DNA of 64,000 nucleotides, from positions 158,089 through 222,088 of the forward strand of contig NMRA01000614.1 of assembly GCA_002633005.1 (NCBI GenBank), written 5' to 3'. A program made the position numbers and the translations under genes. The notes under the pieces are model-generated. The model saw only the letters and a list, made by a program, of their open reading frames with translations. It was not told where the DNA came from and searched no databases. The number at the start of each line of letters is the position of its first letter. Position 1 is the first letter of the stretch. This stretch comes from Phoronis australis (taxonomy: Eukaryota > Animalia > Phoronida). Of this stretch, positions 1 through 64,000 are shown piece by piece.

Positions 1-952
1 AAGGAAATTTCTGAAAAGAACTGACACTTCATTTATCATTGGTTAGTCCAGGCTCTGCAATTTGGCAGACTTCTTCCAAACCCTGAAACCTTGTGACTTC
101 TTGAACTGTGTGTACAAGTAAATCGTAATCAGGAAAAGAAACAATTTGTAAATAAAATGAGGCTTTAGAGAAAACACTACAACTGAGACACTGGAAAACA
201 AGGGTGAATATATAGGAAACCATAGTAATTCCAAATATTACGCAATATTGTTTGATAGTGAAATGACTAAATAATAAAAACTGTGCCTTGTTTTATTAGG
301 GTAACGATGACATATTGCCATACTCATTTACATAAAAATAGTCTCGCAAAACGAGACTTTCGCGAGATTGTAATGGTAACTGGTTTTCGGTTGGTTTCCG
401 GCACACCGGAAGCTCGGGGTTGTTTGTAAACTAGTACTTCATTTGCATATTCACAATTTAGTGAGACGAAGCATCTTTAACTGTGATCCAAACCAAAGGT
501 TGGTTTCTCTGACTGGTCGCAGATTTGTAGTCGCGTTTACTGATAAGTGACGTTTTATTAACCAAGTTATTTTTGAAGGAAAGTTGGAAAAGCGGTAAGT
601 TTAATTCACGATGATAAGATATAGTGCATCTGTCAAGGATAAAATGCAAGGAGTCGAGTGCAGATCACATTAGTTTGGAAATTGTAACCACTGTGGTAAA
701 TAAACATGACTCGGCTTTCTATGCTTGTGCCTCGCCATCATCTTCACCTTTGAAAATATTGCCAAAAGGTTTACATTGGCGGATCTAGGATAACACGAGG
801 GGGCAATCACGATATCCAAACGACTGACGTTCGTAAATAGCCCTAAAACAATCTGCCATCGTTTCCTTTAATTGTTATTCGTGATTATTTGTTTTGGATC
901 ATGCCGGTCCAACATCCATCCCCGGCCACTTACGGCTATGATTCTGTTTTAG

Positions 953-1060
953 GCCAAAAACAAAATCGTCATGCTGAGAGTTCTTCGGGATTTGAGCAAC
1001 AAAACCCCCAAAGGCACGGATGAGACTAATCAACGCAACTCCAGGCCGAGCCAGGATATG
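953..1060 (+). CDS. Candidate upstream exon of the Erg-like channel (AKNKIVMLRVLRDLSNKTPKGTDETNQRNSRPSQDM)
   Basis: ttctgttttAG acceptor, 108-nt open phase 0-0 segment, ATG|GTgcgt donor; phase-compatible with exon 4327; no recognisable motif. Confidence 0.4.
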
Positions 1061-1509
1061 GTGCGTATGTTTAACATTGTACATCGATCATTCTTGACAC
1101 TTTTCGTAACATCTTTCATGTATGGTATAGGCTAGACAATTTCCTCCTAGGCGGAGCGCGTGATCCCTTCCCATTAACAGTCCCCTTCCATCATAAACTC
1201 AATTCTTGTCTCACGAGTTGTTTTTCGTTTCTTGTGCACCGCAGTTCCATAGTGATCCATAGATCACAGTTGCTGTTCTCATGTACCGATAGAGATCGTC
1301 ATCAAAGTATTCTCATCTTCTGTCAGGGAGTGAAGGGAAGTGATGTTAATGAGAATGTATGAAAACAATTCATGCGAGAGCGACTCTTGACGAAATTGAA
1401 TGCGACCGTCACAGCTCCATTTAGACTAATTTCAACTGATAGGCATCGAATTATTGACGTGACGTGTTGTACTGTGGCGGAACACCAAAGCCAAAAACAA
1501 AAGCAACTA

Positions 1510-1975
1510 AAAACCAGAATTTATCACACCAGAACGTATAATATATTACGTCAGGACCAAAATTTAGCTCGTCAGGACCGAAAATTAAACAGTACGACAG
1601 GACCTAAAATTCATCACGTCAGGACAATATGTTCGTGTCAGATCACTATAGTGACGTCTAACGTATTAATAAGTGTACATTGGCTTCTGTTTTAAAGTGT
1701 GGAGGCATCAGAAATTCAACCTCGTTGTCGTCGGTGAGACATTGTTGAACGCTTAGCCCTTGTGTACCAAGAACCGACGTCATCACTTTGAGGGTTTGCA
1801 TTCTTGTGGATGGTCATGTGGTGTGACAAAACATTTTCGGGCGTGATAAATTTTCAATCCTGACGTGTTAAATTTTCGGCGGTCCTGGCGTGTTCAATTT
1901 TGGTCCTGGCGTGTTAAATTTTGGTCCCAGACGAGATAAATTATAGGTCCTGACGTGATAAATTATAGGTCTTGA
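1510..1975. mobile_element. Foldback/MITE-like element with inverted arrays of ~22-bp subterminal repeats
   Basis: Repeated acgtcaggacc-aaaattt units (1545-1627) mirrored by aaattt-ggtcctgacgtg units (1845-1975). Confidence 0.65.
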
Positions 1976-3048
1976 GTTTTGTTGGTCTTCCACGGTGAAA
2001 ATAACGTTTTGGTCTGTTTTTAAATCTTGCATAAAAAATTTGTGTCATAGAATTTTCCGCTTTGGCTTTCCATGTTGTTCATGCGTGTAAATTCAATGTC
2101 AATTGGACATGAAATACTGTCCAAGAGGACTGTAGCAAGCTTTAAATATTTGGAAGTGTCGGACGGCAAATGAATGGAAAATGAAAAAGGCGACTGCGAC
2201 GACGGTGAGGCTTCTTCCAACTTCAAAGTTTCACGAGACCTGGAAACTGTTCACGTCAGAGCCTATCCGCACTTTTCTTGCATTAAAACGGATAACTGAT
2301 AGTCTGTAATGAGATCTCCTTGCAGTACCTCAGGGAGGACGGTTGACTAGCTTGCAGTGTATTTCAAAATGTAACACGTCCTACTTATTGTAAACGTAGC
2401 GCTTGTTTAAAAGCGAAATCATGTTTTACTAAACCTGCCTGAACTGGCATCCGTACTTGTAAGCCTGACAATAGTCGCGTTCCTTTACAGGGCGTAATCG
2501 CTAGAGACTCTGGGTTATCCTTTTTATGCGGAGGATAATACGAAGATTCTGACGTAAACACAGCAAACTTCGCGGCATTTTTACAGTAGCGGGGCGAACG
2601 CCTCATCACATATCTAGGCTTAGCCACTAAGATATCTGTTTACGTCAGAGCCTATATCGCGCGTTTTCTCAGCATCAAAGAAGATAGCTGGAAGTCTGTA
2701 CTACATAAAAAGTATACCTTACCCGAATTTTTACTGTTATTGGATATGTCGATTTAGCACTTGATATGTAGACTATTGCCAATCTTCAAAATCTGATTCA
2801 CTTTCGTCAATTCCTTTCAAAATCTTATCAATCTGAAAATGTGATTAACGCTTTTGGCGAGTTGATAGGCGACACTGGGGAAAGGCCATGCGTCTCCATT
2901 TTATGACACAGTAAGAACAGAGTTATAGTCGAAAAATGCTTTCGTCTTTCCAGTGACGTGCAAGTTGTTATACCACAATATTAGCCTCGAATGGTACATA
3001 CAACCGTGTAATAACCCATTTAGTTATCTCAGTAGTGAGATAATATTT

Positions 3049-3127
3049 GGCGGGAAACCGAGGCAGGTTTCGAACCCGGCCTCAAGAGTTGCGAGTCGCC
3101 GAATTTAGCACTACACCACTCAGCGGC
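3049..3127 (-). mobile_element. tRNA-derived SINE-like head (or tRNA pseudogene)
   Basis: Minus strand: A-box TGGTGTAGTGCTAA, B-box GGTTCGAAACC with T-stem; anticodon stem poorly paired. Confidence 0.55.
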
Positions 3128-3700
3128 TGACGTCTTCGAACGTGAAAATAGAATACTTAAATGTGCACGCGCAACAATCACATGTTCAGCAAAGGGCATT
3201 GTACCGACATTTATACGCTATGAAAAATAAGACGCATAATTTCCATAAAAACATTTTTTTTAATTCAGTGAAATTTTTCTTTCGTGTTCTCTCACTTGTA
3301 AATCACCGATCTCCAATTTGAATGAGGGTATCTTGTCGTCGGGATCTTTTGACTTGAGCATTATACTCAGTTACTTGTGGTAACCTACTTTAGCAGACGG
3401 TATTTTCCCGGTCGAAGCTTAGCGTGATAAAATGTGTAGTAAGCAAGCTATAATAGTTTCTAAACCTTAATTTATAGATTCATTTTATTTCTGTTTTGTT
3501 TAAATTTTAATTGGTTCTTAGTAAAAGCATTATTTGACAAAAATAGCTCGGTTTTTCTTAAAAGGTCACGACCTCCGACCCCTGGCCTCTGACATAGAAA
3601 GTAGTTACAAAGCCGAGGCGAGTCGAGAAAAGTAGATCGATTCATTACAATGTTTCTAGTTCAGTATGTGCTATAAATAGATTATTACATGTTCTCAGTT

Positions 3701-3817
3701 GTTATCCCCCTTATCTAAAGCCCTCGTGGGTTTTGTAGAATTATCACCCTCTGGGTTAACGCCCCTCGGGCGATAGTTCTCCAAAATCCACTCGGGCTCT
3801 AGATAACGGGGGATAAC
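3701..3817. mobile_element. Palindromic mini-MITE
   Basis: gttatcccccttatctaaagccc... and ...gggctctagataacgggggataac form ~55-bp arms. Confidence 0.75.
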
Positions 3818-4326
3818 GACCTCGCCGTGTAATAATCTATATTTATACAATAGTAGGTGTCGGAAGTAGTTTTGGGTAAAATCATCAAAACATTGTTGAG
3901 TTTAGTTTGTTTTAAGTTATGGTCTAGGCAAAACAAATTGAGCGCCCTTTCGGTTTTAGCAAGTGCAATCCAGTTCGTTTCAAAGGAGCTTTGGCACACA
4001 ATTCAATTGTGTGTGTAAAATGTCAGTCCACTAGCAGTCTTCATTACCTATGAGTATGGATACTTTTAGGAGCGCGCCTCGCGTCATAAGCGAAAAATCG
4101 ACGTACTGCGATTGCTTAGCTTGGACCAACCGTCTCATTAATATTGAAAGTGAAAATGGACAAAAAACTGACATTGACCATAGGACCTCCAACTTGGCTC
4201 ATACAGTTGAGGCCATGGGTCACTTCAACCATACCCGTGTTTTTCTAAAATGATCCGTATGAGTGTAAATTTTAGGTAGAAAAAAGTAATCGAAACATTT
4301 ATAATACCGCATTTTGCTTATTCTAG

Positions 4327-4803
4327 TCCATCCAAAGTGAGCCTAAAGACGACGAGGCAAGCGTGGAAGGAACCGTGGAGCCGGATATACGCCCACAAAG
4401 ACAAGTGCCCAAGTTCATCATACTCCATTATTCGCCGTTTAAGGCTGTTTGGGACTGGATTATTTTGCTCCTCGTTCTCTACACCGCTGTTTTCACCCCA
4501 TACATGGCGGCATTTTTACTAAACGAAGACGAAACACGGATGAAATTGAACATGGACGCCGCAACGAGGCTAAGAAATTCCGAGTCTGTGAAAGCCGACC
4601 CACTCGTTCTGGTTGACCTGGTGGTTGACGTGATGTTCATCGTGGATATCTTGATAAATTTTCGAACTACTTATGTTAAAGACGGAGAAGTCATCACAGA
4701 TCCTTTAATGATAGCTAAAAATTATCTAAAAGGCTGGTTCCTTATCGATACCTTGGCGGCTGTGCCGTTTGACTTACTATTGTTCGGATCTGGGACAAGT
4801 GAC
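4327..4803 (+). CDS. KCNH2: Erg-subfamily (KCNH2/6/7-like) K+ channel, exon encoding S1-S3
   Basis: [26 protein letters not shown] and [11 protein letters not shown] match hERG; ctAG acceptor, GAC|GTaagt donor. Confidence 0.95.
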
Positions 4804-5279
4804 GTAAGTAAAGTTAGCGTACTATTAACATTAATTTTGACCTATCGCAAGCTCCTCCCCTTGCGTAATGTCGTCTAACAAACAATAAGTTTTACCCGGC
4901 AACGTGTTGTTTGTCGGGTAAAAAAGCGGCTTAGAAACGAAGGTGAGTCAATAATGCTGCGTTCTAAATGGTCAGTTAAGCCGTCACTCAAAATCCTGGC
5001 GATAGGTCTAACGACTCCTTTGTTCTGAGAATGTGGTTCATAATGTGTTTCTTGCTATTACTCGTGACAGTTTAGAACACCATTGACTTCCTGATCATAT
5101 TCATCACAAACTTGTGTTGCTAACGAAAGTCGAAAGTGCGCCTACACGTTGCTGTACAGTCATGTTCGTTTATACAGTCGTGCCCACATCTTCTGGGTAC
5201 TAATATGTTGACATTCGATAATATTTAGTTTTTTTCTTAATTAGTATAACCGTTCTATTTCAACTCCTTTGTTCTATAG

Positions 5280-5679
5280 ACCATGACCATAACTGGCTCA
5301 ATGAAGACAGCACGTCTCCTGCGATTACTCCGAGTCGCACGTCGCATGAATCAATATTCCCAGTACGGATCGGCGGTGCTCATCCTGATGATGGTTATAT
5401 TCGCTCTCATAGCTCACTGGCTTGCCTGTGTATTTTACGCCATAGCCTATGTTGAGAGGCCCCATTTGGAGTTTCCGATTTCTTGGCTGGATTCCTTGGC
5501 GGCAAAAATGGAAATGCCGTACATAGTCAATGACACGACAAGCGGTCCAGACATTCGCTCGAAGTACGTGACGGCAATGTATTTCACGTTGACCACTTTG
5601 ACGAGTATAGGGTTTGGAAATGTAGCACCAAACACCAACGCTGAGAAGATCTTCTCCATCATTGCCATGATGATTGGAT
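5280..5679 (+). CDS. KCNH2: Erg-like channel exon: S4, S5, pore helix, GFG filter, start of S6
   Basis: [14 protein letters not shown] voltage sensor; [21 protein letters not shown] pore; AG/GT flanks, ends phase 1. Confidence 0.96.
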
Positions 5680-6505
5680 GTAAGTGTTTTACAATCCCAC
5701 GTCAGTCACATTTTCATATAAAGTTTAATAGTGGACGAAACTCTCCTGCAAGCAACATTACGACGTCTATCAAATTACTCATCCAGCTGTATGAAAACAA
5801 ACCTTGTGAATGCAAAGAATTTTTCCTGGTGCAAAGGTATGGCCATTTGCAATAAAATCGTTGCCTTTGACAAATTTAAAGCAAATCAGTAACCAGTATT
5901 GTTTCACGGGAAATACCAAAGCCCTCGATCACCACGAGCACATATCCTCTCCTGCGTCACGGGGATAGAACACAAGTGAAGTCCTAACCATCATTTTAAC
6001 TGAAATAGTAATAAATAAAAAACAAGCATGGCAGATCGTGATACATAATCAGCCATCAGTTAGAAATCGCCTTTGATCGATCACAAAAAATGGCTCACTA
6101 TACTGTCATTCGCCATCGAGAATTCGCCCTTAGGAGGTAAAAACCCTCCCTCCCCCTCCCCTGGTCATCACCCCCTAATTCTGGCTCGCCACAAATTCCA
6201 TGGTTTGCAACACTCAGTTCTAGAGATGGTGATAGAGGTACGAGTCTTCCGGTTTCCCGCTTCCAGCCGAGCCGAACTCGTCACCTTCCTTCCTAACTCA
6301 ACACTCACTAATCACTGTCTTCCTGGCCACAATCGTCCGCCATCGGCCATCACCAAAGACTACAAGGCCTTCTTTACCCATGGCCCACCTTTATCATTCG
6401 TCACCACCAATCGCTCATCACCTGCAGTTTGAACTGTATCCTAGCTTGAGAATAATGCCGATCTATCTTCACAGCACATTTCGTCGCCGCTAGGCTGGCA
6501 ACCAT

Positions 6506-7016
6506 TTAAAAGGATGCTAAATCCCGTTTTGCTGATTTCAATCAATTCTTGTTTTGCCATCTGCAATGCATGGCCGACGCATCATAGGGGGCTGGGGGGC
6601 TATATCCCCCCCCCAGTTTTTTTAGTGCTATGCCGCACACGGTCTATAGGAGGTGAACCACGGGGGGGGGGCTGAGGGGGCTTAGCCCCCCACTTTCTTC
6701 AGTGATGCGCCGCCCATGCAATGGCGCCATTGGTGTCCCACTTCAAAAATAAAAGCAGGAGTTAACTAAAAACTCATACTCTCTGTGCCACAGATTGGAT
6801 ATTATGGTTCTTGGTCGGCGGTCGTTCCCTCACATTTGTTAGGTAACTCGCCCAAAAATGTAAGTCATGCTTGCCTGTTTAGCAGAGTTTTCAAATTTTG
6901 ATCCAAACTGTTGAGGGTTGTCGAATTCAGAGCATTATTTTGTTTCAGAGAACCTGGGTGGGAAGGTCGTTTTAAATATCTGTTCATTGGCTTAAACCGG
7001 GTTTGGTATCCTTAAA
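6506..7016 (-). mobile_element. TTAA-flanked MITE (Kolobok-like), reverse copy with nested mini-MITE
   Basis: ttaaaaggatgctaaatc...tttggtatccttaa; internal similarity to copies at 7490, 11854, 60754. Confidence 0.7.
6569..6718. mobile_element. GC-rich CATGG...CCATG mini-MITE with 5-bp TSD CAATG
   Basis: TIRs catggccgacgca / tgcgccgcccatg; CAATG at 6564 and 6719. Confidence 0.75.
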
Positions 7017-7489
7017 GCATGTACGTTGTACTGACGCCCTTGTAGACCTTGCTGCCAGAGAAATACGTAAGAAGCGTCGAATGTCGCAACACATTGCAAA
7101 CGCGTGTTTTCCTTGGTGTTCGTATCCATTAAATTTCAAGTTATGGCTATCTGAAATCTCCTTAAAGAGGCCATAAACCCGCGCAGTTTGTCAAAACGAA
7201 CTTTTAAATAAAGTCAATCGGCCTGGCGTAATACGATAAGAAATGATTTCTTGGTATACGAACAACCGACAGGTTGTCGTAGTTTCAGGCCAGACCCACT
7301 AAGTTGCTTCGGTTGTAACGGCGGGTTAATTTCAGTCGCCAAGGCAGTGCGGCTCTTGGAAGCAATTCCAGGCATTCATCTTAACCAATTTCAATTTAAG
7401 CAAAGAATGAGAACACAACGGAGTTGCCTTGAGAGGCAAATACGGCTGTATAAAAGATATTTTTAACATCTGAACATGGGTATAGCGAC

Positions 7490-7834
7490 TTTAAAAAGAT
7501 ACCGAAGCCGGTTTTCGCCTATCAACAGATTTTTAAAAACGACTTTCCCATTCCGAAACAAAATAATTCTCTGTAACTCAAAAGTTTAAAGTAAAATTTT
7601 GAAACTGCAAGTATACTAAACAGGCAAACGTGACCTACACTTAAGGCGAGTTACACGATATCTGTTGGGAAAGACCATCCACTAAAAGCATAATAATAAT
7701 ACAAGCCATAATGTATCGCACAGAGAGTATGCGAATCTTGCTTTTGTAACTTATTTGAGACCCAATGATGCATTAGAAGGGAACAGGACGAGAGTTCAGA
7801 GTGATCGCCAAAACAGGGTTTAGCATCCTTTTAA
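7490..7834 (+). mobile_element. TTAA-flanked MITE (Kolobok-like)
   Basis: ttaaaaagataccgaagccggtttt...aaaacagggtttagcatccttttaa; shared internal blocks with other copies. Confidence 0.75.
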
Positions 7835-9318
7835 ATATGCAATAGCAGTGTTTCGTAAACATTTAAAATATCGGATTTGATATACATCTTGATATTCCAA
7901 TTACAATTTCGTGTGGAAATTGGCGCTTGTTTAGGCTTGTTCACAACTATTAGCGAAAGTTATCCCCAACGGCAATGATCAAAGTCTTTGCTAAGACAGT
8001 AATTAGACTAACTCTTTGTTAATAAAGGAGGTAACCTTCTTAAAAAGGTCAAACCATCAACATCTGGCAAGCATCAACTATTTAAAAGCCACTCATTGTA
8101 AAAGCTGTAACTGGGTTGACTACGGTCCAACAAAATTGTACTAATTGCTGGATAGCGCTCGTTATGCCGTCGCGCACGAGCAACGTTGCATTAATTACAT
8201 AGGATGGGCTCGAAACTGATTTTATAAGGGTCAGTCATGGGTGATCCTTAAAAATGTAAAAAAAACTCTCAACGGCGTGCTTGAAAGTGTTTATTTTGAT
8301 TTATTGCATTCACATCTCACTGTAGGTTATAAGCAGACTGGTGATGTTTGCGTTTTTGCGGTTTACACCCCAGCGAACATTAATTAGGTGGTAAATTAAG
8401 GTTCCGGTAAAACTGACACTAATTGAGGATAAATCTGCAAAAATGCTTCTCATGATTCAATCGTCATAAAAAGAGCATAAAATTCTCTGCCAAGGGATAA
8501 TTGTTTTAAATGATACTTTCATTGTGTACCAAAAGTACATTATAAAGGAAAGGACATATATACTGTAATATATATATAAATATTTCAACTTATATGTCAA
8601 GTTTGCAAAAGTTTTAATAAAGAGCGTTTTCGAAAAACAATTTCAAAAATGAAAGTGTTTTACATGGTAGGGTCCGGGTCTTTGCAAGACGGTGCACAAA
8701 GTGGATTGCAGTACCTTTGCTCGTTAACTGGTGCGTGTATGCACACCTCAAGAAGCCCCCATGTCTTAAAGAGGATTTCCTTCAACACCAGGCCGAGGCA
8801 TAAACTTATGATGAAATAGGTTGAGCTACAACAAACTGGGTTTTCGAACTTTCACTTGCAACGATAGCAATTGGTTTCTACCGTCAAAAAGAATCGAGAT
8901 TTCACCGGTGATTGATATGACGCAGCGTTATTTCAATAAGATGCGTGGTCTTTCCCTGCGCACGCTCCGTAGGCGTGATAATCTCGCGAAAACGCAAAAT
9001 CACGCAACTGAGACCATGCGAAATATCGCCATGTATTACAAGCGAAGCACGCGATCACATTAGCTTCCTTCGTGAGATCGGTGCATCTACGTCACTCAGA
9101 CCCTGCCTAAATACATGACTCATGACACTCTTTTGTACTTGTCTTTGCCTTGAATGTGGACGGAAGCTGTTTTCTGTGACGGTATTATTGAAGTTTTGAA
9201 ACGTGTTTTATGAGATTGAGTAACTCATTTTATGATTTTTATAATTTGTTTCTAAGGCAGTGAGTCAGGAGTGAGTAAGTGCCATAAGTAAAAGAAACGT
9301 ATGATTACCATTTCGCAT

Positions 9319-9477
9319 CAGGGGCGGATCCAGAGGATTTTCAGTTAGGGGGGCCAGGGCTTAGTATTAGCCAGGATTTTGCCCGTCAGACATTCGCACC
9401 CCCGAACAGCCAAATGGAATCTGGGAGAATTTTAGGCTGAATATGGTCCCCTTGGCCCCCCTCTAAATCCGCCACTG
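9319..9477. mobile_element. CAG(G/T)GGCGGAT MITE with 5-bp TSD CGCAT
   Basis: caggggcggatcc / aaatccgccactg; CGCAT on both flanks; internal match to the 43037 copy. Confidence 0.8.
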
Positions 9478-9543
9478 CGCATGGCCTCAATTTATCATCT
9501 GTTCTAACAAGATACCAAAAACGTGTCGACTTCCTTGTTCCAG

Positions 9544-9743
9544 CCCTCATGAGTGCTGTGGTATTTGGTAACGTATCGTCAATCATGTTACGAGTGTACC
9601 AAGGCACGGAGGAGTTTCATGAGAGGTCCGAGAGCATTAAAGAGTTCATTCTGTTCCACTCCATACCGAAGACGCTGGCCGATAGGTTGCAGGATTCCTT
9701 TCAACATTCGTGGTCTTACACGAATGGAATCGACATGAACCAG
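9544..9743 (+). CDS. KCNH2: Erg-like channel exon: S6 end and C-linker
   Basis: SLMSAVVFGNVSSIMLRVY...WSYTNGIDMNQ; phase 1 to 0, cAG/GT sites. Confidence 0.95.
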
Positions 9744-10279
9744 GTCTGTGCAGACTGTGTTTTAACAAGAGTAAAGAAAACGAGATGTTTTGCTCGTTTA
9801 TTAAGTATACTTCGTTATCAAATTATCTGTCAATGACGAACTATAAGCAACCTCTTCGTTCTTGAGACCATTTTAAAAGTTTAGCATTCGTGTGACATAT
9901 TTTATAAAGCGGTTCACCGTTTGGTCTGACACAATACAATTATAACCTGAGGGATCCAGTTCGGGGCAATATTTATGGATCTGACCTGTGATGCACCCCA
10001 TAGTGGCAACAAAAGTCTCTAAACAGACGACCTCATCAGAGTTCTGTGGAACAGCGATATCATTTACCTACTGCCACCAACGATACTGTTGTTTTGGTTG
10101 ATTGAAGTATCAGTGGTTGTAATAGCAATTCGTTCGTGATCGTTGCAATAGAGCTGTGTTTTTTTTTTCGTTTATCAGTGTGATAGCATCGCTCCCAACA
10201 ATTAAAAATGCCCCATAGACACTATCACTTTACTTTTCTGGCGTCCTTCGCTTAAACGTCAGAACTCTTTTCATTTCAG

Positions 10280-10379
10280 GTTCTTAAAAGTTTTCCAGAT
10301 TGTTTACAAGCTGACATTTGTCTGCATTTGAATCGCAACTTACTAAGTAACTCGGTGGCATTTAGAGGTGCAAGTCCAG
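10280..10379 (+). CDS. KCNH2: Erg-like channel exon: C-linker to CNBHD (absent from ORF track)
   Basis: [34 protein letters not shown]; tttcAG acceptor, G|GTacgt donor. Confidence 0.95.
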
Positions 10380-11644
10380 GTACGTAGTATGGAGACAGGG
10401 TTGAACAGCGGAGACACGCTTTCACAAGGATATTGAACGTTTATTGAATTTAACCTAAATGATTCACTTAATGGAAATACCACTGGAACTCTAATGCATT
10501 TTTGTTCAAGAGTATTATTAAGTCAGACACTCAAGGGTAAATTATTCTCGGTTCGTTGAAGAAATCTATTCAGTTACCCGGGCACATACAGAGTGCAGTG
10601 TAATTTCTGCTGCTGACATCGAGGTGACCAATTTGCCTTTTCACTGACAAATCTATAGGTGCCACAGTGTAGTCCATTCTGGCCCAGCATGCTCAAATTA
10701 TTAAAAGTGCAGTGAACCCCATGCATGCTGTCAAAACAACTTTAAATGAAGACCACTTACCCTTGCAAAATCGATCTCATCTCGTTAGAAATGACTTATA
10801 GGCTTGGATGGAACTACAGATTATAGACAACAGATTTGCAACTCCGACATTTCCTTTTATACTATCCTAGAGAGAGGCGCTACTTTCCAAAATTACCAAT
10901 TTCAGTTTCTGGTTAGTGTATTGTGACGGGAAATTCTTTCATTTGTTTTACTGTCCACTAAAACGAAAAAAAAATAATTTCGGCACTGAATAATAGAACT
11001 GTTGTTATTGTGAGGCTGTCGACCTTGATTAGCAGACGACTTACTTGCCGGAAGTAAAACTTGCTAATTTTGCCAGGTGTCGCTAGTGAATAATGACGTC
11101 ACGGCTTTTGCGTAAGATCACAGATTTCGCCCGTATGCACCAGCACAGTGGTAGAGATGATCCCTTCCGCCTTCAGTTGCCCCTGTTTCGCGTTCATATA
11201 TAATTGACACGGAACAAGATGTTCGAGCGCAAATTGCCCCACCTCACAAACGGGTGGCAAAAGTTGTCACCGCGGTGTCAAGTGTCAGTCCCGTTTACGC
11301 ACTGGAACATCTCGTTCCGTGTCGGCTGACCTGTGTCAACTTTTCACGGTAGTGTAAACGGCACTACAGTGTGTGATGGAACTGACAACTGATTCAAACC
11401 AGGCTCAATGTTGGTTAGTCACGGCGGGTTGAGTACGGTCTCAAACAATTAACAACTACCAGGTATTACAAAACTTAGAAATCAGTCCTCGAATGCGTAA
11501 GGGGTTAACTGAGGCCAGCTGAGTTTCGTGGTGGCAAGAGGTCTCGGTCACAAATTAGTTTCCGTTTGGCGGAAGGTGGGTTCATAATAGCTTTAATCAC
11601 CATTTTGTTTAAAGTGGTTATATCACGTGAAAGTGGTGACTAAA

Positions 11645-11804
11645 CTCGGGCGGCGTAGTACTGAAATAAGTGGGGGTTATAACCCCCACCCCAGCCCGAC
11701 CCCTATGGTGCGCGCCGACCATGCCCATCATGGGTGGCCCAACGTACACTGAAATAAGAGGGGGATATAGCCCCCCGCTATCCCCCTGTGGTGCGCCGCC
11801 CATG
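11645..11804. mobile_element. Two adjacent CATGG-family mini-MITE copies
   Basis: Two units of ctgaaataag-G-run-tata-C-run...tggtgcgccg(c/a)ccatg. Confidence 0.65.
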
Positions 11805-11853
11805 CTAAACTATTTTTATCAACGAGGAACCCGATGTCTTCCGGTGTTTTCAG

Positions 11854-12224
11854 TTAAAAGGATACCTAGTCCGGTTTTGGCCTATTAACAGATTCCAAAA
11901 TCAACTTCCCCATCCAGTTTTCTGAAACAAAATAATGCTCTGTAACCCTCGACAAACTTCAGAAGTTTGGAGACAATGATTTTGAAAACTCCTTTCAAAG
12001 TCGGCTAAATGGGCAAGCGTGACCTATGCTTTTAGCGAATTGCACGGCAACTGTGGGAAAAGATCACCCATTAAGGACCATAATGTCCAATCTGTCACAT
12101 AGGAAGTTTGAGTTCTTAGTTGATTCCTACCTTCAACTTGGAGGATTGGCGCCAATGATGCATTAGTAGGTGACAGAACGAGAATTGGTGGAAATCATGA
12201 AAACAGGGTTTAGTATTCTTTTTA
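11854..12224 (+). mobile_element. TTAA-flanked MITE (Kolobok-like)
   Basis: ttaaaaggatacctagtccggttttgg...aaaacagggtttagtattctttttaa. Confidence 0.75.
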
Positions 12225-12837
12225 AGTAGAACCAGCGACATAACTTAAAATTATTTAAATGCTTATGAGGAAATTAGGAATACGGATCAGTTTCGATCAC
12301 TGAACAGTTTCACATTTTTGGGTAGAATGCAACTTTTAAATCAAATTTATTATGTACTTGAATCGTGTTCAAGAGAACCACTGCTTTGCCCCGCCTGCTT
12401 CCCAGCTACTGAATAGAGACCAAAAGTGTGACGTCACCTCACTTGGACTGTCTCGGATATTCCGCCATCATGGTCCTAACCCTTACCACTTATTTACAGG
12501 AAGTTACATATGGTCAAAATTGTAATTGCAAAATCGCTTATTAAATTGTTTTAAAAATATATGGTAAATATGCTAATCTATCTGGTCCATAGAAGCTACG
12601 GAACGAGATTCAGAGTAAAAAGTTGCCTTTGTTGAATTTTGCCGCTTTAAACAAAATGTTAGTGCAAGTGAATAGGCCATCATTCTATCGCTCGTCTCCA
12701 ATTTGAAGCAGTTGGTAAGGGTGTGACGAAATCATTTTCCATCCCTATTTTGAGAGTTATTGTTCACTGACTAACCGTTTGAAGACTCATTCTAATTGCC
12801 ACACATTTTCGCTGAACTCTTTATCCGAATAGCGCTA

Positions 12838-13760
12838 GAACTTCCCCTTACATCTTATACACAAACAGCTTGACAAAGTCCGCTCAATTACTCGAAATGA
12901 ATCTTTAAGAACTAAAACTAAAGGCAATACTACTAATAGAATACCTTTCATAACTATGTTCAATCCATGTTTAAACGGAATTAGCCACGTCTTCAAAAAA
13001 CATCTTTCTACGCTGCATATTTCCCCTCAAATGAAAAACCTATTTCCTCATCCCCCTATAATTTCTTGGAGAAAATGTAAAAATCTAAAAAATTATTTAG
13101 TTAAAGCTAATATCGACAATATACACCAAACTGACAAACCTATTGGCAACACACAATGTAACAAAACTAGGTGTAAAATGTGTAACTTCATCAACGATAG
13201 CACTTTTTTCCAGTCTTCCCAAACCAATGAAAACTTTGAAATAAAACATTATTCTGATTGCACCACCAACAATATTATTTACCTTATAACTTGTAAAAAA
13301 TGTTCTATCCAATACGTAGGACAAACTCAACATAATCTACAAACTCGGTTTCGTAATCATAGATTTAACATAATACATAAAAACATTTCTGATACTATAG
13401 GTAATCATTTCAATTCCAAAAACCATAATATTCAAGATCTTTCTGTACAAATAATAGAAAAACTCCAACACCCCAGTACCCCTCACAGACTTAAAAGAGA
13501 ACAATATTGGATAGACAAACTGAATACAATAGAACCTCATGGATTGAACATAAAAACTTAAAATATGTCATTGAATTTTTTACGCAAAAATGTATCATTT
13601 TCATTACACCATATCTTATATGTCAATTGTCATTTCGTGTTTGATTTTACTTTATTTCTGTTTTTGTTGATAAAGGAAGTTGTTACATCCGAAAATTTCA
13701 AATTTCAGTTGATCCATTCTTGTTGTTTTATTTACCGATTTATATTCTTCATTTCATGAA
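12838..13760 (+). mobile_element. 5'-truncated Penelope-like retroelement (RT linker + GIY-YIG endonuclease, ORF to 13561)
   Basis: CxxxRCxxC linker, NIIYLITCKKCSIQYVGQT, RFRNHR, REQYWIDKL, PHGLN; abruptly AT-rich; located in an Erg intron. Confidence 0.92.
13657..13709 (+). ncRNA. Degenerate minimal hammerhead-ribozyme-like motif in the Penelope 3' region
   Basis: TTGATAA-aGGAagttgttacaTCC-GAAA-atTTC against the CUGAUGA-stemII-GAAA-UH consensus, about 100 nt after the ORF stop. Confidence 0.45.
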
Positions 13761-13953
13761 ACAATAGTATCCTTGGGAGGATCTGGATCGCCTTATTTAG
13801 CTTCAGATATATTTTCTACCTTGTGTAAATTAAAACACAGAGATAGTTCCCCCATTTCTAAAATGGTTTGGTAAAAACTATCAAATACAGGCATTATCTC
13901 CTGAGTTTGCGACATCACCATGTGTTTAAAGAAACCATTTGTTGCTCTTTCAG

Positions 13954-14109
13954 GTTGTCTTCGCGCACTGTCCTTGAAGTTCCGCACTACTCACGCGCCA
14001 CCTGGTGACACATTGATACATCCTGGAGACATTCTGACAGCCATTTATTTCATTGCCAGAGGAACAATCGAAGTGGTTGGCAAAACCGACGAGGTGCTTG
14101 CCATTCTTG
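13954..14109 (+). CDS. KCNH2: Erg-like channel exon: CNBHD
   Basis: [40 protein letters not shown]; phase 1-1. Confidence 0.95.
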
Positions 14110-15137
14110 GTAATGATTTGAAACGTTTTGGAAACAATATAAAATGTAGACGAAAAGACAAGAAAACTGTATTAAAAGATTTCTTCAACCAGGGGTAGGC
14201 TTACTTCGTGGCTTGGTTGGACTTCTTTGTTTACAGAAGTTCGTTAGAAAGTTTTATTTTGCCGGCAATTTTCACTATTTTTATCATAATCTGGGGAGTA
14301 ACAGCTCCTGCTGTCGCACAGACTAATGCACTTGGTTGCTTAATCTTTGACAGTTAATCACGTGTAATATCACAAGGGTGACAAAAAATCTTTCCCTGAA
14401 CTTTTCACAGTTGCAATCGCTGCGACATCTGGTGGATTACTTCATCGGAGAGCAAGCAAAAAAGATGAGATTGTCAGATGCGAAATTTTTTGCTGTGATT
14501 AAAGATTATAACAATTATTTCGAGACTCGTTTATGCGTTGAAAAATTGAAAGAGCGTGCTTCTCGTGGTTGAATTATACCTGTTTTAGCAACATTGAGTT
14601 GTGGTGTATGACCTATGCAATATAGAAGCAACCAAGAATTATGCCTCACCTACTTATACCACTACGGCCGCCGACACATAGACTGGCCAGTCAGAATCCC
14701 CTCAACAAAATACACAGTAATAACGAAATATTTCCTTATTGCTAACATGCCAACAGTATAGCAGTCGTCAACCATTACCTTTTAAGAACTTGATTACTTG
14801 TAGTCGATTGAAACATGGAAAATTGACAGTTCTGGAATTTGTGATTTTGAGCCAAAGAATGGCAAGATTACCGTTTCTGGGTCAAACTTTCCAATAAGGT
14901 ATCGCGTACTTCTTTGTTCGAGTATTAACATTTTAAAAAGCGTTTGCGTATTTTCTCTTTCATCGTTTATCGATGTTGACTTACACTGACAATGGATCTT
15001 GAAAAAATCGTTTGTGATGAATATTGTAAACGACGCTTAACATCTCTTGTTGCTTGACATCGATTCAAGTGTTTTTCTTGCTTGATGGTTGGGGTTAACG
15101 ATATCGACCAAGTCTCACTGCAGCGTTATCTTTTCAG

Positions 15138-15331
15138 GTAAAGACGACATTTTTGGTCAAAACGCCGACGATCTAGCAAGCGTTTCTAAATCTAACTATT
15201 CTGTTCGTGCGCTGACTTACTGCGATCTGAACAAAATAGAACTCGACGATTTAGAAGAAATTCTTGACACATATCCTGAATTTGCGAAATCCTTCAAGAA
15301 GAAATTTACAATCACTTTTAATCTTCGCAAG
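15138..15331 (+). CDS. KCNH2: Erg-like channel exon: CNBHD end with intrinsic-ligand FNL
   Basis: GKDDIFG...VRALTYCDLNKI...ITFNLRK; AAG|GTgagt donor. Confidence 0.95.
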
Positions 15332-17896
15332 GTGAGTAAATAGGCAAAGAAATTTGTGTACTTTCGTAGCCGCGCTTATAGTGAAGAGTACACGCAGCTT
15401 TCTTGTTAAAGCTTTCCTTGCTTGCCAGAAAACTCTTCTTATATATGTCACATAGTAATATCTGTAGTCGAGAAGAGTCATTGGCTCAAGATCCTGTTTT
15501 TATAATTGGTTTTGAACAAGTATTGATTGGTTCAGTAGAACAACTATTCGAAACAGCTTGCACTGCTGTTTCAAGCGTTTCTTGCAAGACAAGGAATGCA
15601 TCGAATGTCTGAAAAGAAAGCGTTTATTTTGGTATCTGTAAAATTTCACCCTAGCTTATAGGCTATAAAAGCTTCTTAGAAATCGGAGTTCAATTTCCAA
15701 TCTCCGAACTGGAACTATAAGCCCAACATCATTTTGTAATAATATGTTCCACTCAAAGATAGCGAGCTCAAGAAGTGTCCTTGATTCTGTGCAAGTACTT
15801 TATAATTTAATCAGATGAGTGTCCATTATCTAAGTAATGTTTCATGAATTTAGGGGTCATCGAAATGTGAACGTAGGTGAGATACGATAATTCTTTACTT
15901 CTGCCGCACAAATGAAGACCGAATTGCAATTACAAAGTATTTTATGACATCTTCGCAGTACAAATCAAGCTCATAATGGAATAAGTTCTTTCCTCAATCT
16001 TAATTTTCGTTGAAATATTTACGAAATTGATTTTTACTTGACAACCATACCGTAGTATGTAGATGGAGAATTATGGTACTCGTCTGCGTAAATCTTGCCG
16101 TACTGAGTGCAAAATCAAAAACACTAATTATAACCGTCTGGCTGATGTTTTCAACCACGGAAATTGTCTGACAGTCTATAATTTTGATAAAGTGAATTGA
16201 GTAGTAAGTGTCGCAGATATTTTTAAGTGGTTACTAGAAAAGTTAATCTAGTTCAATTTATGAGGGCCATTCTCATAGCTACCTTGTACACACCCATCAG
16301 AACGAACCTGCCAGATGACCATTTCCTAGCATTGGGATACCCATGGATCACTGTGGTATCAAAGAAAGTTTGTTACCTTTTCATGTCCCAAAACACCCCC
16401 GGGATCCCGCCTCTTGTTCAGTAACGCTAGGCCGGGCCTCGCCAAAAAGCAAGACTTCACGAAATTACGTGAGATATTTTATTTAAGTGAGAGCACGTTA
16501 GCTAGGTCCTAGCGTAGGTCGTAGCGTTACGTCAGGTATATTAGCTCGGCCTTACACTTCGAAAAGAAGATGTAAAAGCTAAGTTGGACTTCTAGTTCAA
16601 TTTTTGAGATACGATTATGAACAGGGTAGTATACGCTCGATCATGACCACGTGACTTTTGCTGAAGGGAGGTCTTGCGTCATTTGCGTCAAGTCATAAGT
16701 TTGCGGTGTTTGATAATATGACTATTGCCTTAGGGACATCCCGTTTCACACGATGGCGAGTGCCGAATGTTTCGATTTAAATTTGCGACGGAATGTAGTT
16801 AATAGGTTCATTCTAAGGGACACGGTCGGAAAAAGTTAATTGTCCACGTCTGGGCACTAAAACATCGCGCATAGCTGTGGCATCATCGTTAGCTTCTTAC
16901 AGCATTCAAAGTCTTTCGTTAGAAATTTTTTTGAATTTTTATTATCCATACAGACGTCAGTGAGAATAAGCCCCGTTGGTCTTAGCCAAAACATGTCGTA
17001 TTCCCATACAAGCTTGTTGCATGCTCTTTGCGCTTAAAGTTGCTTTTTCTTTCATCGCAATAACAGCCTCACGAGGACACGGTAAGACTGCGTGTATCTT
17101 AAATTTACTCACTTCACTTGTTAAATAATACTTAAGAGTTTTAGTTAGGAAAACAGTTTGTAGCGTTTATATCAATTACCCAAAGGAAACTATGTGACAA
17201 GGAACAAGATTGCTGTGTTTTACAAACCTTGTATTATTACATACCATGCGTTATAAACTTCGCTAGTTTTGAATCAGTAATTGTAATGAAAAGCTACGAA
17301 TTGTTTTTGAAATTAATTCCCCGGTATTCGCACATTGTACTTGGACCTTGATCCATTCCCTGCACACCATCAGCTCCGACAGGGGGAGCAGTCCTTCACA
17401 CCTTCGTAATTCATGTACGTCTTTACTGAGCACGACTGCTCATGTTACGTCACTTGATGTGCGTGTAAATTTATGTTTAATGTTAAACATGGGTTTACTA
17501 ATTTTATGCAGTGTATACATTCAGTTTTGGTTTTCCATCTTGTCACCCTGTGTGTGTGTTTGCTCGAGGAATCTTCCAATGGGTTTTTGTGTCAAAGTAG
17601 TATGTACAAAATAAATTTATTTTGTTTTTTAATCGGTTGCACTCATTCAGTTTGCATTTGTGCACGAGAAAAAAGAAGATTTTTTTACGCGCCATCAATA
17701 TGACTCTAGACTTCTTTTGCATTATTTCGAGAATTGATAAAGATATAAGTGATATTGTGAACATACGAAAATTAGAGGATAAAATGATTGTATATGTTTT
17801 GATCAATAGTTTTCGAGTGGTCATTCATAAAGGAAAGATGGAAATGGTTTATCAAGTCTTGGTTTCGTGTTATGTTACGTCATTTCTTTTCTCAAG

Positions 17897-18026
17897 GGTG
17901 ATTTCCAGCAGCGGACGACACCAAATAAAATGGACGAAGAGACGCTCAAATTCATTAGACAAAAACAGCCAAAACTACAGTTCAAAAAATCATCCTCATA
18001 TGACAGCGAAAGTCCATTTGAAAAAG
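17897..18026 (+). CDS. KCNH2: Erg-like channel distal C-terminal exon
   Basis: Pyrimidine tract + aAG, open GDFQQRTTPNKMDEETLKFIRQKQPKLQF..., G|GTgggt; phase 0 to 1 fits the chain. Confidence 0.75.
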
Positions 18027-18137
18027 GTGGGTTTTGCGCATTTAGACGTGAATGGAGCATATTTAGGGTATTTTTAATTGCTCAGTCTTAGCAAGAACTT
18101 GGTTAACAATACAGTTCGCCTTATCTTCGTCGAAAAT

Positions 18138-18294
18138 CAGTGCTGTAGTGATAAAATTAGAGGTAAGTCTGCGCCCAAAGCCCACCGTATGACCTTGAGC
18201 ACTTAACGTGACTTACGGTGCGTAAGGCGCTACGTTCAAATGCCAAAATGTGGTTGGCTGTGCCTACGTGCGCCTACGCCCCACTACAGCACTG
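18138..18294. mobile_element. MITE with 13-bp TIR cagtgctgtagtg
   Basis: Perfect inverted 13-mer at both ends. Confidence 0.55.
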
Positions 18295-18814
18295 TTGAAA
18301 ATAAAAGAAAAACGTCGCGGCACCAATCTCATTCGGTTTTGAAGTCTTCTTTTGCTTTCGCCATTTTCACCGAACAATCATGAGCGGACGCGCATGCGTG
18401 GCCCCCGTCAACGACGTGCAGTGCACATGACTTGCTTTCTTGAATCCACAGTGCCTGTTTATTCGTAAATGATAAAAGCCTAGATTGCATAAAGCGGCAC
18501 AGCGAAAGGTTTGAAAAACAAAATTGTGGTTGCTAAATGCCAAAATACAGTAAATACGAAAATACATGGTCACTGCTTGAGAACGACTTGAATTGATGTT
18601 GTACGGTATGTGTTTCGTCTCCAGCTATCTCTTTTGACACATAAAATGTTGTCTTCATAACTACACGAATACATCAGCTCTAAGTTTATAGCTGGAATGA
18701 TGGCGACGTTTCAACGTACGAAAAACGGGACGAATGGAATTTAATTGGCTGTAAAACGACGGTATTTTAATAATAAAATTAGGCTGAAACTCTGAACATC
18801 TTGGTTATTTATAG

Positions 18815-19024
18815 AATACGAGCCAAAGCATCAACAGAAAAGCAGCGTAACTCGGCAGGCGCAACAACCACGAGTTCCGGACAACTTGAAACGTCGTGGA
18901 ACAGTCGATATGTCGTCGGACGAAGAGGATGCCGAAATAGTCGAACTATCGCCTGAAAAGGCGACGTCAACATACGAACCGGACGTTCTCTTACGCAGGA
19001 AAAATTCGATGAATTCAATTGCAG
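18815..19024 (+). CDS. KCNH2: Erg-like channel distal C-terminal exon
   Basis: tttatAG acceptor, 210-nt open phase 1-1 segment containing KRRGT and RRKNS basophilic kinase-type motifs, G|GTacga donor. Confidence 0.75.
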
Positions 19025-19460
19025 GTACGAGAATGCCACGCTCTTAAAATCTAACATGATGCCTTGCGTGAGATCTTGAGTTCGTTGCGTTCAAATTTAC
19101 GACATAAAAACTGTCCAATCGTTGACGTAGCCAACAGTAAAGAGCATAGATTCAGCATAGGTGTATTTCTTGAATGCAGGGAGATCGCAAAGTCTTATGC
19201 AATGCATCTTCACAGGTTTCTTACATCACTTTCTTGAAGAAAGTAATGTTCTGAATCTCCGTTATGTGAGATTAGAATTTAGCAATGACAGAACTGACAA
19301 TGGGGTTTTGAAAGTACATTATGAAGCTTTCTTTTTTCATTAAAAATACTTCTATTTCAAACTCAGTTGGCAATGTTTTTATGGCCTAAAACAAACAGTA
19401 AACGAAAGATCAGATCAAAATTTGTCTTGTGCTTCGATCGAATAGGATTAAGCTAAAACA

Positions 19461-19736
19461 GGCTACCCGAACTACACGGCACTGTAACTGATTCGGCTCT
19501 ACTGACATAAAAACAACCTCCCCCCACATACAAACGGCTCACTGACTCACATGACTGAGCTGAGAACAACGTGCATGACTCAACGAAGAGTGCGTTGGGC
19601 GAGTTTACAGGTGATCGAGTCGTATTTGCCATCCAAGAAACGCGTTTTGGTTGCAGTCGTTCATGTGCGTCAGTGAAACACTCCACTGAGTTCGCGAGCC
19701 GTTTGATTGAGCAAGTGCAGTGTTGTTCGGGTAGCC
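19461..19736. mobile_element. MITE with ~23-bp TIR ggctacccgaac
   Basis: ggctacccgaactacacggcact / agtgcagtgttgttcgggtagcc. Confidence 0.7.
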
Positions 19737-19871
19737 GCTAAACGCAAAAGTGTCGCAAAATAACATCAATATACCGTAGGCCTATACAAGGAATAAAAAA
19801 ACTATTGGTTTAGGAATGAAGATAGAATTCTCATACTGAACACGCACACTCAAGGCAAATGTTCATTTTAG

Positions 19872-20265
19872 GTGCACTGTCGAGCGTCATAAGTGCCGTC
19901 TCGGGTCAACGTAAAAAAGGTCCGCAGGCGATGCAAACGCGTTCCTTTTATCCAAAGTCAACACATCTACAACGGGGCGCCAGCGTCTTCAGTGACGCCG
20001 TGATTCAGCCTCAGCAACCGTCACCGTTAGAGCTTAACGAACTGCCTAGTCCACGCGCTGCAGAAGTACAATACCTCCAGCCGCCGCTTACCACATCAGC
20101 CTCAGCCTCTAGCTCATCTTCACACATACCAAAGTCTTGCTCCAACACGACGGGTCCTCTGTCTGGCCACTCGCCTGTAGAGTATGATGTGGTTCATGGT
20201 CACCCGGAAAAGTGCAGCATTAGGTCCTTCAGCGACATCGACATCCGACTGGAAGCTATCAACGA
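19872..20265 (+). CDS. KCNH2: Erg-like channel distal C-terminal exon (S/P-rich, start of coiled coil)
   Basis: ttttAG acceptor; ends SDIDIRLEAIN, GA|GTaagt phase 2. Confidence 0.85.
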
Positions 20266-20322
20266 GTAAGTAAATCAATGATATTGAAAATGTCGCCGCC
20301 TTTGTCACGCAAGACTGGTAAC

Positions 20323-20537
20323 CGGGCACGGGTCCAGGTGGGTTCTATGGTACCTGAACCATGGGCGGCGCACCTTCGGGGGCTGGGGGCTATAGCCTAC
20401 ACTTATTTCAATGCTGTGCCGCCCATCGTCGGGTCCCCTCTACTCGGCCACTTTTGTATTGATGCAATGGAGGCATACTAAGTGCCCCTTGTCAGTCCTT
20501 TGACAAACCTATAATGATGATCCTGGATCCGCGTCTG
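20323..20537. mobile_element. Diverged GGATCCAGG-type MITE with a nested CATGG mini-MITE (~20360-20427)
   Basis: cgggcacgggtccagg / cctggatccgcgtctg ends; internal catgggcggcgca...tgtgccgcccat. Confidence 0.55.
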
Positions 20538-20857
20538 GTTACTGTGAGCATTTGAAGGCTGGAGTTGAGTAGTCCAATATTTTATACTTTTGGGAACTCA
20601 AATAAATAGAGTTTTGTGACGACGAACCAGATGGACCACAGAATGTTTACGAATAAAACAAAGATCCCAGATCGATTAATTGCTCACAAGGGAGGATACG
20701 TCCAGACAGTGTCATTTTTGTTTGATTTACAATTTTTGTTAGCTTATTGTCAGTGCTGAAGTTCTTGTGGCCGATCTAGTGTCAGGAATGGATCTGGACT
20801 GTTTAGAAAGTTCAAACAAGAGCCGTGCGGCAGCAATGATATTATTCGATATTACAG

Positions 20858-21152
20858 GAGAATGAACAACTTTGAGAACAACTTGTGCACGACAGTCGAC
20901 GCCATTTTGGAGATTCTGGGTCACAAGCCACAGATAATTCGAGAACAATTCCTGCAGCGTACAACGCGTCCTAAAGTTTTATTTAGTGACTCTCTTCTCA
21001 CGGCAGCGCCAAGCTCGAGCGTTGGCACGGGAACGCCGTCCAGCGCGAGCGAGGTCACTGTTGCTCAGCGTTCACCTTCAGACTGCATAATGACAATACC
21101 GCATCTCGTGAAGTCTCCAAGCGAAACTAGTGGCATCCTGAAACGGTATTAA
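20858..21152 (+). CDS. KCNH2: Erg-like channel last coding exon (tetramerisation coiled coil, stop)
   Basis: Joined DIDIRLEAINERMNNFENNLCTTVDAILEIL resembles hERG [31 protein letters not shown]; TAA at 21150-21152. Confidence 0.85.
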
Positions 21153-22812
21153 TTCTCTTTACGAACATGTGCTGAGTCGAATTACGCCGTTGAAGGAGAT
21201 CGAAGCCGCGAATGATGGTCCTCAAAACAGATAAAAAATTCCAACTACAATCATGAAGAGTTGCCAATTCTTTCTTTGATCGTGTTCATCTGTATCTCCA
21301 GGAAACTACTCACTTTAATCAACAAGGATTTAGATTACAATACGCACATGTTATTCAGTCAACCATTCGTTACCAGTTCCAGCCAAATACCGATGACTTT
21401 GGTTATCATGTTATTTCAGTTTTAGGTTGAAGACCCGAAAAGTTTAGTTGATTCACACATCAGTAACAACTAAGATAAATTCGAAAGTGATGGCTATATG
21501 GAACGTGATATACAACTGTATCTTCAACCATCTTTTACTGTACAAGTTTCAGTTGAAATGATGATCAGAATCGTTCGGTTCTCGATTATACAGCATCCTG
21601 GTGGTATGGAATGACGAGTGGACTTTTGTCTCGTTTTCTACTTTTTTCCGATTTATTTGTTTCTCCGAGGCGGACCTTTTTGCCCGCTTCGCCATATGGG
21701 GGCTCGTCTCGAGCCAGCCTGGGTGGGCGCATGCGAGTTCGTTCCTAAATGCATATTCTAGATTAGTTACTCCACCTCGCCTCGTTTTCTTAGATATACT
21801 CGGGAGATTAAGAAATGATACGTTGGCTGTGCCTGCTGCGGCACTGCCGCGTCGGCCATTTTGGCGGCGTCCAGGTAACAACGAAAGAGTAGGAGGTCAC
21901 CGCCTCGACTCGATGTCAGTCAACTTTGCTTGGTAGTATTTGTAGGAATGGGCGATTAGTGATAAACAGGTTTTAAATTGTAGCTTTCACCTCAAGTGAA
22001 AACTAGTGATTTTAAGAACCCTGTCATGCGTTTTTGGCTGTAAAACCGACTGTGTCCCTTTAAAGGTCGAATGCCGGCATGAGGTATAACCTGAAAATTC
22101 ATCGGATGAGTCGTAGAAAGGGTTATACAACTGAAGTAGCGTGTGCTCGTTACAAATAGCAATCTGCAGGTCATTATATAATCAGTACGTTACATCTTAT
22201 ACTTTATTCATGAGCTCACTTTTGGAATTAAGTCAAAAAAATGGAAATTCAAACTAAGCTAATCGAAAAATATAATGTGAAATTCAATTCATCAATATTT
22301 ATATTGTCGTAGAAGAAAAGCGAGTTGTATCTCATTTCGTATACTTGCTAAAATCCTCCATGTCGAGAAAAAATGAAGGTCCCTGGTCGGCGCTCATAGG
22401 TGTACTTCAAAATTCTCTGTTCATACTCTTTACCTCTGGTGTATACTTCCCTCTAAATTTAGCACTACACCACTAGGACTTATATGATTTAGTACAGTGT
22501 ATATAAACTTGTATTTTGAGCAGACTGAAGTGTTTTTTGTTAATCACGACTGTCTTTAAAAGTGACATCCCAGACAAATATCGTACTGTGCTAGCAAATT
22601 CCCGGCGGAGCGGGATCGCGTATATGGTCGTTTTTCCGTAAACAAATGTTATAAATCCCCATTGTTTCACGGGGAAAGAATACAGTGTTTAGTTAATAAT
22701 GGTCTGTAGGACAATTGGGCTGCCTGTGTTACGTTTTAACTTGTGCATTGAAGTATACTTTGTGCACTTGGTTTTGTTTGATACGATTGTTTTGATAAAA
22801 TGAAAAATATAA

Positions 22813-22818
22813 AATAAA
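22813..22818 (+). promoter_or_regulatory. Possible polyadenylation signal of the Erg-like gene
   Basis: AATAAA about 1.7 kb after the stop codon; position-based inference only. Confidence 0.3.
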
Positions 22819-22963
22819 GACCTCAATCGCATGTGTTATGACTGAAGGTTTGATCTGAAAATACAAGTAAAACAATACCTTTCCATTGCACATTTATTAT
22901 AAACCTCTCTTTCAATTATAAATATGTAAATCTTAAACCAGGGTGGAAATATAGATCCCAAAC

Positions 22964-23973
22964 CAGTGGCGGATCTAGGATATCACAAGGGGGGGGCCCA
23001 ACATTTTGTCCGGCTGTAAGCATTTGCGCAAACTGAACCACGATTGTAGATGCGCATAGCACCGAATGGGGGGAGGTCGGGAGGGGGGTTTGCCCCCCNN
23101 NNNNNNNNNNNNNNNNNNNNNNNNNNNNNNNNNNNNNNNNNNNNNNNNNNNNNNNNNNNNNNNNNNNNNNNNNNNNNNNNNNNNNNNNNNNNNNNNNNNN
23201 NNNNNNNNNNNNNNNNNNNNNNNNNNNNNNNNNNNNNNNNNNNNNNNNNNNNNNNNNNNNNNNNNNNNNNNNNNNNNNNNNNNNNNNNNNNNNNNNNNNN
23301 NNNNNNNNNNNNNNNNNNNNNNNNNNNNNNNNNNNNNNNNNNNNNNNNNNNNNNNNNNNNNNNNNNNNNNNNNNNNNNNNNNNNNNNNNNNNNNNNNNNN
23401 NNNNNNNNNNNNNNNNNNNNNNNNNNNNNNNNNNNNNNNNNNNNNNNNNNNNNNNNNNNNNNNNNNNNNNNNNNNNNNNNNNNNNNNNNNNNNNNNNNNN
23501 NNNNNNNNNNNNNNNNNNNNNNNNNNNNNNNNNNNNNNNNNNNNNNNNNNNNNNNNNNNNNNNNNNNNNNNNNNNNNNNNNNNNNNNNNNNNNNNNNNNN
23601 NNNNNNNNNNNNNNNNNNNNNNNNNNNNNNNNNNNNNNNNNNNNNNNNNNNNNNNNNNNNNNNNNNNNNNNNNNNNNNNNNNNNNNNNNNNNNNNNNNNN
23701 NNNNNNNNNNNNNNNNNNNNNNNNNNNNNNNNNNNNNNNNNNNNNNNNNNNNNNNNNNNNNNNNNNNNNNNNNNNNNNNNNNNNNNNNNNNNNNNNNNNN
23801 NNNNNNNNNNNNNNNNNNNNNNNNNNNNNNNNNNNNNNNNNNNNNNNNNNNNNNNNNNNNNNNNNNTAATTAATAAACTCACCATTTCCCTACGCTCTTA
23901 CTGTTTTATTTTTTTGCGGCAGCCAAGGGGGGGGGCCCGGGCCCCCTGGGCCCCCCCCCTAAATCCGCCTATG
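22964..23973. mobile_element. CAG(G/T)GGCGGAT MITE spanning the assembly gap, TSD CAAAC
   Basis: cagtggcggatctagg / cctaaatccgcctatg; CAAAC at 22959 and 23974; N gap 23099-23866 inside. Confidence 0.75.
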
Positions 23974-23977
23974 CAAA

Positions 23978-24440
23978 CGGACATTTTAAGTCTGGTGTGC
24001 ACGTCATCTGTTGGCCACATCACATCACCTAGAGACCCAAGTCTAAAAAGATTTCTGCCTCATCTGGGACTCGAACGCGGACCTTCTGCTAACCTCGCAG
24101 AAGGTCCCGAGCTTAAGATTTACATATTTACACACTCTTAGGAGTTACAGAGTGGAATGCCCACTACTAAAGTCTGATTGGATTTATGTGTTTGGCCATG
24201 GAGAAGGTCCTTGGGCCTGAGGTTTACTTAGTTATATGGTACACTTAAGTGTTCAAGGGAGGGTTGTCCATTACCAAGTTTGATTGAATTTCTGTGTTTG
24301 ACCGGCGTTCCCGATGGCTCAGTGGACTAGCAGAAGGTTCCTGTTTTCAGTCCTGGTCGGGCAAAAACCTTGACAGACTTATATTGATTAGGTCACCTGA
24401 TGTGGCCAACAGATGGCGTGCAGACCAGACGTAAAATGCG
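23978..24440. repeat. Inverted pair of ~115-bp SINE-like repeats with tRNA-type boxes
   Basis: 23978-24095 is the reverse complement of ~24325-24440 (catctgttggccacatca core); GTTCGAGTCCC B-box on -, TGGCTCAGTGG A-box on +. Confidence 0.65.
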
Positions 24441-25543
24441 ACTTCTTTCAAACAACAGTGTTTATTGCAACTTAACATCAAATCATAGTTCAAGTCCAAG
24501 ACAGTAATTCAGTATACAAAAATTAGGCAATAATTGCATTTACTCACTTTACTTTAATTCTAACATGTATCAGTCAATTGATTTAGTTAAAAACTGCATT
24601 AATTAATTTAGTTTCAAAGCTCAACAACCTTCTGACAAGTAACCGACCAAATTTAATCAGCAGATGTTTCATGTCAACATATCAAATAAATCCTTAATAA
24701 TACCAGAAATGCGTGGGAAAATGTGCCAAATATTTTTATCATATTAAGCACAGAATGAGTCAGAATGTATGACTCCACATTCACTAGAAACAGAAACTAG
24801 TTCATCAGCATTGGGGTGTTCATATTGAAAAGAGACCACAATAAACTCGGCCTTTTCACAACACCATGTATTGCATCAATAGATTTGTAAAATCCCAACT
24901 GTTGTCGAGGGGACTGTTTATCAGGAACTCAGATCAAAGTTCCTCCTGTGTGGAGTAGACCAGCAATGGCATCAAAGCACAAAAATATTGGCTAAAATAC
25001 ATTGATGTATCGAGGACTAAAACTGGTGATTTTTTGACCTGCATGGGTTATAAAATTGAATTATTCATAAACAAATGAGACAGGGACATTTTTACTCAGA
25101 ACATATGACAAAACAAAAGCAAAATTGATACGTTAGGTTTTTGTTCTCCAGTACCTGGTGATGAATGGACTTAGTAATTTTTTAAAAAATGGTAGATAAT
25201 TGGCCTTAGTAAGTCAGGATGCAAACGAGTACCAGAACCCTTAACGATGGACGAGATTGATATTTGGATCTAGCTTCGACTTAGAAAATGCACAAGGACT
25301 TTTTTAATGCCGAATGGTTTTTGATGGATTGAAGCATTTCTACATAAGGTTGAATCCAGCCTTGATTTACAAAATGGTGTCTTCTAGAGTTGAAATCACA
25401 CACAAAGTTTTTTGGAATGCCACATGGTTTTTCCTGAATGCACGCATTTCTACAAGAGGTACGATCCATGCTTAACTAGCAACACCTACAATAGAGTGAA
25501 TTTTGACTTTTTATTTAACAGTTATCCTAACAAAGGCACTTCG

Positions 25544-25711
25544 TCAACTATCTAATTTACATGGCCATCCCCTAACATCCATAATCCATGATGTCAAAAT
25601 GTGAGGATCGACATTTTCTGATAACCGTTCTTCTCGGGCAGCCAGGTCATCTTTCAACTTGGCAATTTTTTCAGTGGCAAAATCGTAAAGAGCCTCACGA
25701 CACAGGTCACC
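25544..25711 (-). CDS. RlaP-like NTase gene last coding exon
   Basis: GDLCREALYDFATEKI...LTSWIMDVRGWPCKLDS*; tgcAG acceptor, TGA at 25546-25544. Confidence 0.88.
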   Translation of the reverse strand, partial: GDLCREALYDFATEKIAKLKDDLAAREERLSENVDPHILTSWIMDVRGWPCKLDS

Positions 25712-26576
25712 CTGCACAAAAGAATACAGTAAATAAAATTACAAGTACATGTGGCTCCCTCTGTCTACTGCAAATATGTACATGCCAAAAACAGAGAATT
25801 CAAAAATCCACACTTCTGGTGAAGATGAATTTTTGAATACAGGGTGAACAGAAAAGTTGGACCAACTTGCAGATATTCAGCATTTTCAAACCAGGTTAAT
25901 GTTTTTAAACAGGCCATAGTTTAATGGATCAAATTAGAAATTTCTGAAGAAGCAATCCTTAAGAAGAAGCCCACCCAGGCATTCTTCAAAGATAATTCAT
26001 GACAGTCAGAGGGAACATATTTTTCCTCTGCTCTGACTGTTTACTTTTAGGTCTATTGACTTATGGTCAATTTTGGAAATAAGAAGATACATGTTATGGT
26101 TATGAACTAGCTTATTTACAAGTGTGTGTTTTTCGCCAAATCTACAAAAATACAAATTTTAACTGGTAGTATAAGTACATATTTTATGAAAGTAAAAAGC
26201 CTGTAGAATTTGATTTTGACTTTTTACCAATCTCAGATTAATTGCTCGTCTTAGATGGATTTTCTTTTTTGAAAACGTGAGCAACTAAAATAAGATGCAC
26301 CAGTCATTTGATTTTCAAAAAAATCACAGACCAGAAACTAATTTTTACTCTTGTGTTTCACTGCTGCAGTTTGTGTACAAGCCGAACACGAGGACGTTCT
26401 AACAAACATTGCCAAATATTGAATAAAACAGAGTTAGGTGACAATAAAACATTTTGTTAATTACTTCAGGCCTGTACAAACACAACATTAATTTGAAAAC
26501 CTGTAATCTTTTGCTCAGAAAATATAAACAAACTTGCTGAGATTTGAAAAAAAATAAACAGCAATGAGCTTGTTAC

Positions 26577-26690
26577 CTCTAGAGGGGCTTTCCTGATCTT
26601 CATAATGAACTCCCTCTCACTCTCTGTACATCTGACAGGGGGCGCCTTTCTGTTCAGCATGTACCCAAGGCTGTACAGCTTGTGGAATAT
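26577..26690 (-). CDS. RlaP-like NTase gene exon 11
   Basis: IFHKLYSLGYMLN...EREFIMKIRKAPLE; cAG/GTaaca. Confidence 0.88.
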
Positions 26691-27151
26691 CTGTTGTAAC
26701 ACACCGAGGCATAAACAATGCCAGCAACACACAAAGATCAAGAGAGATAAAATTCATAATATTCTGCACTGGCTTTGCAGAAGTTCTGCAAATCAGTGCG
26801 TAATATTCTGCATGGCAAAAAAATGAACTGCAATTAAGAAAATACTAATGGAGCAAATAAAAACTTAAGTTACACTGTAAACATGTACAGCCCAAGGTGT
26901 AGATTTGTATCAAATCATTTTTATGGTCCAAAGTAGATATGAGAAATGTGAGGAACCATTCCACCCACTTTGAGACTAAATAAGAAAGTCTCATTTGAAA
27001 AACGAAAGTGTTCTAGAGAGAGCCAATCAGCAAAAGAAGAGGGCTCAGTCCAACATGGTACTGTTGATCCTGTCGCTAAGTCTGTAGTATCAAACTTGAT
27101 TAATTCTCCTAGGCAGTTAGGGGGATTTCACGTATAGCTTCGCTGTCATTA

Positions 27152-27531
27152 TTCAAATGCATTGTGGGGTGTTTTTCAACTCTTAAAAAATCCGGTGACA
27201 TCACAGAAAAGTTGGGGATGTTAACTGATTCAAAATTTGTGTTTTAGGAGGTGGAATTTGATTTCAGCATGATTGGATGGCCATCTGCTTCAAGAAAGAC
27301 TTGAAATACTATGCCATGCACCTATTGGGTGCATGTTGAGGCTCATTTTTAAACTTACAATGTTCTATAATGGTTGCTTTGTCGTACTCACGCTAAAAAG
27401 CATGTTGCTTTCAATTCTGGTACATGCAACTGACTAGCGTTGTCTTCCGTCTTATTGTTTACACGTCACCGAGTAACCCGTGATGTCACCAGATGTTTAC
27501 GAGCCGACAACCATCCCATAATGCATTTGAA
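27152..27531. mobile_element. MITE-like segment bounded by ttcaaatgcattgtggg inverted repeats
   Basis: Inverted ends plus ggtgacatcac/gtgatgtcacc; same end motif at 31012-31255. Confidence 0.6.
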
Positions 27532-27589
27532 AAACATTTTGATTCGACATTGTTACAGCAGTGTGTGGCTATATATCAACACTACTTAC

Positions 27590-27727
27590 CTGGTAGAACA
27601 GTTTCCTCTCCCTTGGAGTGTGGATGTGTTTCTTGCCCTCAATCATTACCATATTGTTCTTAATTAGTCCTAGGTACTGTCTAATTGCTGTCTCCGTCAC
27701 AAACTCAGACTTCCGATCAGCCAATGC
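27590..27727 (-). CDS. RlaP-like NTase gene exon 10
   Basis: ALADRKSEFVTETAIRQYLGLIKNN...RKLFYQ; ttttAG/GTaagt. Confidence 0.88.
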
Positions 27728-28650
27728 CTAAAACAACAAGTAAACTAAAGATAAAATTTTCAATTGAAGTGACATTTGTCAGTGAGAAAAACGGTTTCTG
27801 AGATCAGCCCCAAAGCGGAAACAAATTCACAACGTCAGTGGTCACATTCTAACACTTTGGTGACAGAGCTAAATTCCATTTGATAAATTGCAGAGTATTT
27901 TAAGACTTGGTTAAGTCCCCAGCCTTGGTATCGGAGAACGGCTAGAAGACAACGACAAGAATTAGTAATTTGCTACAAAAACACAATGGATCTTGTTATT
28001 CTATATAGCTGGTCTAAGCTACTGACAAGACAACAACTAGATTCACGTAATTGATAAAACTTTTTTCAATCAAAGTTGATTCATGTTATGTCACCAAACC
28101 AAATAACGATTTTTCAATTTCTCCCAGCTTTTCCGGTTTTACAAGTCTGTGTTAAGAAAACTCGGGACTAGGATTAATGGAGCATTCCACCCACTCACTT
28201 GCATTATAGTGACATCTGTGTTCAAATATAGAATTAGCCGCTGACATAATTCCTAGACCAAAAATTTTTAAGTCCATCTCAGAATTCAAAAACCAACAAA
28301 AATGACAGTCAACTGCACATGTGACGTCTTCACCTATGTTCGATTACGAAGACAACTGGATGGCAAAACACAGAGTTGACTGTCCGGAAATGATGTTGCA
28401 GCAATGGTTAATATCCTCTACTCATAGCCGTGCTGTTCCAAAAAAGGGTTTTCTATCAGTGCTACAATTTTCTGAGTGTTGAGCCTTGGGAGTGTCTCTG
28501 TAAAACATACTTGGGTTTAAGGCAAAATTAACTTTTTTGAAATCTCTTATTTTGGGGAAAAACACACCCCGTGCTGATGAAACGTCAACAGCAAAACCAA
28601 TTTGAAGGTTAGAAACTCACGCCCGAAAGTACAACTTTCCGACGTAACAA

Positions 28651-28744
28651 CATGGGTAGCGCACCATAGGGTGCTGGGGGGGGGGGGGNNNGGGGGGGGG
28701 GGGGCTATAGCCCCCTCACTTATTTCAGTGCTGCACTGCCCATG
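28651..28744. mobile_element. CATGG...CCATG mini-MITE with 5-bp TSD AACAA
   Basis: catgggtagcgca / tgcactgcccatg; AACAA at 28646 and 28745. Confidence 0.8.
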
Positions 28745-28865
28745 AACAACACATGCTGACTTCAAGAATGGCACTTCTGAAAAATGTTCCATCACAGCTG
28801 CCTCCAAACAAGTGGAATTGATGTCAAGTTCGTGCTGGCAAGATCTGTCTAAGTAGCTTACGTAC

Positions 28866-28910
28866 CTGCCAAGCCTTACTGGTGTATTCCAAATTGTCAG
28901 CGAACAAAAG
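28866..28910 (-). CDS. RlaP-like NTase gene exon 9 (45-nt small exon)
   Basis: LLFADNLEYTSKAWQ; tttcAG/GTacgt; completes the ILE-LLF motif paralleled in repeat 1 (FLETLF...SSW). Confidence 0.85.
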
Positions 28911-29494
28911 CTGAAACAACATACAGTATTACAAATGGCAATTGCTACAAACATTTGCGAATAACTTAAATCAAAAAAAATACAAAGTACTGGTTTACCG
29001 AGTCACTCAGAATGTGTTTATAACGTGAAAGAGACCTGAAAGAGATCCCCATACTCAAATAGACCATTCAAAGCCTTGGTAAGAACAAGGAGAGTCAAAA
29101 TGCCATCAATTTATGACAAGGTTTGCCAATCCTTCCAAAACCGAACTGCTTTATATAAATCACAAAATGTTCTCCGAAGTCATTTTGATTGAACAAACCA
29201 AGTGTCAGGTTGGCAAGGACACTTTTTCAACCAGTTTGTGAGAGCTAAATCGGCTTATTTCATAAATTCATTACTTAAGCATTGATAAGGATCCAATGCT
29301 CTTTCAGGCAACCCATGCATATTCCCAGTCATTAAGCCAGTCACCAAAAGAGGTAGCTGTGTACAACTCTGAAACATTCGACAAAGAACTCCATTGTGAA
29401 AACTCGAAAGCGACTTTCAGTTAACCCAAATTCAAGTTTTGCTGAGCAAGAAGGGCTGACTTGACAAAGGCAAGATGTAATTTCTTTCATTCAC

Positions 29495-29694
29495 GGACAT
29501 TTTGCAATGTAGGACATTTTGCAATGTAGGACATTTTGCAATGTAGGACATTTTGCAATGTAGGACATTTTGCAATGTAGGACATTTTTGCAATGTAGGA
29601 CATTTTGCAATGTAGGACATTTTGCAATGTAGGACATTTTGCAATGTAGGACATTTTGCAATGTAGGACATTTTGCAATGTAGGACATTTTTGC
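29495..29694. repeat. 17-bp minisatellite (ggacattttgcaatgta), about 11-12 copies
   Basis: Near-perfect tandem copies visible directly. Confidence 0.95.
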
Positions 29695-29980
29695 ATTAAT
29701 CATTTGACTATCCCACCGCTGGTAATTTGACAACAAAAATTATGATCGTCAACAAAATGAGAATGCAACTGTGTTAAATCTCCACTCCAAGACACAACTG
29801 AACCCCAGGTGGTGCTGACCGCTGTCCACTCAATATTCTAAAGAATTTTCACCATAATATGTTAAGTTTCCTACACTCTTAAACAGACCTCTAACAATTG
29901 GTGTTTTTCGACCCCTGACCCTTGCATCTGCTGCAGTTAATGTGTCTTAATTCACATTCCCCACCGAGACCCCGCTTTAC

Positions 29981-30115
29981 CTCCAGTATCACCACACTTC
30001 CCTTCCACAGCATTTCGCAGAAAAGGCGTGCCTCGTAGGCCCCATACTCGAACGACTTGGTGGGTCCCCTACTCTCAAAACACTCCGGTAATCTTTGACT
30101 GGATGAATACGCCAC
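29981..30115 (-). CDS. RlaP-like NTase gene exon 8
   Basis: ...SFEYGAYEARLFCEMLWKGSVVILE; ttcAG/GTaaag; phase 0-0. Confidence 0.9.
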
Positions 30116-30705
30116 CTGAAACCAGATGTATCTGGAGTATATTTACCATTATCAAGTATTTGGTGAAATTGAACTTCAAAAGAGTGATAAGTTTGCTAGT
30201 ACGCTCAAAAGCAGACAACTAAAAACATACGCTACAATAGGCCCATCCCAAATTACTCAGCGATAGAACTCTCCTTTGTTCTGGAGATAAGAAAGCACGT
30301 GACCTAGTTTTGGAAATCACGCACATTTTCGTGTCTCTCATTGATGTCAGGAAAGTAAAAAATATCAGATCATGCATCCATGGATATTTGTCCACTTTAT
30401 CAAACTTTTTCACGTCGGAGTTGCAGCCCATGGACATCAGAGGGAAGAATAGAGCAATGCAACCGAGAAAACTTGTAAACAGACAACAATTAACATGTGA
30501 AATTCCAGTGGCATGAAAACAAGGCAGCAAATGTGCGTGACGGATGTTTACAGCATTGTGGATATACAGTGTGATTCGCGTGGCGCTGTGTAATCTGGGA
30601 GAGTCCTTTTCAAAGTCATCGTTTATCATAAACACAATGGTTCAATAACAGAGTATAATATTCAAAATGATATCGCTTGATTACAAATTAATCGTGTACA
30701 CTCAC

Positions 30706-30878
30706 CATCGGTTCATGAGCATAGATGACCACATAATCAACATCACTCTCTGGTGTTGACAGATTGTACAAGAAGCTGCCTGCCTGGGCTACCATGAGGA
30801 TCTGTTCGGGAGCCATCTTGGAAACTTGATCGCCTATTCTATTCATGATACTTCTAAGCTTTGCCTTATTTTGGGCGT
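30706..30878 (-). CDS. RlaP-like NTase gene exon 7 with catalytic GS...DxD motif (absent from ORF track)
   Basis: EQILMVAQAGSFLYNLSTPESDVDYVVIYAHEPM; caAG/GTgagt; phase 1 to 0. Confidence 0.93.
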
Positions 30879-31011
30879 CTTGAAAGATAAAATGTCAAGT
30901 AAACTGAAAAGTAACAAACGACAAATCCATTCCAGCTCTATGTAGATACCCTGAGATGGAAAGATGAGAGAGATGCAATTTGGGGATTTCATCTACAGTG
31001 CTGATGCCCTT

Positions 31012-31255
31012 TTCAAATGCATTGTGGGAGACTTGTCGTCTCATAAACATCTAGTGACATCAATATAACATGGTGTGTGTGTACAAAATAATGCGAAACA
31101 ACACTTTGGTGCAAGTATGACAATGCAAAAATAAAAGACTGAACATGAGTCTCAAAAAGCCTCAAATAACTACACACTAGCAAACCTGTTGTATGAGAGC
31201 TCATGCTGAAGTTAAATTTCCCCACGTAAATCATTAATCCCACAATGCATTAGAA
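31012..31255. mobile_element. Second ttcaaatgcattgtggg-bounded MITE-like segment
   Basis: ttcaaatgcattgtggga / tcccacaatgcattagaa. Confidence 0.55.
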
Positions 31256-31942
31256 GAACAACAGGGGGTAACTTATAATCACATGAAAAACCAAGTAGTC
31301 CAATTAAGGTCACAAAAGAGGTGATTGTCGCCAAGTTGCCAAGGCATTTTGTTCAAAAAAGCTTAGAGTATATTTGTGTAGGTTTTAAAAAAATGTAGGC
31401 GGAAGATTTTTTCTTTTAACAGTGAAGCGCAGGTTTCAAAATGCATCGGGCACACACCAGAACCAATTCTTCTAGTTTGTTTGGCCTGACTAGCATAACA
31501 TTCATGTGCAAAATGCTGATATTCTGGTCCATCACGAGTGGACACCAAGGGCAAACAGAGCTTAACCACAAATCACGCCAATGGATTCATGTAAACAGTA
31601 AGAAGGCAGATCTAACATCTGATTTGGAGTTGGACTATAAGAAGATGATTCAGGTGTCTGAATGCTGTAAATTCAGAAAATTTTGATAAGCGTCAACAAA
31701 TGACACGGTGAACAAAGCATAAGTATTATTCACTTTGGGCTTAATGTGCAGTTAATCCCCGACTTAGGCTACAATAAGTGCCCCCTTAGGCTACAATAAG
31801 TGCCCCCAAAACGAATTTTTCTAAGCGCCCTGGGTGCTTATTAGGGCGAATACGGTACACATAAAGTAGACAAGCATTGAATAAAAAAATTCGATCATTT
31901 GATCAAGGAAACATTAAAACAACATTGTCTGGAATGGCTTAC

Positions 31943-32132
31943 CAACTATTTGAAGAAGCGGTTTGACCTCAACATCGCTGAGTCTCACATGACTCAGCCA
32001 ACTCCCAACCTGCTTCTGGAGATTGTCTGGCTTGGAAAACGTAAATGTCTGCACAGCTTTATCAATGGATGTTTTCCATTCAAGGACAAGGTCAAAAATC
32101 TCTCGCTTACTGGTTGATCGATCTCTATCGTC
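31943..32132 (-). CDS. RlaP-like NTase gene exon 6 (end of first domain copy)
   Basis: DDRDRSTSKREIFDLVLEWK...QVGSWLSHVRL...; aAG/GTaagc; phase 0 to 1. Confidence 0.85.
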
Positions 32133-33523
32133 CTTTAAAGTAAGTACAAATCAGAAAAAGATGCTTCATTAAAAACCATACTAATGATAAACAACACGAG
32201 ACAGAGAAAAGTAGCAATACTACCACAAGGTGGCGCCAGCACGCAAGTCCTTAATCACACAGCACTGTAGGGGCATTTTAATGATCTAACGGTCAACAAA
32301 CCCTCACTTTCTGTCAAAACTTTAGGCCACTTGTTATAAGAAAATCAGTCTCATCTTGCTCTTTAGAAATAATTTCAAGTCTTAAGAAGAACTGTTGGGT
32401 TGTTAATTGTTTTGGACAAAGGTCATGCACTTTGCTCGTCGCGGCCGTTAGTTTCAGTCAAAGAAGCAGCATCACCGTCAGGGGAATTACAAGAGTTTCA
32501 TTCTGACAAATTCAAATTCACAGAAACGAGAACACAACAGCATCATGTCAGAAGAGTAAATATGCCTGTGGAGTAATTCTCGATACTACGACATAGCTTA
32601 TAACAGTGGAAAATTATTTGTACAAGCCAAGTCAAGCTCATATTAAGGTCTAGGTGGGCAACACAACAAAGTCTCCACTAACACTAACAGCCATCTCTGA
32701 CCTCAAGTATCCTGCAAGTCGCCCATGTAAGTATACAGTCACGTTTACCACTTGCGCCTTTCAGCAGCTCTGCATAGTTATGAGCGAGCAAGTGGGAAAT
32801 AGATTTTAGCTTGGATGCCAACCACAAACCACAGATGGCAGTCAAAACAGTAAATGCAGACCGCATGTGCTGGTGACAGGTCAATGAAATAAATAAAACG
32901 GACTAAAGCTTCAAAACATTTGGACTACATGTAGAGGCATTCAAAACGGAATTATTTATTGTATTTTTCATGTTTAGTTTTTGTTATGCCTCCCCCATAC
33001 AAAGCTAATGAGGCCACACTAATGAGTTTCTGGCAGGAAAATGGTCCTATTTGGCCAACAGTCTCACAGGTCACTGGGCGTTGGCATAACAAATCACCAA
33101 TAGATGCATTGCCACTCCTGATCCAATAACAAATCACCCAATTTTATTGAACATCAGAATAGAACTCAATCAGCAGAATCAGACAAGCATCTCTTGACAT
33201 GTGCTAAGGCATAAGAGCTAAAACTGCTGACAAAAAATTCCGAAACCCGCGACTCAATACTGCCTTAAACTAAGGCCCTTTGATGAATTGATCTTAAGCC
33301 GTTGAGAGATCATTTCTGATCTAAGTATGCATAAGCAAACAAGTGGAGGTCAATTTTGCAGCAGCCAGTGGTCTATTTCAAATGTCTTCCAAATCAAAAT
33401 TGCTTAAGTTGAGGGGAATGAGCTTTCACTTATAAAATACTAGAGACGTGGATCTTCAAACACTGGCATGAGGAAGAGCAAAAAACATAAATCCCATATT
33501 AACAGGTTTGTATTGAAGCAAAC

Positions 33524-33641
33524 CTTATACAATGCTGTGATCTTCTCCAATAAGGCTTCTGCATATGAACTACTTGAGACATCTGGTGATAGAAAATTTA
33601 AGACTTTTCCATTCAAGCTCTGACTAGCGTACTGAAGAAGC
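33524..33641 (-). CDS. RlaP-like NTase gene exon 5
   Basis: RLLQYASQSLNGKVL...LLEKITALYK; cacAG/GTttgc; phase 2 to 0. Confidence 0.85.
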
Positions 33642-34296
33642 CTGTGAAAAAATAAGAGCATCAGTAGGCAAAAAGCATAAAACTGATTAGAAGGTAACAC
33701 GGACATTTTGATTCCCCTCCAATTTGAAAGCATTAAACCACCAAAAAAAATTAAAGTGTTCTAAGCATTATCTATTGATAATTAGTTATCACACTAACGT
33801 GTTTTAAAGGTAGCAGCAGTTTTGTAAAACAATAAATTTTCATTAACTGCAGTTAACTGCCAAAAATTCTCTTAAAATTCATTATACCTTTTTGGTATGA
33901 AAAAACCATGTCACAAATTTACTGTTTATGGCATGTACCATTTGTATTGTGGCATGCCACAACTAAAAAACATCACATGAAACATGTCACATGTGAGAAT
34001 GCAATGTGCCATAGGTCACATGGAACGTGAGTCTTTAAACGCTAATTGATATTACCCTGTCTGGAAACTCTCAGCAAAATATTTTTCTAAGTTGCGATAC
34101 TTACAGACAGGAATTATTCACAACAGGGTTTGACATTTTGCAACCGTTGTCTAGCTTAAGATTATGCTAAGCAGATAATCAAATTTACAGCTTTCAGTTT
34201 ACAGGCCGAGCCTCCAAACAGGGAAGTAACCATGCTCAACTGCAGAGGGATATCTATGACGCCAAGAACAATCATGCCGTTGACTAGCATCTCTAC

Positions 34297-34420
34297 CTGC
34301 AAGAATTACAGAAGTCTCTTAGCGTGACATCATCTCTCATTTTGAATTGGCCGGTCTTTTTCTTTCTGCCGAGACCCCCCGCTGCCTGGCCTCGACATTC
34401 TTCTATAAATCCCCGCACAC
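34297..34420 (-). CDS. RlaP-like NTase gene exon 4
   Basis: VRGFIEECRGQAAGGLGRKKKTGQFKMRDDVTLRDFCNSC; phase 1 to 2. Confidence 0.85.
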
Positions 34421-35693
34421 CTGAAACAGTAAGAACAGCGATAGAGCGCAACCCCTCAACTAGGATGGGAGTGCATCAATGTTTATTATTAAAGGAAGAC
34501 TTGCCTTTCGGAAAAAAAAAACAAAACAGTGATGATAAAGTGTTCCTTGAATTTCTATGGATGAGAACAGTCGTTTTTAAAACAATTAGCAAAATCCTTC
34601 ATGCGAACAAAATTTCCAACTACCACCTATTTCCTATAATAGTTTTTACTAAATTTCCTACAGTATCTAATTTCTTTCATAACTTTCATCATAACTTTTT
34701 GAAATGCAATTAGATGACTTCATCAGCATTTTGTCACATTTAATTCCAGTACATGGAAGCTGCAGATGTCTTGAAAGGACAAATAGCGTGATGAGAGACA
34801 GGAATCCATTTTTCAAACTTTTCTGTGCCTACACATCCAGACTTTATTTATTTATTTATTTTATTTATTTATTATTGTGATATTTCAAATGAGGGTGGCC
34901 TCTTCAGTGATAGCACTGCTTTCCAAGAGGGCCCTGTTGGTCCTTTTAAAGTTGTTCAGTGTCAAGACACCTGTCAGCAGAAGTGCAGAGTTTATAAGAA
35001 TTAATTATTACAGTGAGCTGAGTAAAGAATTCCTAAGTGTTGGTTACTTAGCTTTATTCGCACATTATTGTGTGCGAGATAAGAGACAAATTACTGTTGA
35101 AATATACCATCTCCTACAGGACATTTCAATCTCTTCTAGCCTTGTTTTCCAAATGCTTTATTCAGTAAGTATACACTATGAAAATGAAAAATATCAATTA
35201 ATCTGAATGAAAAAATGATGGGAAACTTTAAATATACCTGGGGGCTCTAGTGTGAAAACAATCAAATCTGTAAAAATGTATGCATTCAGGTACTCCAGTG
35301 GGACTGTTAACGTATTAACGCACTTACACTTATGAACGTCCTTCTGCTCTCAGCCTGTGCAGGTGTTATAAAAAGGTGCGTTTTTTATCAGCACCACACT
35401 GTTTTAAACGTTCACAGAGAATATCTACTACAGAAATCAGCACACACATGAATTCTAATCGAAGAGACATTTCGCCAATGTTTAGCGGTCAATGTTGAAT
35501 TTTTAACCAAAGTGCTTCAGTGCACATTACTATGCTCATTGTATCTTGAATTGTTGCCGAATGAGGCAACACCTGAAGTCACAAGCAATGCGTACCGGTG
35601 CCATTTTCAAATTTGCAGTTTTAGAGTTGATCAACCCCAATAAACATTGAAGCGTTTTCTTGCATCACTGATAATTTCTATATTCCTATTGGT

Positions 35694-35812
35694 TATGGAA
35701 ACAGAACCCTATCACCGTAAGGAATGTTATGAGGGCAATTTTATGAGAGTAAAAGGCCGATTTGATTATTTTCCGTCTTTAGTCAGTTAAAGAAGGCAAA
35801 ATGCAACTTTTA
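35694..35812 (+). repeat. ~120-bp dispersed repeat with a second copy at ~37960-38074
   Basis: cctatcacc.taaggaat.tta.gag...ttttatgagagtaaa.ggcc...aaatgca.cttt in both. Confidence 0.65.
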
Positions 35813-35830
35813 AATAATTAATTAGCATAC

Positions 35831-35990
35831 TGCGTATGTCACTGGGGTTGACTGATGACTTTAATCGCTCCCAGGAACTGCACAACAGTAACACAGCTGA
35901 TTCGGGGGTAAACAGCGTTTCCAAAAAGCGAGCCTTGCCTTTACACAAATAATGTGCAAAGTGTGATACCTCTACTGCATACAGCCAGCC
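35831..35990 (-). CDS. RlaP-like NTase gene exon 3
   Basis: GWLYAVEVSHFAHYLCKGKARFLETLF...SSWERL; tttcAG/GTatgc; phase 0 to 1. Confidence 0.88.
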
Positions 35991-36231
35991 CTGAAAATAC
36001 AACATACAAAATAGGACACGTGCGTTACGAAAAAGTATCAAAATTTCAGCCTTTATTACAAACACCAAAACAGATCTTTGTTCTAAAAACAACTAAAGTG
36101 CACATTAACATTGTTACTATTAGAGATACCTCCACAGAAACACAACAAGCAAAATATTTTTTTATGAAATGAATCTGACAAAAGCATTCAGATCATATTT
36201 CTTACAGTAACAGAAGATTTTGGTCTCCCTG

Positions 36232-36500
36232 AAACAAAAATGACTACGATCACATTTTCGGAGCAAAATGACAACGATCACCTTCTTTGGAGCAAAACGA
36301 TTACAACCACAATCTTTAGAGCAAAACGATTACAACCACAATCTTTAGAGCAAAACGATTACAACCACAATCTTTAGAGCAAAATGATTACAACCACAAT
36401 CTTTAGAGCAAAATGATTACAACCACAATCTTTAGAGCAAAATGATTACAACCACAATCTTTAGAGCAAAATGATCACGATCGCATTCTTTGGAGAAAAT
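36232..36500. repeat. 29-bp minisatellite (agcaaaaygattacaaccacaatctttag), about 9 copies
   Basis: Homogeneous core with diverged edge copies. Confidence 0.93.
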
Positions 36501-36813
36501 GACGTGGGGAATAGTTGATGGAGCACGTTAAATTATCTCTGAAATTCGGGCCGGAAACAATTTTGTTTTTATTTATTTTATAAACTAGACTCAACTTAAT
36601 GTTCTTACACTCTGTACAGTCAAACGATATTTTGAAAAACATTATGATTCATAACATAATGTTTAGAGGTCTCTTCAAAAATGAAAAAGCCATTTTCAAC
36701 AATGAATTTTGCCTGAAATTGGTGAGATTTTATTGTCCTTCCTGAAAATTATGAGGATGCCACCTAAACTAATTATCACTGTCATGCATCCTATCCAACT
36801 TAACAATTCTTAC

Positions 36814-36995
36814 AAGATCAATGACGCTGTTGGCTTCCTTTTTATGCAGGTCTATGGGGCAGAAATATTCCACGTCAGGGCTTGAAAAGACCACCACAAT
36901 CACATTGTGTTTGGCTTGCTGGCCTCGCTCTTCTTGGGTGGCCTGATACCATGGACACGTCACTAACGATGCAAACAACAACATCTTGCATTTAC
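36814..36995 (-). CDS. RlaP-like NTase gene exon 2 (start of degenerate NTase copy)
   Basis: GKCKMLLFASLVTCPWY...VIVVVFSSP...VIDL; caAG/GTaaga; phase 1 to 0. Confidence 0.85.
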
Positions 36996-38316
36996 CTTGA
37001 ACAAAACATGGGTAAACCTTTTACAGCAGACCACGATAACAAAGTAACAGTTCCCTAGGGATAGTGTATCCTCCTAAATAAGCCACTGACAAATAGAATT
37101 GGACGGTCCTGGATTATATAGCTACATTTGAATCTCATGTTATTTACTCCCAATGCTGCAACATCTGTCATTTTCGCCTCATTGGTGTTTTTCATGTTAT
37201 TTGTTGGTGTCTTGTAATTTTTAAAATTTTTCTCGATTGCATTAACCTTTGACCTTCCAATGCCAGTCAAATGTTACTACTGTCCTGCGGGCAGCAACTC
37301 TGATGGTAGAAAATTTGATAAACTTTAGAAGTATCCATGGATTCAACATTTTCTGACATGACTCGGACAATCAGCCAAACATTTTCAAAATGAGGATAAA
37401 CATCTTGCCCTATTAAGTTATGGAGCAAGATTCCCAATTTCTATTGCACTACCTTAAACCCAGTAGCCACTTTTTGAGTGGAGCTTGTAGACACACCAAA
37501 ATTTGCTTGCTTCTCTTGAAATGAAACATGAATAACAGTAATAAACCAAACTAAGGCAACAACAAAAAGTATTGAAACCATACAACTAATTAAACAAGCT
37601 CCATTGCCAAACAAATAATCAAATATTGAAGTTTATCATATTCAGCTACGGTATTTCTGAAAAATTGAGTATGAAAGACTATTAATTACTCTAATATTAG
37701 ATTGTTTAGCTTGGAATAATTTATAGCTGCATTCCACCCTGTTTAGCAGGCTAAGATACAAAAACTCAATTAGGTCATTTACTTTCTCATAAAATTGATC
37801 TCATAACATTACGAACCGAGATGTGATACTATTTCTGTTATGAAGAAGAACAAGGAAACTATCAGCAACTCAAGAAACCTTTTTCAGTTTATTGGGGTTG
37901 GACAAAACTGCAATTTTGAAAATGGCGCATGTAAACATTGCCTATCACTTGAGTTGGCAATGGAAATGGAATCCTATCACCATAAGGAATATTACGAGAT
38001 CGATTTTATGAGAGTAAACGGCCTAATTCGATTTTCATTTTTAGCCACCTAAACAGGGCGAAATGCAGCTTTACAATTCATGACAATATCAAGGAACTAC
38101 TTTCACTCGTACTGAAATGTAGGGCACTTCATACAAAGCGGATTTTTTTGTCAAAATTAATAGATGTCTCCTAAATTAAGTACAATCAAATAATGATTGT
38201 GATCACTCAACAAGAGGCGTTACTGTCACATCTGGTTTTAATTTGTGAGTTAACAACAGTTGAATTTCCTGAACACAAAGTTCACCAGTTGGAAACCCTG
38301 GATAACACAAAGATAC

Positions 38317-38578
38317 CTTTAAAGCAGTTTTCGAGGAGTGTTCTAAACTCTTGTTTGACATCATCATTAAGACTGCTAGGTACATGCATCAAAGTCAACT
38401 GACGTAGCTTCAGTAGCAAGTCCTCGCTGAAAGTAAAGTCAGTCCACTGTACAGTGCTGCCCTCTAGTTGACTTTTTATGCCTCTCACTGAATCCAGACA
38501 TGCCAGCGCTTGGTCGACAACTGAAACTGACACAAGATGATGATGAGAAGGTGGTATGTTTGAAGTTCTAAACGCCAT
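38317..38578 (-). CDS. RlaP-like NTase gene coding exon 1 (MAFRTSNIPP...LENCFK)
   Basis: AG acceptor 7 nt before aaaATGg; G|GTatct donor, phase 1 matches the next exon. Confidence 0.75.
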
Positions 38579-40359
38579 TTTGTTGCTAGACAAAAAATCA
38601 TGGTGAATATTCAGAAAACAATCCACGATAACAGGGCACGGAAATGACTACCACAACCTACCATAAAAGAGACACACAGACCAAAGTCCCTGATCAGTAT
38701 ACCAAGACTCTGTGATTAAAATCATGCTACTGCACTAGATTGCAACCCTTTAACTCTGCCACTTGAGAGGGGTGCGTTTGCAATTAATCTTGAAAAGTTT
38801 CATCGGTTCTGTGAACTGAGTTTTCATGGCAAGGGTGCAGATGCAAGTTTTTCCTGGATTTCTGATGGGGCTCCCACTAGTAAAAAAGCTCCAAAGGTCC
38901 CAATAATGTACGAGAAAGCCCCCATAAGGACTATTTCAGAATCACTTTGTATTTTTGGTTTGTGTGGAAAGTGAAGATGTCAATATTTGCTCAACTTCTG
39001 ATCTCTGAAATGACTGTAGAAATATTTCAAATTGATCACTTGTCAACAAAAGCACCGCCAGACTTCTCTTACACTGACCAAGCTGCAACCTGAAACCTTC
39101 CTTCTACAGCATTACTTAAAACACCATGGCTGTGACAAGACACATTTTTAAATGGCAACACCAATCACTTAATATATTTCTCACTTGTCAAAACCCTTAG
39201 TCTAAGTTTACAACTCCAACAACATAAAACACAAAGCAGTAAATCCTAAAGTAATTTATCTAAATGAACTACAGAAATACTGGAAACCGTGGGAGTCTAT
39301 CTTTGCTGACTAAGTCATCGATTCACTGATACAGTGTACATATATAAATTACACACTTAAAATTAATCTGAGTGGGGCCTGCACTGGGTGACCAACGTGT
39401 ATAACATGTGTATCATATAAAATTAAGCACCTCAACACTATCGTCAAATTTTTGTTATGTAATATTTGAATGTCATTGCCATAACATTATTGTTAGCTAT
39501 TTGTAATTTTATGTTTGAATAAAAAAAGAAATAAAACACAAAACAGCAGTATTCTTATATATCCCCTGGAAGACAATGCTTCCAACTTTTCTCTAAATTT
39601 CACCTCCCGTTAACAAGGGCAGAGGGCACTCTTGCTTTTTCTTTGCCTTGAGAGCATTAGCCAGTCTTTCCTGTGATTGTATGGCATCTGTCACTAACTT
39701 CAACAGCTGCACTGTAGACATCCTTATTTAACTAAAACAAAGAAAATTATGCGAAGGTCAAGTAATAGTTTCTTGCATATTCTTGGTAGGAAAAAAAATT
39801 ACTTCCAAGCCAACGCAGTGCCTTAACCATACCCTTTGTAATCTCAAACTTTGTGAAACATATCAGTAAATTTTGAAGGCCCATAAGTCAGAAGGTTCAA
39901 AAGTTCGAAGGTTAAACATTTGTTTTGGCTTTACCTTCCATGACAGTGATGTCATAGGATGTTAAAGAGCTGAAAATGGTGACACAGAATCTTCCTTTCA
40001 CCTTGATAAAAAAACAGTGCTCCATTATGCTGAACATCTTTTCATTGAATTTCATTGCACAATAACTTACTATGATTAGAGCATGTTTGCATCTAGCCAG
40101 ATAGAACTCATTATATTTGGATTAAATACATGAAAATAGATGACAGACATTTAAGTGATGAAAACAAACTTTCTTGGTGCACAGAATTGACAAATATTCT
40201 TGGAACTATGATCCATACTAATTTGTCTAGTACAATGGCATGCCTTATTTGCAGCGACTCAAAAAAAAGAAGTTTCCAAATATTATGAACTTGAAAGTTT
40301 TAGAGCAATTTAATGAAACTTAAATAATGGTCAATGCGAATTATTTGACACCCATGATT

Positions 40360-40595
40360 CAGAGGCGGATCTACAGGGGGGTTCGGGGGGTTCAAACCCC
40401 CCTCCTTGGGACAGGATCAAAAATAAAAATTGAAAAAAATTTCGCCAGAAAAACAAAATCAGCTACTAAAAACCACAAAAAGTCTTACACTGGAGGAGGG
40501 AAACCCTCTTCAGACCTTCCTTCCCCTCGGTGCTACGCGCCTCAGATTCACTCGAATCCTAAACCCCCCTTGCTGAAAACGTAGATCTGCCACTG
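40360..40595. mobile_element. CAG..GCGGAT MITE with TSD TGATT
   Basis: cagaggcggatctac / gtagatctgccactg; TGATT on both sides. Confidence 0.8.
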
Positions 40596-42119
40596 TGATT
40601 TATCTTTTTGAGTTGACTAATTCTCTTAATATTTGTTGATCGCGGGTGTGATGTGATGTCTGTGTGCATGCATGCACCTACATACATGATTGTTGCTCTT
40701 TTTATACTCTAAAATAGTAAATATTCAATAGATTTCTTACAAGAAAAACAAACGTTTCTGTGATAAATGAGAGGTTTGAAAAACATGCATTATGCTATGT
40801 GCACGATCTGTGTCTTTTCAATGCCTATTCAGTCATGTTGAGGCACTGGCATTTGTTGCTATTTGGGCACAGCCGGGGATACATACTACGTCCCCCTACT
40901 CCAGACCCAAGGGCAGCACATGCCCCTTCGTATTTTCTTTGGAAAAGGAATATCTTTCATTCGTCATGGGAACACTTTTCCCTAAGGAATTCAGCAACAT
41001 ACTTTTATTTGTTATAAAGCTGAATGGTGGTGCACGAAAATAATATACCATTTTTAGGTCATTTTTCACTTACATGACTGTAACAGGCAAGGTTAGTGTC
41101 TCAAACTGTCGCATTTTACAAAGAGGAAGCAAGCCTATGAGATACGCAGATAAAGACAATGAAAGACAACATGCACATACCATAGGGCCTACGTAAGTAG
41201 CTCATTACTATAACTGATTTTGTGTATCCTTTTTGAAACTAACCTAGCTGCTTTAACAGAAGGAGTACAACTTTTTACTCTAAAATTTGTAACTTTCAAC
41301 TCTTTTTTGAAGTCATGACACTTATGGTTGCTTTGATTTTGGATGTTTTAGCACAGTCACATATGTATGGAAAAGTTGCATCCGGCAGAGCAATGCATGA
41401 TAAACTGAGTAGTTGTTTTTTTGTGTACCATGGATAAGGTGAACGTAACTTGTCCAGCGAATTACCATTTACAAGTGCGGGATGTTTTGCATGCAGCCTG
41501 TCCGGTCGATACCTCATACCTGTTATACAATGGAGAATAACACAAAACTTTTAGCAAACATGTTGATACACATTTAAACTAAGGGAGGGTGACATGCTGA
41601 CTGCAGAGCTAATCAGGTGGTGTGAAATTGTGAGGTAGACATAAAATTTACAAACATTGCACCCTATCTGTATACTGACTTTAGTCTCCATGCAACTAGT
41701 GTTGGCTGGCTAAGACCAGTCTTGGACTGAGTGCCTAAACCCTAACTTAGTCTGACTAAGAACAAGTCATGGATCAAGGCAGGTCGGAAAAACTGAAATG
41801 ATATCAGAGTTCCCGTCTACTCTGTAGTTAGCCGTCGTTTTGTAAACATCTTAGCCTCAATCATATGTTGCTTGCCAACCTCACCAAATAAAACATCGAT
41901 GACTCAGTTAACTGGTTAACTCCGGTCTCTTGCTGTACACTCGTGACAGGCAACGACTTCGTGCAAACTGCCAAAACAATGAAAAGCGACACCTATTGCT
42001 AGAACTTCTTGATGTCTTCAAATGGTTTCATTCGCTAAGTAGCCTGCTGAACTTTACAAGCAACTGTGTGATGTCAACTATTATTAATAAATATTCAGAT
42101 ATGCAGCTGATCGGTTAAT

Positions 42120-42429
42120 ATGTAATGTTTTAAACGCTCCGCTAAAACGTCGAAAGTTTTTTACAGCCACTACTGTTAATCAGCGCATGCGTGACTATCT
42201 ATTTCCTGTAGAATCTCGATCACGGAAGCAAAGTCGTCTTCGTTATGAAACGAGCTAATTTCTTTAATTAGTTTGTTACCCATGTGTCACCATGTGAGCT
42301 TTCAATTGATTTTCTGGACGTCAGTGAAGATTGTGGTCGCTGAAAATGTGCTTTGCGAAGAGCTGTACACCTCTTTTGCAACCTGAATTGACTTGAAGTT
42401 CCCGAAAGTCATAAATCGGCATCGACAAG
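42120..42429. promoter_or_regulatory. Putative bidirectional promoter between the NTase gene (-) and SOS (+)
   Basis: Head-to-head gene orientation; CpG-richer patch with GCGCATGCG (NRF1-like, 42183), CGGAAG (ETS-like, 42223) and GACGTCA (CRE-like, ~42317). Confidence 0.5.
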
Positions 42430-42537
42430 ATGTTTTCAACATCAAGTCAAATAACTGCCGAACCATCTAGTTACGATTTCGAATCGGCCGAGAACGCTGG
42501 AAAATGGAAAGACATATTCATAAATGCTCTTCAGCAG
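42430..42537 (+). CDS. SOS1: Son of sevenless (Ras GEF) coding exon 1 (absent from ORF track)
   Basis: MFSTSSQITAEPSSYDFESAENAGKWKDIFINALQQ resembles human SOS1 [22 protein letters not shown]; CAG|GTatac. Confidence 0.9.
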
Positions 42538-43036
42538 GTATACCTTCTTACTTCCAATTTCTTATGCCAACGTCTTAGCATTGCACTGTCTATTGGGTTT
42601 CATTGATTCACAATTTCTTGCTTATTTTAGTTATTGTTCATTGTGAAAGTATTATGAATTAATTGATAACCATTTGACTTCACTTTAAGAAAGCGATGAC
42701 AGCATGACATGAATATTTAACTTAGAATGTCTTCACGTTTGCTTGTGTCATGACTCTCCTTGCCCTGTCATGAGGACATTACTCTGTGGTATTTTAACCT
42801 GGCTTTGTTCAAGTTATTGAGTTTTGGGATTGGAATCTGTGGTATGCGTATTCAAGCTATTCAGGAAAGTTGGATTATGAATAAGCAATAGAGTGTACAA
42901 ATGTTACATATTTGAAGTTTGGTAGTTGGTTTTTGGCCTAGTTGACCTGAAGTTTTGGATGTGTGTAGCTGTAACTTGTTTTTTGTCAGTCATTATTTAA
43001 TGGAATTGAAATAATGTGAGAGTTGTTTGCTTCATG

Positions 43037-43196
43037 CAGGAGCGGATCCAGGATTTTGAGTTAGGGGGGATAGGACAGAGTATTAGCCAGGATTTTGCCT
43101 GTAAGACATTCGCAACCCCGAAGTGTCAAATGGAATATGGGAGAATTTTAGGGGGGGCATGGCCCCCTTGTCCCCACCCCCTTAAATCCACCAGTG
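43037..43196. mobile_element. CAG..GCGGAT MITE, same subfamily as 9319
   Basis: Shared agtattagccaggattttgcc...gacattcgca...caaatggaat core; TCATG/TAATG flanks. Confidence 0.75.
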
Positions 43197-46100
43197 TAAT
43201 GTACTTTTACCTATCTTAATTTGTGTTCTTGTGACCACCTACCTTATCCTCTCCAAAAACACAATTGAGACAAGGTATGGTCTTCCAAACTCTGACGATA
43301 TACCTCAAAACATTTACACGTTTTGCTGATAATGTGCTTGAATTATTGGATGTTTGGAATTGTTTGTGCCATGTCCTGAGATTATCAAGTTTCATATAGT
43401 GTAAAGCCATTGGTTATCGCTGTACCACAGTTAATCCTTATTTACTGTAAGTGTGGTAACGGTAACTACTTCTGGTCTGTGATGACGCAATTGGAATCCG
43501 TAGTTACTTTAAAACAGCTTCATGTCACAGTCCCTATGTTCCTCTATATATGTTCAAATATTTTTACAGTTGTAGAACTAATTGTTTTTACACATTGCTT
43601 TAGTCTCGGATTAGTGTTTTACGTAATGTGTATTTAGTTGGCGTTAGGGTATCGATGGATTTTCTCAATTAGTTTCATCTAGTAGCCATGGCAACGTTTC
43701 TTTTTCAGTTTTGAATACAATATGGCTGAACAGTGAAAAATTAATTTATCAAAATTTTCAACAAAAGTGAACAGGAACAAAACGATACTTCATCAAAAAG
43801 CATTCGATGAAGTTTGACTATTTTTTTGACTGTGTAGTAAGCTGTTGGATGTTGAAAAAATTATGATTTCGGCAATTATTTTTGTTCAAATTTTAGGAAA
43901 CTTTACTGTAGATTCCACAACATTTTGTCTTCCGAATGATTATATCAATTATGACAGAATCTTTTCTGGTAAATTTTCATTGAATCGAATTGCTAAGCAG
44001 TTTATGCATAACGTAGGGGTCCAATACTGTGAAAACACCCAGATGTCCTCAAACTTTTCACTAATGCTCCAAGCTATACCCTTTACACTTTAGTGGCGCC
44101 ACCTTTATGAATCTTTCCCGTCTGTGATTGGCACGGGCCTGTCTGGTCTTGTGGATTGTTGTCTATCACAAAGACTGTTGGCAGTAAATGTTGGCAAAGT
44201 TGTTTTAGCCTGCTGAGTGGCGTCATGACGACACTTTTTGGCACAGACAGGTGTCTCTGACCTTAGCTACAGTTCACGCTTTGTTGCATCTAGTGAATTA
44301 CAGGAATGCAGTGCACTCATCCATCACTCATTGGTTTTTGGCATTTTTTAGTCTGCATATTGCCTGTGTGCATATTTCTAACTCAGTGCTTGTATTAACT
44401 TGCCGCTGGTAACAAGTATGACATATTTTATTGTGTGGTAGGATACTCACTCAGTAGGTGACTTACAAGTCTGGAGGGTGTGTTTACAGGGTAGGATATT
44501 AAGCTTAGTTAGAAAGTTATGTGGTAAATAACGTCTGCTCAAACGTAACCACTGTGTGTTAATTGTACTTTCTTATTTAAAAATAACTGAATTGGAATGC
44601 AATTGTTAAATTTTAGTATTGCATTTTAAAGAACTGGTTATGACACATGAGGATATGGAATTGCCAAGTTTCAATTAAGGCGAAAAGTTAGGTATAGTAG
44701 ACAGTATGTTTATTATTAATATGCTTTGTTTTGTCTCTTTTTCTGGTTTCCAAAGTGTTCAGTCATAATTATTTGCTATTTATGAATCAAGTCCTGCATT
44801 AGAGATAAGCAACTTCTACGAATGTGGTCCAAAGTTGACTAGTTCAGTTGTGCTTTTTATTTTGTATTGAAATGAATCAAATTTGAGAACTTCCTTGTTG
44901 AACACTACAGTAATGAAGGTTTCTTCTTTTTTAAGTTTTGCAGCTGAAGTGGTTGGGTTGTCTTGGTGTGTTCAGTACCAGTAGGTTATAGCATGGCACT
45001 GTGACAGAAATGTCGAAAATGCCAATGGGGAATCAACTAAAATGAAAGAAATAGTTTTCTTAGAAAATTACACTTGAGATAACGTACCAGCATTGATCTT
45101 AGAAATAAACAGTTCATTACACAAATGGTTAGAGTTGGGTACCAGTATTTAAAATTGGTAGGATACCAAAACGGCCAATATGAAACGAAAACTCTTTATC
45201 GGAATTGGTTTTCATCAAAAGTTTGACTTTTGAGTGGAATCACAGGTCTGTAACCACTTTATGGTAAAAATTCTCCAATTTCAGACAGTCTCTAGAATTG
45301 GGACGCGGAAACTCCCGGAAAAACTGAATTTGCTTGATTCAGGAATTTTGGACAAGGGCAATTTTGATGTTCACCAATCTTTCTCCAGTTTCGGGCATTG
45401 TCTTGTCAATGTACTGAGTTTGTAATTTTGCTGTCTTTCCGGTTATTCTTGAATTTAGAATGGCCTATATTTTCTATTGAGCAAAATAATTATGTTTTCA
45501 CTTTCCAAACTAGGGAATTTTTACCATAAGTGGATGTTAGTGGTGCTCGCATTTATGTCCACAGTCATGTTTTGGGTTCTTAGGAAACACTGTTAATATT
45601 TTTAAATTGCACTTTAGTTTTTTGTTTTCCTAAGTCCAACTGCATGCGACACGTTGGATTGCATACCTGACGGGGCTGTGGCTAAAACGTAAACAGAAAT
45701 TATGACGGCTCCTTGTGCCAGCATCGTCTGTGTTGCTTGCACAGCTGATTGAAGTGGAAAATTAAGCATGAAGATGTTAAATTGGACATTTTTTAAATTT
45801 CTTGGTATTGGCTGAGGTACCAACTACTTTTTATTTCGATACTTTTCTTGTATTTTTTGTTTTGGTATTTGGTGCAATACCAGCACGTGAACTGGTTCAA
45901 ACCCTTCGCGATTTATTCATAGAAATTATGTGATTTTGTGAATTCTTTGCACTTGTGTGTTAGATCAACTTCATTGTTTAATGTTCAGTAAGTGTTTATT
46001 TTGTGTCGTAATGCTGACAAACAAATTGACCTATCGCCAGAATTTTGAGTGACGGCTTACGTGACCAATCAGAACGCCGCATTGTTGACACACCTTCATT

Positions 46101-46870
46101 TCCAAGCTGCCATTTTACCCGACAAACAAGATGTTGCCGGGTAAATCTTATTGTTTGTTCGTCAAGATTTTGCAAGGGGGCAGAGCTTGTGATAGGTCAG
46201 TTGGCAAACAGGGCAATTATCGGTGCTGAATGCTCAATGTATGGTTCTTCCCTCGTTAACCAACTCATTGCCTGACATTTTGAAAAGTAGGTCAGTTTTG
46301 TTATGAATTTTTCTATATCCGCAAGAGAAGAGAGTTCGATCCATGACAGGCTTATTGTTTTGGGCTTCTTTTCAACCCTGGAGGTACTCCTATCTCTTTA
46401 AAACTTCGGTTGAAAAGATATAGTCATTTTTAATAGCATGACATCCGTTCTTGTACTGTTCGGGCTTAGTGGGTTAACAATTCAACTTTCTGTTTGTCGG
46501 ATACGAAGTAACAAAAGTGATAGGTTCATGGAATTAATCCTGGCTACAATTGGGTGTTGTTTCTAGAACAAAAACCACTTTAATTCGGGGACCTTTTCAA
46601 CATAGGACATTTCTCTGTGAATCGCTTGAATAATCTACTGCATGGCAATTGGCAATTCATCGGCATGAAGGGGGCAAGGAATTTATAAAAAATGCTGGGA
46701 AATATACCCTATTCATTAAATTCATACAAGAACAGGGGATGCTGTCTACCAACCAGACTACCCTATCACCATTTAGGTGTATGTCACCATGTCACCGCTA
46801 TATTGGAAAATGACTATTGTTGTGGAACCATTCGTACGTTACTAACTAGTGCTGCCCCCCTGTGTTCCAG

Positions 46871-47131
46871 GTGCAGAAGCAGGTGCACCAGTCATTGACG
46901 GCCCGTGACGATGCTCTGCAATATGTGGAGTCTCTAATTCTCAAGCTGCTAGGCATCCTGTGTCAGTCGCAGCCCCACAGTGTGCAGGATGTGGAGGAAC
47001 GGGTACAGAAGACCTTCCCCCACCCTATTGACAAATGGGCCATCAAGGATGCCAAGTCGGCCCTGGAGAAGGGCGGCAAGAAGAAGTCGTCGCTGGTCCT
47101 TCCGGTCGAGAAGGTGCATCCTCTGTTGAAG
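46871..47131 (+). CDS. SOS1: SOS exon 2, histone-fold domain
   Basis: VQKQVHQSL...[19 protein letters not shown]...[11 protein letters not shown]. Confidence 0.96.
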
Positions 47132-47725
47132 GTGAGTCCTTTGTGAAGGTGGGTGAGATCCTGCAATTGAATGGGTGGTGTCACTGCAAATGTGGATGTG
47201 CTCTTTCAAATGTAGATGAGGCCGTTACAAAAGTGTACGAGGTTCTGCAGAAGTGGGTGAGGTCACTGCAAAAATGTCATTCAAAGACAAGTGAGGTCAC
47301 TCCAGAAATGGCTTAGATGAGGGATACCTTCCACTTAAAATAACTGCACATATTTACTCATAATGCACTGTTTTAGGCCACTTGAGTGTGTTCATGAGTT
47401 TGAAATCTCAACTGTCTTTGTGTGAGCTATTTATTGAGACAAAGATGAACATTGCTGTACCTCTTGGTTTTGATAATTTGCTAAGGGGTTGGCATTGTTT
47501 TGGTACTTTTAAGCATTGCCAAACGTGTAGCACTTGTTGTTTGAAAATCTTTGTGATGTATGCATTCCATAATCTCTACATAGCTGGTCAAATTTCGCAT
47601 TTTGTGCTGTTTAATTGAACCTCGATAACACAATTGTTGTGGTATCGTGTCATGAGATTCTAGCAGCCGATAAGATTGCCAGAAAACGGGATGTGCAGTG
47701 AAAAAGAAAATGTTTTCATTTTCAG

Positions 47726-47809
47726 GAGGTGCTAGGTTACAAAATTGAACATCAAGTTTCCATGTACATAGTAGCTGTGCTGGAGTATATCGCTGCTGAT
47801 ATCCTGAAG
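47726..47809 (+). CDS. SOS1: SOS exon 3, histone-fold domain
   Basis: [28 protein letters not shown]; ttcAG/GTaaga. Confidence 0.95.
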
Positions 47810-48115
47810 GTAAGATTTCATCCATCTAGAATACTGGCCAATAGTCTAACATGGGTTTGGGATATTTACATAATATTAAAGGTACTTGTGATATAAAGTT
47901 GCATTTACCCGACTCTCTTGACACGACGCAAACTCGTGTCATGTCAACTCGTTCCATGATGAGCATTACCACCTATGAGTATTTTTTTGATGTTTACCCT
48001 ATTGCTTGCCAGTTTATTTCCAAGAGTATGTCTGTTTTTAGAATACAATTGAATATCAGTCAACGTTTTGTGACCTGGAAATGTCATTCTTAAGCTGTTG
48101 TCTGTCTGTTTTCAG

Positions 48116-48196
48116 CTTACTGGAAACTATGTGAAAAACATGAAACACAGTGAGATCACCCGTTTGGATATACAGGTGGCCATGTGTGCTGACAAG
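48116..48196 (+). CDS. SOS1: SOS exon 4
   Basis: [27 protein letters not shown]; ttcAG/GTgagt. Confidence 0.95.
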
Positions 48197-48220
48197 GTGA
48201 GTGTGCTTCTGGACCTGTTT

Positions 48221-48485
48221 CATGAAAAGTGACTTTAGACTAAGTTAGAAATCTGGTCGTGCGCTCCACACAACTGTTTCTGAAAAACAATTAAATCTCG
48301 CTCGAGCAAAATAGCATGGTCTGTGAAAATATATGCATAACTACTACATACTGAGATGATTTCTGTAACTTATTTGTAGACAGTTATTTACTAATGAATT
48401 GCATGGCTAAACCTTTACTCAACAATTTTGAAGTGGGAACGCAAGACCAAATTTCTATCTCGAGTCTTACGTCACTTTTATTGAA
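48221..48485. mobile_element. MITE with ~45-bp imperfect TIRs just after SOS exon 4
   Basis: aaagtgactttagactaagttagaaatctggtcgtgcgctcc / gggaacgcaagaccaaatttctatctcgagtcttacgtcacttt. Confidence 0.7.
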
Positions 48486-49215
48486 GTAGATTCGAACCTG
48501 ATGCTGCAATGTTCTACACTTGTACTAGGTAACGCCATCAGATTTAAGAAATTCAAAAATCGACACTGAGCATAGACTTTGAAACTAACTTTTTGAAAAC
48601 ACATGGTTGGCTTTGACATGAAGTACTGATGAGTGTGTTAATGCCATGAGAGTTTTGGTTATGTCAGTTAGTAGGTGTGCAATAGTTAAATAGAAAATCG
48701 GCATAATCTAGCTTTTGTTAATCACAGGTAAGCAAATTAATTACATGCAGCGAAGGTGAAGTTGCTCTTGGTGGTATTCACAGATCTGGAGTTTTAAGGA
48801 TTAAAAGTTTCACATATAGCCAGACACGGATGTTGAAATGCAAAAAAAATTTTGAAAATTTCGGTTGGGCGTATCATGGAACCGGGATGTTAACCCAGAA
48901 AATAAGAAAACATTCTAGATGACTGTGAAGTTTGACTCGGTCTGTTGTGAGTGTGCGGAAAGCTCAAAAGCAGTTAGTATCACCCCCCAATTGCAGCTGA
49001 GGTACACCCAACAGGGGTAGCCCCAAATGACACGTAACCAAAACAGCAATGCTCTAACAAAGGAGCATCAACAGGGCACGCTGATGTAAATATATTCGTG
49101 TCGGGAGAGGTGAGGATATGTTACAAGAAACTTTTAGTAACAATCGTAATAAAGGCCTTATTTCTCGAGTCCTTCCATCTTGTTTTGATCACGTGTTTCT
49201 GTCCCGATCCACCAG

Positions 49216-49410
49216 GTGCTGATGGAGATGTTCCAACATGATGAAGACATCCCGCTGAATGAGGAGGAGGAGCCTGTCCGACGAGGCTCGCTCACCTACG
49301 AGGAGGTGGTCAAGGACCTCATTCTCGACGAGACTCAGTATCTCCGTGAGCTCAGCATGATCATAAAGGTCTTCCGCGCACCGTTTTTTAAGAAATTCCC
49401 CAGGAGCAAG
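49216..49410 (+). CDS. SOS1: SOS exon 5, start of DH domain
   Basis: VLMEMFQHDED...TYEEVVKDLILDETQYLRELSMIIKVFRAPF. Confidence 0.95.
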
Positions 49411-50012
49411 GTAGGTAGCAGTTATGGAGGACCTTATTGGGAGGCTTGTGTATTTAGCCAAGTATTGGCAAAACTACAGATTATTTTCTTGTATTCAAAG
49501 ACCTGTAGAGTTTGATTTTTGACTCTTTATCATCCCATTGAAGCGCATGACTATGTCTTTCTAAAATAATTTAGGAAAAAAGAAGGGTACATTGATAGTC
49601 AAACATCAGTGTTAATAACATGATCAAATTTGGTATTAATGTTCAAGGTGAGAAAGTGTCTGAAAGTTTCATTCGAATCCATTCAGCGGTTTCTGAGGTA
49701 TGATTTTTTAAAGTTAGCCAAATATGGACATTTTTAAGGGTCCCACGTAACCGGAAGTAAGCATGGATTGATCAGTACTTGATTTTTTGTAAACTACAAT
49801 TTGCAAACTCGCAAAATACTGTGTTAGAAGTCAATTAACATTAGAGCAGTTGAGGAGGGAACTAAATATTTTAGGTACTCTTGGTGCAAGATTATGGGGT
49901 GCTTTTTAAAACATGCTGATGACATTCATACAATGGTTCTGTTCTCCCATGGCAAAAGCTGAAGGCGTCCATTTGTACAATACAAAGTTTTCTTATTACC
50001 TTCCTGTGACAG

Positions 50013-50153
50013 GATTTGGACGTGATCTTCAGCAATGTTCTGGAACTGTACAATGTGACGGTGAATTTAATCAGTGCCCTGGAGGAAACGGTCGAGATGA
50101 CAGAGGAGAACGCCACCGCGCTGGTCGGGGGGTGCTTCGAGGACTTGGCAGAG
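50013..50153 (+). CDS. SOS1: SOS exon 6, DH domain
   Basis: DLDVIFSNV...LEETVEMTEE...VGGCFEDLAE. Confidence 0.95.
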
Positions 50154-50644
50154 GTCAGTGACCTTTTCAAACCATCCAGGCAACCAAGCAGTTGTCTAAT
50201 TGTGACAGCCATCATGGCTGTCTGATGAGGGGTTAATTCGTCGCTGCGGAGTTTTTCCTGCCAATTTGTAACACCCAAAAGAGAGTAACTGATCACTGGA
50301 ATGTTAATGCATGGCGCTCATGTTCGTGACTATGGTAATAGATCGATAAGAAATATCGGTTAAGAGCAAACTGAAATGAAGTTTTGTCATCCTATGGCTC
50401 ACCACGTTTTGTTGACAATATGACAAAAGAAATATTTTTCATATTTTTAAACAAAATGTTTGCACAACATTAGAAAAGTGGTAAATAAAAGTAAAATATT
50501 GTCAAAGTCTATTACGTATGCTGAGCTGCTTTATTGCTTGGATGTTTTGTTCATTACTTGTTGCTCTGTCACTAAGTTTTGTTTGTTCGCACGATACAGG
50601 TCGCAATTTTCGTCCGATCATCACGAAATTTACATATAACACGT

Positions 50645-51020
50645 AGTTCCGGAAGTACTGGAAGCCTATTGTTTTTCGCCATTTTGTTTTCATTTAAAGG
50701 TTCAAATGCTTCTGGAGGCTACAGTTTGTTTCGTAAAAGGCTAAGAATGGGCACAGTAAATGGCCTGGAAGTTTTCTACAAGTATACTGGAAATTGTTTA
50801 CTTCCGGTTAAAGAGAGCGGGAATATCGGCGATCGCGCATGCGCACCTCGATTTTTGCCTAAAAACGTTTTCTCCTGTAGAGGGCGCATTATAAAACCAA
50901 TTCCTTCGAATTTTTACAGGTATTAGTTTCTTATGACATGCTATTATACAAAGCCAAAAAACCGGAAGTTGCTTTCAAGATTGCGGATCTGGCTCATGTT
51001 GACCCATTTTCAGTCGTGCT
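50645..51020 (+). repeat. Dispersed repeat with a second diverged copy at ~53160-53555
   Basis: Shared gaagcctattgttttt, ccattttgttttc, aaaacgtttt...agagggcgcatt and ttttcagtc blocks in the same order. Confidence 0.6.
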
Positions 51021-51404
51021 GGAGTGCGATTTTAAACGGGAAGAGAAAAAGACGTGATTTTTTGCATGTGGATTCTTTGAAGAATAGTCTTTCAAATGGC
51101 CTGTAACAATTTTTTTCTCAGACTTACCGTTTTCGAGTTATTTGACTTTGAATTTCCTAAAAAAACGCAAAATTTCATTTTTTTCAAAAAATTTACGGAA
51201 TTAGGTGATACCATCAGTTTAGATAGAATTTTGAACGGGCTTTCAGAAGATGTTTTCCATTTTTCGCTAGGACGCCTACTTTTCGAGTTATTTGAGATTT
51301 TCCGATAACGCTGTTCCTTTGTTGAGCGCCCTTGCTGCATTGATGTTGGTTTATCTTCTATTGAACTAGACTGTAGCCTATTTCTTATTGATTTATGACA
51401 TCTA

Positions 51405-51690
51405 AGTTCGTCATATGAGTGTTGTGATGTTGTTCATCATCGCCACCACCATCATCATATTCGTCATCATCGTCATCATCTTCGTCGTCATCTCCGTCGT
51501 ATTTTTCGTTAATTTCACCAAGTGTCGCTCAAGACTTTAGCCTTTTTCTTACTGATTTCGGACTTCAACATTCGTCATGTATATGTTATTATTACTTTTG
51601 TTCATCCTCGCCACCATCGTCGTCATATTCGTCATCTTCGTCATCATCTTTATCGTCATCTTTTTGGTTAATTTCGTCAAGTTTCGCTCC
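51405..51690. repeat. Duplicated (CAT/CGT)n-rich low-complexity block
   Basis: Two diverged copies about 170 bp apart, each tgttcatc.tcgccacca...tcgtcatc...gttaatttc..caagt.tcgctc. Confidence 0.7.
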
Positions 51691-51871
51691 TCGGAGCGCT
51701 TTCATATTTTAATTGACTAGATGAGTAGTGGTAATTGATGAACTGAAGGATAGTGTTTCATGATCATTTAAGGTTGCCTACTGCGAAAAGTTGTTGCAGA
51801 TTTTGGGTATAGTTGTTTGCAGAATTTTGGTTATTGATTTCGATGGCCATTGGTTGATATTTTTGGTGCAG

Positions 51872-51982
51872 GAGACCGAATTAGATGTTTACGAAAAATA
51901 CGTGGAAGATATTCTCAAGCCACACGGTCGAGAGCGACTGAACGTTTTACTACAGAGGGATGACGTCAAAGAACTGTTTCAG
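51872..51982 (+). CDS. SOS1: SOS exon 7, DH domain
   Basis: ETELDVYEKYVEDILKP...ELFQ; gcAG/GTttgt. Confidence 0.92.
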
Positions 51983-52513
51983 GTTTGTTGATCAATTTCA
52001 GCACGGTGATGGCTTTGTTTGTCGGTAGGGTCCATACTTTTGCCAGTTCACTGTGCATCGTTGTTTCTGTAGTAGTAAAGACAGTAAAATGAGCCTCTAT
52101 TTCAATAAATACAGTTTCCTGTTAAATTAAAATTTTCCAGCCACCTCCCAACTTTTGAAATTAGTGCTATTTATGTTTGACATAGAGTTTTAATGATCAC
52201 CATGTTGCGTCTGACAACATTAATATCAGAAGTGTCATCTCAGGACCTTAGGATGAATGATTCCAATTTAAATACGATCCCTTTTGTTCTGTGTTGAACC
52301 AGTTTGTTCATTTTGTTTTGCAGAATTAATCATTTCGTGCTCTCAGTTATTTATGTGGACAAGAGACACATCCTTGTTGACACAAAGTTTTTCTCTGAGT
52401 ATATGCTGTTAGGAAGTACTGACAAAGTTGTGGTATAATTTCTTGTCTCTCTTCCTGGTGTGTTTGAGAGATGTGTCAATAATTTCCTCTTTTCTGTTCT
52501 TTTCTTTCCAAAG

Positions 52514-52609
52514 GAGAGTCAAGGCTACCTAGAAGCTGTAAAGTACGTCTTACCAAAGTTACTCTTGGGCCCTATCTACCATTGTCTTCACTATTTCGAC
52601 GTTATACGG
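52514..52609 (+). CDS. SOS1: SOS exon 8, DH domain
   Basis: [32 protein letters not shown]; aAG/GTaagc. Confidence 0.93.
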
Positions 52610-55600
52610 GTAAGCCAAGACAGTAATCAAAATTTACTAAGATTTCTTTGATGACAGTCAGCAAAAGACACGATCAATAATGTGGTACAAATTTCCTACT
52701 GCGGATTTTTGTAGTTGAAGATTTTGACAAAATATAATATTTCACCGTGCGTGTGCATAAAACAAGAGATGGATAATTACTGTACCGTGCATTGTGAATT
52801 TCTAAAGCTGATTTGCTGCAACGAAAATTCAATTAGACAGCCCCAGGTAATGGAAAGTTCATGACTGGTGCCTAACTGTTAATAAGAGTTAATTAGTGCC
52901 CATCATGTCAATTTACTTTGTTCTCCTAATTAAGGTGCCGTTAACAAAATTGATATCTAATATGCCTTTGTTGCTGATTAGTTAAAAAGGTGTTGCTAAC
53001 TTGGCTGACTTGTTTTTCATTTCTGCTTGACCATTCCAACTTATTGGCAAAATTCTTTCGCCAAGTACGTTGCTCTGACATCAATTTTTTGGGTTTTTAT
53101 GTGGTCAATAGGTCGCATTTTTCTGTTGATGCAAACATAATTCACACTCAACCTCTAGCTCCGGAATAGCTAGAAGCCTATTGTTTTTGGTCATGATCAC
53201 ATTCAAGATGGCGGATGTGGTGGCCATTTTGTTTTCGAATTCAGATTCAAATTCTTATAGCAGTCGATATTTTTTGACGGCTGAAAATCTGTACAATTAT
53301 TATAGCAGACATGTACTACACGTGCTGTAAATCATTAATTTCTGGTCAAAGATGGTGAAAATATCGGTCATTGCGTTTGGGCCCCTCAATTTCTGAACAA
53401 AAACGTTTTATCTTAGAGAGGGCGCATTGTAGTACCAATTGCTTCAAAAATTTTCATGTGTTAGTTTGCAGTCAGTAGCTATTATTGAGTCTGCTTTAAC
53501 GAAAGTTGTTTTCAATATGGTGGATCTGACGCATTTTCATCACTTTTCAGTCATGAAATTTTGGCAGGCATGTGTTCATTGATTGCCTTATCACTAACTT
53601 CAACATTGATTTACTCGTTGAGTTCGATAAAGACCCATGTAGTGTTGTTGTCTTTGAAAACCATGGCTTAACGTTGTGTTTTTTGGTAGAACCCTTTTTT
53701 TTTTAAGATTGCCTAATTACACACTATAACACCATTCAAAATTTTGGCTTCAACTAATTAGTGCTGTAAGGGGCTTTGAGGCTTGAGTACCCTGTTGCAT
53801 GAAACAGTCCCAAATAGGCACTCAACTATGTTCGTATTTTTTCACCGTAGTTGTGGACTTAAGCTTACACTAATGCTAAGTTGTCTTCATTATGTACAGC
53901 AAAACTTCCTCGAATTCGAACGAAAACAATGGCCAAAATTGTCATGTTTCCATTTTTCGAACTCTCATTGTATTGCCAAAAATATTAAAATTTTCATTGT
54001 GTGTTTGTTGATGAAGGTTATACTATGTGGTTTTCAACTAAGCAAGAATAAATCTCTTCTTGTTTACGCTTATTTAAAACTTTGATGAAATAAAGTTTTG
54101 CTGTTCTGCCGTATTGTGTTCTAATTTAAAGAAACTTTAACGTCGTCATTCTTTAGCTTTGATAGGCACCAACTGTAAACTCTATATCAAGTTCTCAACA
54201 TTATTGAACCTTTTCATGCAACGCCTCTCGCGTTAAACCTAGGTATCTATTAATTCTAGTTGCGCATGTATTCAAGGGAGTGAATGAGAACTTGGACATA
54301 ATGCGAAAGTGATTTCTGGGAGTATGCTTATATTTAAAAAAGAAAAAGAATTTTAGTTTTGTTAAAATAAGGGCTCAGTTTCCAGCCATGTTACATTAAA
54401 TGCCATAAATAAAAGAGGAGGTCACAATCAAGATTATGTAATAAAACAATGTGTAATTGGAGAGTAAACCCAGACAAGCGTGTGAAATATTTGAGAATTC
54501 ATTTGAGTTTCTGTTTGGAACTGTTTCATGCAACTGGCCACAGGAATCTTAAATACATTTAAGGAAAGCTTGCAAAACGAGAAATACTGCCTTGTAGTCT
54601 CACACGCGCCATAAAATGGTGAAATTCTGGAAACTAAGAGGTATTGTGAAAACGCCAATGTTATCATCCCTAGTCTTAATGATTGTATTTTAAATGAATA
54701 ATTATTACAATATTGCACAAAGTACTTTGTAATCCGTGTTTAATACTGTGCACCAGTAACTTGAGATACGTCCATGTTTCAAGAGCTGTAGCTGATTTAT
54801 CGTCTCGGTGCACTAATTTGTCTCTTCCGAGTAAGATGGGGACTAGTTTCAAGAAAGATGTACTTTTACAGAGAACTAAGAATTAAGTCTGCGAGCGGTC
54901 TTGATAGCAATAACTAACGCGACGGGTAATTAAATCCGCTACCTCGTGGCTTTGTGTCTAGGGCTTTAAAGGCAAGAGCTAACAATGTTTTAGGTGTAAT
55001 TGCTACTAAAAATACGAATTACTAGTTATCTTGAACATATAGAATAATTGGAGGAGTAATTGTCTCGTGTGCAGTCCATGTCATCAATCATTGGTTAACT
55101 CAAGAGGTTCGCAGACTGACTTCAATCGAACATTTATAGTTTACACATAAATCGTAATTGGCTACTTACGTTCCCAAGGATCAAATTTCTTAATGCTTTA
55201 ATTATTAATTGGAGACCCAGAACTTTTTTAAAATCATCGATTATCACAGAATTATATGCACTCAAAATAATGCCCAGAAATTTATGAAATTAATATGTAA
55301 CTATTCATAAGCTGAAAAATCTTGATTTTCATGGAGGTCACCATAATTTCCGTACTCTGTTTTTTCTCATTAAACTTGCAAATTCTGTTTGTTTCTACTG
55401 TTAGGTGCAAAAGCTGATCTCGCATTTTTTGAGGCCTTTAATCTGAGTAGTGCGCTGTCAAAAATGCAAGTTGTCAATATTCTTTGAAAAAGTCAAAAGT
55501 CTTGATTGTTGACAGACTGGCTGCCAGGCTAAAAGTCCTTGAAAGAAAATCGCAGACACTTTATTTGTAGCTGATAGAATTACCGAACAGAATTAATTTT

Positions 55601-55789
55601 GCAGATTTCGTCGAAAAATGATGTTTTTAATTGCAAGCCTGTGATTATTACCATCTCGCCCTTGCTTCTATGTGCATAATGAGATTCTATAATCATCAAG
55701 TATTGTAAGTTTAAGACTAATTAGCTTTATTGGTGTACTATTAAAAATTACTTGGTAACGAAGCTAGCTTATTACCACAAGTCATTTGA

Positions 55790-57783
55790 TTATACAATTC
55801 TGGTCATTGCAACATTATACTATTCTGGGTACTGCAACCAGTATGTAGATCATTGCAACATGCAATTCTGGGCCCTGCACCAGTATGTAGATCATTGCAA
55901 CATTATGCAATTCTGGGCACTGCGACCAGTATGTAGATCATTGCAACATTATACAATTCTGGGCACTGCACCAGTATATAGATCATTGCAACATTGTACA
56001 ATTCTGGGCACTGCGACCAGTATGTAGATCATTGCAACATTATACAATTCTGGCACTGCACCAGTATGTAGATCATTGCAACATTATACAATTCTGGGCA
56101 CTGCGACCAGTGTGTAGAACATTTCAACATTATACAAGTCTGCACTGCACCAGTGTGTAGAACATTTCAACATTATACAAGTCTGTGCACTGCACAAGTA
56201 TGTAGATCATTGCAACATTACACAATTCTGGGCACTGCACCAGTATGTAGATCATTGCAACATTATACAATAGTCCTTTTGCGAGTTTATGACAATAACG
56301 CGAGATTATGTGAGACTTAACTGTGACGTCACGGGAAGTGGGGCAAAAGCTTGTCGTTTGGCCATTTGCCCAATATGGTAGCAGAGTGTATTCTGTTATT
56401 TTCTTCAAGTTTTTAGCCGTTAAGTTCGAAAAATGCCAAACAAGAATTGCTGTTATGGCAAATGAAATTCAGATTCGCACTACAATACGTTCTATCGCGT
56501 TCTATAGTAATTTCGTTCCGTGTATTCTAAACGGGAGGTAGGCGAAATCTGCTCACTGATTAAGTTTTCACCTCGGCAAAAATACATTCTACACCTAAAA
56601 GTGTCACCTAAAAAGGCGCTTACTTTCTTCAGTGATCCTCTCTGCTCCTAAACATATTTTCGATGAAGCATCGCTACGGGAAATTCAGGTGACTTTGGCA
56701 AAGAATTCCAACTCCACTTTGTGGTTACTGTTAACTTTGACCGCGCGCACGATAACCACTAAGTATTTCAACTGATTCAGGTGAGTATGAGGCAAAGGCT
56801 AGCGCGAAACTGAGCGAAGCGCAAGACCTGGCACGTGACACTTGCAAAGTAGCATGAGAAAATATCAAGTGAACTTTGTAAAATTTGTGTCCCTTGGACT
56901 TTTTGTTCGTCAACAGGCGTGATTTCACGTCACTTCTTCAAAATGGCACCCAGTGAGAGAAACTCGAGCGAATCGCGAGGTTTTCATGGATATGTTCAAG
57001 TTATTTGTAGACCAAATTGTATCCAGAGTCAGGGTATGTGTAAATTATAACTCCATGTCCACATATGCGTGTTTCATTTGATTTCATTTGCTGTATTATG
57101 AAGTGAGTAACTTTTTATGGGGATACACTATCGCCCCTGTATGCCTGCGGCATTCAGGCCTAGACCGGGTTGAGTTCCAATTTCAGTCCGTTCACAGCTT
57201 CGCATAACATAACAAGTTCACATTTTCTTTGTCCATTCACAGTTATTCCAAAATACATCTACCATCTCTTAAGTTGTGTTAACATTTTAGGTGTAAAATT
57301 CACCATAAGAACTCCAGTAAGATTTAGCGTGTGTAGCAAAGACTCGGGGCAAAACAAGAGCAATATGGCCGGTTTTGCCCCTTTTGCGGTGACGTCACTT
57401 TGACTAACGTGAAACTCGCAAGAGAGCTATTCTGGGCACTGCACCAGTATGTAGATCATTTCAACATTATACAGTTCTGGGCACAGCACCAGTATGTAGA
57501 TCATTGCAACATTACACAATTCTGGGCACTGCACCAGTATGTAGATCATTGCAACATTACACAATTCTGGGCTCTGCACCAGTATGTAGATCAATGCAAC
57601 ATTATACAATTATGTGCACTGCACAAGTATGTAGATCATTGCATCATTATACAATTCTGGGCACTGCACCAGTATGTAGATCATTGCAACATTACACAAT
57701 TCTGGGCACTGCACCAGTATGTCGATCATTGCAACATTACACAATTCTGGGCTCTGCACCAGTATGTAGATCAATGCAACATT
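55790..57783. repeat. 45-bp minisatellite (tctgggcactgcaccagtatgtagatcattgcaacattayacaat) in two blocks, 55790-56271 and 57429-57783
   Basis: Tandem copies on both sides of the 56272-57428 insertion. Confidence 0.93.
56272..57428. mobile_element. 1157-bp non-autonomous DNA transposon inserted in a minisatellite, apparent AT TSD
   Basis: agtccttttgcgagttt / aaactcgcaagagagct ends with internal gtgacgtcac...ggggcaaaa mirrors; splits one repeat unit at acaAT|ATtct. Confidence 0.75.
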
Positions 57784-57822
57784 AGCTGTATCATAATGAA
57801 AGTCGTCTCCTATTGTCTACAG

Positions 57823-57950
57823 GTGCTATCGGATGCCAGTCCTGATGAGGAGGACCGGGAAAGTTTTGAGCAGGCTGAGGGAATGTTGAGTCGACTCAAA
57901 ATTGAGCTAGAGGCCAGCATAGGCAATGCCATACCTCGTCAACAATCCAG
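57823..57950 (+). CDS. SOS1: SOS exon 9, DH domain end
   Basis: VLSDASPDEEDRESFEQAEGML...; acAG/GTacag, ends phase 2. Confidence 0.9.
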
Positions 57951-58724
57951 GTACAGGGTGCGCTGCTATGTTTGTGAGCTAGCTCAGCCAGTTGAGGGAC
58001 ATTTAGCTGATGCTGGCTCGGTAAAATGTGGTATGCTGAGCTAGGTATATTCGATGACTACGGGCTTGATCATATAACTTGAACAGTAAAATGAGTGAAC
58101 ATCGGATTTTTGCATCAAGAAAAACGAGATTTCTTGTTTTCCAAAAATATTTGACCAATACGTTGATCGCAACTAATCTACGCAGGAGGCAATTAAATTT
58201 AGGTTGCAAGTTTTGATTATTTGTGTCTCTTAATCAGTTGAATGTGTGAAGTATCTTGGAAGCTGAATGTCGGGATTTCAAACATGCATAGCAACGCTCG
58301 ATTACATGACAGTAGCACATTAAACGAATGCTGTCATGGATAAGTATTTTTAAAACCAACATGTGGGACTCTGACTTCCAGTACTTTTTGTCACAATTTT
58401 TGTTCAGTGTTCACTTTCTTCATGTCTGTTTGAATATGTAAGAGTTCATCAATTTAAAGTTTTTATTTAACTCAATAATTTTCAGCCAAGTACGGATAAC
58501 TTCCACCCACCGTCTCCAAATCAACTTTAGTGTGACATGTGAGCAAATTAACTCTAACAAAGTGTATCTTCTGATATAGGTCATGCGTCGTAGCTCCAAT
58601 TCCCACCCAACAAAGTTAACCTAGATTTAAGCCACGGTCCAATTTCTTCTGGACCCAGAATCTAATCAACCAGCAGAACCACTGCTTGAAATGTGTTGTT
58701 ATCTCCCTTGCCGTTCTGTTGTAG

Positions 58725-58855
58725 TGAGGCTGGTCTGCGTTATCACGGTCAAGTGAACCGTCAAGTGGCCAGGCAGAAGATGAATGAGATACAAAAGTCC
58801 ATCGACGGATGGGAGGGCCGGGACATTGGGCAGGCGTGTAACGAGTTCCTTATGG
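58725..58855 (+). CDS. SOS1: SOS exon 10, DH-PH linker
   Basis: [26 protein letters not shown]; phase 2 to 1. Confidence 0.95.
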
Positions 58856-60029
58856 GTGAGTGTCTGAGTGGTATGTGTAATACATTGAGTAGGCGGGTAC
58901 TGTGGTTCTGCATGAGTGTCATGTTGTATTTCTATTGATTACACTACCATATTCATTCAAGTTAATTAATGCCCCTGTCCAAACGCATACATCTCCTAAA
59001 TTTTAAACATCCGTGCTCGGTTTTACACCCACACTCCCTTTATTTAGTCGAGGCGTATGGTTCCTTATAACACAATATTTTCATGTATGCTCATGCAGGT
59101 TGAGATTCGCTTGTCTTTTACTCAAAAGCAGCACATTCTCTGCAGTCCGCAGGATTTTTAAAATTTTATTCTTGATTGTGAATTGCCCTACTTAAATGCA
59201 AATCCCCGGTCGTTAACCAAAAAAGGCAGTGCGGGTAAGCATCCAACTATATCTTTTCAGAAGTATTGCTTCTTAACACCAATACCTTGCTTAATACCCA
59301 CCTCCTGATATTTGAAATTTTCAAATCAAATGCCCTGGGCATTAAATTAGATGTTTTCGGTAGATATTTGTGCCAACCATCGACGTTGTCCCGAAATGAA
59401 TTTTTAAGAATGTCTCAGGCTCACAATTCTAGCTTTTGAGTTTTGCTTAAAGAATTCTCAGCAATGTTTGAAAAATCTTGAGTTGGTTTGATAACCTTGA
59501 ACAAGGGTACTTCTGATCTACATTCAGTAGAAGAAGTAATGTTGCATATTAATCCTAACTCGTCTGTCTATTCTTTTGTTGCTAGTTTGTCTTTGTGGCA
59601 TGCGCAGTAATAATGTGTAGATATTATGTTCCTAATATCTTGAAAGTGGAATTTTCATACCATCGCAGATAGGACGTCTGATTATAAAGATCAGATACTC
59701 TAAACAAAAGCTGTCAAAGGCATCCTACTTGCAGTCTCACAAGTAATTAGCAGGAATTTAATGCGCAAAATGCTAATATTTGGGCCAATCACATCTGATC
59801 ATCTTTGGCGAGCAGAGTAACAACAAATCAGACCATTGGAATGTAGGCTTCTAACGGTAATTAGAATAGTCTACTGTCTCATCTGATGTGGGTTCGGATG
59901 ACAAGAAGGCAGGTTCACTCCTGAATTTTTTGGATCAGGGCCCAAGGTATAATCTCCAAACTCTGACTCGCAGCATCCCGTGCAATTGCTCATTTTTTAG
60001 TTTCAATATCCGATCTACCTTCTGATCAG

Positions 60030-60231
60030 ATGGTATTTGAACACTGTATAAGGCTTATTATCCCACAAAAGCACACTGCACAGGTTTAGCCATGATTGTA
60101 TCTAAACCCTGTATAAGGCTTATTATCCCACAAAAGCACATTGCACAGGTTTACCCCTGGTGGTATCTAAATGCTGTATAAGGCTTATTATCCCACAAAA
60201 GCACACTACACAGGTTTAGCCCTAATGGTAT
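60030..60231. repeat. 65-bp tandem repeat, 3 copies
   Basis: ctgtataaggcttattatcccacaaaagcaca at 60044, 60109, 60174. Confidence 0.92.
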
Positions 60232-60473
60232 TTTTGCCCTGCTGGTTGTTGAACCTTGTATGTACACTTACTTATGTACCTTACGTAGTATTTCAAATGT
60301 AAATGGGTTGAAGTGGAATTGTGTAAAGACACAAAATCATTGTTGCTTTCCTCATCGCTTGAGAGACGCTTCTTTGTAATTGTTCAAAAGTGTAGATTTG
60401 CAGAATTTCTTGAAAGTTTGTTTTCACTTCATTGTTTAACTGGTTGTAAGCCTCAATTATTTTCTCCCGTCAG

Positions 60474-60626
60474 AGGGTACGCTGTGGAAAGTTCAAGGTC
60501 GTAAGGGAACGGAGCGCCACCTGTTCCTGTTTGACGGTATGCTGGTCTCGTGCAAACCAAACCTCAAGTTCAAAGAAAAGTACTACACGCGTAAAATGGA
60601 AATTGTCGATCGTGAGGACACTGACG
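60474..60626 (+). CDS. SOS1: SOS exon 11, PH domain (gene continues beyond window)
   Basis: [51 protein letters not shown]; cAG/GTaact. Confidence 0.93.
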
Positions 60627-60753
60627 GTAACTTCCGTAGTCACTCCACGCTAGTTCATTTCATCTCTAGTGCTTGTTAGGAAATTCTCACACACAAATGT
60701 CTTAAAATCCAAGTCAAGTGCTTTTCAACATTATTGCTAACAACTTTCCATTG

Positions 60754-61117
60754 TTAAAAGGATACTAAACCCGATTTTGGCCTGTTAACCTATTAACAAT
60801 TACTTTCTCCATACAAATCTCAAAAACAAAATAATGTTTTGTAACCCTCGTCAAACCTCAAGAGTTTGTAGCAACTGTGAAAACTTCGTACAAAGTCTGC
60901 TAAAAGGCTAGCGTGGCCTACACTAAAGGCGAGTTACGCAACAGTTGGGGGAAAGACCACCCGCTAAGAACCATAATATCCATGGTGTGAAGCAGTGATT
61001 TTGTGGTGTTAGTTGAATCCTGCTTTTATCACTCAAGTTTCGTGCCGGTGATGTATTTACAGGTAACAGAACGAGGATTGGTTGAACTCACCAAAACCCT
61101 ATTTAGTATCCTCTTAA
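60754..61117 (+). mobile_element. TTAA-flanked MITE (Kolobok-like)
   Basis: ttaaaaggatactaaacccgattttgg...tttagtatcctcttaa. Confidence 0.75.
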
Positions 61118-61803
61118 CGTGAGCTTGTTTTTACCCTATTTGCTGGATGACTTGTGTTCAGACACTAAGTTTTTTCACTCTGCCTTATCACACAATTTTC
61201 ATTGCGTGCAGAAAGACCTTGACAGGGCTGCAGTAGGTTTCATTAACTGGATGGTAAAAGGCTGGAATAAAGTTATAACAAAAGGTCAAATTTCAAAAAG
61301 AACAAATATGTAGTTCTCTCCGGTTTCCTGTCACGTAACTCTCATTTTGTTAATTGCTTAATTATCTTGTATGCTTTCCAGTCGTACTTCCTTGGTAAAC
61401 AGGAACTTGTCTCTATTATTTAAATGAGCTGACATGAACTTGCCCTGTTGTGTCGCCAGGTTAATTGTTGATTGATTGTTTTTGCAAAAGCATTGCGGTG
61501 TCTGTTGCAAGAGGAAACATCATAAGTCGAGCAAGTTAATGTCTCAATCTTTCTATTTCTAAGAGGAAGTTCACTGTGGTTTCACAGAATCATTAAATGT
61601 ATCGTACTGGACAGTTATCACTCATAGTCAGACATAATGTTTCCAAAATAGTAATTAGTAGATCTTGGACCATCCCAGTATTGATGGAGTAAGATGAAGC
61701 GTAACTGTTTTCTCTTAGCTATGACTCCTCTAACATCAACTTAGTTCAAAGGACACACAAGCCCGTCTTGATAAACAGAACGGGGCAGTGCAATTTTAGC
61801 TTA

Positions 61804-63234
61804 GGGCTGTTCCAGTAAAATCTGTATGGGAGGGGGGGAAGGCACCTTTTTTTCGCACCCACCACCCATATTTTTCATTTAGGGCTGTTCCAGCAAAATC
61901 TGTATGGGAGGGGGGGAAGGCACTTTTATTTCGTACCCACCGCCCATATTTTTCATTTATTTCTCCAGCCCATGACCCATAATTTTTTAATTATTTTTAA
62001 TAGGTTAAAATATATAATCCAACACTTGCAAACAAATTGCCTCCAGGAGGACCTGTTAAGAACTTAGGTGACTGACAGACAAGAACTAGTTGTCTTGTCC
62101 AATATTGTCAAAACTAAAGTAGCCTGTGAGCAATACTTTTGGCAGCCACCAGGTGTCTCTGTTCACCATGTGTCTATAATTTCAATGAACATTTTTTCAA
62201 TTATAAGGATCTATGAATCTCAAACTGTCTCCATGAACTCTTTTATACTTCTATGTCAAGTGAATATTGGAACTTGTTGATCTTACTCCTCATACTTTTT
62301 ATTTAAAAATCATCAATTTTCTTATATGTGTTAACTCCAGTTTAGTGTTGCATAACTTTTCAATTCAATAGGACTGCAGACAAACAGTTGGTCTCAAATT
62401 AAGTTGCCCATGACTTGATTAATGGCTTAGTGAACATATTGCACTCTGTTCACTGGCAATATGGGCTTTTTTGTATTGGGATAAGTTAGGATATATGCCA
62501 ATTGCATTGTTTTTGTCAACATTAACAGGTCAAAAAATACCACCCATTTTTAATGCACCACTTCTTACAGGAATGACCACCCATAATTTGAGTTTTTTTC
62601 TAAAGACCACCACCCATGAATTTTTATTTCTATTTCTACTGCCGTCTCTCCCCCCCCTCCCACACGGATTTTACTGGAACAGCCCTTACTTCTTCAGCCT
62701 AGTCCCCCCCTCCACACGGATTTTACTGAACAGCCCTTACTTCTTCAGCCTACCACCCGTAATTTTTTATAAGTTTGAAATGCAACCACCCGTAATTTTT
62801 TTTTGTTGTTGTGGTTGACTGCACAGGCGCTTGAGTTTGTCTGTTCCTCCATCACCATTAACAAAGTCATTCATTACTAAGAAAACATGTGTTTCTTATA
62901 TATGGTGATTAGTCATCGAGAAATTCGAGCACCTGTGGTTAAATGGTGTTATGGGCATGCCAATGAGCAGATCGGAGGGAGTGAAAAAGTCGGAGCTTTT
63001 TGCTAGTTGCATTTTTGTTTCAGTTTTTGATTCTGTGTGGATTGTTTATAAAATTTACTAAAATTACCTACCATCAAACATTTATGGCCCAATGAAACAA
63101 CAACGACCTGTAAATTTTTATTTTTTTGAAGTACGACCACCAGCCATTTTGAATTTAAATCAAACGCAACCACTCATAAATTTTTATTTCAGTTGCCTTC
63201 CCCCCCTCCCACACATATTTTGCTGGAACAGCCC
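61804..63234 (+). mobile_element. Tourist/PIF-Harbinger-like MITE with a related element nested at 61882-62685
   Basis: gggctgttccag TIRs; TTA TSDs at 61801/63235 and 61879/62686. Confidence 0.85.
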
Positions 63235-63458
63235 TTAGATTGTGGCTTGTGTGTGACACCGTCCGCATAGCTTGTACTCCGATATTACAATGCTTTGTTG
63301 GTTGCTACTAACTTTTCTCCATGTTCAAGAGAACACTGAGAACTACTGAAACCGATTATTTAATGACAGGTTGTCTGTTCATAATATTAACATATAAAGA
63401 TATACACTCGAATTGATTTTAAGTCTTATTTCATCCCCTGGTCCCCAGATTTTTGTTA

Positions 63459-64000
63459 GGGCTGTTCCAGCAAAATATGTGTGGGAGGGGGGGAAGGCAA
63501 CTCAAATTAAAATTTATGGGTGGTTGCGTTTGACTTAAATTCAAAATGGCTGGTGGTCGTACTTCAAAAAAATTAAAATTTACAGGTCGTTGTTGTTTCA
63601 TTGGGCCATAAATGTTTGATGGTGGGTAATTTTAGTAAATTTTATAAACAATCTGCACAGAGTCAAAAACTGAAACTAAAATGCAACTTGCAAAGAGCTC
63701 CAACTTTTTCACTCCCTCCGATCTCCTCATCGGCATGCCCATAACACCATTTAACTACAGGTGCTCGAATTTCTCGATGGCTAATAACCATATATAAGAA
63801 ACATATGTTTTCTTAGTAATGAATGACGTTAGTGGTGATGGAGGAACAGATAAACTCAAGCGCCTGTGCAGTCAACCACAAGAACAAAAAAAAATTACGG
63901 GTGGTTGCATTTCAAACTTATAAAAAATTACGGGCGGTAGGCTGAAGAAATAAATGAAAAATATGGGTGGTGGGTGCGAAAAAAAGGTGCCTTCCCCCCC
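63459..64000 (-). mobile_element. Inverted, uninterrupted copy of the same Harbinger-like MITE (runs off the window end)
   Basis: Reverse complement of 62743-63234 joined to 61830-61880. Confidence 0.85.

Follow-up and report, generated by a model that had tools for sequence, protein, structure and literature searches.

An expressed animal protein with fused degenerate and intact RlaP copies, a likely nucleotidyltransferase of broken RNA ends

Gene structure and transcription in Phoronis australis

The window, a 64,000-nucleotide stretch of the Phoronis australis genome, contains on its minus strand a real and expressed gene with 13 coding exons and 12 coding introns, which starts at the ATG at 39721 and encodes 622 or 624 residues. 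An upstream 5′ UTR exon (41885..41960, with the donor at 41885 and 41960 as a placeholder limit) is spliced to the first coding exon (39604..39731) by eight reads of a single run (X3) joining 41885 to 39731, and an alternative upstream joint (41517/41883) is covered by ten reads. The first coding exon provides residues 1–39 and aligns to the N-termini of homologues. From 39604, reads continue into coding exon 2 (38317..38526) at acceptor 38520 (12 reads) or 38526 (9 reads); this exon encodes a helical N-terminal extension (residues 40–107), which also forms helices in the orthologue model.

All following exons lie on the same strand. Exon 3 (36814..36995) is the degenerate catalytic exon of an N-terminal RlaP copy, with C121-P122-W123 and N138 (about 36904–36960) at the place of the GS and DxD motifs. 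Exon 4 (35831..35990), placed by read joints, carries the strand-helix motif of this copy (E175, G186, E192) and matches PHROG 388 positions 95–134 (E 9.7e-4). The helical domain follows in exons 5 (34297..34420) and 6 (33524..33641), while exon 7 (31943..32132) ends the copy with its terminal W347…R352 helix and the linker. The catalytic exon of the intact copy is exon 8 (30706..30878; G399-S400 from 30780, D411 and D413 at 30744–30736). Exon 9 (29981..30115) contributes the predicted third catalytic acid E446 (30049–30047) and then a helix motif. Exon 10 (28866..28910), defined by read joints and homologue comparison, measures 45 nt, and its segment is absent from one Mytilus isoform and one Nucella model. 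Exons 11 (27590..27727, with the conserved basic R524 and K525) and 12 (26577..26690) form the helical domain, and exon 13 (25544..25711) encodes the terminal helix (W609, R614, G615) and the stop. Strand-specific coverage extends over a 3′ UTR (24400..25543), in which a motif scan marks candidate poly(A) signals at 25515 and 24466.

Three raw-read RNA runs, picked by species label, supply the read evidence, and transcription is seen in all of them. The preliminary description had proposed 12 exons with GT-AG ends and matching phases, a CDS of 1809 nt and an ORF of 602 residues. All of this is reproduced, its quoted single-exon motifs lie on the minus strand at 30801, 30780, 30747, 30049, and 25588, and spliced reads in a single orientation (11–29 per intron, among the joints listed) span 10 of its 11 introns. 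The last intron (25712–26576), through which exon 13 is entered, is not among these joints; here the support comes from homologues aligned through to residue ~615. The 5′ end of that model was wrong, as its first exons were missed. Because reads join 39604 to 38520 or 38526, its start codon at 38578 is intronic and the frame opens at 39721. Moreover, the corrected model aligns to the best homologues from residue 2–7, compared with 12–26 for the earlier one. Nevertheless, ATG 38578 may be used in unspliced transcripts, since sense reads cover the first coding intron at a depth of 2–5. The neighboring KCNH-like (ion-channel) and SOS-like genes give no functional clue.

An intact and a degenerate RlaP copy in one chain

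Judged by its sequence, the C-terminal half is an RlaP nucleotidyltransferase (PF10127, T4 NrdC.11-like) in which the GS, DxD, and third-acid positions are kept. The family was reportedly named by Burroughs and Aravind in 2016. For the catalytic exon alone, the Pfam assignment is ambiguous, with NTP_transf_2 (0.0021), MTPAP (0.0057), and RlaP (0.0066) all below cut-off; against PHROG 388, the same exon reaches E 1.7e-10. Pfam RlaP exceeds its cut-off in 7 of 12 matches scanned (six near-full-length proteins and the C-half P0037) and in five of the six orthologues of a second scan, and orthologues of 40–47% identity score 30.7–52.5 bits against a cut-off of 23. The spliced window protein scores 113.6 bits (best of 200 shuffles, 2.6) with a prokaryotic RlaP profile (17 domains from phages and bacteria), which we built from matches picked with animal queries. 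Thus, the RlaP assignment made from the catalytic motif has been borne out. G399, S400, Y403, S410, D411, and D413 are present in 48/48 alignment rows and E446 in 47/48, where it aligns with a conserved prokaryotic Asp. Like PfRlaP, PaRlaP (PMC12776372), T4 NrdC.11, and PHROG 388, the orthologue models combine a Pol-beta nucleotidyltransferase domain with a helical domain and a terminal helix (BFVD TMt up to 0.78). In contrast to these relatives, the animal protein has a gene with 12 coding introns, two copies per chain of which the first is putatively inactive, a helical N-extension of roughly 100 residues, Glu as third acid, and no RNA-ligase operon.

The animal PAP/TUT, CCA-adding, cGAS/Mab-21, and OAS enzymes share the Pol-beta superfamily signature, but none of their families exceeds its own Pfam cut-off in the orthologues scanned (best, MTPAP-like central, E 0.033), in line with the initial impression that this is not one of the usual animal enzymes. 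Fold matches to TUT7, PAP, and OAS2 are likewise weak (Foldseek probability at most 0.25). PDB sequence searches returned nothing significant, PfRlaP is absent from the PDB structure-search results, a word-indexed search with the 57-residue catalytic exon gave no match, neither prokaryotic genomes nor viral contigs yielded a relative in pattern scans, and NCBIfam has no match for the animal-type proteins. ESM Atlas points to RlaP clusters (0.95 for the exon, with recognition below threshold; 0.76 for the full orthologue), which we treat as leads only. P0057 was dropped as a repeat-rich false match.

The N-terminal half is a second RlaP fold, a pseudo-nucleotidyltransferase in which none of the three catalytic acids is left and a conserved motif takes their place. 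C121-P122-W123, H137-N138-x, and W170 replace GS, DxD, and the third acid, and no conserved acid occurs in those columns. Profile comparison (hhalign) aligns this half with the C-half (probability 93.2, E 2.9e-7, 187 columns) and with prokaryotic RlaP (probability 95.7, E 8.7e-9). The duplication is visible by profiles only: 133/1000 shuffles score as high as the direct pairwise alignment, which is not significant, and the C-half HMM gives E <0.01 for just four N-halves at Z=1000. A duplication after intron gain was rejected because the intron positions of the two halves do not correspond. The preliminary description had overlooked the N-terminal copy.

The orthologue model (pLDDT 92.5) finds its best match in the RlaP-like gp218 of Bacillus phage G (AEO93477.1; TM 0.58/0.68, superposed over 581 columns). 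For a Lingula orthologue, prediction brings the two halves together in a pseudo-dimer with two-fold symmetry, with a packing score of 0.78 (best control 0.00), contacts agreeing between runs in at least 98%, and a partner pLDDT of at least 70. The packing mark is reached by 51/78 solved and 2/108 mismatched pairs; both partners tested here came from a single orthologue chain, an arrangement prone to pass, and ligands lie outside the calibration. Both copies are predicted to engage via the same three surfaces of each, in the manner of a covalent pseudo-homodimer. In phage G gp218, too, only one of the two RlaP folds has the catalytic motif, but the order is live then dead, whereas the animal protein has dead then live. 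Since its two domains group together (support 89; quick tree, long branch), gp218 probably represents an independent duplication.

A likely role at RNA 3′ ends and competing functions

We favor, with fair confidence, the reading that this expressed, dead-plus-live fused RlaP of animals adds nucleotides to broken RNA ends. D411, D413, and E446 would hold two metal ions, and the active copy would transfer an NMP from an NTP to an RNA 3′-OH. The dead copy may stabilize the active one, and its re-specified pocket may hold or sense the substrate. A 5′-phosphate/3′-OH ligase would then seal the product; according to the preprint discussed below, a 3′-OH product is ill-suited to RtcB (PMC12776372). 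RlaP action on RNA was first shown in that preprint of December 2025, for two Pseudomonas proteins only, PfRlaP and PaRlaP. Pseudomonas RlaP requires an RNA 3′-OH primer, adds 1–2 NMP to it and halts, accepts neither DNA nor protein, leaves E. coli proteins unlabeled, favors a cleaved-tRNA mimic, and prefers Mn2+ (PMC12776372). The preprint describes three catalytic Asp, compared with Glu as third acid in animals (PMC12776372). Identity of the animal protein to prokaryotic RlaP is below about 37% in the rows listed, a comparison outside which the assayed Pseudomonas proteins lie. Prokaryotic homologues adjoin Hen1 and Pnkp, a polynucleotide kinase, an RNA ligase, or a tRNA nucleotidyltransferase in 4 of 16 fetched loci; the other 12, with flanks mostly <3 kb, have no annotated RNA-repair neighbor. 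The YTH RNA-binding domain fused to the Platysulcus homologue is a further link to RNA. No gene for an RNA ligase or an end-healing enzyme was found among the window neighbors; this concerns the pathway context rather than family membership, because such linkage is a prokaryotic operon trait and unexpected in an animal genome.

Alternatively, like Hailong HalB, OAS, and cGAS, the active copy could build a signal molecule (an oligonucleotide or a nucleotide) de novo, with the dead copy as a gating sensor. Dead-plus-live nucleotidyltransferase repeats are known from OAS3, and the dead pocket of the animal protein bears its own invariant motif. Further, among solved structures HalB (PDB 9DBH) matches the C-half best (Z 9.4, rmsd 4.7, 176 aligned; Z 8.5 in another search), albeit at 11% identity; its product is oligo-dA, primed on a tyrosine of HalB itself, and it governs a membrane effector (PMC13434031). 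However, predicted RlaP-like phage proteins match far better (E to 5.6e-11, at the TMt given above) than HalB (TMt about 0.5), the primer dependence and early halt of the assayed RlaP argue against de novo synthesis, four animal-type proteins scanned have no match in PADLOC (2023 copy), and no effector gene adjoins the Phoronis gene. We therefore regard a signaling enzyme as unlikely. Of the two roles first suggested, RNA repair or tailing and immune signaling, the RNA-end role is thus favored and the immune option weaker.

A housekeeping enzyme that tags a particular RNA 3′ end for decay or maturation, instead of repairing damage, and draws specificity from its dead copy is comparably doubtful. 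Long vertical conservation (with a single gene for most named species in the hit lists), transcription in every run, and the fusion of the Platysulcus homologue to a YTH RNA-binding domain would suit it, but the preference for a cleaved-tRNA mimic would not, and the homologue searches, themselves not exhaustive, gave no named vertebrate, arthropod, or nematode match, which suits a dispensable conflict role. Nucleotidylation of a protein or small molecule, as by MntA, GlnE, or DrrA, appears more improbable still: aminoglycoside nucleotidyltransferases, which use other acceptors, stand beside HalB among the best solved matches and head the Foldseek lists, where LinB, DrrA, and GlnE also occur, but these matches are modest (TMq at most 0.41) and may reflect the shared fold only, and the unlabeled E. 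coli proteins speak against such acceptors.

Ancestry and meaning of an animal RlaP branch

Orthologues occur in molluscs, a brachiopod, annelids, and sponges. In the tree, the animal C-domains cluster together (99/95); their cluster nests with protist-type domains (98/94) and is separate from all 17 prokaryotic rows. The closest outgroups are the last domains of multi-RlaP proteins of microbial eukaryote type (Platysulcus tardus P0068, ENA P0066, and JGI P0051). P0051 has the same dead-N motif, whereas P0068 is arranged as YTH, live, dead, live, and P0066 keeps the catalytic motif in both domains; these proteins are likewise uncharacterized. The Phoronis gene has one intron position in common with Amphimedon and 53/60 partial matches, and other exon limits agree with mollusc and annelid models. 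This common intron, together with the grouping with multi-RlaP proteins of protists, speaks for long-standing vertical inheritance. A recent acquisition from a bacterium or phage in the Phoronis lineage, although the family is overwhelmingly prokaryotic and viral, is highly implausible given this nesting and these shared gene structures; of the two origins initially considered, ancient or horizontally acquired, the former is favored.

The animal orthologues are all uncharacterized, and their enzyme family is known chiefly from bacteria and phages. A Pfam label for the active half already exists, and the preprint mentions a few eukaryotic RlaP members (PMC12776372). In the literature, we found no account of the animal family or the dead copy, while Burroughs and Aravind (2016) or the supplement of PMC10400998 may list animal members; neither PF10127 nor COG3541 has a match in Kuchta (2009).

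The dead copy, which carries no annotation and is conserved in animals as far apart as sponges and molluscs, would constitute a new pseudoenzyme module. Dimers may be the working form of RlaP enzymes at large, as the predicted symmetric interface suggests; the phage fusion, probably of independent origin, and bacterial genes arranged in adjacent pairs echo this interface. More tentatively, early animals could have inherited a bacterial-type RNA-end repair arm that was kept in invertebrates and is apparently missing from common model animals. In this fused pseudo-dimer, the dead half with its invariant Cys-Pro-Trp…Asn pocket would be a dedicated sensor of nuclease-damaged RNA or of a nucleotide signal and would activate the live half for the restoration of RNA ends in infection or stress. 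As a conserved and expressed animal branch, the protein allows a direct test of the idea that, prior to ligation, animals replace nucleotides lost from broken RNA ends.

Gene model, transcripts, and genomic surroundings

The gene in the preliminary description could be rebuilt from the window as 12 minus-strand exons joined at GT-AG sites, yielding 1809 nt and a 602-aa frame with one terminal stop. Three raw RNA runs under the same species label were mapped onto the gene region. Spliced reads support 10 of the 11 introns of this model (11 to 29 reads per intron, runs summed), and in all junction reads the first mate maps to the plus strand, the orientation that transcription from the minus strand would give. 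The last intron is absent among the junctions listed from the three runs; homologue alignments extend through it to residue about 615. The 5′ end of the model needs correction. Reads join 39604 to 38520 (12 reads) or 38526 (9 reads) and 41885 to 39731 (8 reads, one run), which places the originally proposed start ATG at 38578 inside an intron. The corrected frame opens at 39721 and comprises 13 coding exons encoding 622 or 624 aa; alignment of this protein to its best homologues begins at residue 2–7. Among the at least 18 coding variants listed from the RNA reads, 13 are synonymous, 5 are nonsynonymous, and none alters a catalytic residue, a pattern that, for this partial list, is consistent with a constrained gene. 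The gene is real.

The gene lies tail-to-tail with a multi-exon potassium-channel gene (4300–21900, plus strand; Pfam Ion_trans), which we take from its sequence features to be KCNH/ERG-like. A channel-gene intron harbors a GIY-YIG endonuclease ORF fragment (12839–13558, plus strand; E 7.7e-9), probably a remnant of a Penelope-like element. An SOS-like gene is arranged head-to-head with the RlaP gene (41885–42540), and its opposite-strand reads begin in the 42228–42878 bin. No more than a few hundred bases separate the two, and the promoter may thus be bidirectional. Moreover, the window contains an assembly gap near 23100–23870 and intronic tandem repeats at 29490–29700, 36270–36480, and 55700–57800, whose repeat units, judged by eye, measure roughly 18, 29, and 34 bases.

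An intact and a dead RlaP copy

The catalytic exon by itself is ambiguous in Pfam and matches PHROG 388, which belongs with the RlaP family (PF10127), with an E-value of 1.7e-10; in tblastn, this exon hits NrdC.11 and nucleotidyltransferase genes of phages. The 68 clusters obtained when the exon was used in a full HMMER scan include near-full-length Mytilus, Lymnaea, Capitella, Ephydatia, and Platysulcus proteins. Two further searches, covering the best ~8000 candidates each, yielded at least 44 and at least 33 proteins, the species-named ones being from molluscs, Lingula, Owenia, and sponges. Most full-length proteins from molluscs, a brachiopod, and annelids share 40–47% identity with the spliced window protein; the sponge proteins share 34%. 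Orthologues exceed the Pfam RlaP cut-off, and in those scanned none of the PAP/TUT, CCA, Mab-21, or OAS families reaches its own, in line with the earlier view that the protein is unlike the usual animal NTases. Against a profile of 17 prokaryotic domains, which were chosen with animal queries and hence provide no independent test, the window protein scores 113.6 bits (best of 200 shuffles, 2.6). G399, S400, Y403, S410, D411, and D413 are invariant in 48 aligned rows, and E446 is present in 47. By its sequence, the gene product is a true RlaP, as initially proposed.

Residues about 100–356, overlooked in the preliminary description, form a second RlaP fold. The exon 35831–35990 by itself matches PHROG 388 (E 9.7e-4), and the N-half profile aligns with the C-half (prob 93.2, E 2.9e-7, 187 columns) and with prokaryotic RlaP (prob 95.7, E 8.7e-9, 165 columns). 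Pairwise alignment of the halves without profiles is not significant, and the Pfam scan of animal proteins does not report the N-copy. This copy retains none of the three catalytic acids and carries instead a conserved motif of C121 (47/48 rows), P122 (46/48), W123 (48/48), E130 (46/48), A135 (47/48), and N138 (48/48). Because 22 columns are conserved at 90% or more, compared with 47 in the C-copy, the N-copy is faster-evolving yet constrained.

Sense reads cover much of the intron at 32133–33523 (minus strand; depth 3–4.6 in RNA runs X1 + X2, little in X3), which contains AATAAA at 33148 and 32960. This signal could stem from intronic polyadenylation, whose product would contain no more than most of the dead half, or else from an internal start or intron retention.

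Predicted pseudo-dimer and other RlaP proteins

Structure models were made from orthologues, not from the window protein. The Lingula orthologue model (47% identical to the window protein; pLDDT 92.5, pTM 0.90) displays two similar alpha/beta-plus-helical units. Its best viral structural match is Bacillus phage G gp218 (AEO93477.1; TM 0.58/0.68, 581 columns), and matches among solved structures are distant NTases, namely HalB, aminoglycoside NTases, and LinB. Folded as separate chains, the Lingula halves score 0.78 against 0.00 for the best control, to be read with the tendency of halves of one chain to pass and with the included ligands, which lie outside the calibration (mark reached by 51/78 solved and 2/108 mismatched pairs). 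Contact agreement in the two-chain runs is at least 98% and partner pLDDT at least 70. The informative part of this packing test is the geometry. Predicted contacts link N-half segments 148–156, 177–184, and 340–355 with C-half segments 422–430, 452–460, and 602–615, which correspond to one another between the copies (offsets of roughly 273, 275, and 262); no catalytic residue is among those named in the interface. Since equivalent segments meet, the modeled halves form a two-fold pseudo-homodimer. Two adjacent RlaP genes on a Deinococcus plasmid, flanked by Hen1 and Pnkp, are consistent with dimer action.

In gp218, named only “NrdC” (viral locus L002:216–1775), the first RlaP-like domain is intact and the second motif-less. 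Further, the Streptomyces phage Frankenweenie gp45 (L003:2501–3193) has a GS...DxD motif in-frame upstream of its annotated start, which from the sequence appears to be placed too late. The NrdC.11/RlaP motif also occurs in an Aeromonas phage ZPAH1 gene labeled “thioredoxin” (L016:798–1769), which clusters with Acj133 NrdC.11.

Origin and proposed function

A tree built from 34 active-type domains (LG+G4, midpoint root, thin prokaryotic sampling of 17 rows) unites the animal-type C-domains in one group (99/95), with the JGI protein P0051, a microbial-eukaryote-type multi-RlaP protein, as sister (99/94). The final domains of Platysulcus and of the ENA protein P0066 fall outside this animal + JGI group (98/95 and 98/94), and all these domains are separate from every prokaryotic row. 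A quick tree of 50 domains places 14 dead N-domains on a single branch (97) and pairs the two phage G domains (89). In 53 of 60 partial matches, Amphimedon among them, the catalytic exon runs on at its 3′ end into Val, the reading that a GT donor would give; this is seen in 0 of 13 full-length rows. Some models from molluscs and annelids miss, or stop at, segments that correspond to other exons of this gene. We infer that the common ancestor of sponges and bilaterians already possessed the gene with introns and with the dead-plus-live layout. Of the initial alternatives “ancient or horizontally acquired”, the ancient origin is favored, and a recent transfer is highly improbable given the separation from the prokaryotic rows. 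By its placement, the host appears to be a bilaterian invertebrate. Our searches, which were not exhaustive, gave no match among species-named vertebrates, arthropods, nematodes, cnidarians, or echinoderms, suggesting loss in these groups.

Pseudomonas RlaP extends RNA 3′-OH ends by one or two NMP, preferring Mn2+ and a cleaved-tRNA mimic (PMC12776372). As the C-half retains this active site, transfer of NMP to RNA 3′-OH ends is the leading option for it and a rather probable one. An RNA substrate in eukaryotes is supported by P0068 of Platysulcus tardus, which joins a YTH domain to three RlaP-like domains in the order live-dead-live. The 3′-OH product would suit a 5′-phosphate ligase such as human C12orf29 (PMC9931718). 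Primer-free signal synthesis, as by HalB (PMC13434031), is unlikely, and housekeeping tailing equally so. Nucleotidylation of a protein or small molecule is more doubtful still; Pseudomonas RlaP labels neither DNA nor protein (PMC12776372).

RlaP is among the NTase families used in a tree spanning 138 eukaryotes (PMC10400998) and is mentioned in prokaryotic and phage RNA repair (PMC7824862, PMC6514570). Homologues are annotated as “uncharacterized”, “hypothetical”, or generic nucleotidyltransferase, and our literature search, with the 2016 family-naming paper outside it, gave, among the papers listed, no account of RlaP in animals or of a dead copy, which agrees with the suggestion that the gene is uncharacterized in animals. 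The dead-plus-live arrangement is a new and uncharacterized architecture within RlaP, conserved across sponges, molluscs, and annelids. For the gene product overall, we infer a function in which the dead half would serve as a scaffold and as a substrate holder or sensor.

Follow-up and report, generated by a model that had tools for sequence, protein, structure and literature searches.

The window, a stretch of 64,000 nucleotides of Phoronis australis, contains a minus-strand gene whose single protein carries two nucleotidyltransferase (NTase)-like units, a degenerate one (copy 1) followed by an intact one (copy 2). RNA-seq from the same species placed all of the exons proposed in a preliminary description, together with two further upstream coding exons, in one minus-strand mRNA. 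Spliced reads from three RNA-seq runs defined 12 consecutive constitutive GT..AG joints on this strand, the joint between copy 1 and copy 2 among them, with exon ends that agreed with those first proposed. The peptide strings quoted in the preliminary description were all found in minus-strand open frames at the positions claimed. The gene start had been placed wrongly at 36995, which is the 5′ end of a true exon; upstream coding exons at 38317-38520 and 39604-39731 add 108 residues, and a 5′UTR exon starts from 41885. The resulting open reading frame is continuous over 622 aa. Exons formerly numbered 2-6 are coding exons 3-7 here (36814-36995 down to 31943-32132), and those formerly numbered 7-12 are coding exons 8-13 (30706-30878 down to 25547-25711). 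The last junction (26577/25711) is absent from the listed RNA-seq joints, and we infer it from read depth, splice consensus, frame and a gap-free orthologue alignment, the exon 12 donor at 26577 having been picked by frame, GT consensus and read depth. The features, in mRNA order, are:

41885..42000 (-), 5′UTR exon; donor 41885 exact, upstream end 42000 not a mapped transcription start; joint 39731/41885 in GT..AG placement, 8 reads in run X3
41519 (-), end of an alternative extra 5′UTR exon; joint 41517/41883, 7 and 3 reads in runs X2 and X3
39604..39731 (-), coding exon 1, aa 1-39, start of the N-terminal helical hairpin; from joints and open reading frame, ATG at 39719-39721
38317..38520 (-), coding exon 2, aa 40-107, remaining N-terminal helices and first helix of copy 1; joints 36992/38314 and 38520/39604
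38526 (-), alternative donor of coding exon 2, 6 bases upstream in the mRNA and giving 2 aa more; joint 38526/39604
36814..36995 (-), coding exon 3, aa 108-168, NTase core of copy 1; from RNA-seq joints, alignment to active copies and conservation
36946-36960 (-), T-C-P-W-Y in copy 1, at the G-S position, in coding exon 3
36904-36915 (-), A-K-H-N in copy 1, at the D-x-D position, in coding exon 3
35831..35990 (-), coding exon 4, aa 169-221, strand and helices of copy 1, the segment aligning best to copy 2; RNA-seq joints
35970-35972 (-), invariant E175 of copy 1, in coding exon 4
34297..34420 (-), coding exon 5, aa 222-262, opening part of the helical sub-domain of copy 1, carrying the conserved basic stretch G-Q..K-K; RNA-seq joints
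34350-34370 (-), GRKKKTG, within the G-Q..K-K stretch, in coding exon 5
33524..33641 (-), coding exon 6, aa 263-302, copy 1 helical sub-domain; RNA-seq joints
31943..32132 (-), coding exon 7, aa 303-365, last helices of copy 1 (W..VR motif) and linker to copy 2; RNA-seq joints
30706..30878 (-), coding exon 8, aa 366-423, first helix and catalytic strands of copy 2; joints and phmmer matches
30775-30780 and 30736-30744 (-), G-S and D-V-D of copy 2, in coding exon 8
29981..30115 (-), coding exon 9, aa 424-468, strands of copy 2; RNA-seq joints and conservation
30047-30049 and 30032-30034 (-), invariant E446 and E451 of copy 2, in coding exon 9
28866..28910 (-), coding exon 10, aa 469-483, copy 2; RNA-seq joints
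27590..27727 (-), coding exon 11, aa 484-529, copy 2 helical sub-domain; RNA-seq joints
26577..26690 (-), coding exon 12, aa 530-567, copy 2 helical sub-domain; joint 26690/27590 (11, 7 and 11 reads), 3′ end 26577 predicted
25544..25711 (-), coding exon 13, aa 568-622 and stop codon (25544-25546), last helix of copy 2 (W..VRG motif); read depth and open reading frame

The joint that links copy 1 to copy 2 (30878/31943) was crossed by 1, 8 and 3 reads, plus 6 of a variant form. The 3′UTR continues below 24501, to which read depth was followed.

By profile and motif, copy 2 is a member of the RlaP family (PF10127) that has kept all of the catalytic motifs. Its NTase motif residues in the window are G399-S400, D411-V-D413 and the downstream acidic E446 and E451, and the G-S and D-x-D motifs occur in this copy in 45/45 orthologues. 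All of the 8 homologues scanned passed the PF10127 gathering score of 23 (41.7-77.2 bits); in five animal-type proteins the match fell in the C-terminal half, and the window copy 2 has a mean identity of 52% to these orthologues. When the window protein was scanned with Pfam exon by exon, the exon at 30688-30894 alone gave 16.8 bits for RlaP, below the cut-off, and coding exon 8 by itself gave weak NTase and RlaP matches. The copy 2 profile aligned with single-domain phage nucleotidyltransferases over 209-215 columns (P 3e-14 and 8e-11). In the best 10 of 68 matching records, alignments with phage nucleotidyltransferases covered 83-87% of the length of copy 2. In the model of an orthologue, copy 2 is predicted to form a strand-rich core, then long helices and a terminal helix, which matches two-domain NTases. 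Copy 2 resembles the single-domain RlaP proteins (PfRlaP, PaRlaP and T4 NrdC.11) in its G-S, D-x-D and later acidic residues. PfRlaP is described, in the available text of a December 2025 preprint, as an N-terminal NTase domain and a C-terminal helical domain whose last helix packs back onto the N-terminal helices (PMC12776372). Compared with that description of the structure rather than with coordinates, copy 2 would have the same layout of NTase core, helical domain and last helix; no sequence match to an RlaP crystal structure was found in the PDB copy searched. The present gene differs from RlaP genes in being eukaryotic and intron-containing, with no RNA-ligase operon context (RtcB and others), and in being fused to a dead paralogue of the RlaP unit as well as to an N-terminal helical hairpin of about 95 residues.

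Copy 1 had been described as lacking the G-S and D-x-D residues and as carrying a basic GRKKKTG patch, and both observations held. C-P and [K/R]-H-N stand at the two catalytic positions. Orthologues consistently keep this dead copy, with G-S and D-x-D in 0/45 of the N-terminal units compared to every one of the C-terminal units. The G-S position is occupied by C-P in 43 of the 45, by S-A in one and by C-S in one, and the D-x-D position by [K/R]-H-N or variants in 45/45, with Asp at neither position. These substitutes are conserved from sponge to molluscs, and C121, P122, W123, N138, E175, H178, Q233 and K241 are each retained in 34 or all of the 35 sequences. On this conservation, the dead copy is under constraint.

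Pfam NTase families, the RlaP model included, gave 0/16 matches to copy 1 segments even at E up to 10, copy 1 had no match among PDB sequences, and its profile did not match two single phage RlaP sequences significantly (P 0.07 and 0.019). Profile, fold and embedding nevertheless all support homology to RlaP units. An AF2 model of copy 1 alone (pLDDT 89.9, pTM 0.87) matched the same nucleotidyltransferase structures as copy 2, plus viral nucleotidyltransferase models. A search of BFVD with this model returned 16 matches at E <=1e-3 (best E 7.6e-6), all named, where a name was given, as (putative) nucleotidyltransferase or uncharacterised, and originating from jumbo phages and giant viruses. 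The protein language-model clusters nearest to copy 1 were RlaP (14/30 matches, score 0.94). The predicted fold of copy 1 is that of copy 2, an NTase core and a helical bundle in two sub-domains. By these profile and model comparisons, copy 1 is a degenerate RlaP paralogue.

The proposal that the two halves can be aligned with each other stood at the profile level and failed in pairwise self-alignment. Smith-Waterman comparison of the halves of the window protein was not significant (score 40, reached in 47/500 shuffles; Gumbel P 0.08), whereas hhalign comparison of copy 1 and copy 2 profiles of 35 sequences gave P 4.1e-5 and a score of 41.4, against 9.8-19.9 in 21 reversed or column-shuffled controls. 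At low stringency the hhalign alignment was colinear over 244 columns, and every motif couple originally matched by eye was paired in it. The copy 1 profile also matched the active N-terminal copy of a protist relative, P0068 from Platysulcus tardus (P 8.6e-7, probability 91.5%), and the other three RlaP-type units of P0068 and of a second protist relative, P0066 (P 2.9e-5 to 1.6e-4); over all copy 1 profile comparisons, observed scores were 36.7-50.9 versus <=20 in 26 reversed or shuffled controls. As had been noted, intron positions differ between the halves: no copy 1 intron falls exactly on a copy 2 intron, and 2/5 of the mapped copy 1 introns sit 2-4 residues from one, in a low-confidence region of the alignment. 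The pairwise result speaks for a chance resemblance or for halves that are two neighbouring genes. That reading is extremely improbable and we rejected it, since spliced reads join the halves, full-length orthologues are known, and profile, fold and embedding all tie copy 1 to RlaP-type NTases. An internal duplication is thus supported: a degenerate NTase unit and an intact one of RlaP type are fused within a single protein, encoded by a single transcript.

The 622-aa protein aligns end to end with proteins of about 600-640 aa from molluscs, a brachiopod and a sponge, colinearly over residues of about 7-615 and at 41-47% identity. The protist relatives contain the same pair of N-type and C-type units as the animal protein. 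P0066 differs in having G-S and D-x-D in both of its RlaP units. P0068 has an additional YTH domain (Pfam E 2e-19) and a third unit, in the order YTH, active unit, degenerate unit, active unit; window residues 175-614 matched its residues 563-1021 by BLAST (E 3e-37). The C-P-W and [K/R]-H-N version of the dead unit belongs to the animal proteins, unlike P0066 and P0068. In a quick domain tree of animal and protist proteins, the C-terminal units formed one group and the N-terminal units another. Because a sponge has the same duplication and the domain tree extends it to protist proteins, it is old, as had been proposed from the introns, and it probably predates Metazoa. The two catalytically intact copies of P0066 suggest that copy 1 decayed inside an already fused active-active tandem, as opposed to a dead copy having been added later.

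On balance, we consider it somewhat more probable than not that the intact unit tails RNA 3′ ends and that the dead unit is a non-catalytic RNA-binding or regulatory partner packed on it, within one 622-residue protein. From its N terminus, the protein would consist of a helical hairpin, followed by the catalytically dead unit of RlaP descent and then by the intact RlaP unit. Copy 1 is presumably incompetent for catalysis because its metal-binding carboxylates are gone. Its helical sub-domain has a pI of 9.2, and the conserved Lys-rich G-Q..K-K stretch is predicted to form a β-hairpin in the full-length orthologue model (pLDDT 92.8, pTM 0.89). Given this basic sub-domain, the hairpin and a model in which the inter-domain geometry is confident, copy 1 may bind RNA or another ligand and position or gate copy 2; the ‘sensor’ or RNA-binding role first suggested for it would rest on these basic features and on analogy. 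Copy 2 would add nucleotides to RNA 3′ ends like bacterial RlaP, with family membership and the YTH fusion of P0068 pointing to RNA as the substrate. According to the available text of the preprint, PfRlaP and PaRlaP add 1-2 NMP to the RNA 3′-OH, and RNA was the sole substrate accepted among E. coli macromolecules (PMC12776372).

The fold itself does not force an RNA substrate, since among the solved neighbours ANT and LinB act on antibiotics and HalB produces oligodeoxyadenylate in a defence system. Copy 2 could instead make a nucleotide signal, or transfer a nucleotide to a protein or small molecule, with innate immunity as one possible setting and copy 1 as the regulatory half. The nearest solved structures are indeed HalB, aminoglycoside and lincosamide nucleotidyltransferases and MNT-type enzymes. 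However, the sequence of copy 2 is that of RlaP and not of the HalB, ANT or LinB-type families, and both the RNA preference of RlaP and the fusion of P0068 to an RNA-reader domain argue against such an enzyme, which we regard as distinctly unlikely. The kanamycin nucleotidyltransferase-like two-domain NTases (ANT(4′), ANT(9)/AadA, LinB, HalB and PDB 3c18) have 4-14% sequence identity, act on antibiotic or dATP substrates, and are separate chains with no intramolecular tandem. Relatives with this fold function as homodimers; kanamycin nucleotidyltransferase, a structural neighbour, is a homodimer in which the active sites are shared between subunits. By that precedent, copy 1 could be a structural stand-in for a second subunit, completing an obligate pseudo-dimer that has a single active site, and would itself sense neither RNA nor ligand. 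The whole-chain pTM, which points to a fixed arrangement of the units, and the complete fold of NTase core and helical sub-domain in each unit fit this explanation. However, C-P-W, [K/R]-H-N, E175, H178 and the G-Q..K-K hairpin are near-invariant or invariant from sponge to mollusc, a conservation that seems to go beyond the needs of a scaffold, and we think a mere stand-in unlikely. Dimerisation of bacterial RlaP is not stated in the available text of the preprint, where the words ‘dimer’ and ‘monomer’ are absent (PMC12776372).

The conserved residues of copy 1 may also be read in two other ways. E130, K136, H137, N138, E175 and H178 show conservation as strong as would be expected of a catalytic site, and copy 1 might still be an enzyme with an unconventional active site built from them. 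We know of no NTase of this fold that works without G-S and D-x-D, however, and with G-S and both Asp residues replaced throughout the 45 orthologues, one Asp by a basic residue, residual catalysis is very improbable. Alternatively, the dead unit could be a re-purposed pocket and no relic. In place of NTP binding that depends on metal, its invariant C-P-W, E, [K/R]-H-N, E and H would recognise, without metal, either an RNA end carrying damage or a modification or else a small ligand, and would thereby gate the active RlaP unit. We offer this as a speculative reading with a rather small chance of being correct. If true, the protein would be an ancient, pre-metazoan eukaryotic sensor-and-repair enzyme of RNA 3′ ends that was retained in sponges and lophotrochozoans, and the YTH fusion would provide an m6A-reading link in a stramenopile.

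Returning to the preferred reading of a tailing unit with a non-catalytic partner, the closest analogies are the pseudoenzyme-enzyme NTase tandems OAS2/3 and TUT4/7, which have at least two NTase-fold units per polypeptide, the N-terminal one without catalytic residues, as was found here. In OAS3 only the last unit is catalytic. In TUT4 and TUT7 the N-terminal NTase module is inactive and serves to bind RNA or a partner, and the C-terminal module acts on RNA 3′ ends. For OAS2, the available text of a preprint likewise describes only the C-terminal unit as catalytically competent (bioRxiv 10.1101/2025.01.28.635220). The present protein shares with OAS2 and OAS3 a layout of several units of which the C-terminal one alone is competent. 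OAS2/3 differ in belonging to the OAS/cGAS-type family with an OAS1_C domain, in being restricted to other animal lineages, in making a 2′-5′ oligoadenylate product and in being activated by dsRNA. TUT4/7 differ as non-canonical poly(A) polymerase-type NTases with PAP-associated domains and zinc knuckles, and their sequence kinship is at the superfamily level only; a TUT7 chain was one of the weak Foldseek matches (rank 17, probability 0.14). The present layout of dead plus live NTase would be a third independent case after these two, and the locus offers a concrete setting in which the contribution of a dead NTase copy can be studied.

Little work has been done on RlaP, an RNA-repair nucleotidyltransferase that, according to the available text of the preprint, has so far been characterised only in two Pseudomonas proteins, eukaryotic RlaP appearing there as only a small number of network nodes (PMC12776372). 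The gene described here shows that an expressed RlaP gene occurs in animals as distant as a sponge, molluscs, a brachiopod and an annelid, and that one of its two RlaP units, copy 1, appears to have become a conserved pseudoenzyme. It is a candidate RNA 3′-end repair or tailing enzyme in invertebrates, with P0066 (both copies active) and P0068 (YTH reader) as natural comparators. No description of the tandem was found in the literature searched, a search that lay outside the founding RlaP paper of Burroughs and Aravind (2016) and the preprint supplements. In databases, the relatives are named ‘uncharacterized’, ‘hypothetical’ or ‘Polymerase nucleotidyl transferase domain-containing protein’, or are unnamed.

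The minus-strand gene encodes one chain in which a helical hairpin is followed by a catalytically dead RlaP-type unit (copy 1) and a live RlaP unit (copy 2). Each peptide string quoted in the preliminary description was recovered on the minus strand, within open frames of the interval 25544-37020. Stranded RNA-seq data from three runs labelled as the same species, two of them denoted X2 and X3, were aligned to positions 24501-44000 and identified twelve consecutive constitutive joints together with alternative forms. Every joint is supported only by pairs with the first mate on the plus strand, and all joints can be placed on CT..AC, corresponding to GT..AG on the minus strand. The exons are as follows.

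Exons of the tandem RlaP gene
From 41885, minus strand, start of the 5' UTR exon (RNA-seq)
39604-39731, minus strand, coding exon 1, with the ATG at 39719-39721 (RNA-seq joints)
38317-38520, minus strand, coding exon 2 (RNA-seq joints)
36814-36995, minus strand, coding exon 3 (RNA-seq joints)
35831-35990, minus strand, coding exon 4 (RNA-seq joints)
34297-34420, minus strand, coding exon 5 (RNA-seq joints)
33524-33641, minus strand, coding exon 6 (RNA-seq joints)
31943-32132, minus strand, coding exon 7 (RNA-seq joints)
30706-30878, minus strand, coding exon 8 (RNA-seq joints)
29981-30115, minus strand, coding exon 9 (RNA-seq joints)
28866-28910, minus strand, coding exon 10 (RNA-seq joints)
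27590-27727, minus strand, coding exon 11 (RNA-seq joints)
26577-26690, minus strand, coding exon 12 (26690 from a joint, 26577 placed by donor and frame)
25711 to the stop codon at 25544-25546, minus strand, coding exon 13 (acceptor placed by frame, depth and orthologues)

The last junction was missing among the listed joints of both RNA-seq alignments. We placed it at 26577|25711, since no other combination of a good donor and a good acceptor stays in frame to the observed stop; the RNA depth profile agrees with this placement, and orthologues then align without gaps. Joined, the exons form a single open reading frame that opens with the ATG at 39719-39721, ends with the stop at 25544-25546 and encodes 622 residues. 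Thus the exon ends proposed from the sequence were correct, but the gene start was not, as the RNA-seq data and the reading frame add 108 N-terminal residues. The joint that links the two halves, 30878|31943, was supported by every run, with 1, 8 and 3 reads, and six further reads in X3 carry a variant form that we guess to be an allele. The preliminary description had allowed that transcripts might reveal the halves to be two separate genes; this is not the case, as spliced reads join them, and these reads together with the full-length orthologues rule that arrangement out. A tblastn search of the window with the spliced protein returned its own 13 coding exons alone and no second copy of the gene. 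Alternative donors 6 bases apart (38520 and 38526) change the protein by 2 residues, runs X2 and X3 use an extra 5' UTR exon that ends at 41519 (alternative interval 41519-41884), and the 3' UTR extends past 24501.

Copy 2 is a member of the RlaP family. When the frames of the preliminary description were compared with Pfam one by one, 30688-30894 alone gave NTase matches, and these were weak (MTPAP-like, E 2.2e-3; NTP_transf_2, 2.8e-3; RlaP, 5.9e-3), all under the curated cut-offs. The PF10127 cut-off was passed by each of the eight homologues scanned, with the match confined to the C-terminal half in those of the animal type. A fragment consisting only of copy 2 aligned with phage nucleotidyltransferases over 83-87% of its length at 21-28% identity (best 10 of 68 records), and the copy 2 profile matched two of those phage proteins with P values of 3e-14 and 8e-11. 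No match was obtained in a PDB sequence search with either the catalytic exon or P0037, a homologous copy 2 fragment. The window protein has G399-S400, D411-x-D413, E446 and E451, and the GS and DxD motifs of copy 2 are present in 45/45 orthologues. In the RlaP preprint, the Pseudomonas enzymes consist of an NTase domain and a helical domain and add one or two NMP to the RNA 3'-OH (PMC12776372). Passages in two further papers predict that RlaP restores lost nucleotides prior to ligation.

Copy 1 is derived from RlaP, yet neither its catalytic positions nor Pfam would identify it as such. Comparison of Pfam NTase families with copy 1 segments gave no match (0/16), the copy 1 profile found only a noise match among PDB sequences (E 2.4), and its alignments with two single phage RlaP proteins were not significant (P 0.07 and 0.019). 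The relationship emerges when profiles of the units are compared with each other. By hhalign with 35-sequence profiles, copy 1 matched copy 2 with a P value of 4.1e-5, and at low stringency the halves aligned colinearly over 244 columns, with each of the motif couples matched by eye in the preliminary description paired. The self-similarity proposed there is therefore significant between profiles but not in pairwise alignment of the window protein, where the Smith-Waterman score of 40 between its own halves was equalled in 47 of 500 shuffles. Copy 1 also matched the catalytically intact N-terminal units of two homologous proteins, P0068 from Platysulcus tardus (P 8.6e-7, probability 91.5%, 144 columns) and P0066 (P 1.6e-4), as well as three further units (P 2.9e-5 to 8.4e-5). 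Scores were 36.7-50.9, compared with 9.5-19.9 for 26 reversed or column-shuffled controls. In these alignments the C-P of copy 1 lies on G-S, and the K and N of A-K-H-N lie on both Asp residues of D-x-D.

The predicted fold also points to nucleotidyltransferases. Residues 92-362, folded alone from a 16-sequence alignment, gave a model with a pLDDT of 89.9 and a pTM of 0.87, for which Foldseek retrieved 3c18 (E 4.9e-4), LinB, ANT(4'), HalB and AadA from the PDB. Compared with predicted viral structures, the model had 16 matches with E values no higher than 1e-3 (best 7.6e-6, TM-score 0.44-0.67); the entries that bear a name are (putative) nucleotidyltransferases or uncharacterised proteins of jumbo phages and giant viruses. 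A jumbo-phage review describes RlaP as the prevalent NTase of that group. Four BFVD matches, G3M9V9 (519 aa), Q6QXJ2 (524 aa), A0A5K0U9N0 (596 aa) and A0A3G4ZQ79 (515 aa), have roughly double the length of a single unit and might be tandems or fusions too. In a language-model search with copy 1 alone, RlaP clusters were nearest (14 of 30 matches, score 0.94), by a measure that is uncalibrated for protein parts. Profile, fold and embedding evidence together rule out a chance resemblance of the halves.

The dead copy is consistently kept: in the 45 orthologues examined, copy 1 always lacks both G-S and D-x-D. C-P takes the place of G-S in 43 of them, and the third D-x-D position is N in every one. 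At least 34 of 35 copy 1 sequences retain C121, P122, W123, E130, A135, N138, E175, H178, W208, Q233, K241, G245, L264, F315, W347 and R352. Pairwise identity averages 0.40 in copy 1 and 0.535 in copy 2. That copy 1 is decaying without constraint is ruled out, since the substitute residues are invariant or nearly so. With these replacements the dead unit would be unable to bind the catalytic metal, and it is very improbable that copy 1 retains some residual, unconventional catalysis. The basic GRKKKTG patch noticed in the sequence is part of a conserved G-Q..K-K..G stretch; in both models, of copy 1 alone and of a full-length orthologue, this stretch folds as a small beta-hairpin that follows helix 1 of the helical sub-domain. 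The helical sub-domains have a pI of 9.2 in copy 1 and 9.0 in copy 2, and the NTase cores 6.5 and 4.9, respectively. Through its conserved pocket and the basic hairpin, the dead unit may bind RNA or another ligand.

Searched exhaustively with phmmer, the 57-residue catalytic exon matched 68 proteins at E 1e-3 or better, mostly short fragments, with several of 522-1025 residues matching near residue 310-430 or 794. A search with the same exon aimed at longer proteins scored none of 16 candidates. A word-based search with the Mytilus member returned 44 proteins, the named sources being bivalves, gastropods, a chiton, the brachiopod Lingula and the sponge Ephydatia; cluster look-up added members from the annelid Capitella, Lymnaea and the stramenopile Platysulcus tardus. 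In the databases these relatives are called 'uncharacterized', 'hypothetical', 'unnamed protein product' or 'Polymerase nucleotidyl transferase domain-containing protein'. Residues ~7-615 of the window protein are colinear with them, at 41-47% identity to the closer ones, and this end-to-end alignment independently validates the splice model. When the copy 1 profile was used to look for other architectures, all 14 proteins among the matches listed belonged to the same full-length family. The N-terminal 91 residues had no usable match in an atlas search.

Several homologues bear on the age of the duplication. P0066 has two units, each with G-S and D-x-D; the 1025-residue P0068 carries a YTH domain (E 2e-19) followed by active, degenerate and active RlaP-type units; and P0051, a metagenome protein, has a dead unit of the animal type and an active unit. 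A quickly built tree of 29 units, with two phage proteins as the root, grouped all C-terminal units (SH-aLRT 87) and placed all N-terminal units in another group (92), within which the active N-type units, those of P0066 and P0068, were sister to the dead units. The tree suggests a single old duplication, after which the N-terminal unit lost its catalytic function; we treat this as a lead because the branches are long and bootstraps were not computed. Intron positions differ between the halves, as had been noted from the sequence: no copy 1 intron maps exactly onto a copy 2 intron, and two come within 2-4 residues of one, in a part where the alignment is poor.

Judged from its family and from the YTH domain fused to a relative, the live unit would tail or repair RNA 3' ends; that copy 2 acts on a substrate other than RNA seems improbable to us. 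The dead unit may hold or gate the live one, their arrangement being fixed in the AlphaFold model of a full-length orthologue (pTM 0.89). A purely structural role for copy 1, as the partner in a pseudo-dimer, is somewhat less improbable than a non-RNA substrate but still unlikely. In principle the layout recalls OAS2/3 and TUT4/7, but the P. australis gene has it in a different NTase family and in other lineages. In OAS3 and TUT4/7, the dead NTase unit precedes the live one. The same order is described for OAS2 in a preprint (bioRxiv 10.1101/2025.01.28.635220). Of eukaryotic RlaP members, the RlaP preprint mentions only 'a small number' (PMC12776372). A eukaryotic RlaP tandem was undescribed in the literature searched; Burroughs and Aravind 2016 and the preprint supplements lay outside that literature and may show such tandems.

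Other features of the window were also recorded. Plus-strand frames at 4327-4878 and 5280-5855 match Pfam Ion_trans (E 1e-12 and 1.6e-12) and Ion_trans_2 (E 3.3e-13) and resemble exons of a voltage-gated potassium-channel-like gene. At 12839-13561 (plus strand), a 240-residue frame encodes a GIY-YIG nuclease domain (E 7.7e-9); it lies where GC content is low (0.35 at 12-14 kb) and may belong to a mobile element. Runs of N at 23099-23866 and 28689-28691 are assembly gaps, the former accounting for an apparent dip in GC at 22-24 kb and the latter lying within an intron of the gene. Within the intron 28911-29980, one short peptide-like unit is repeated numerous times in all three minus-strand frames at 29432-29739, which indicates a tandem DNA repeat. 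Many RNA reads on both strands cover three intronic stretches (30395-30430, 34879-34935 and 40554-40596) and one upstream of the 5' exon (43037-43069), each with 17-60 loose read ends running into unrelated sequence, a pattern typical of dispersed repeats transcribed elsewhere. Finally, reads oriented the other way (with the first mate on the minus strand, depth ~7) at 42051-43350, just upstream of the gene's 5' exon, suggest a divergently transcribed neighbour on the plus strand.
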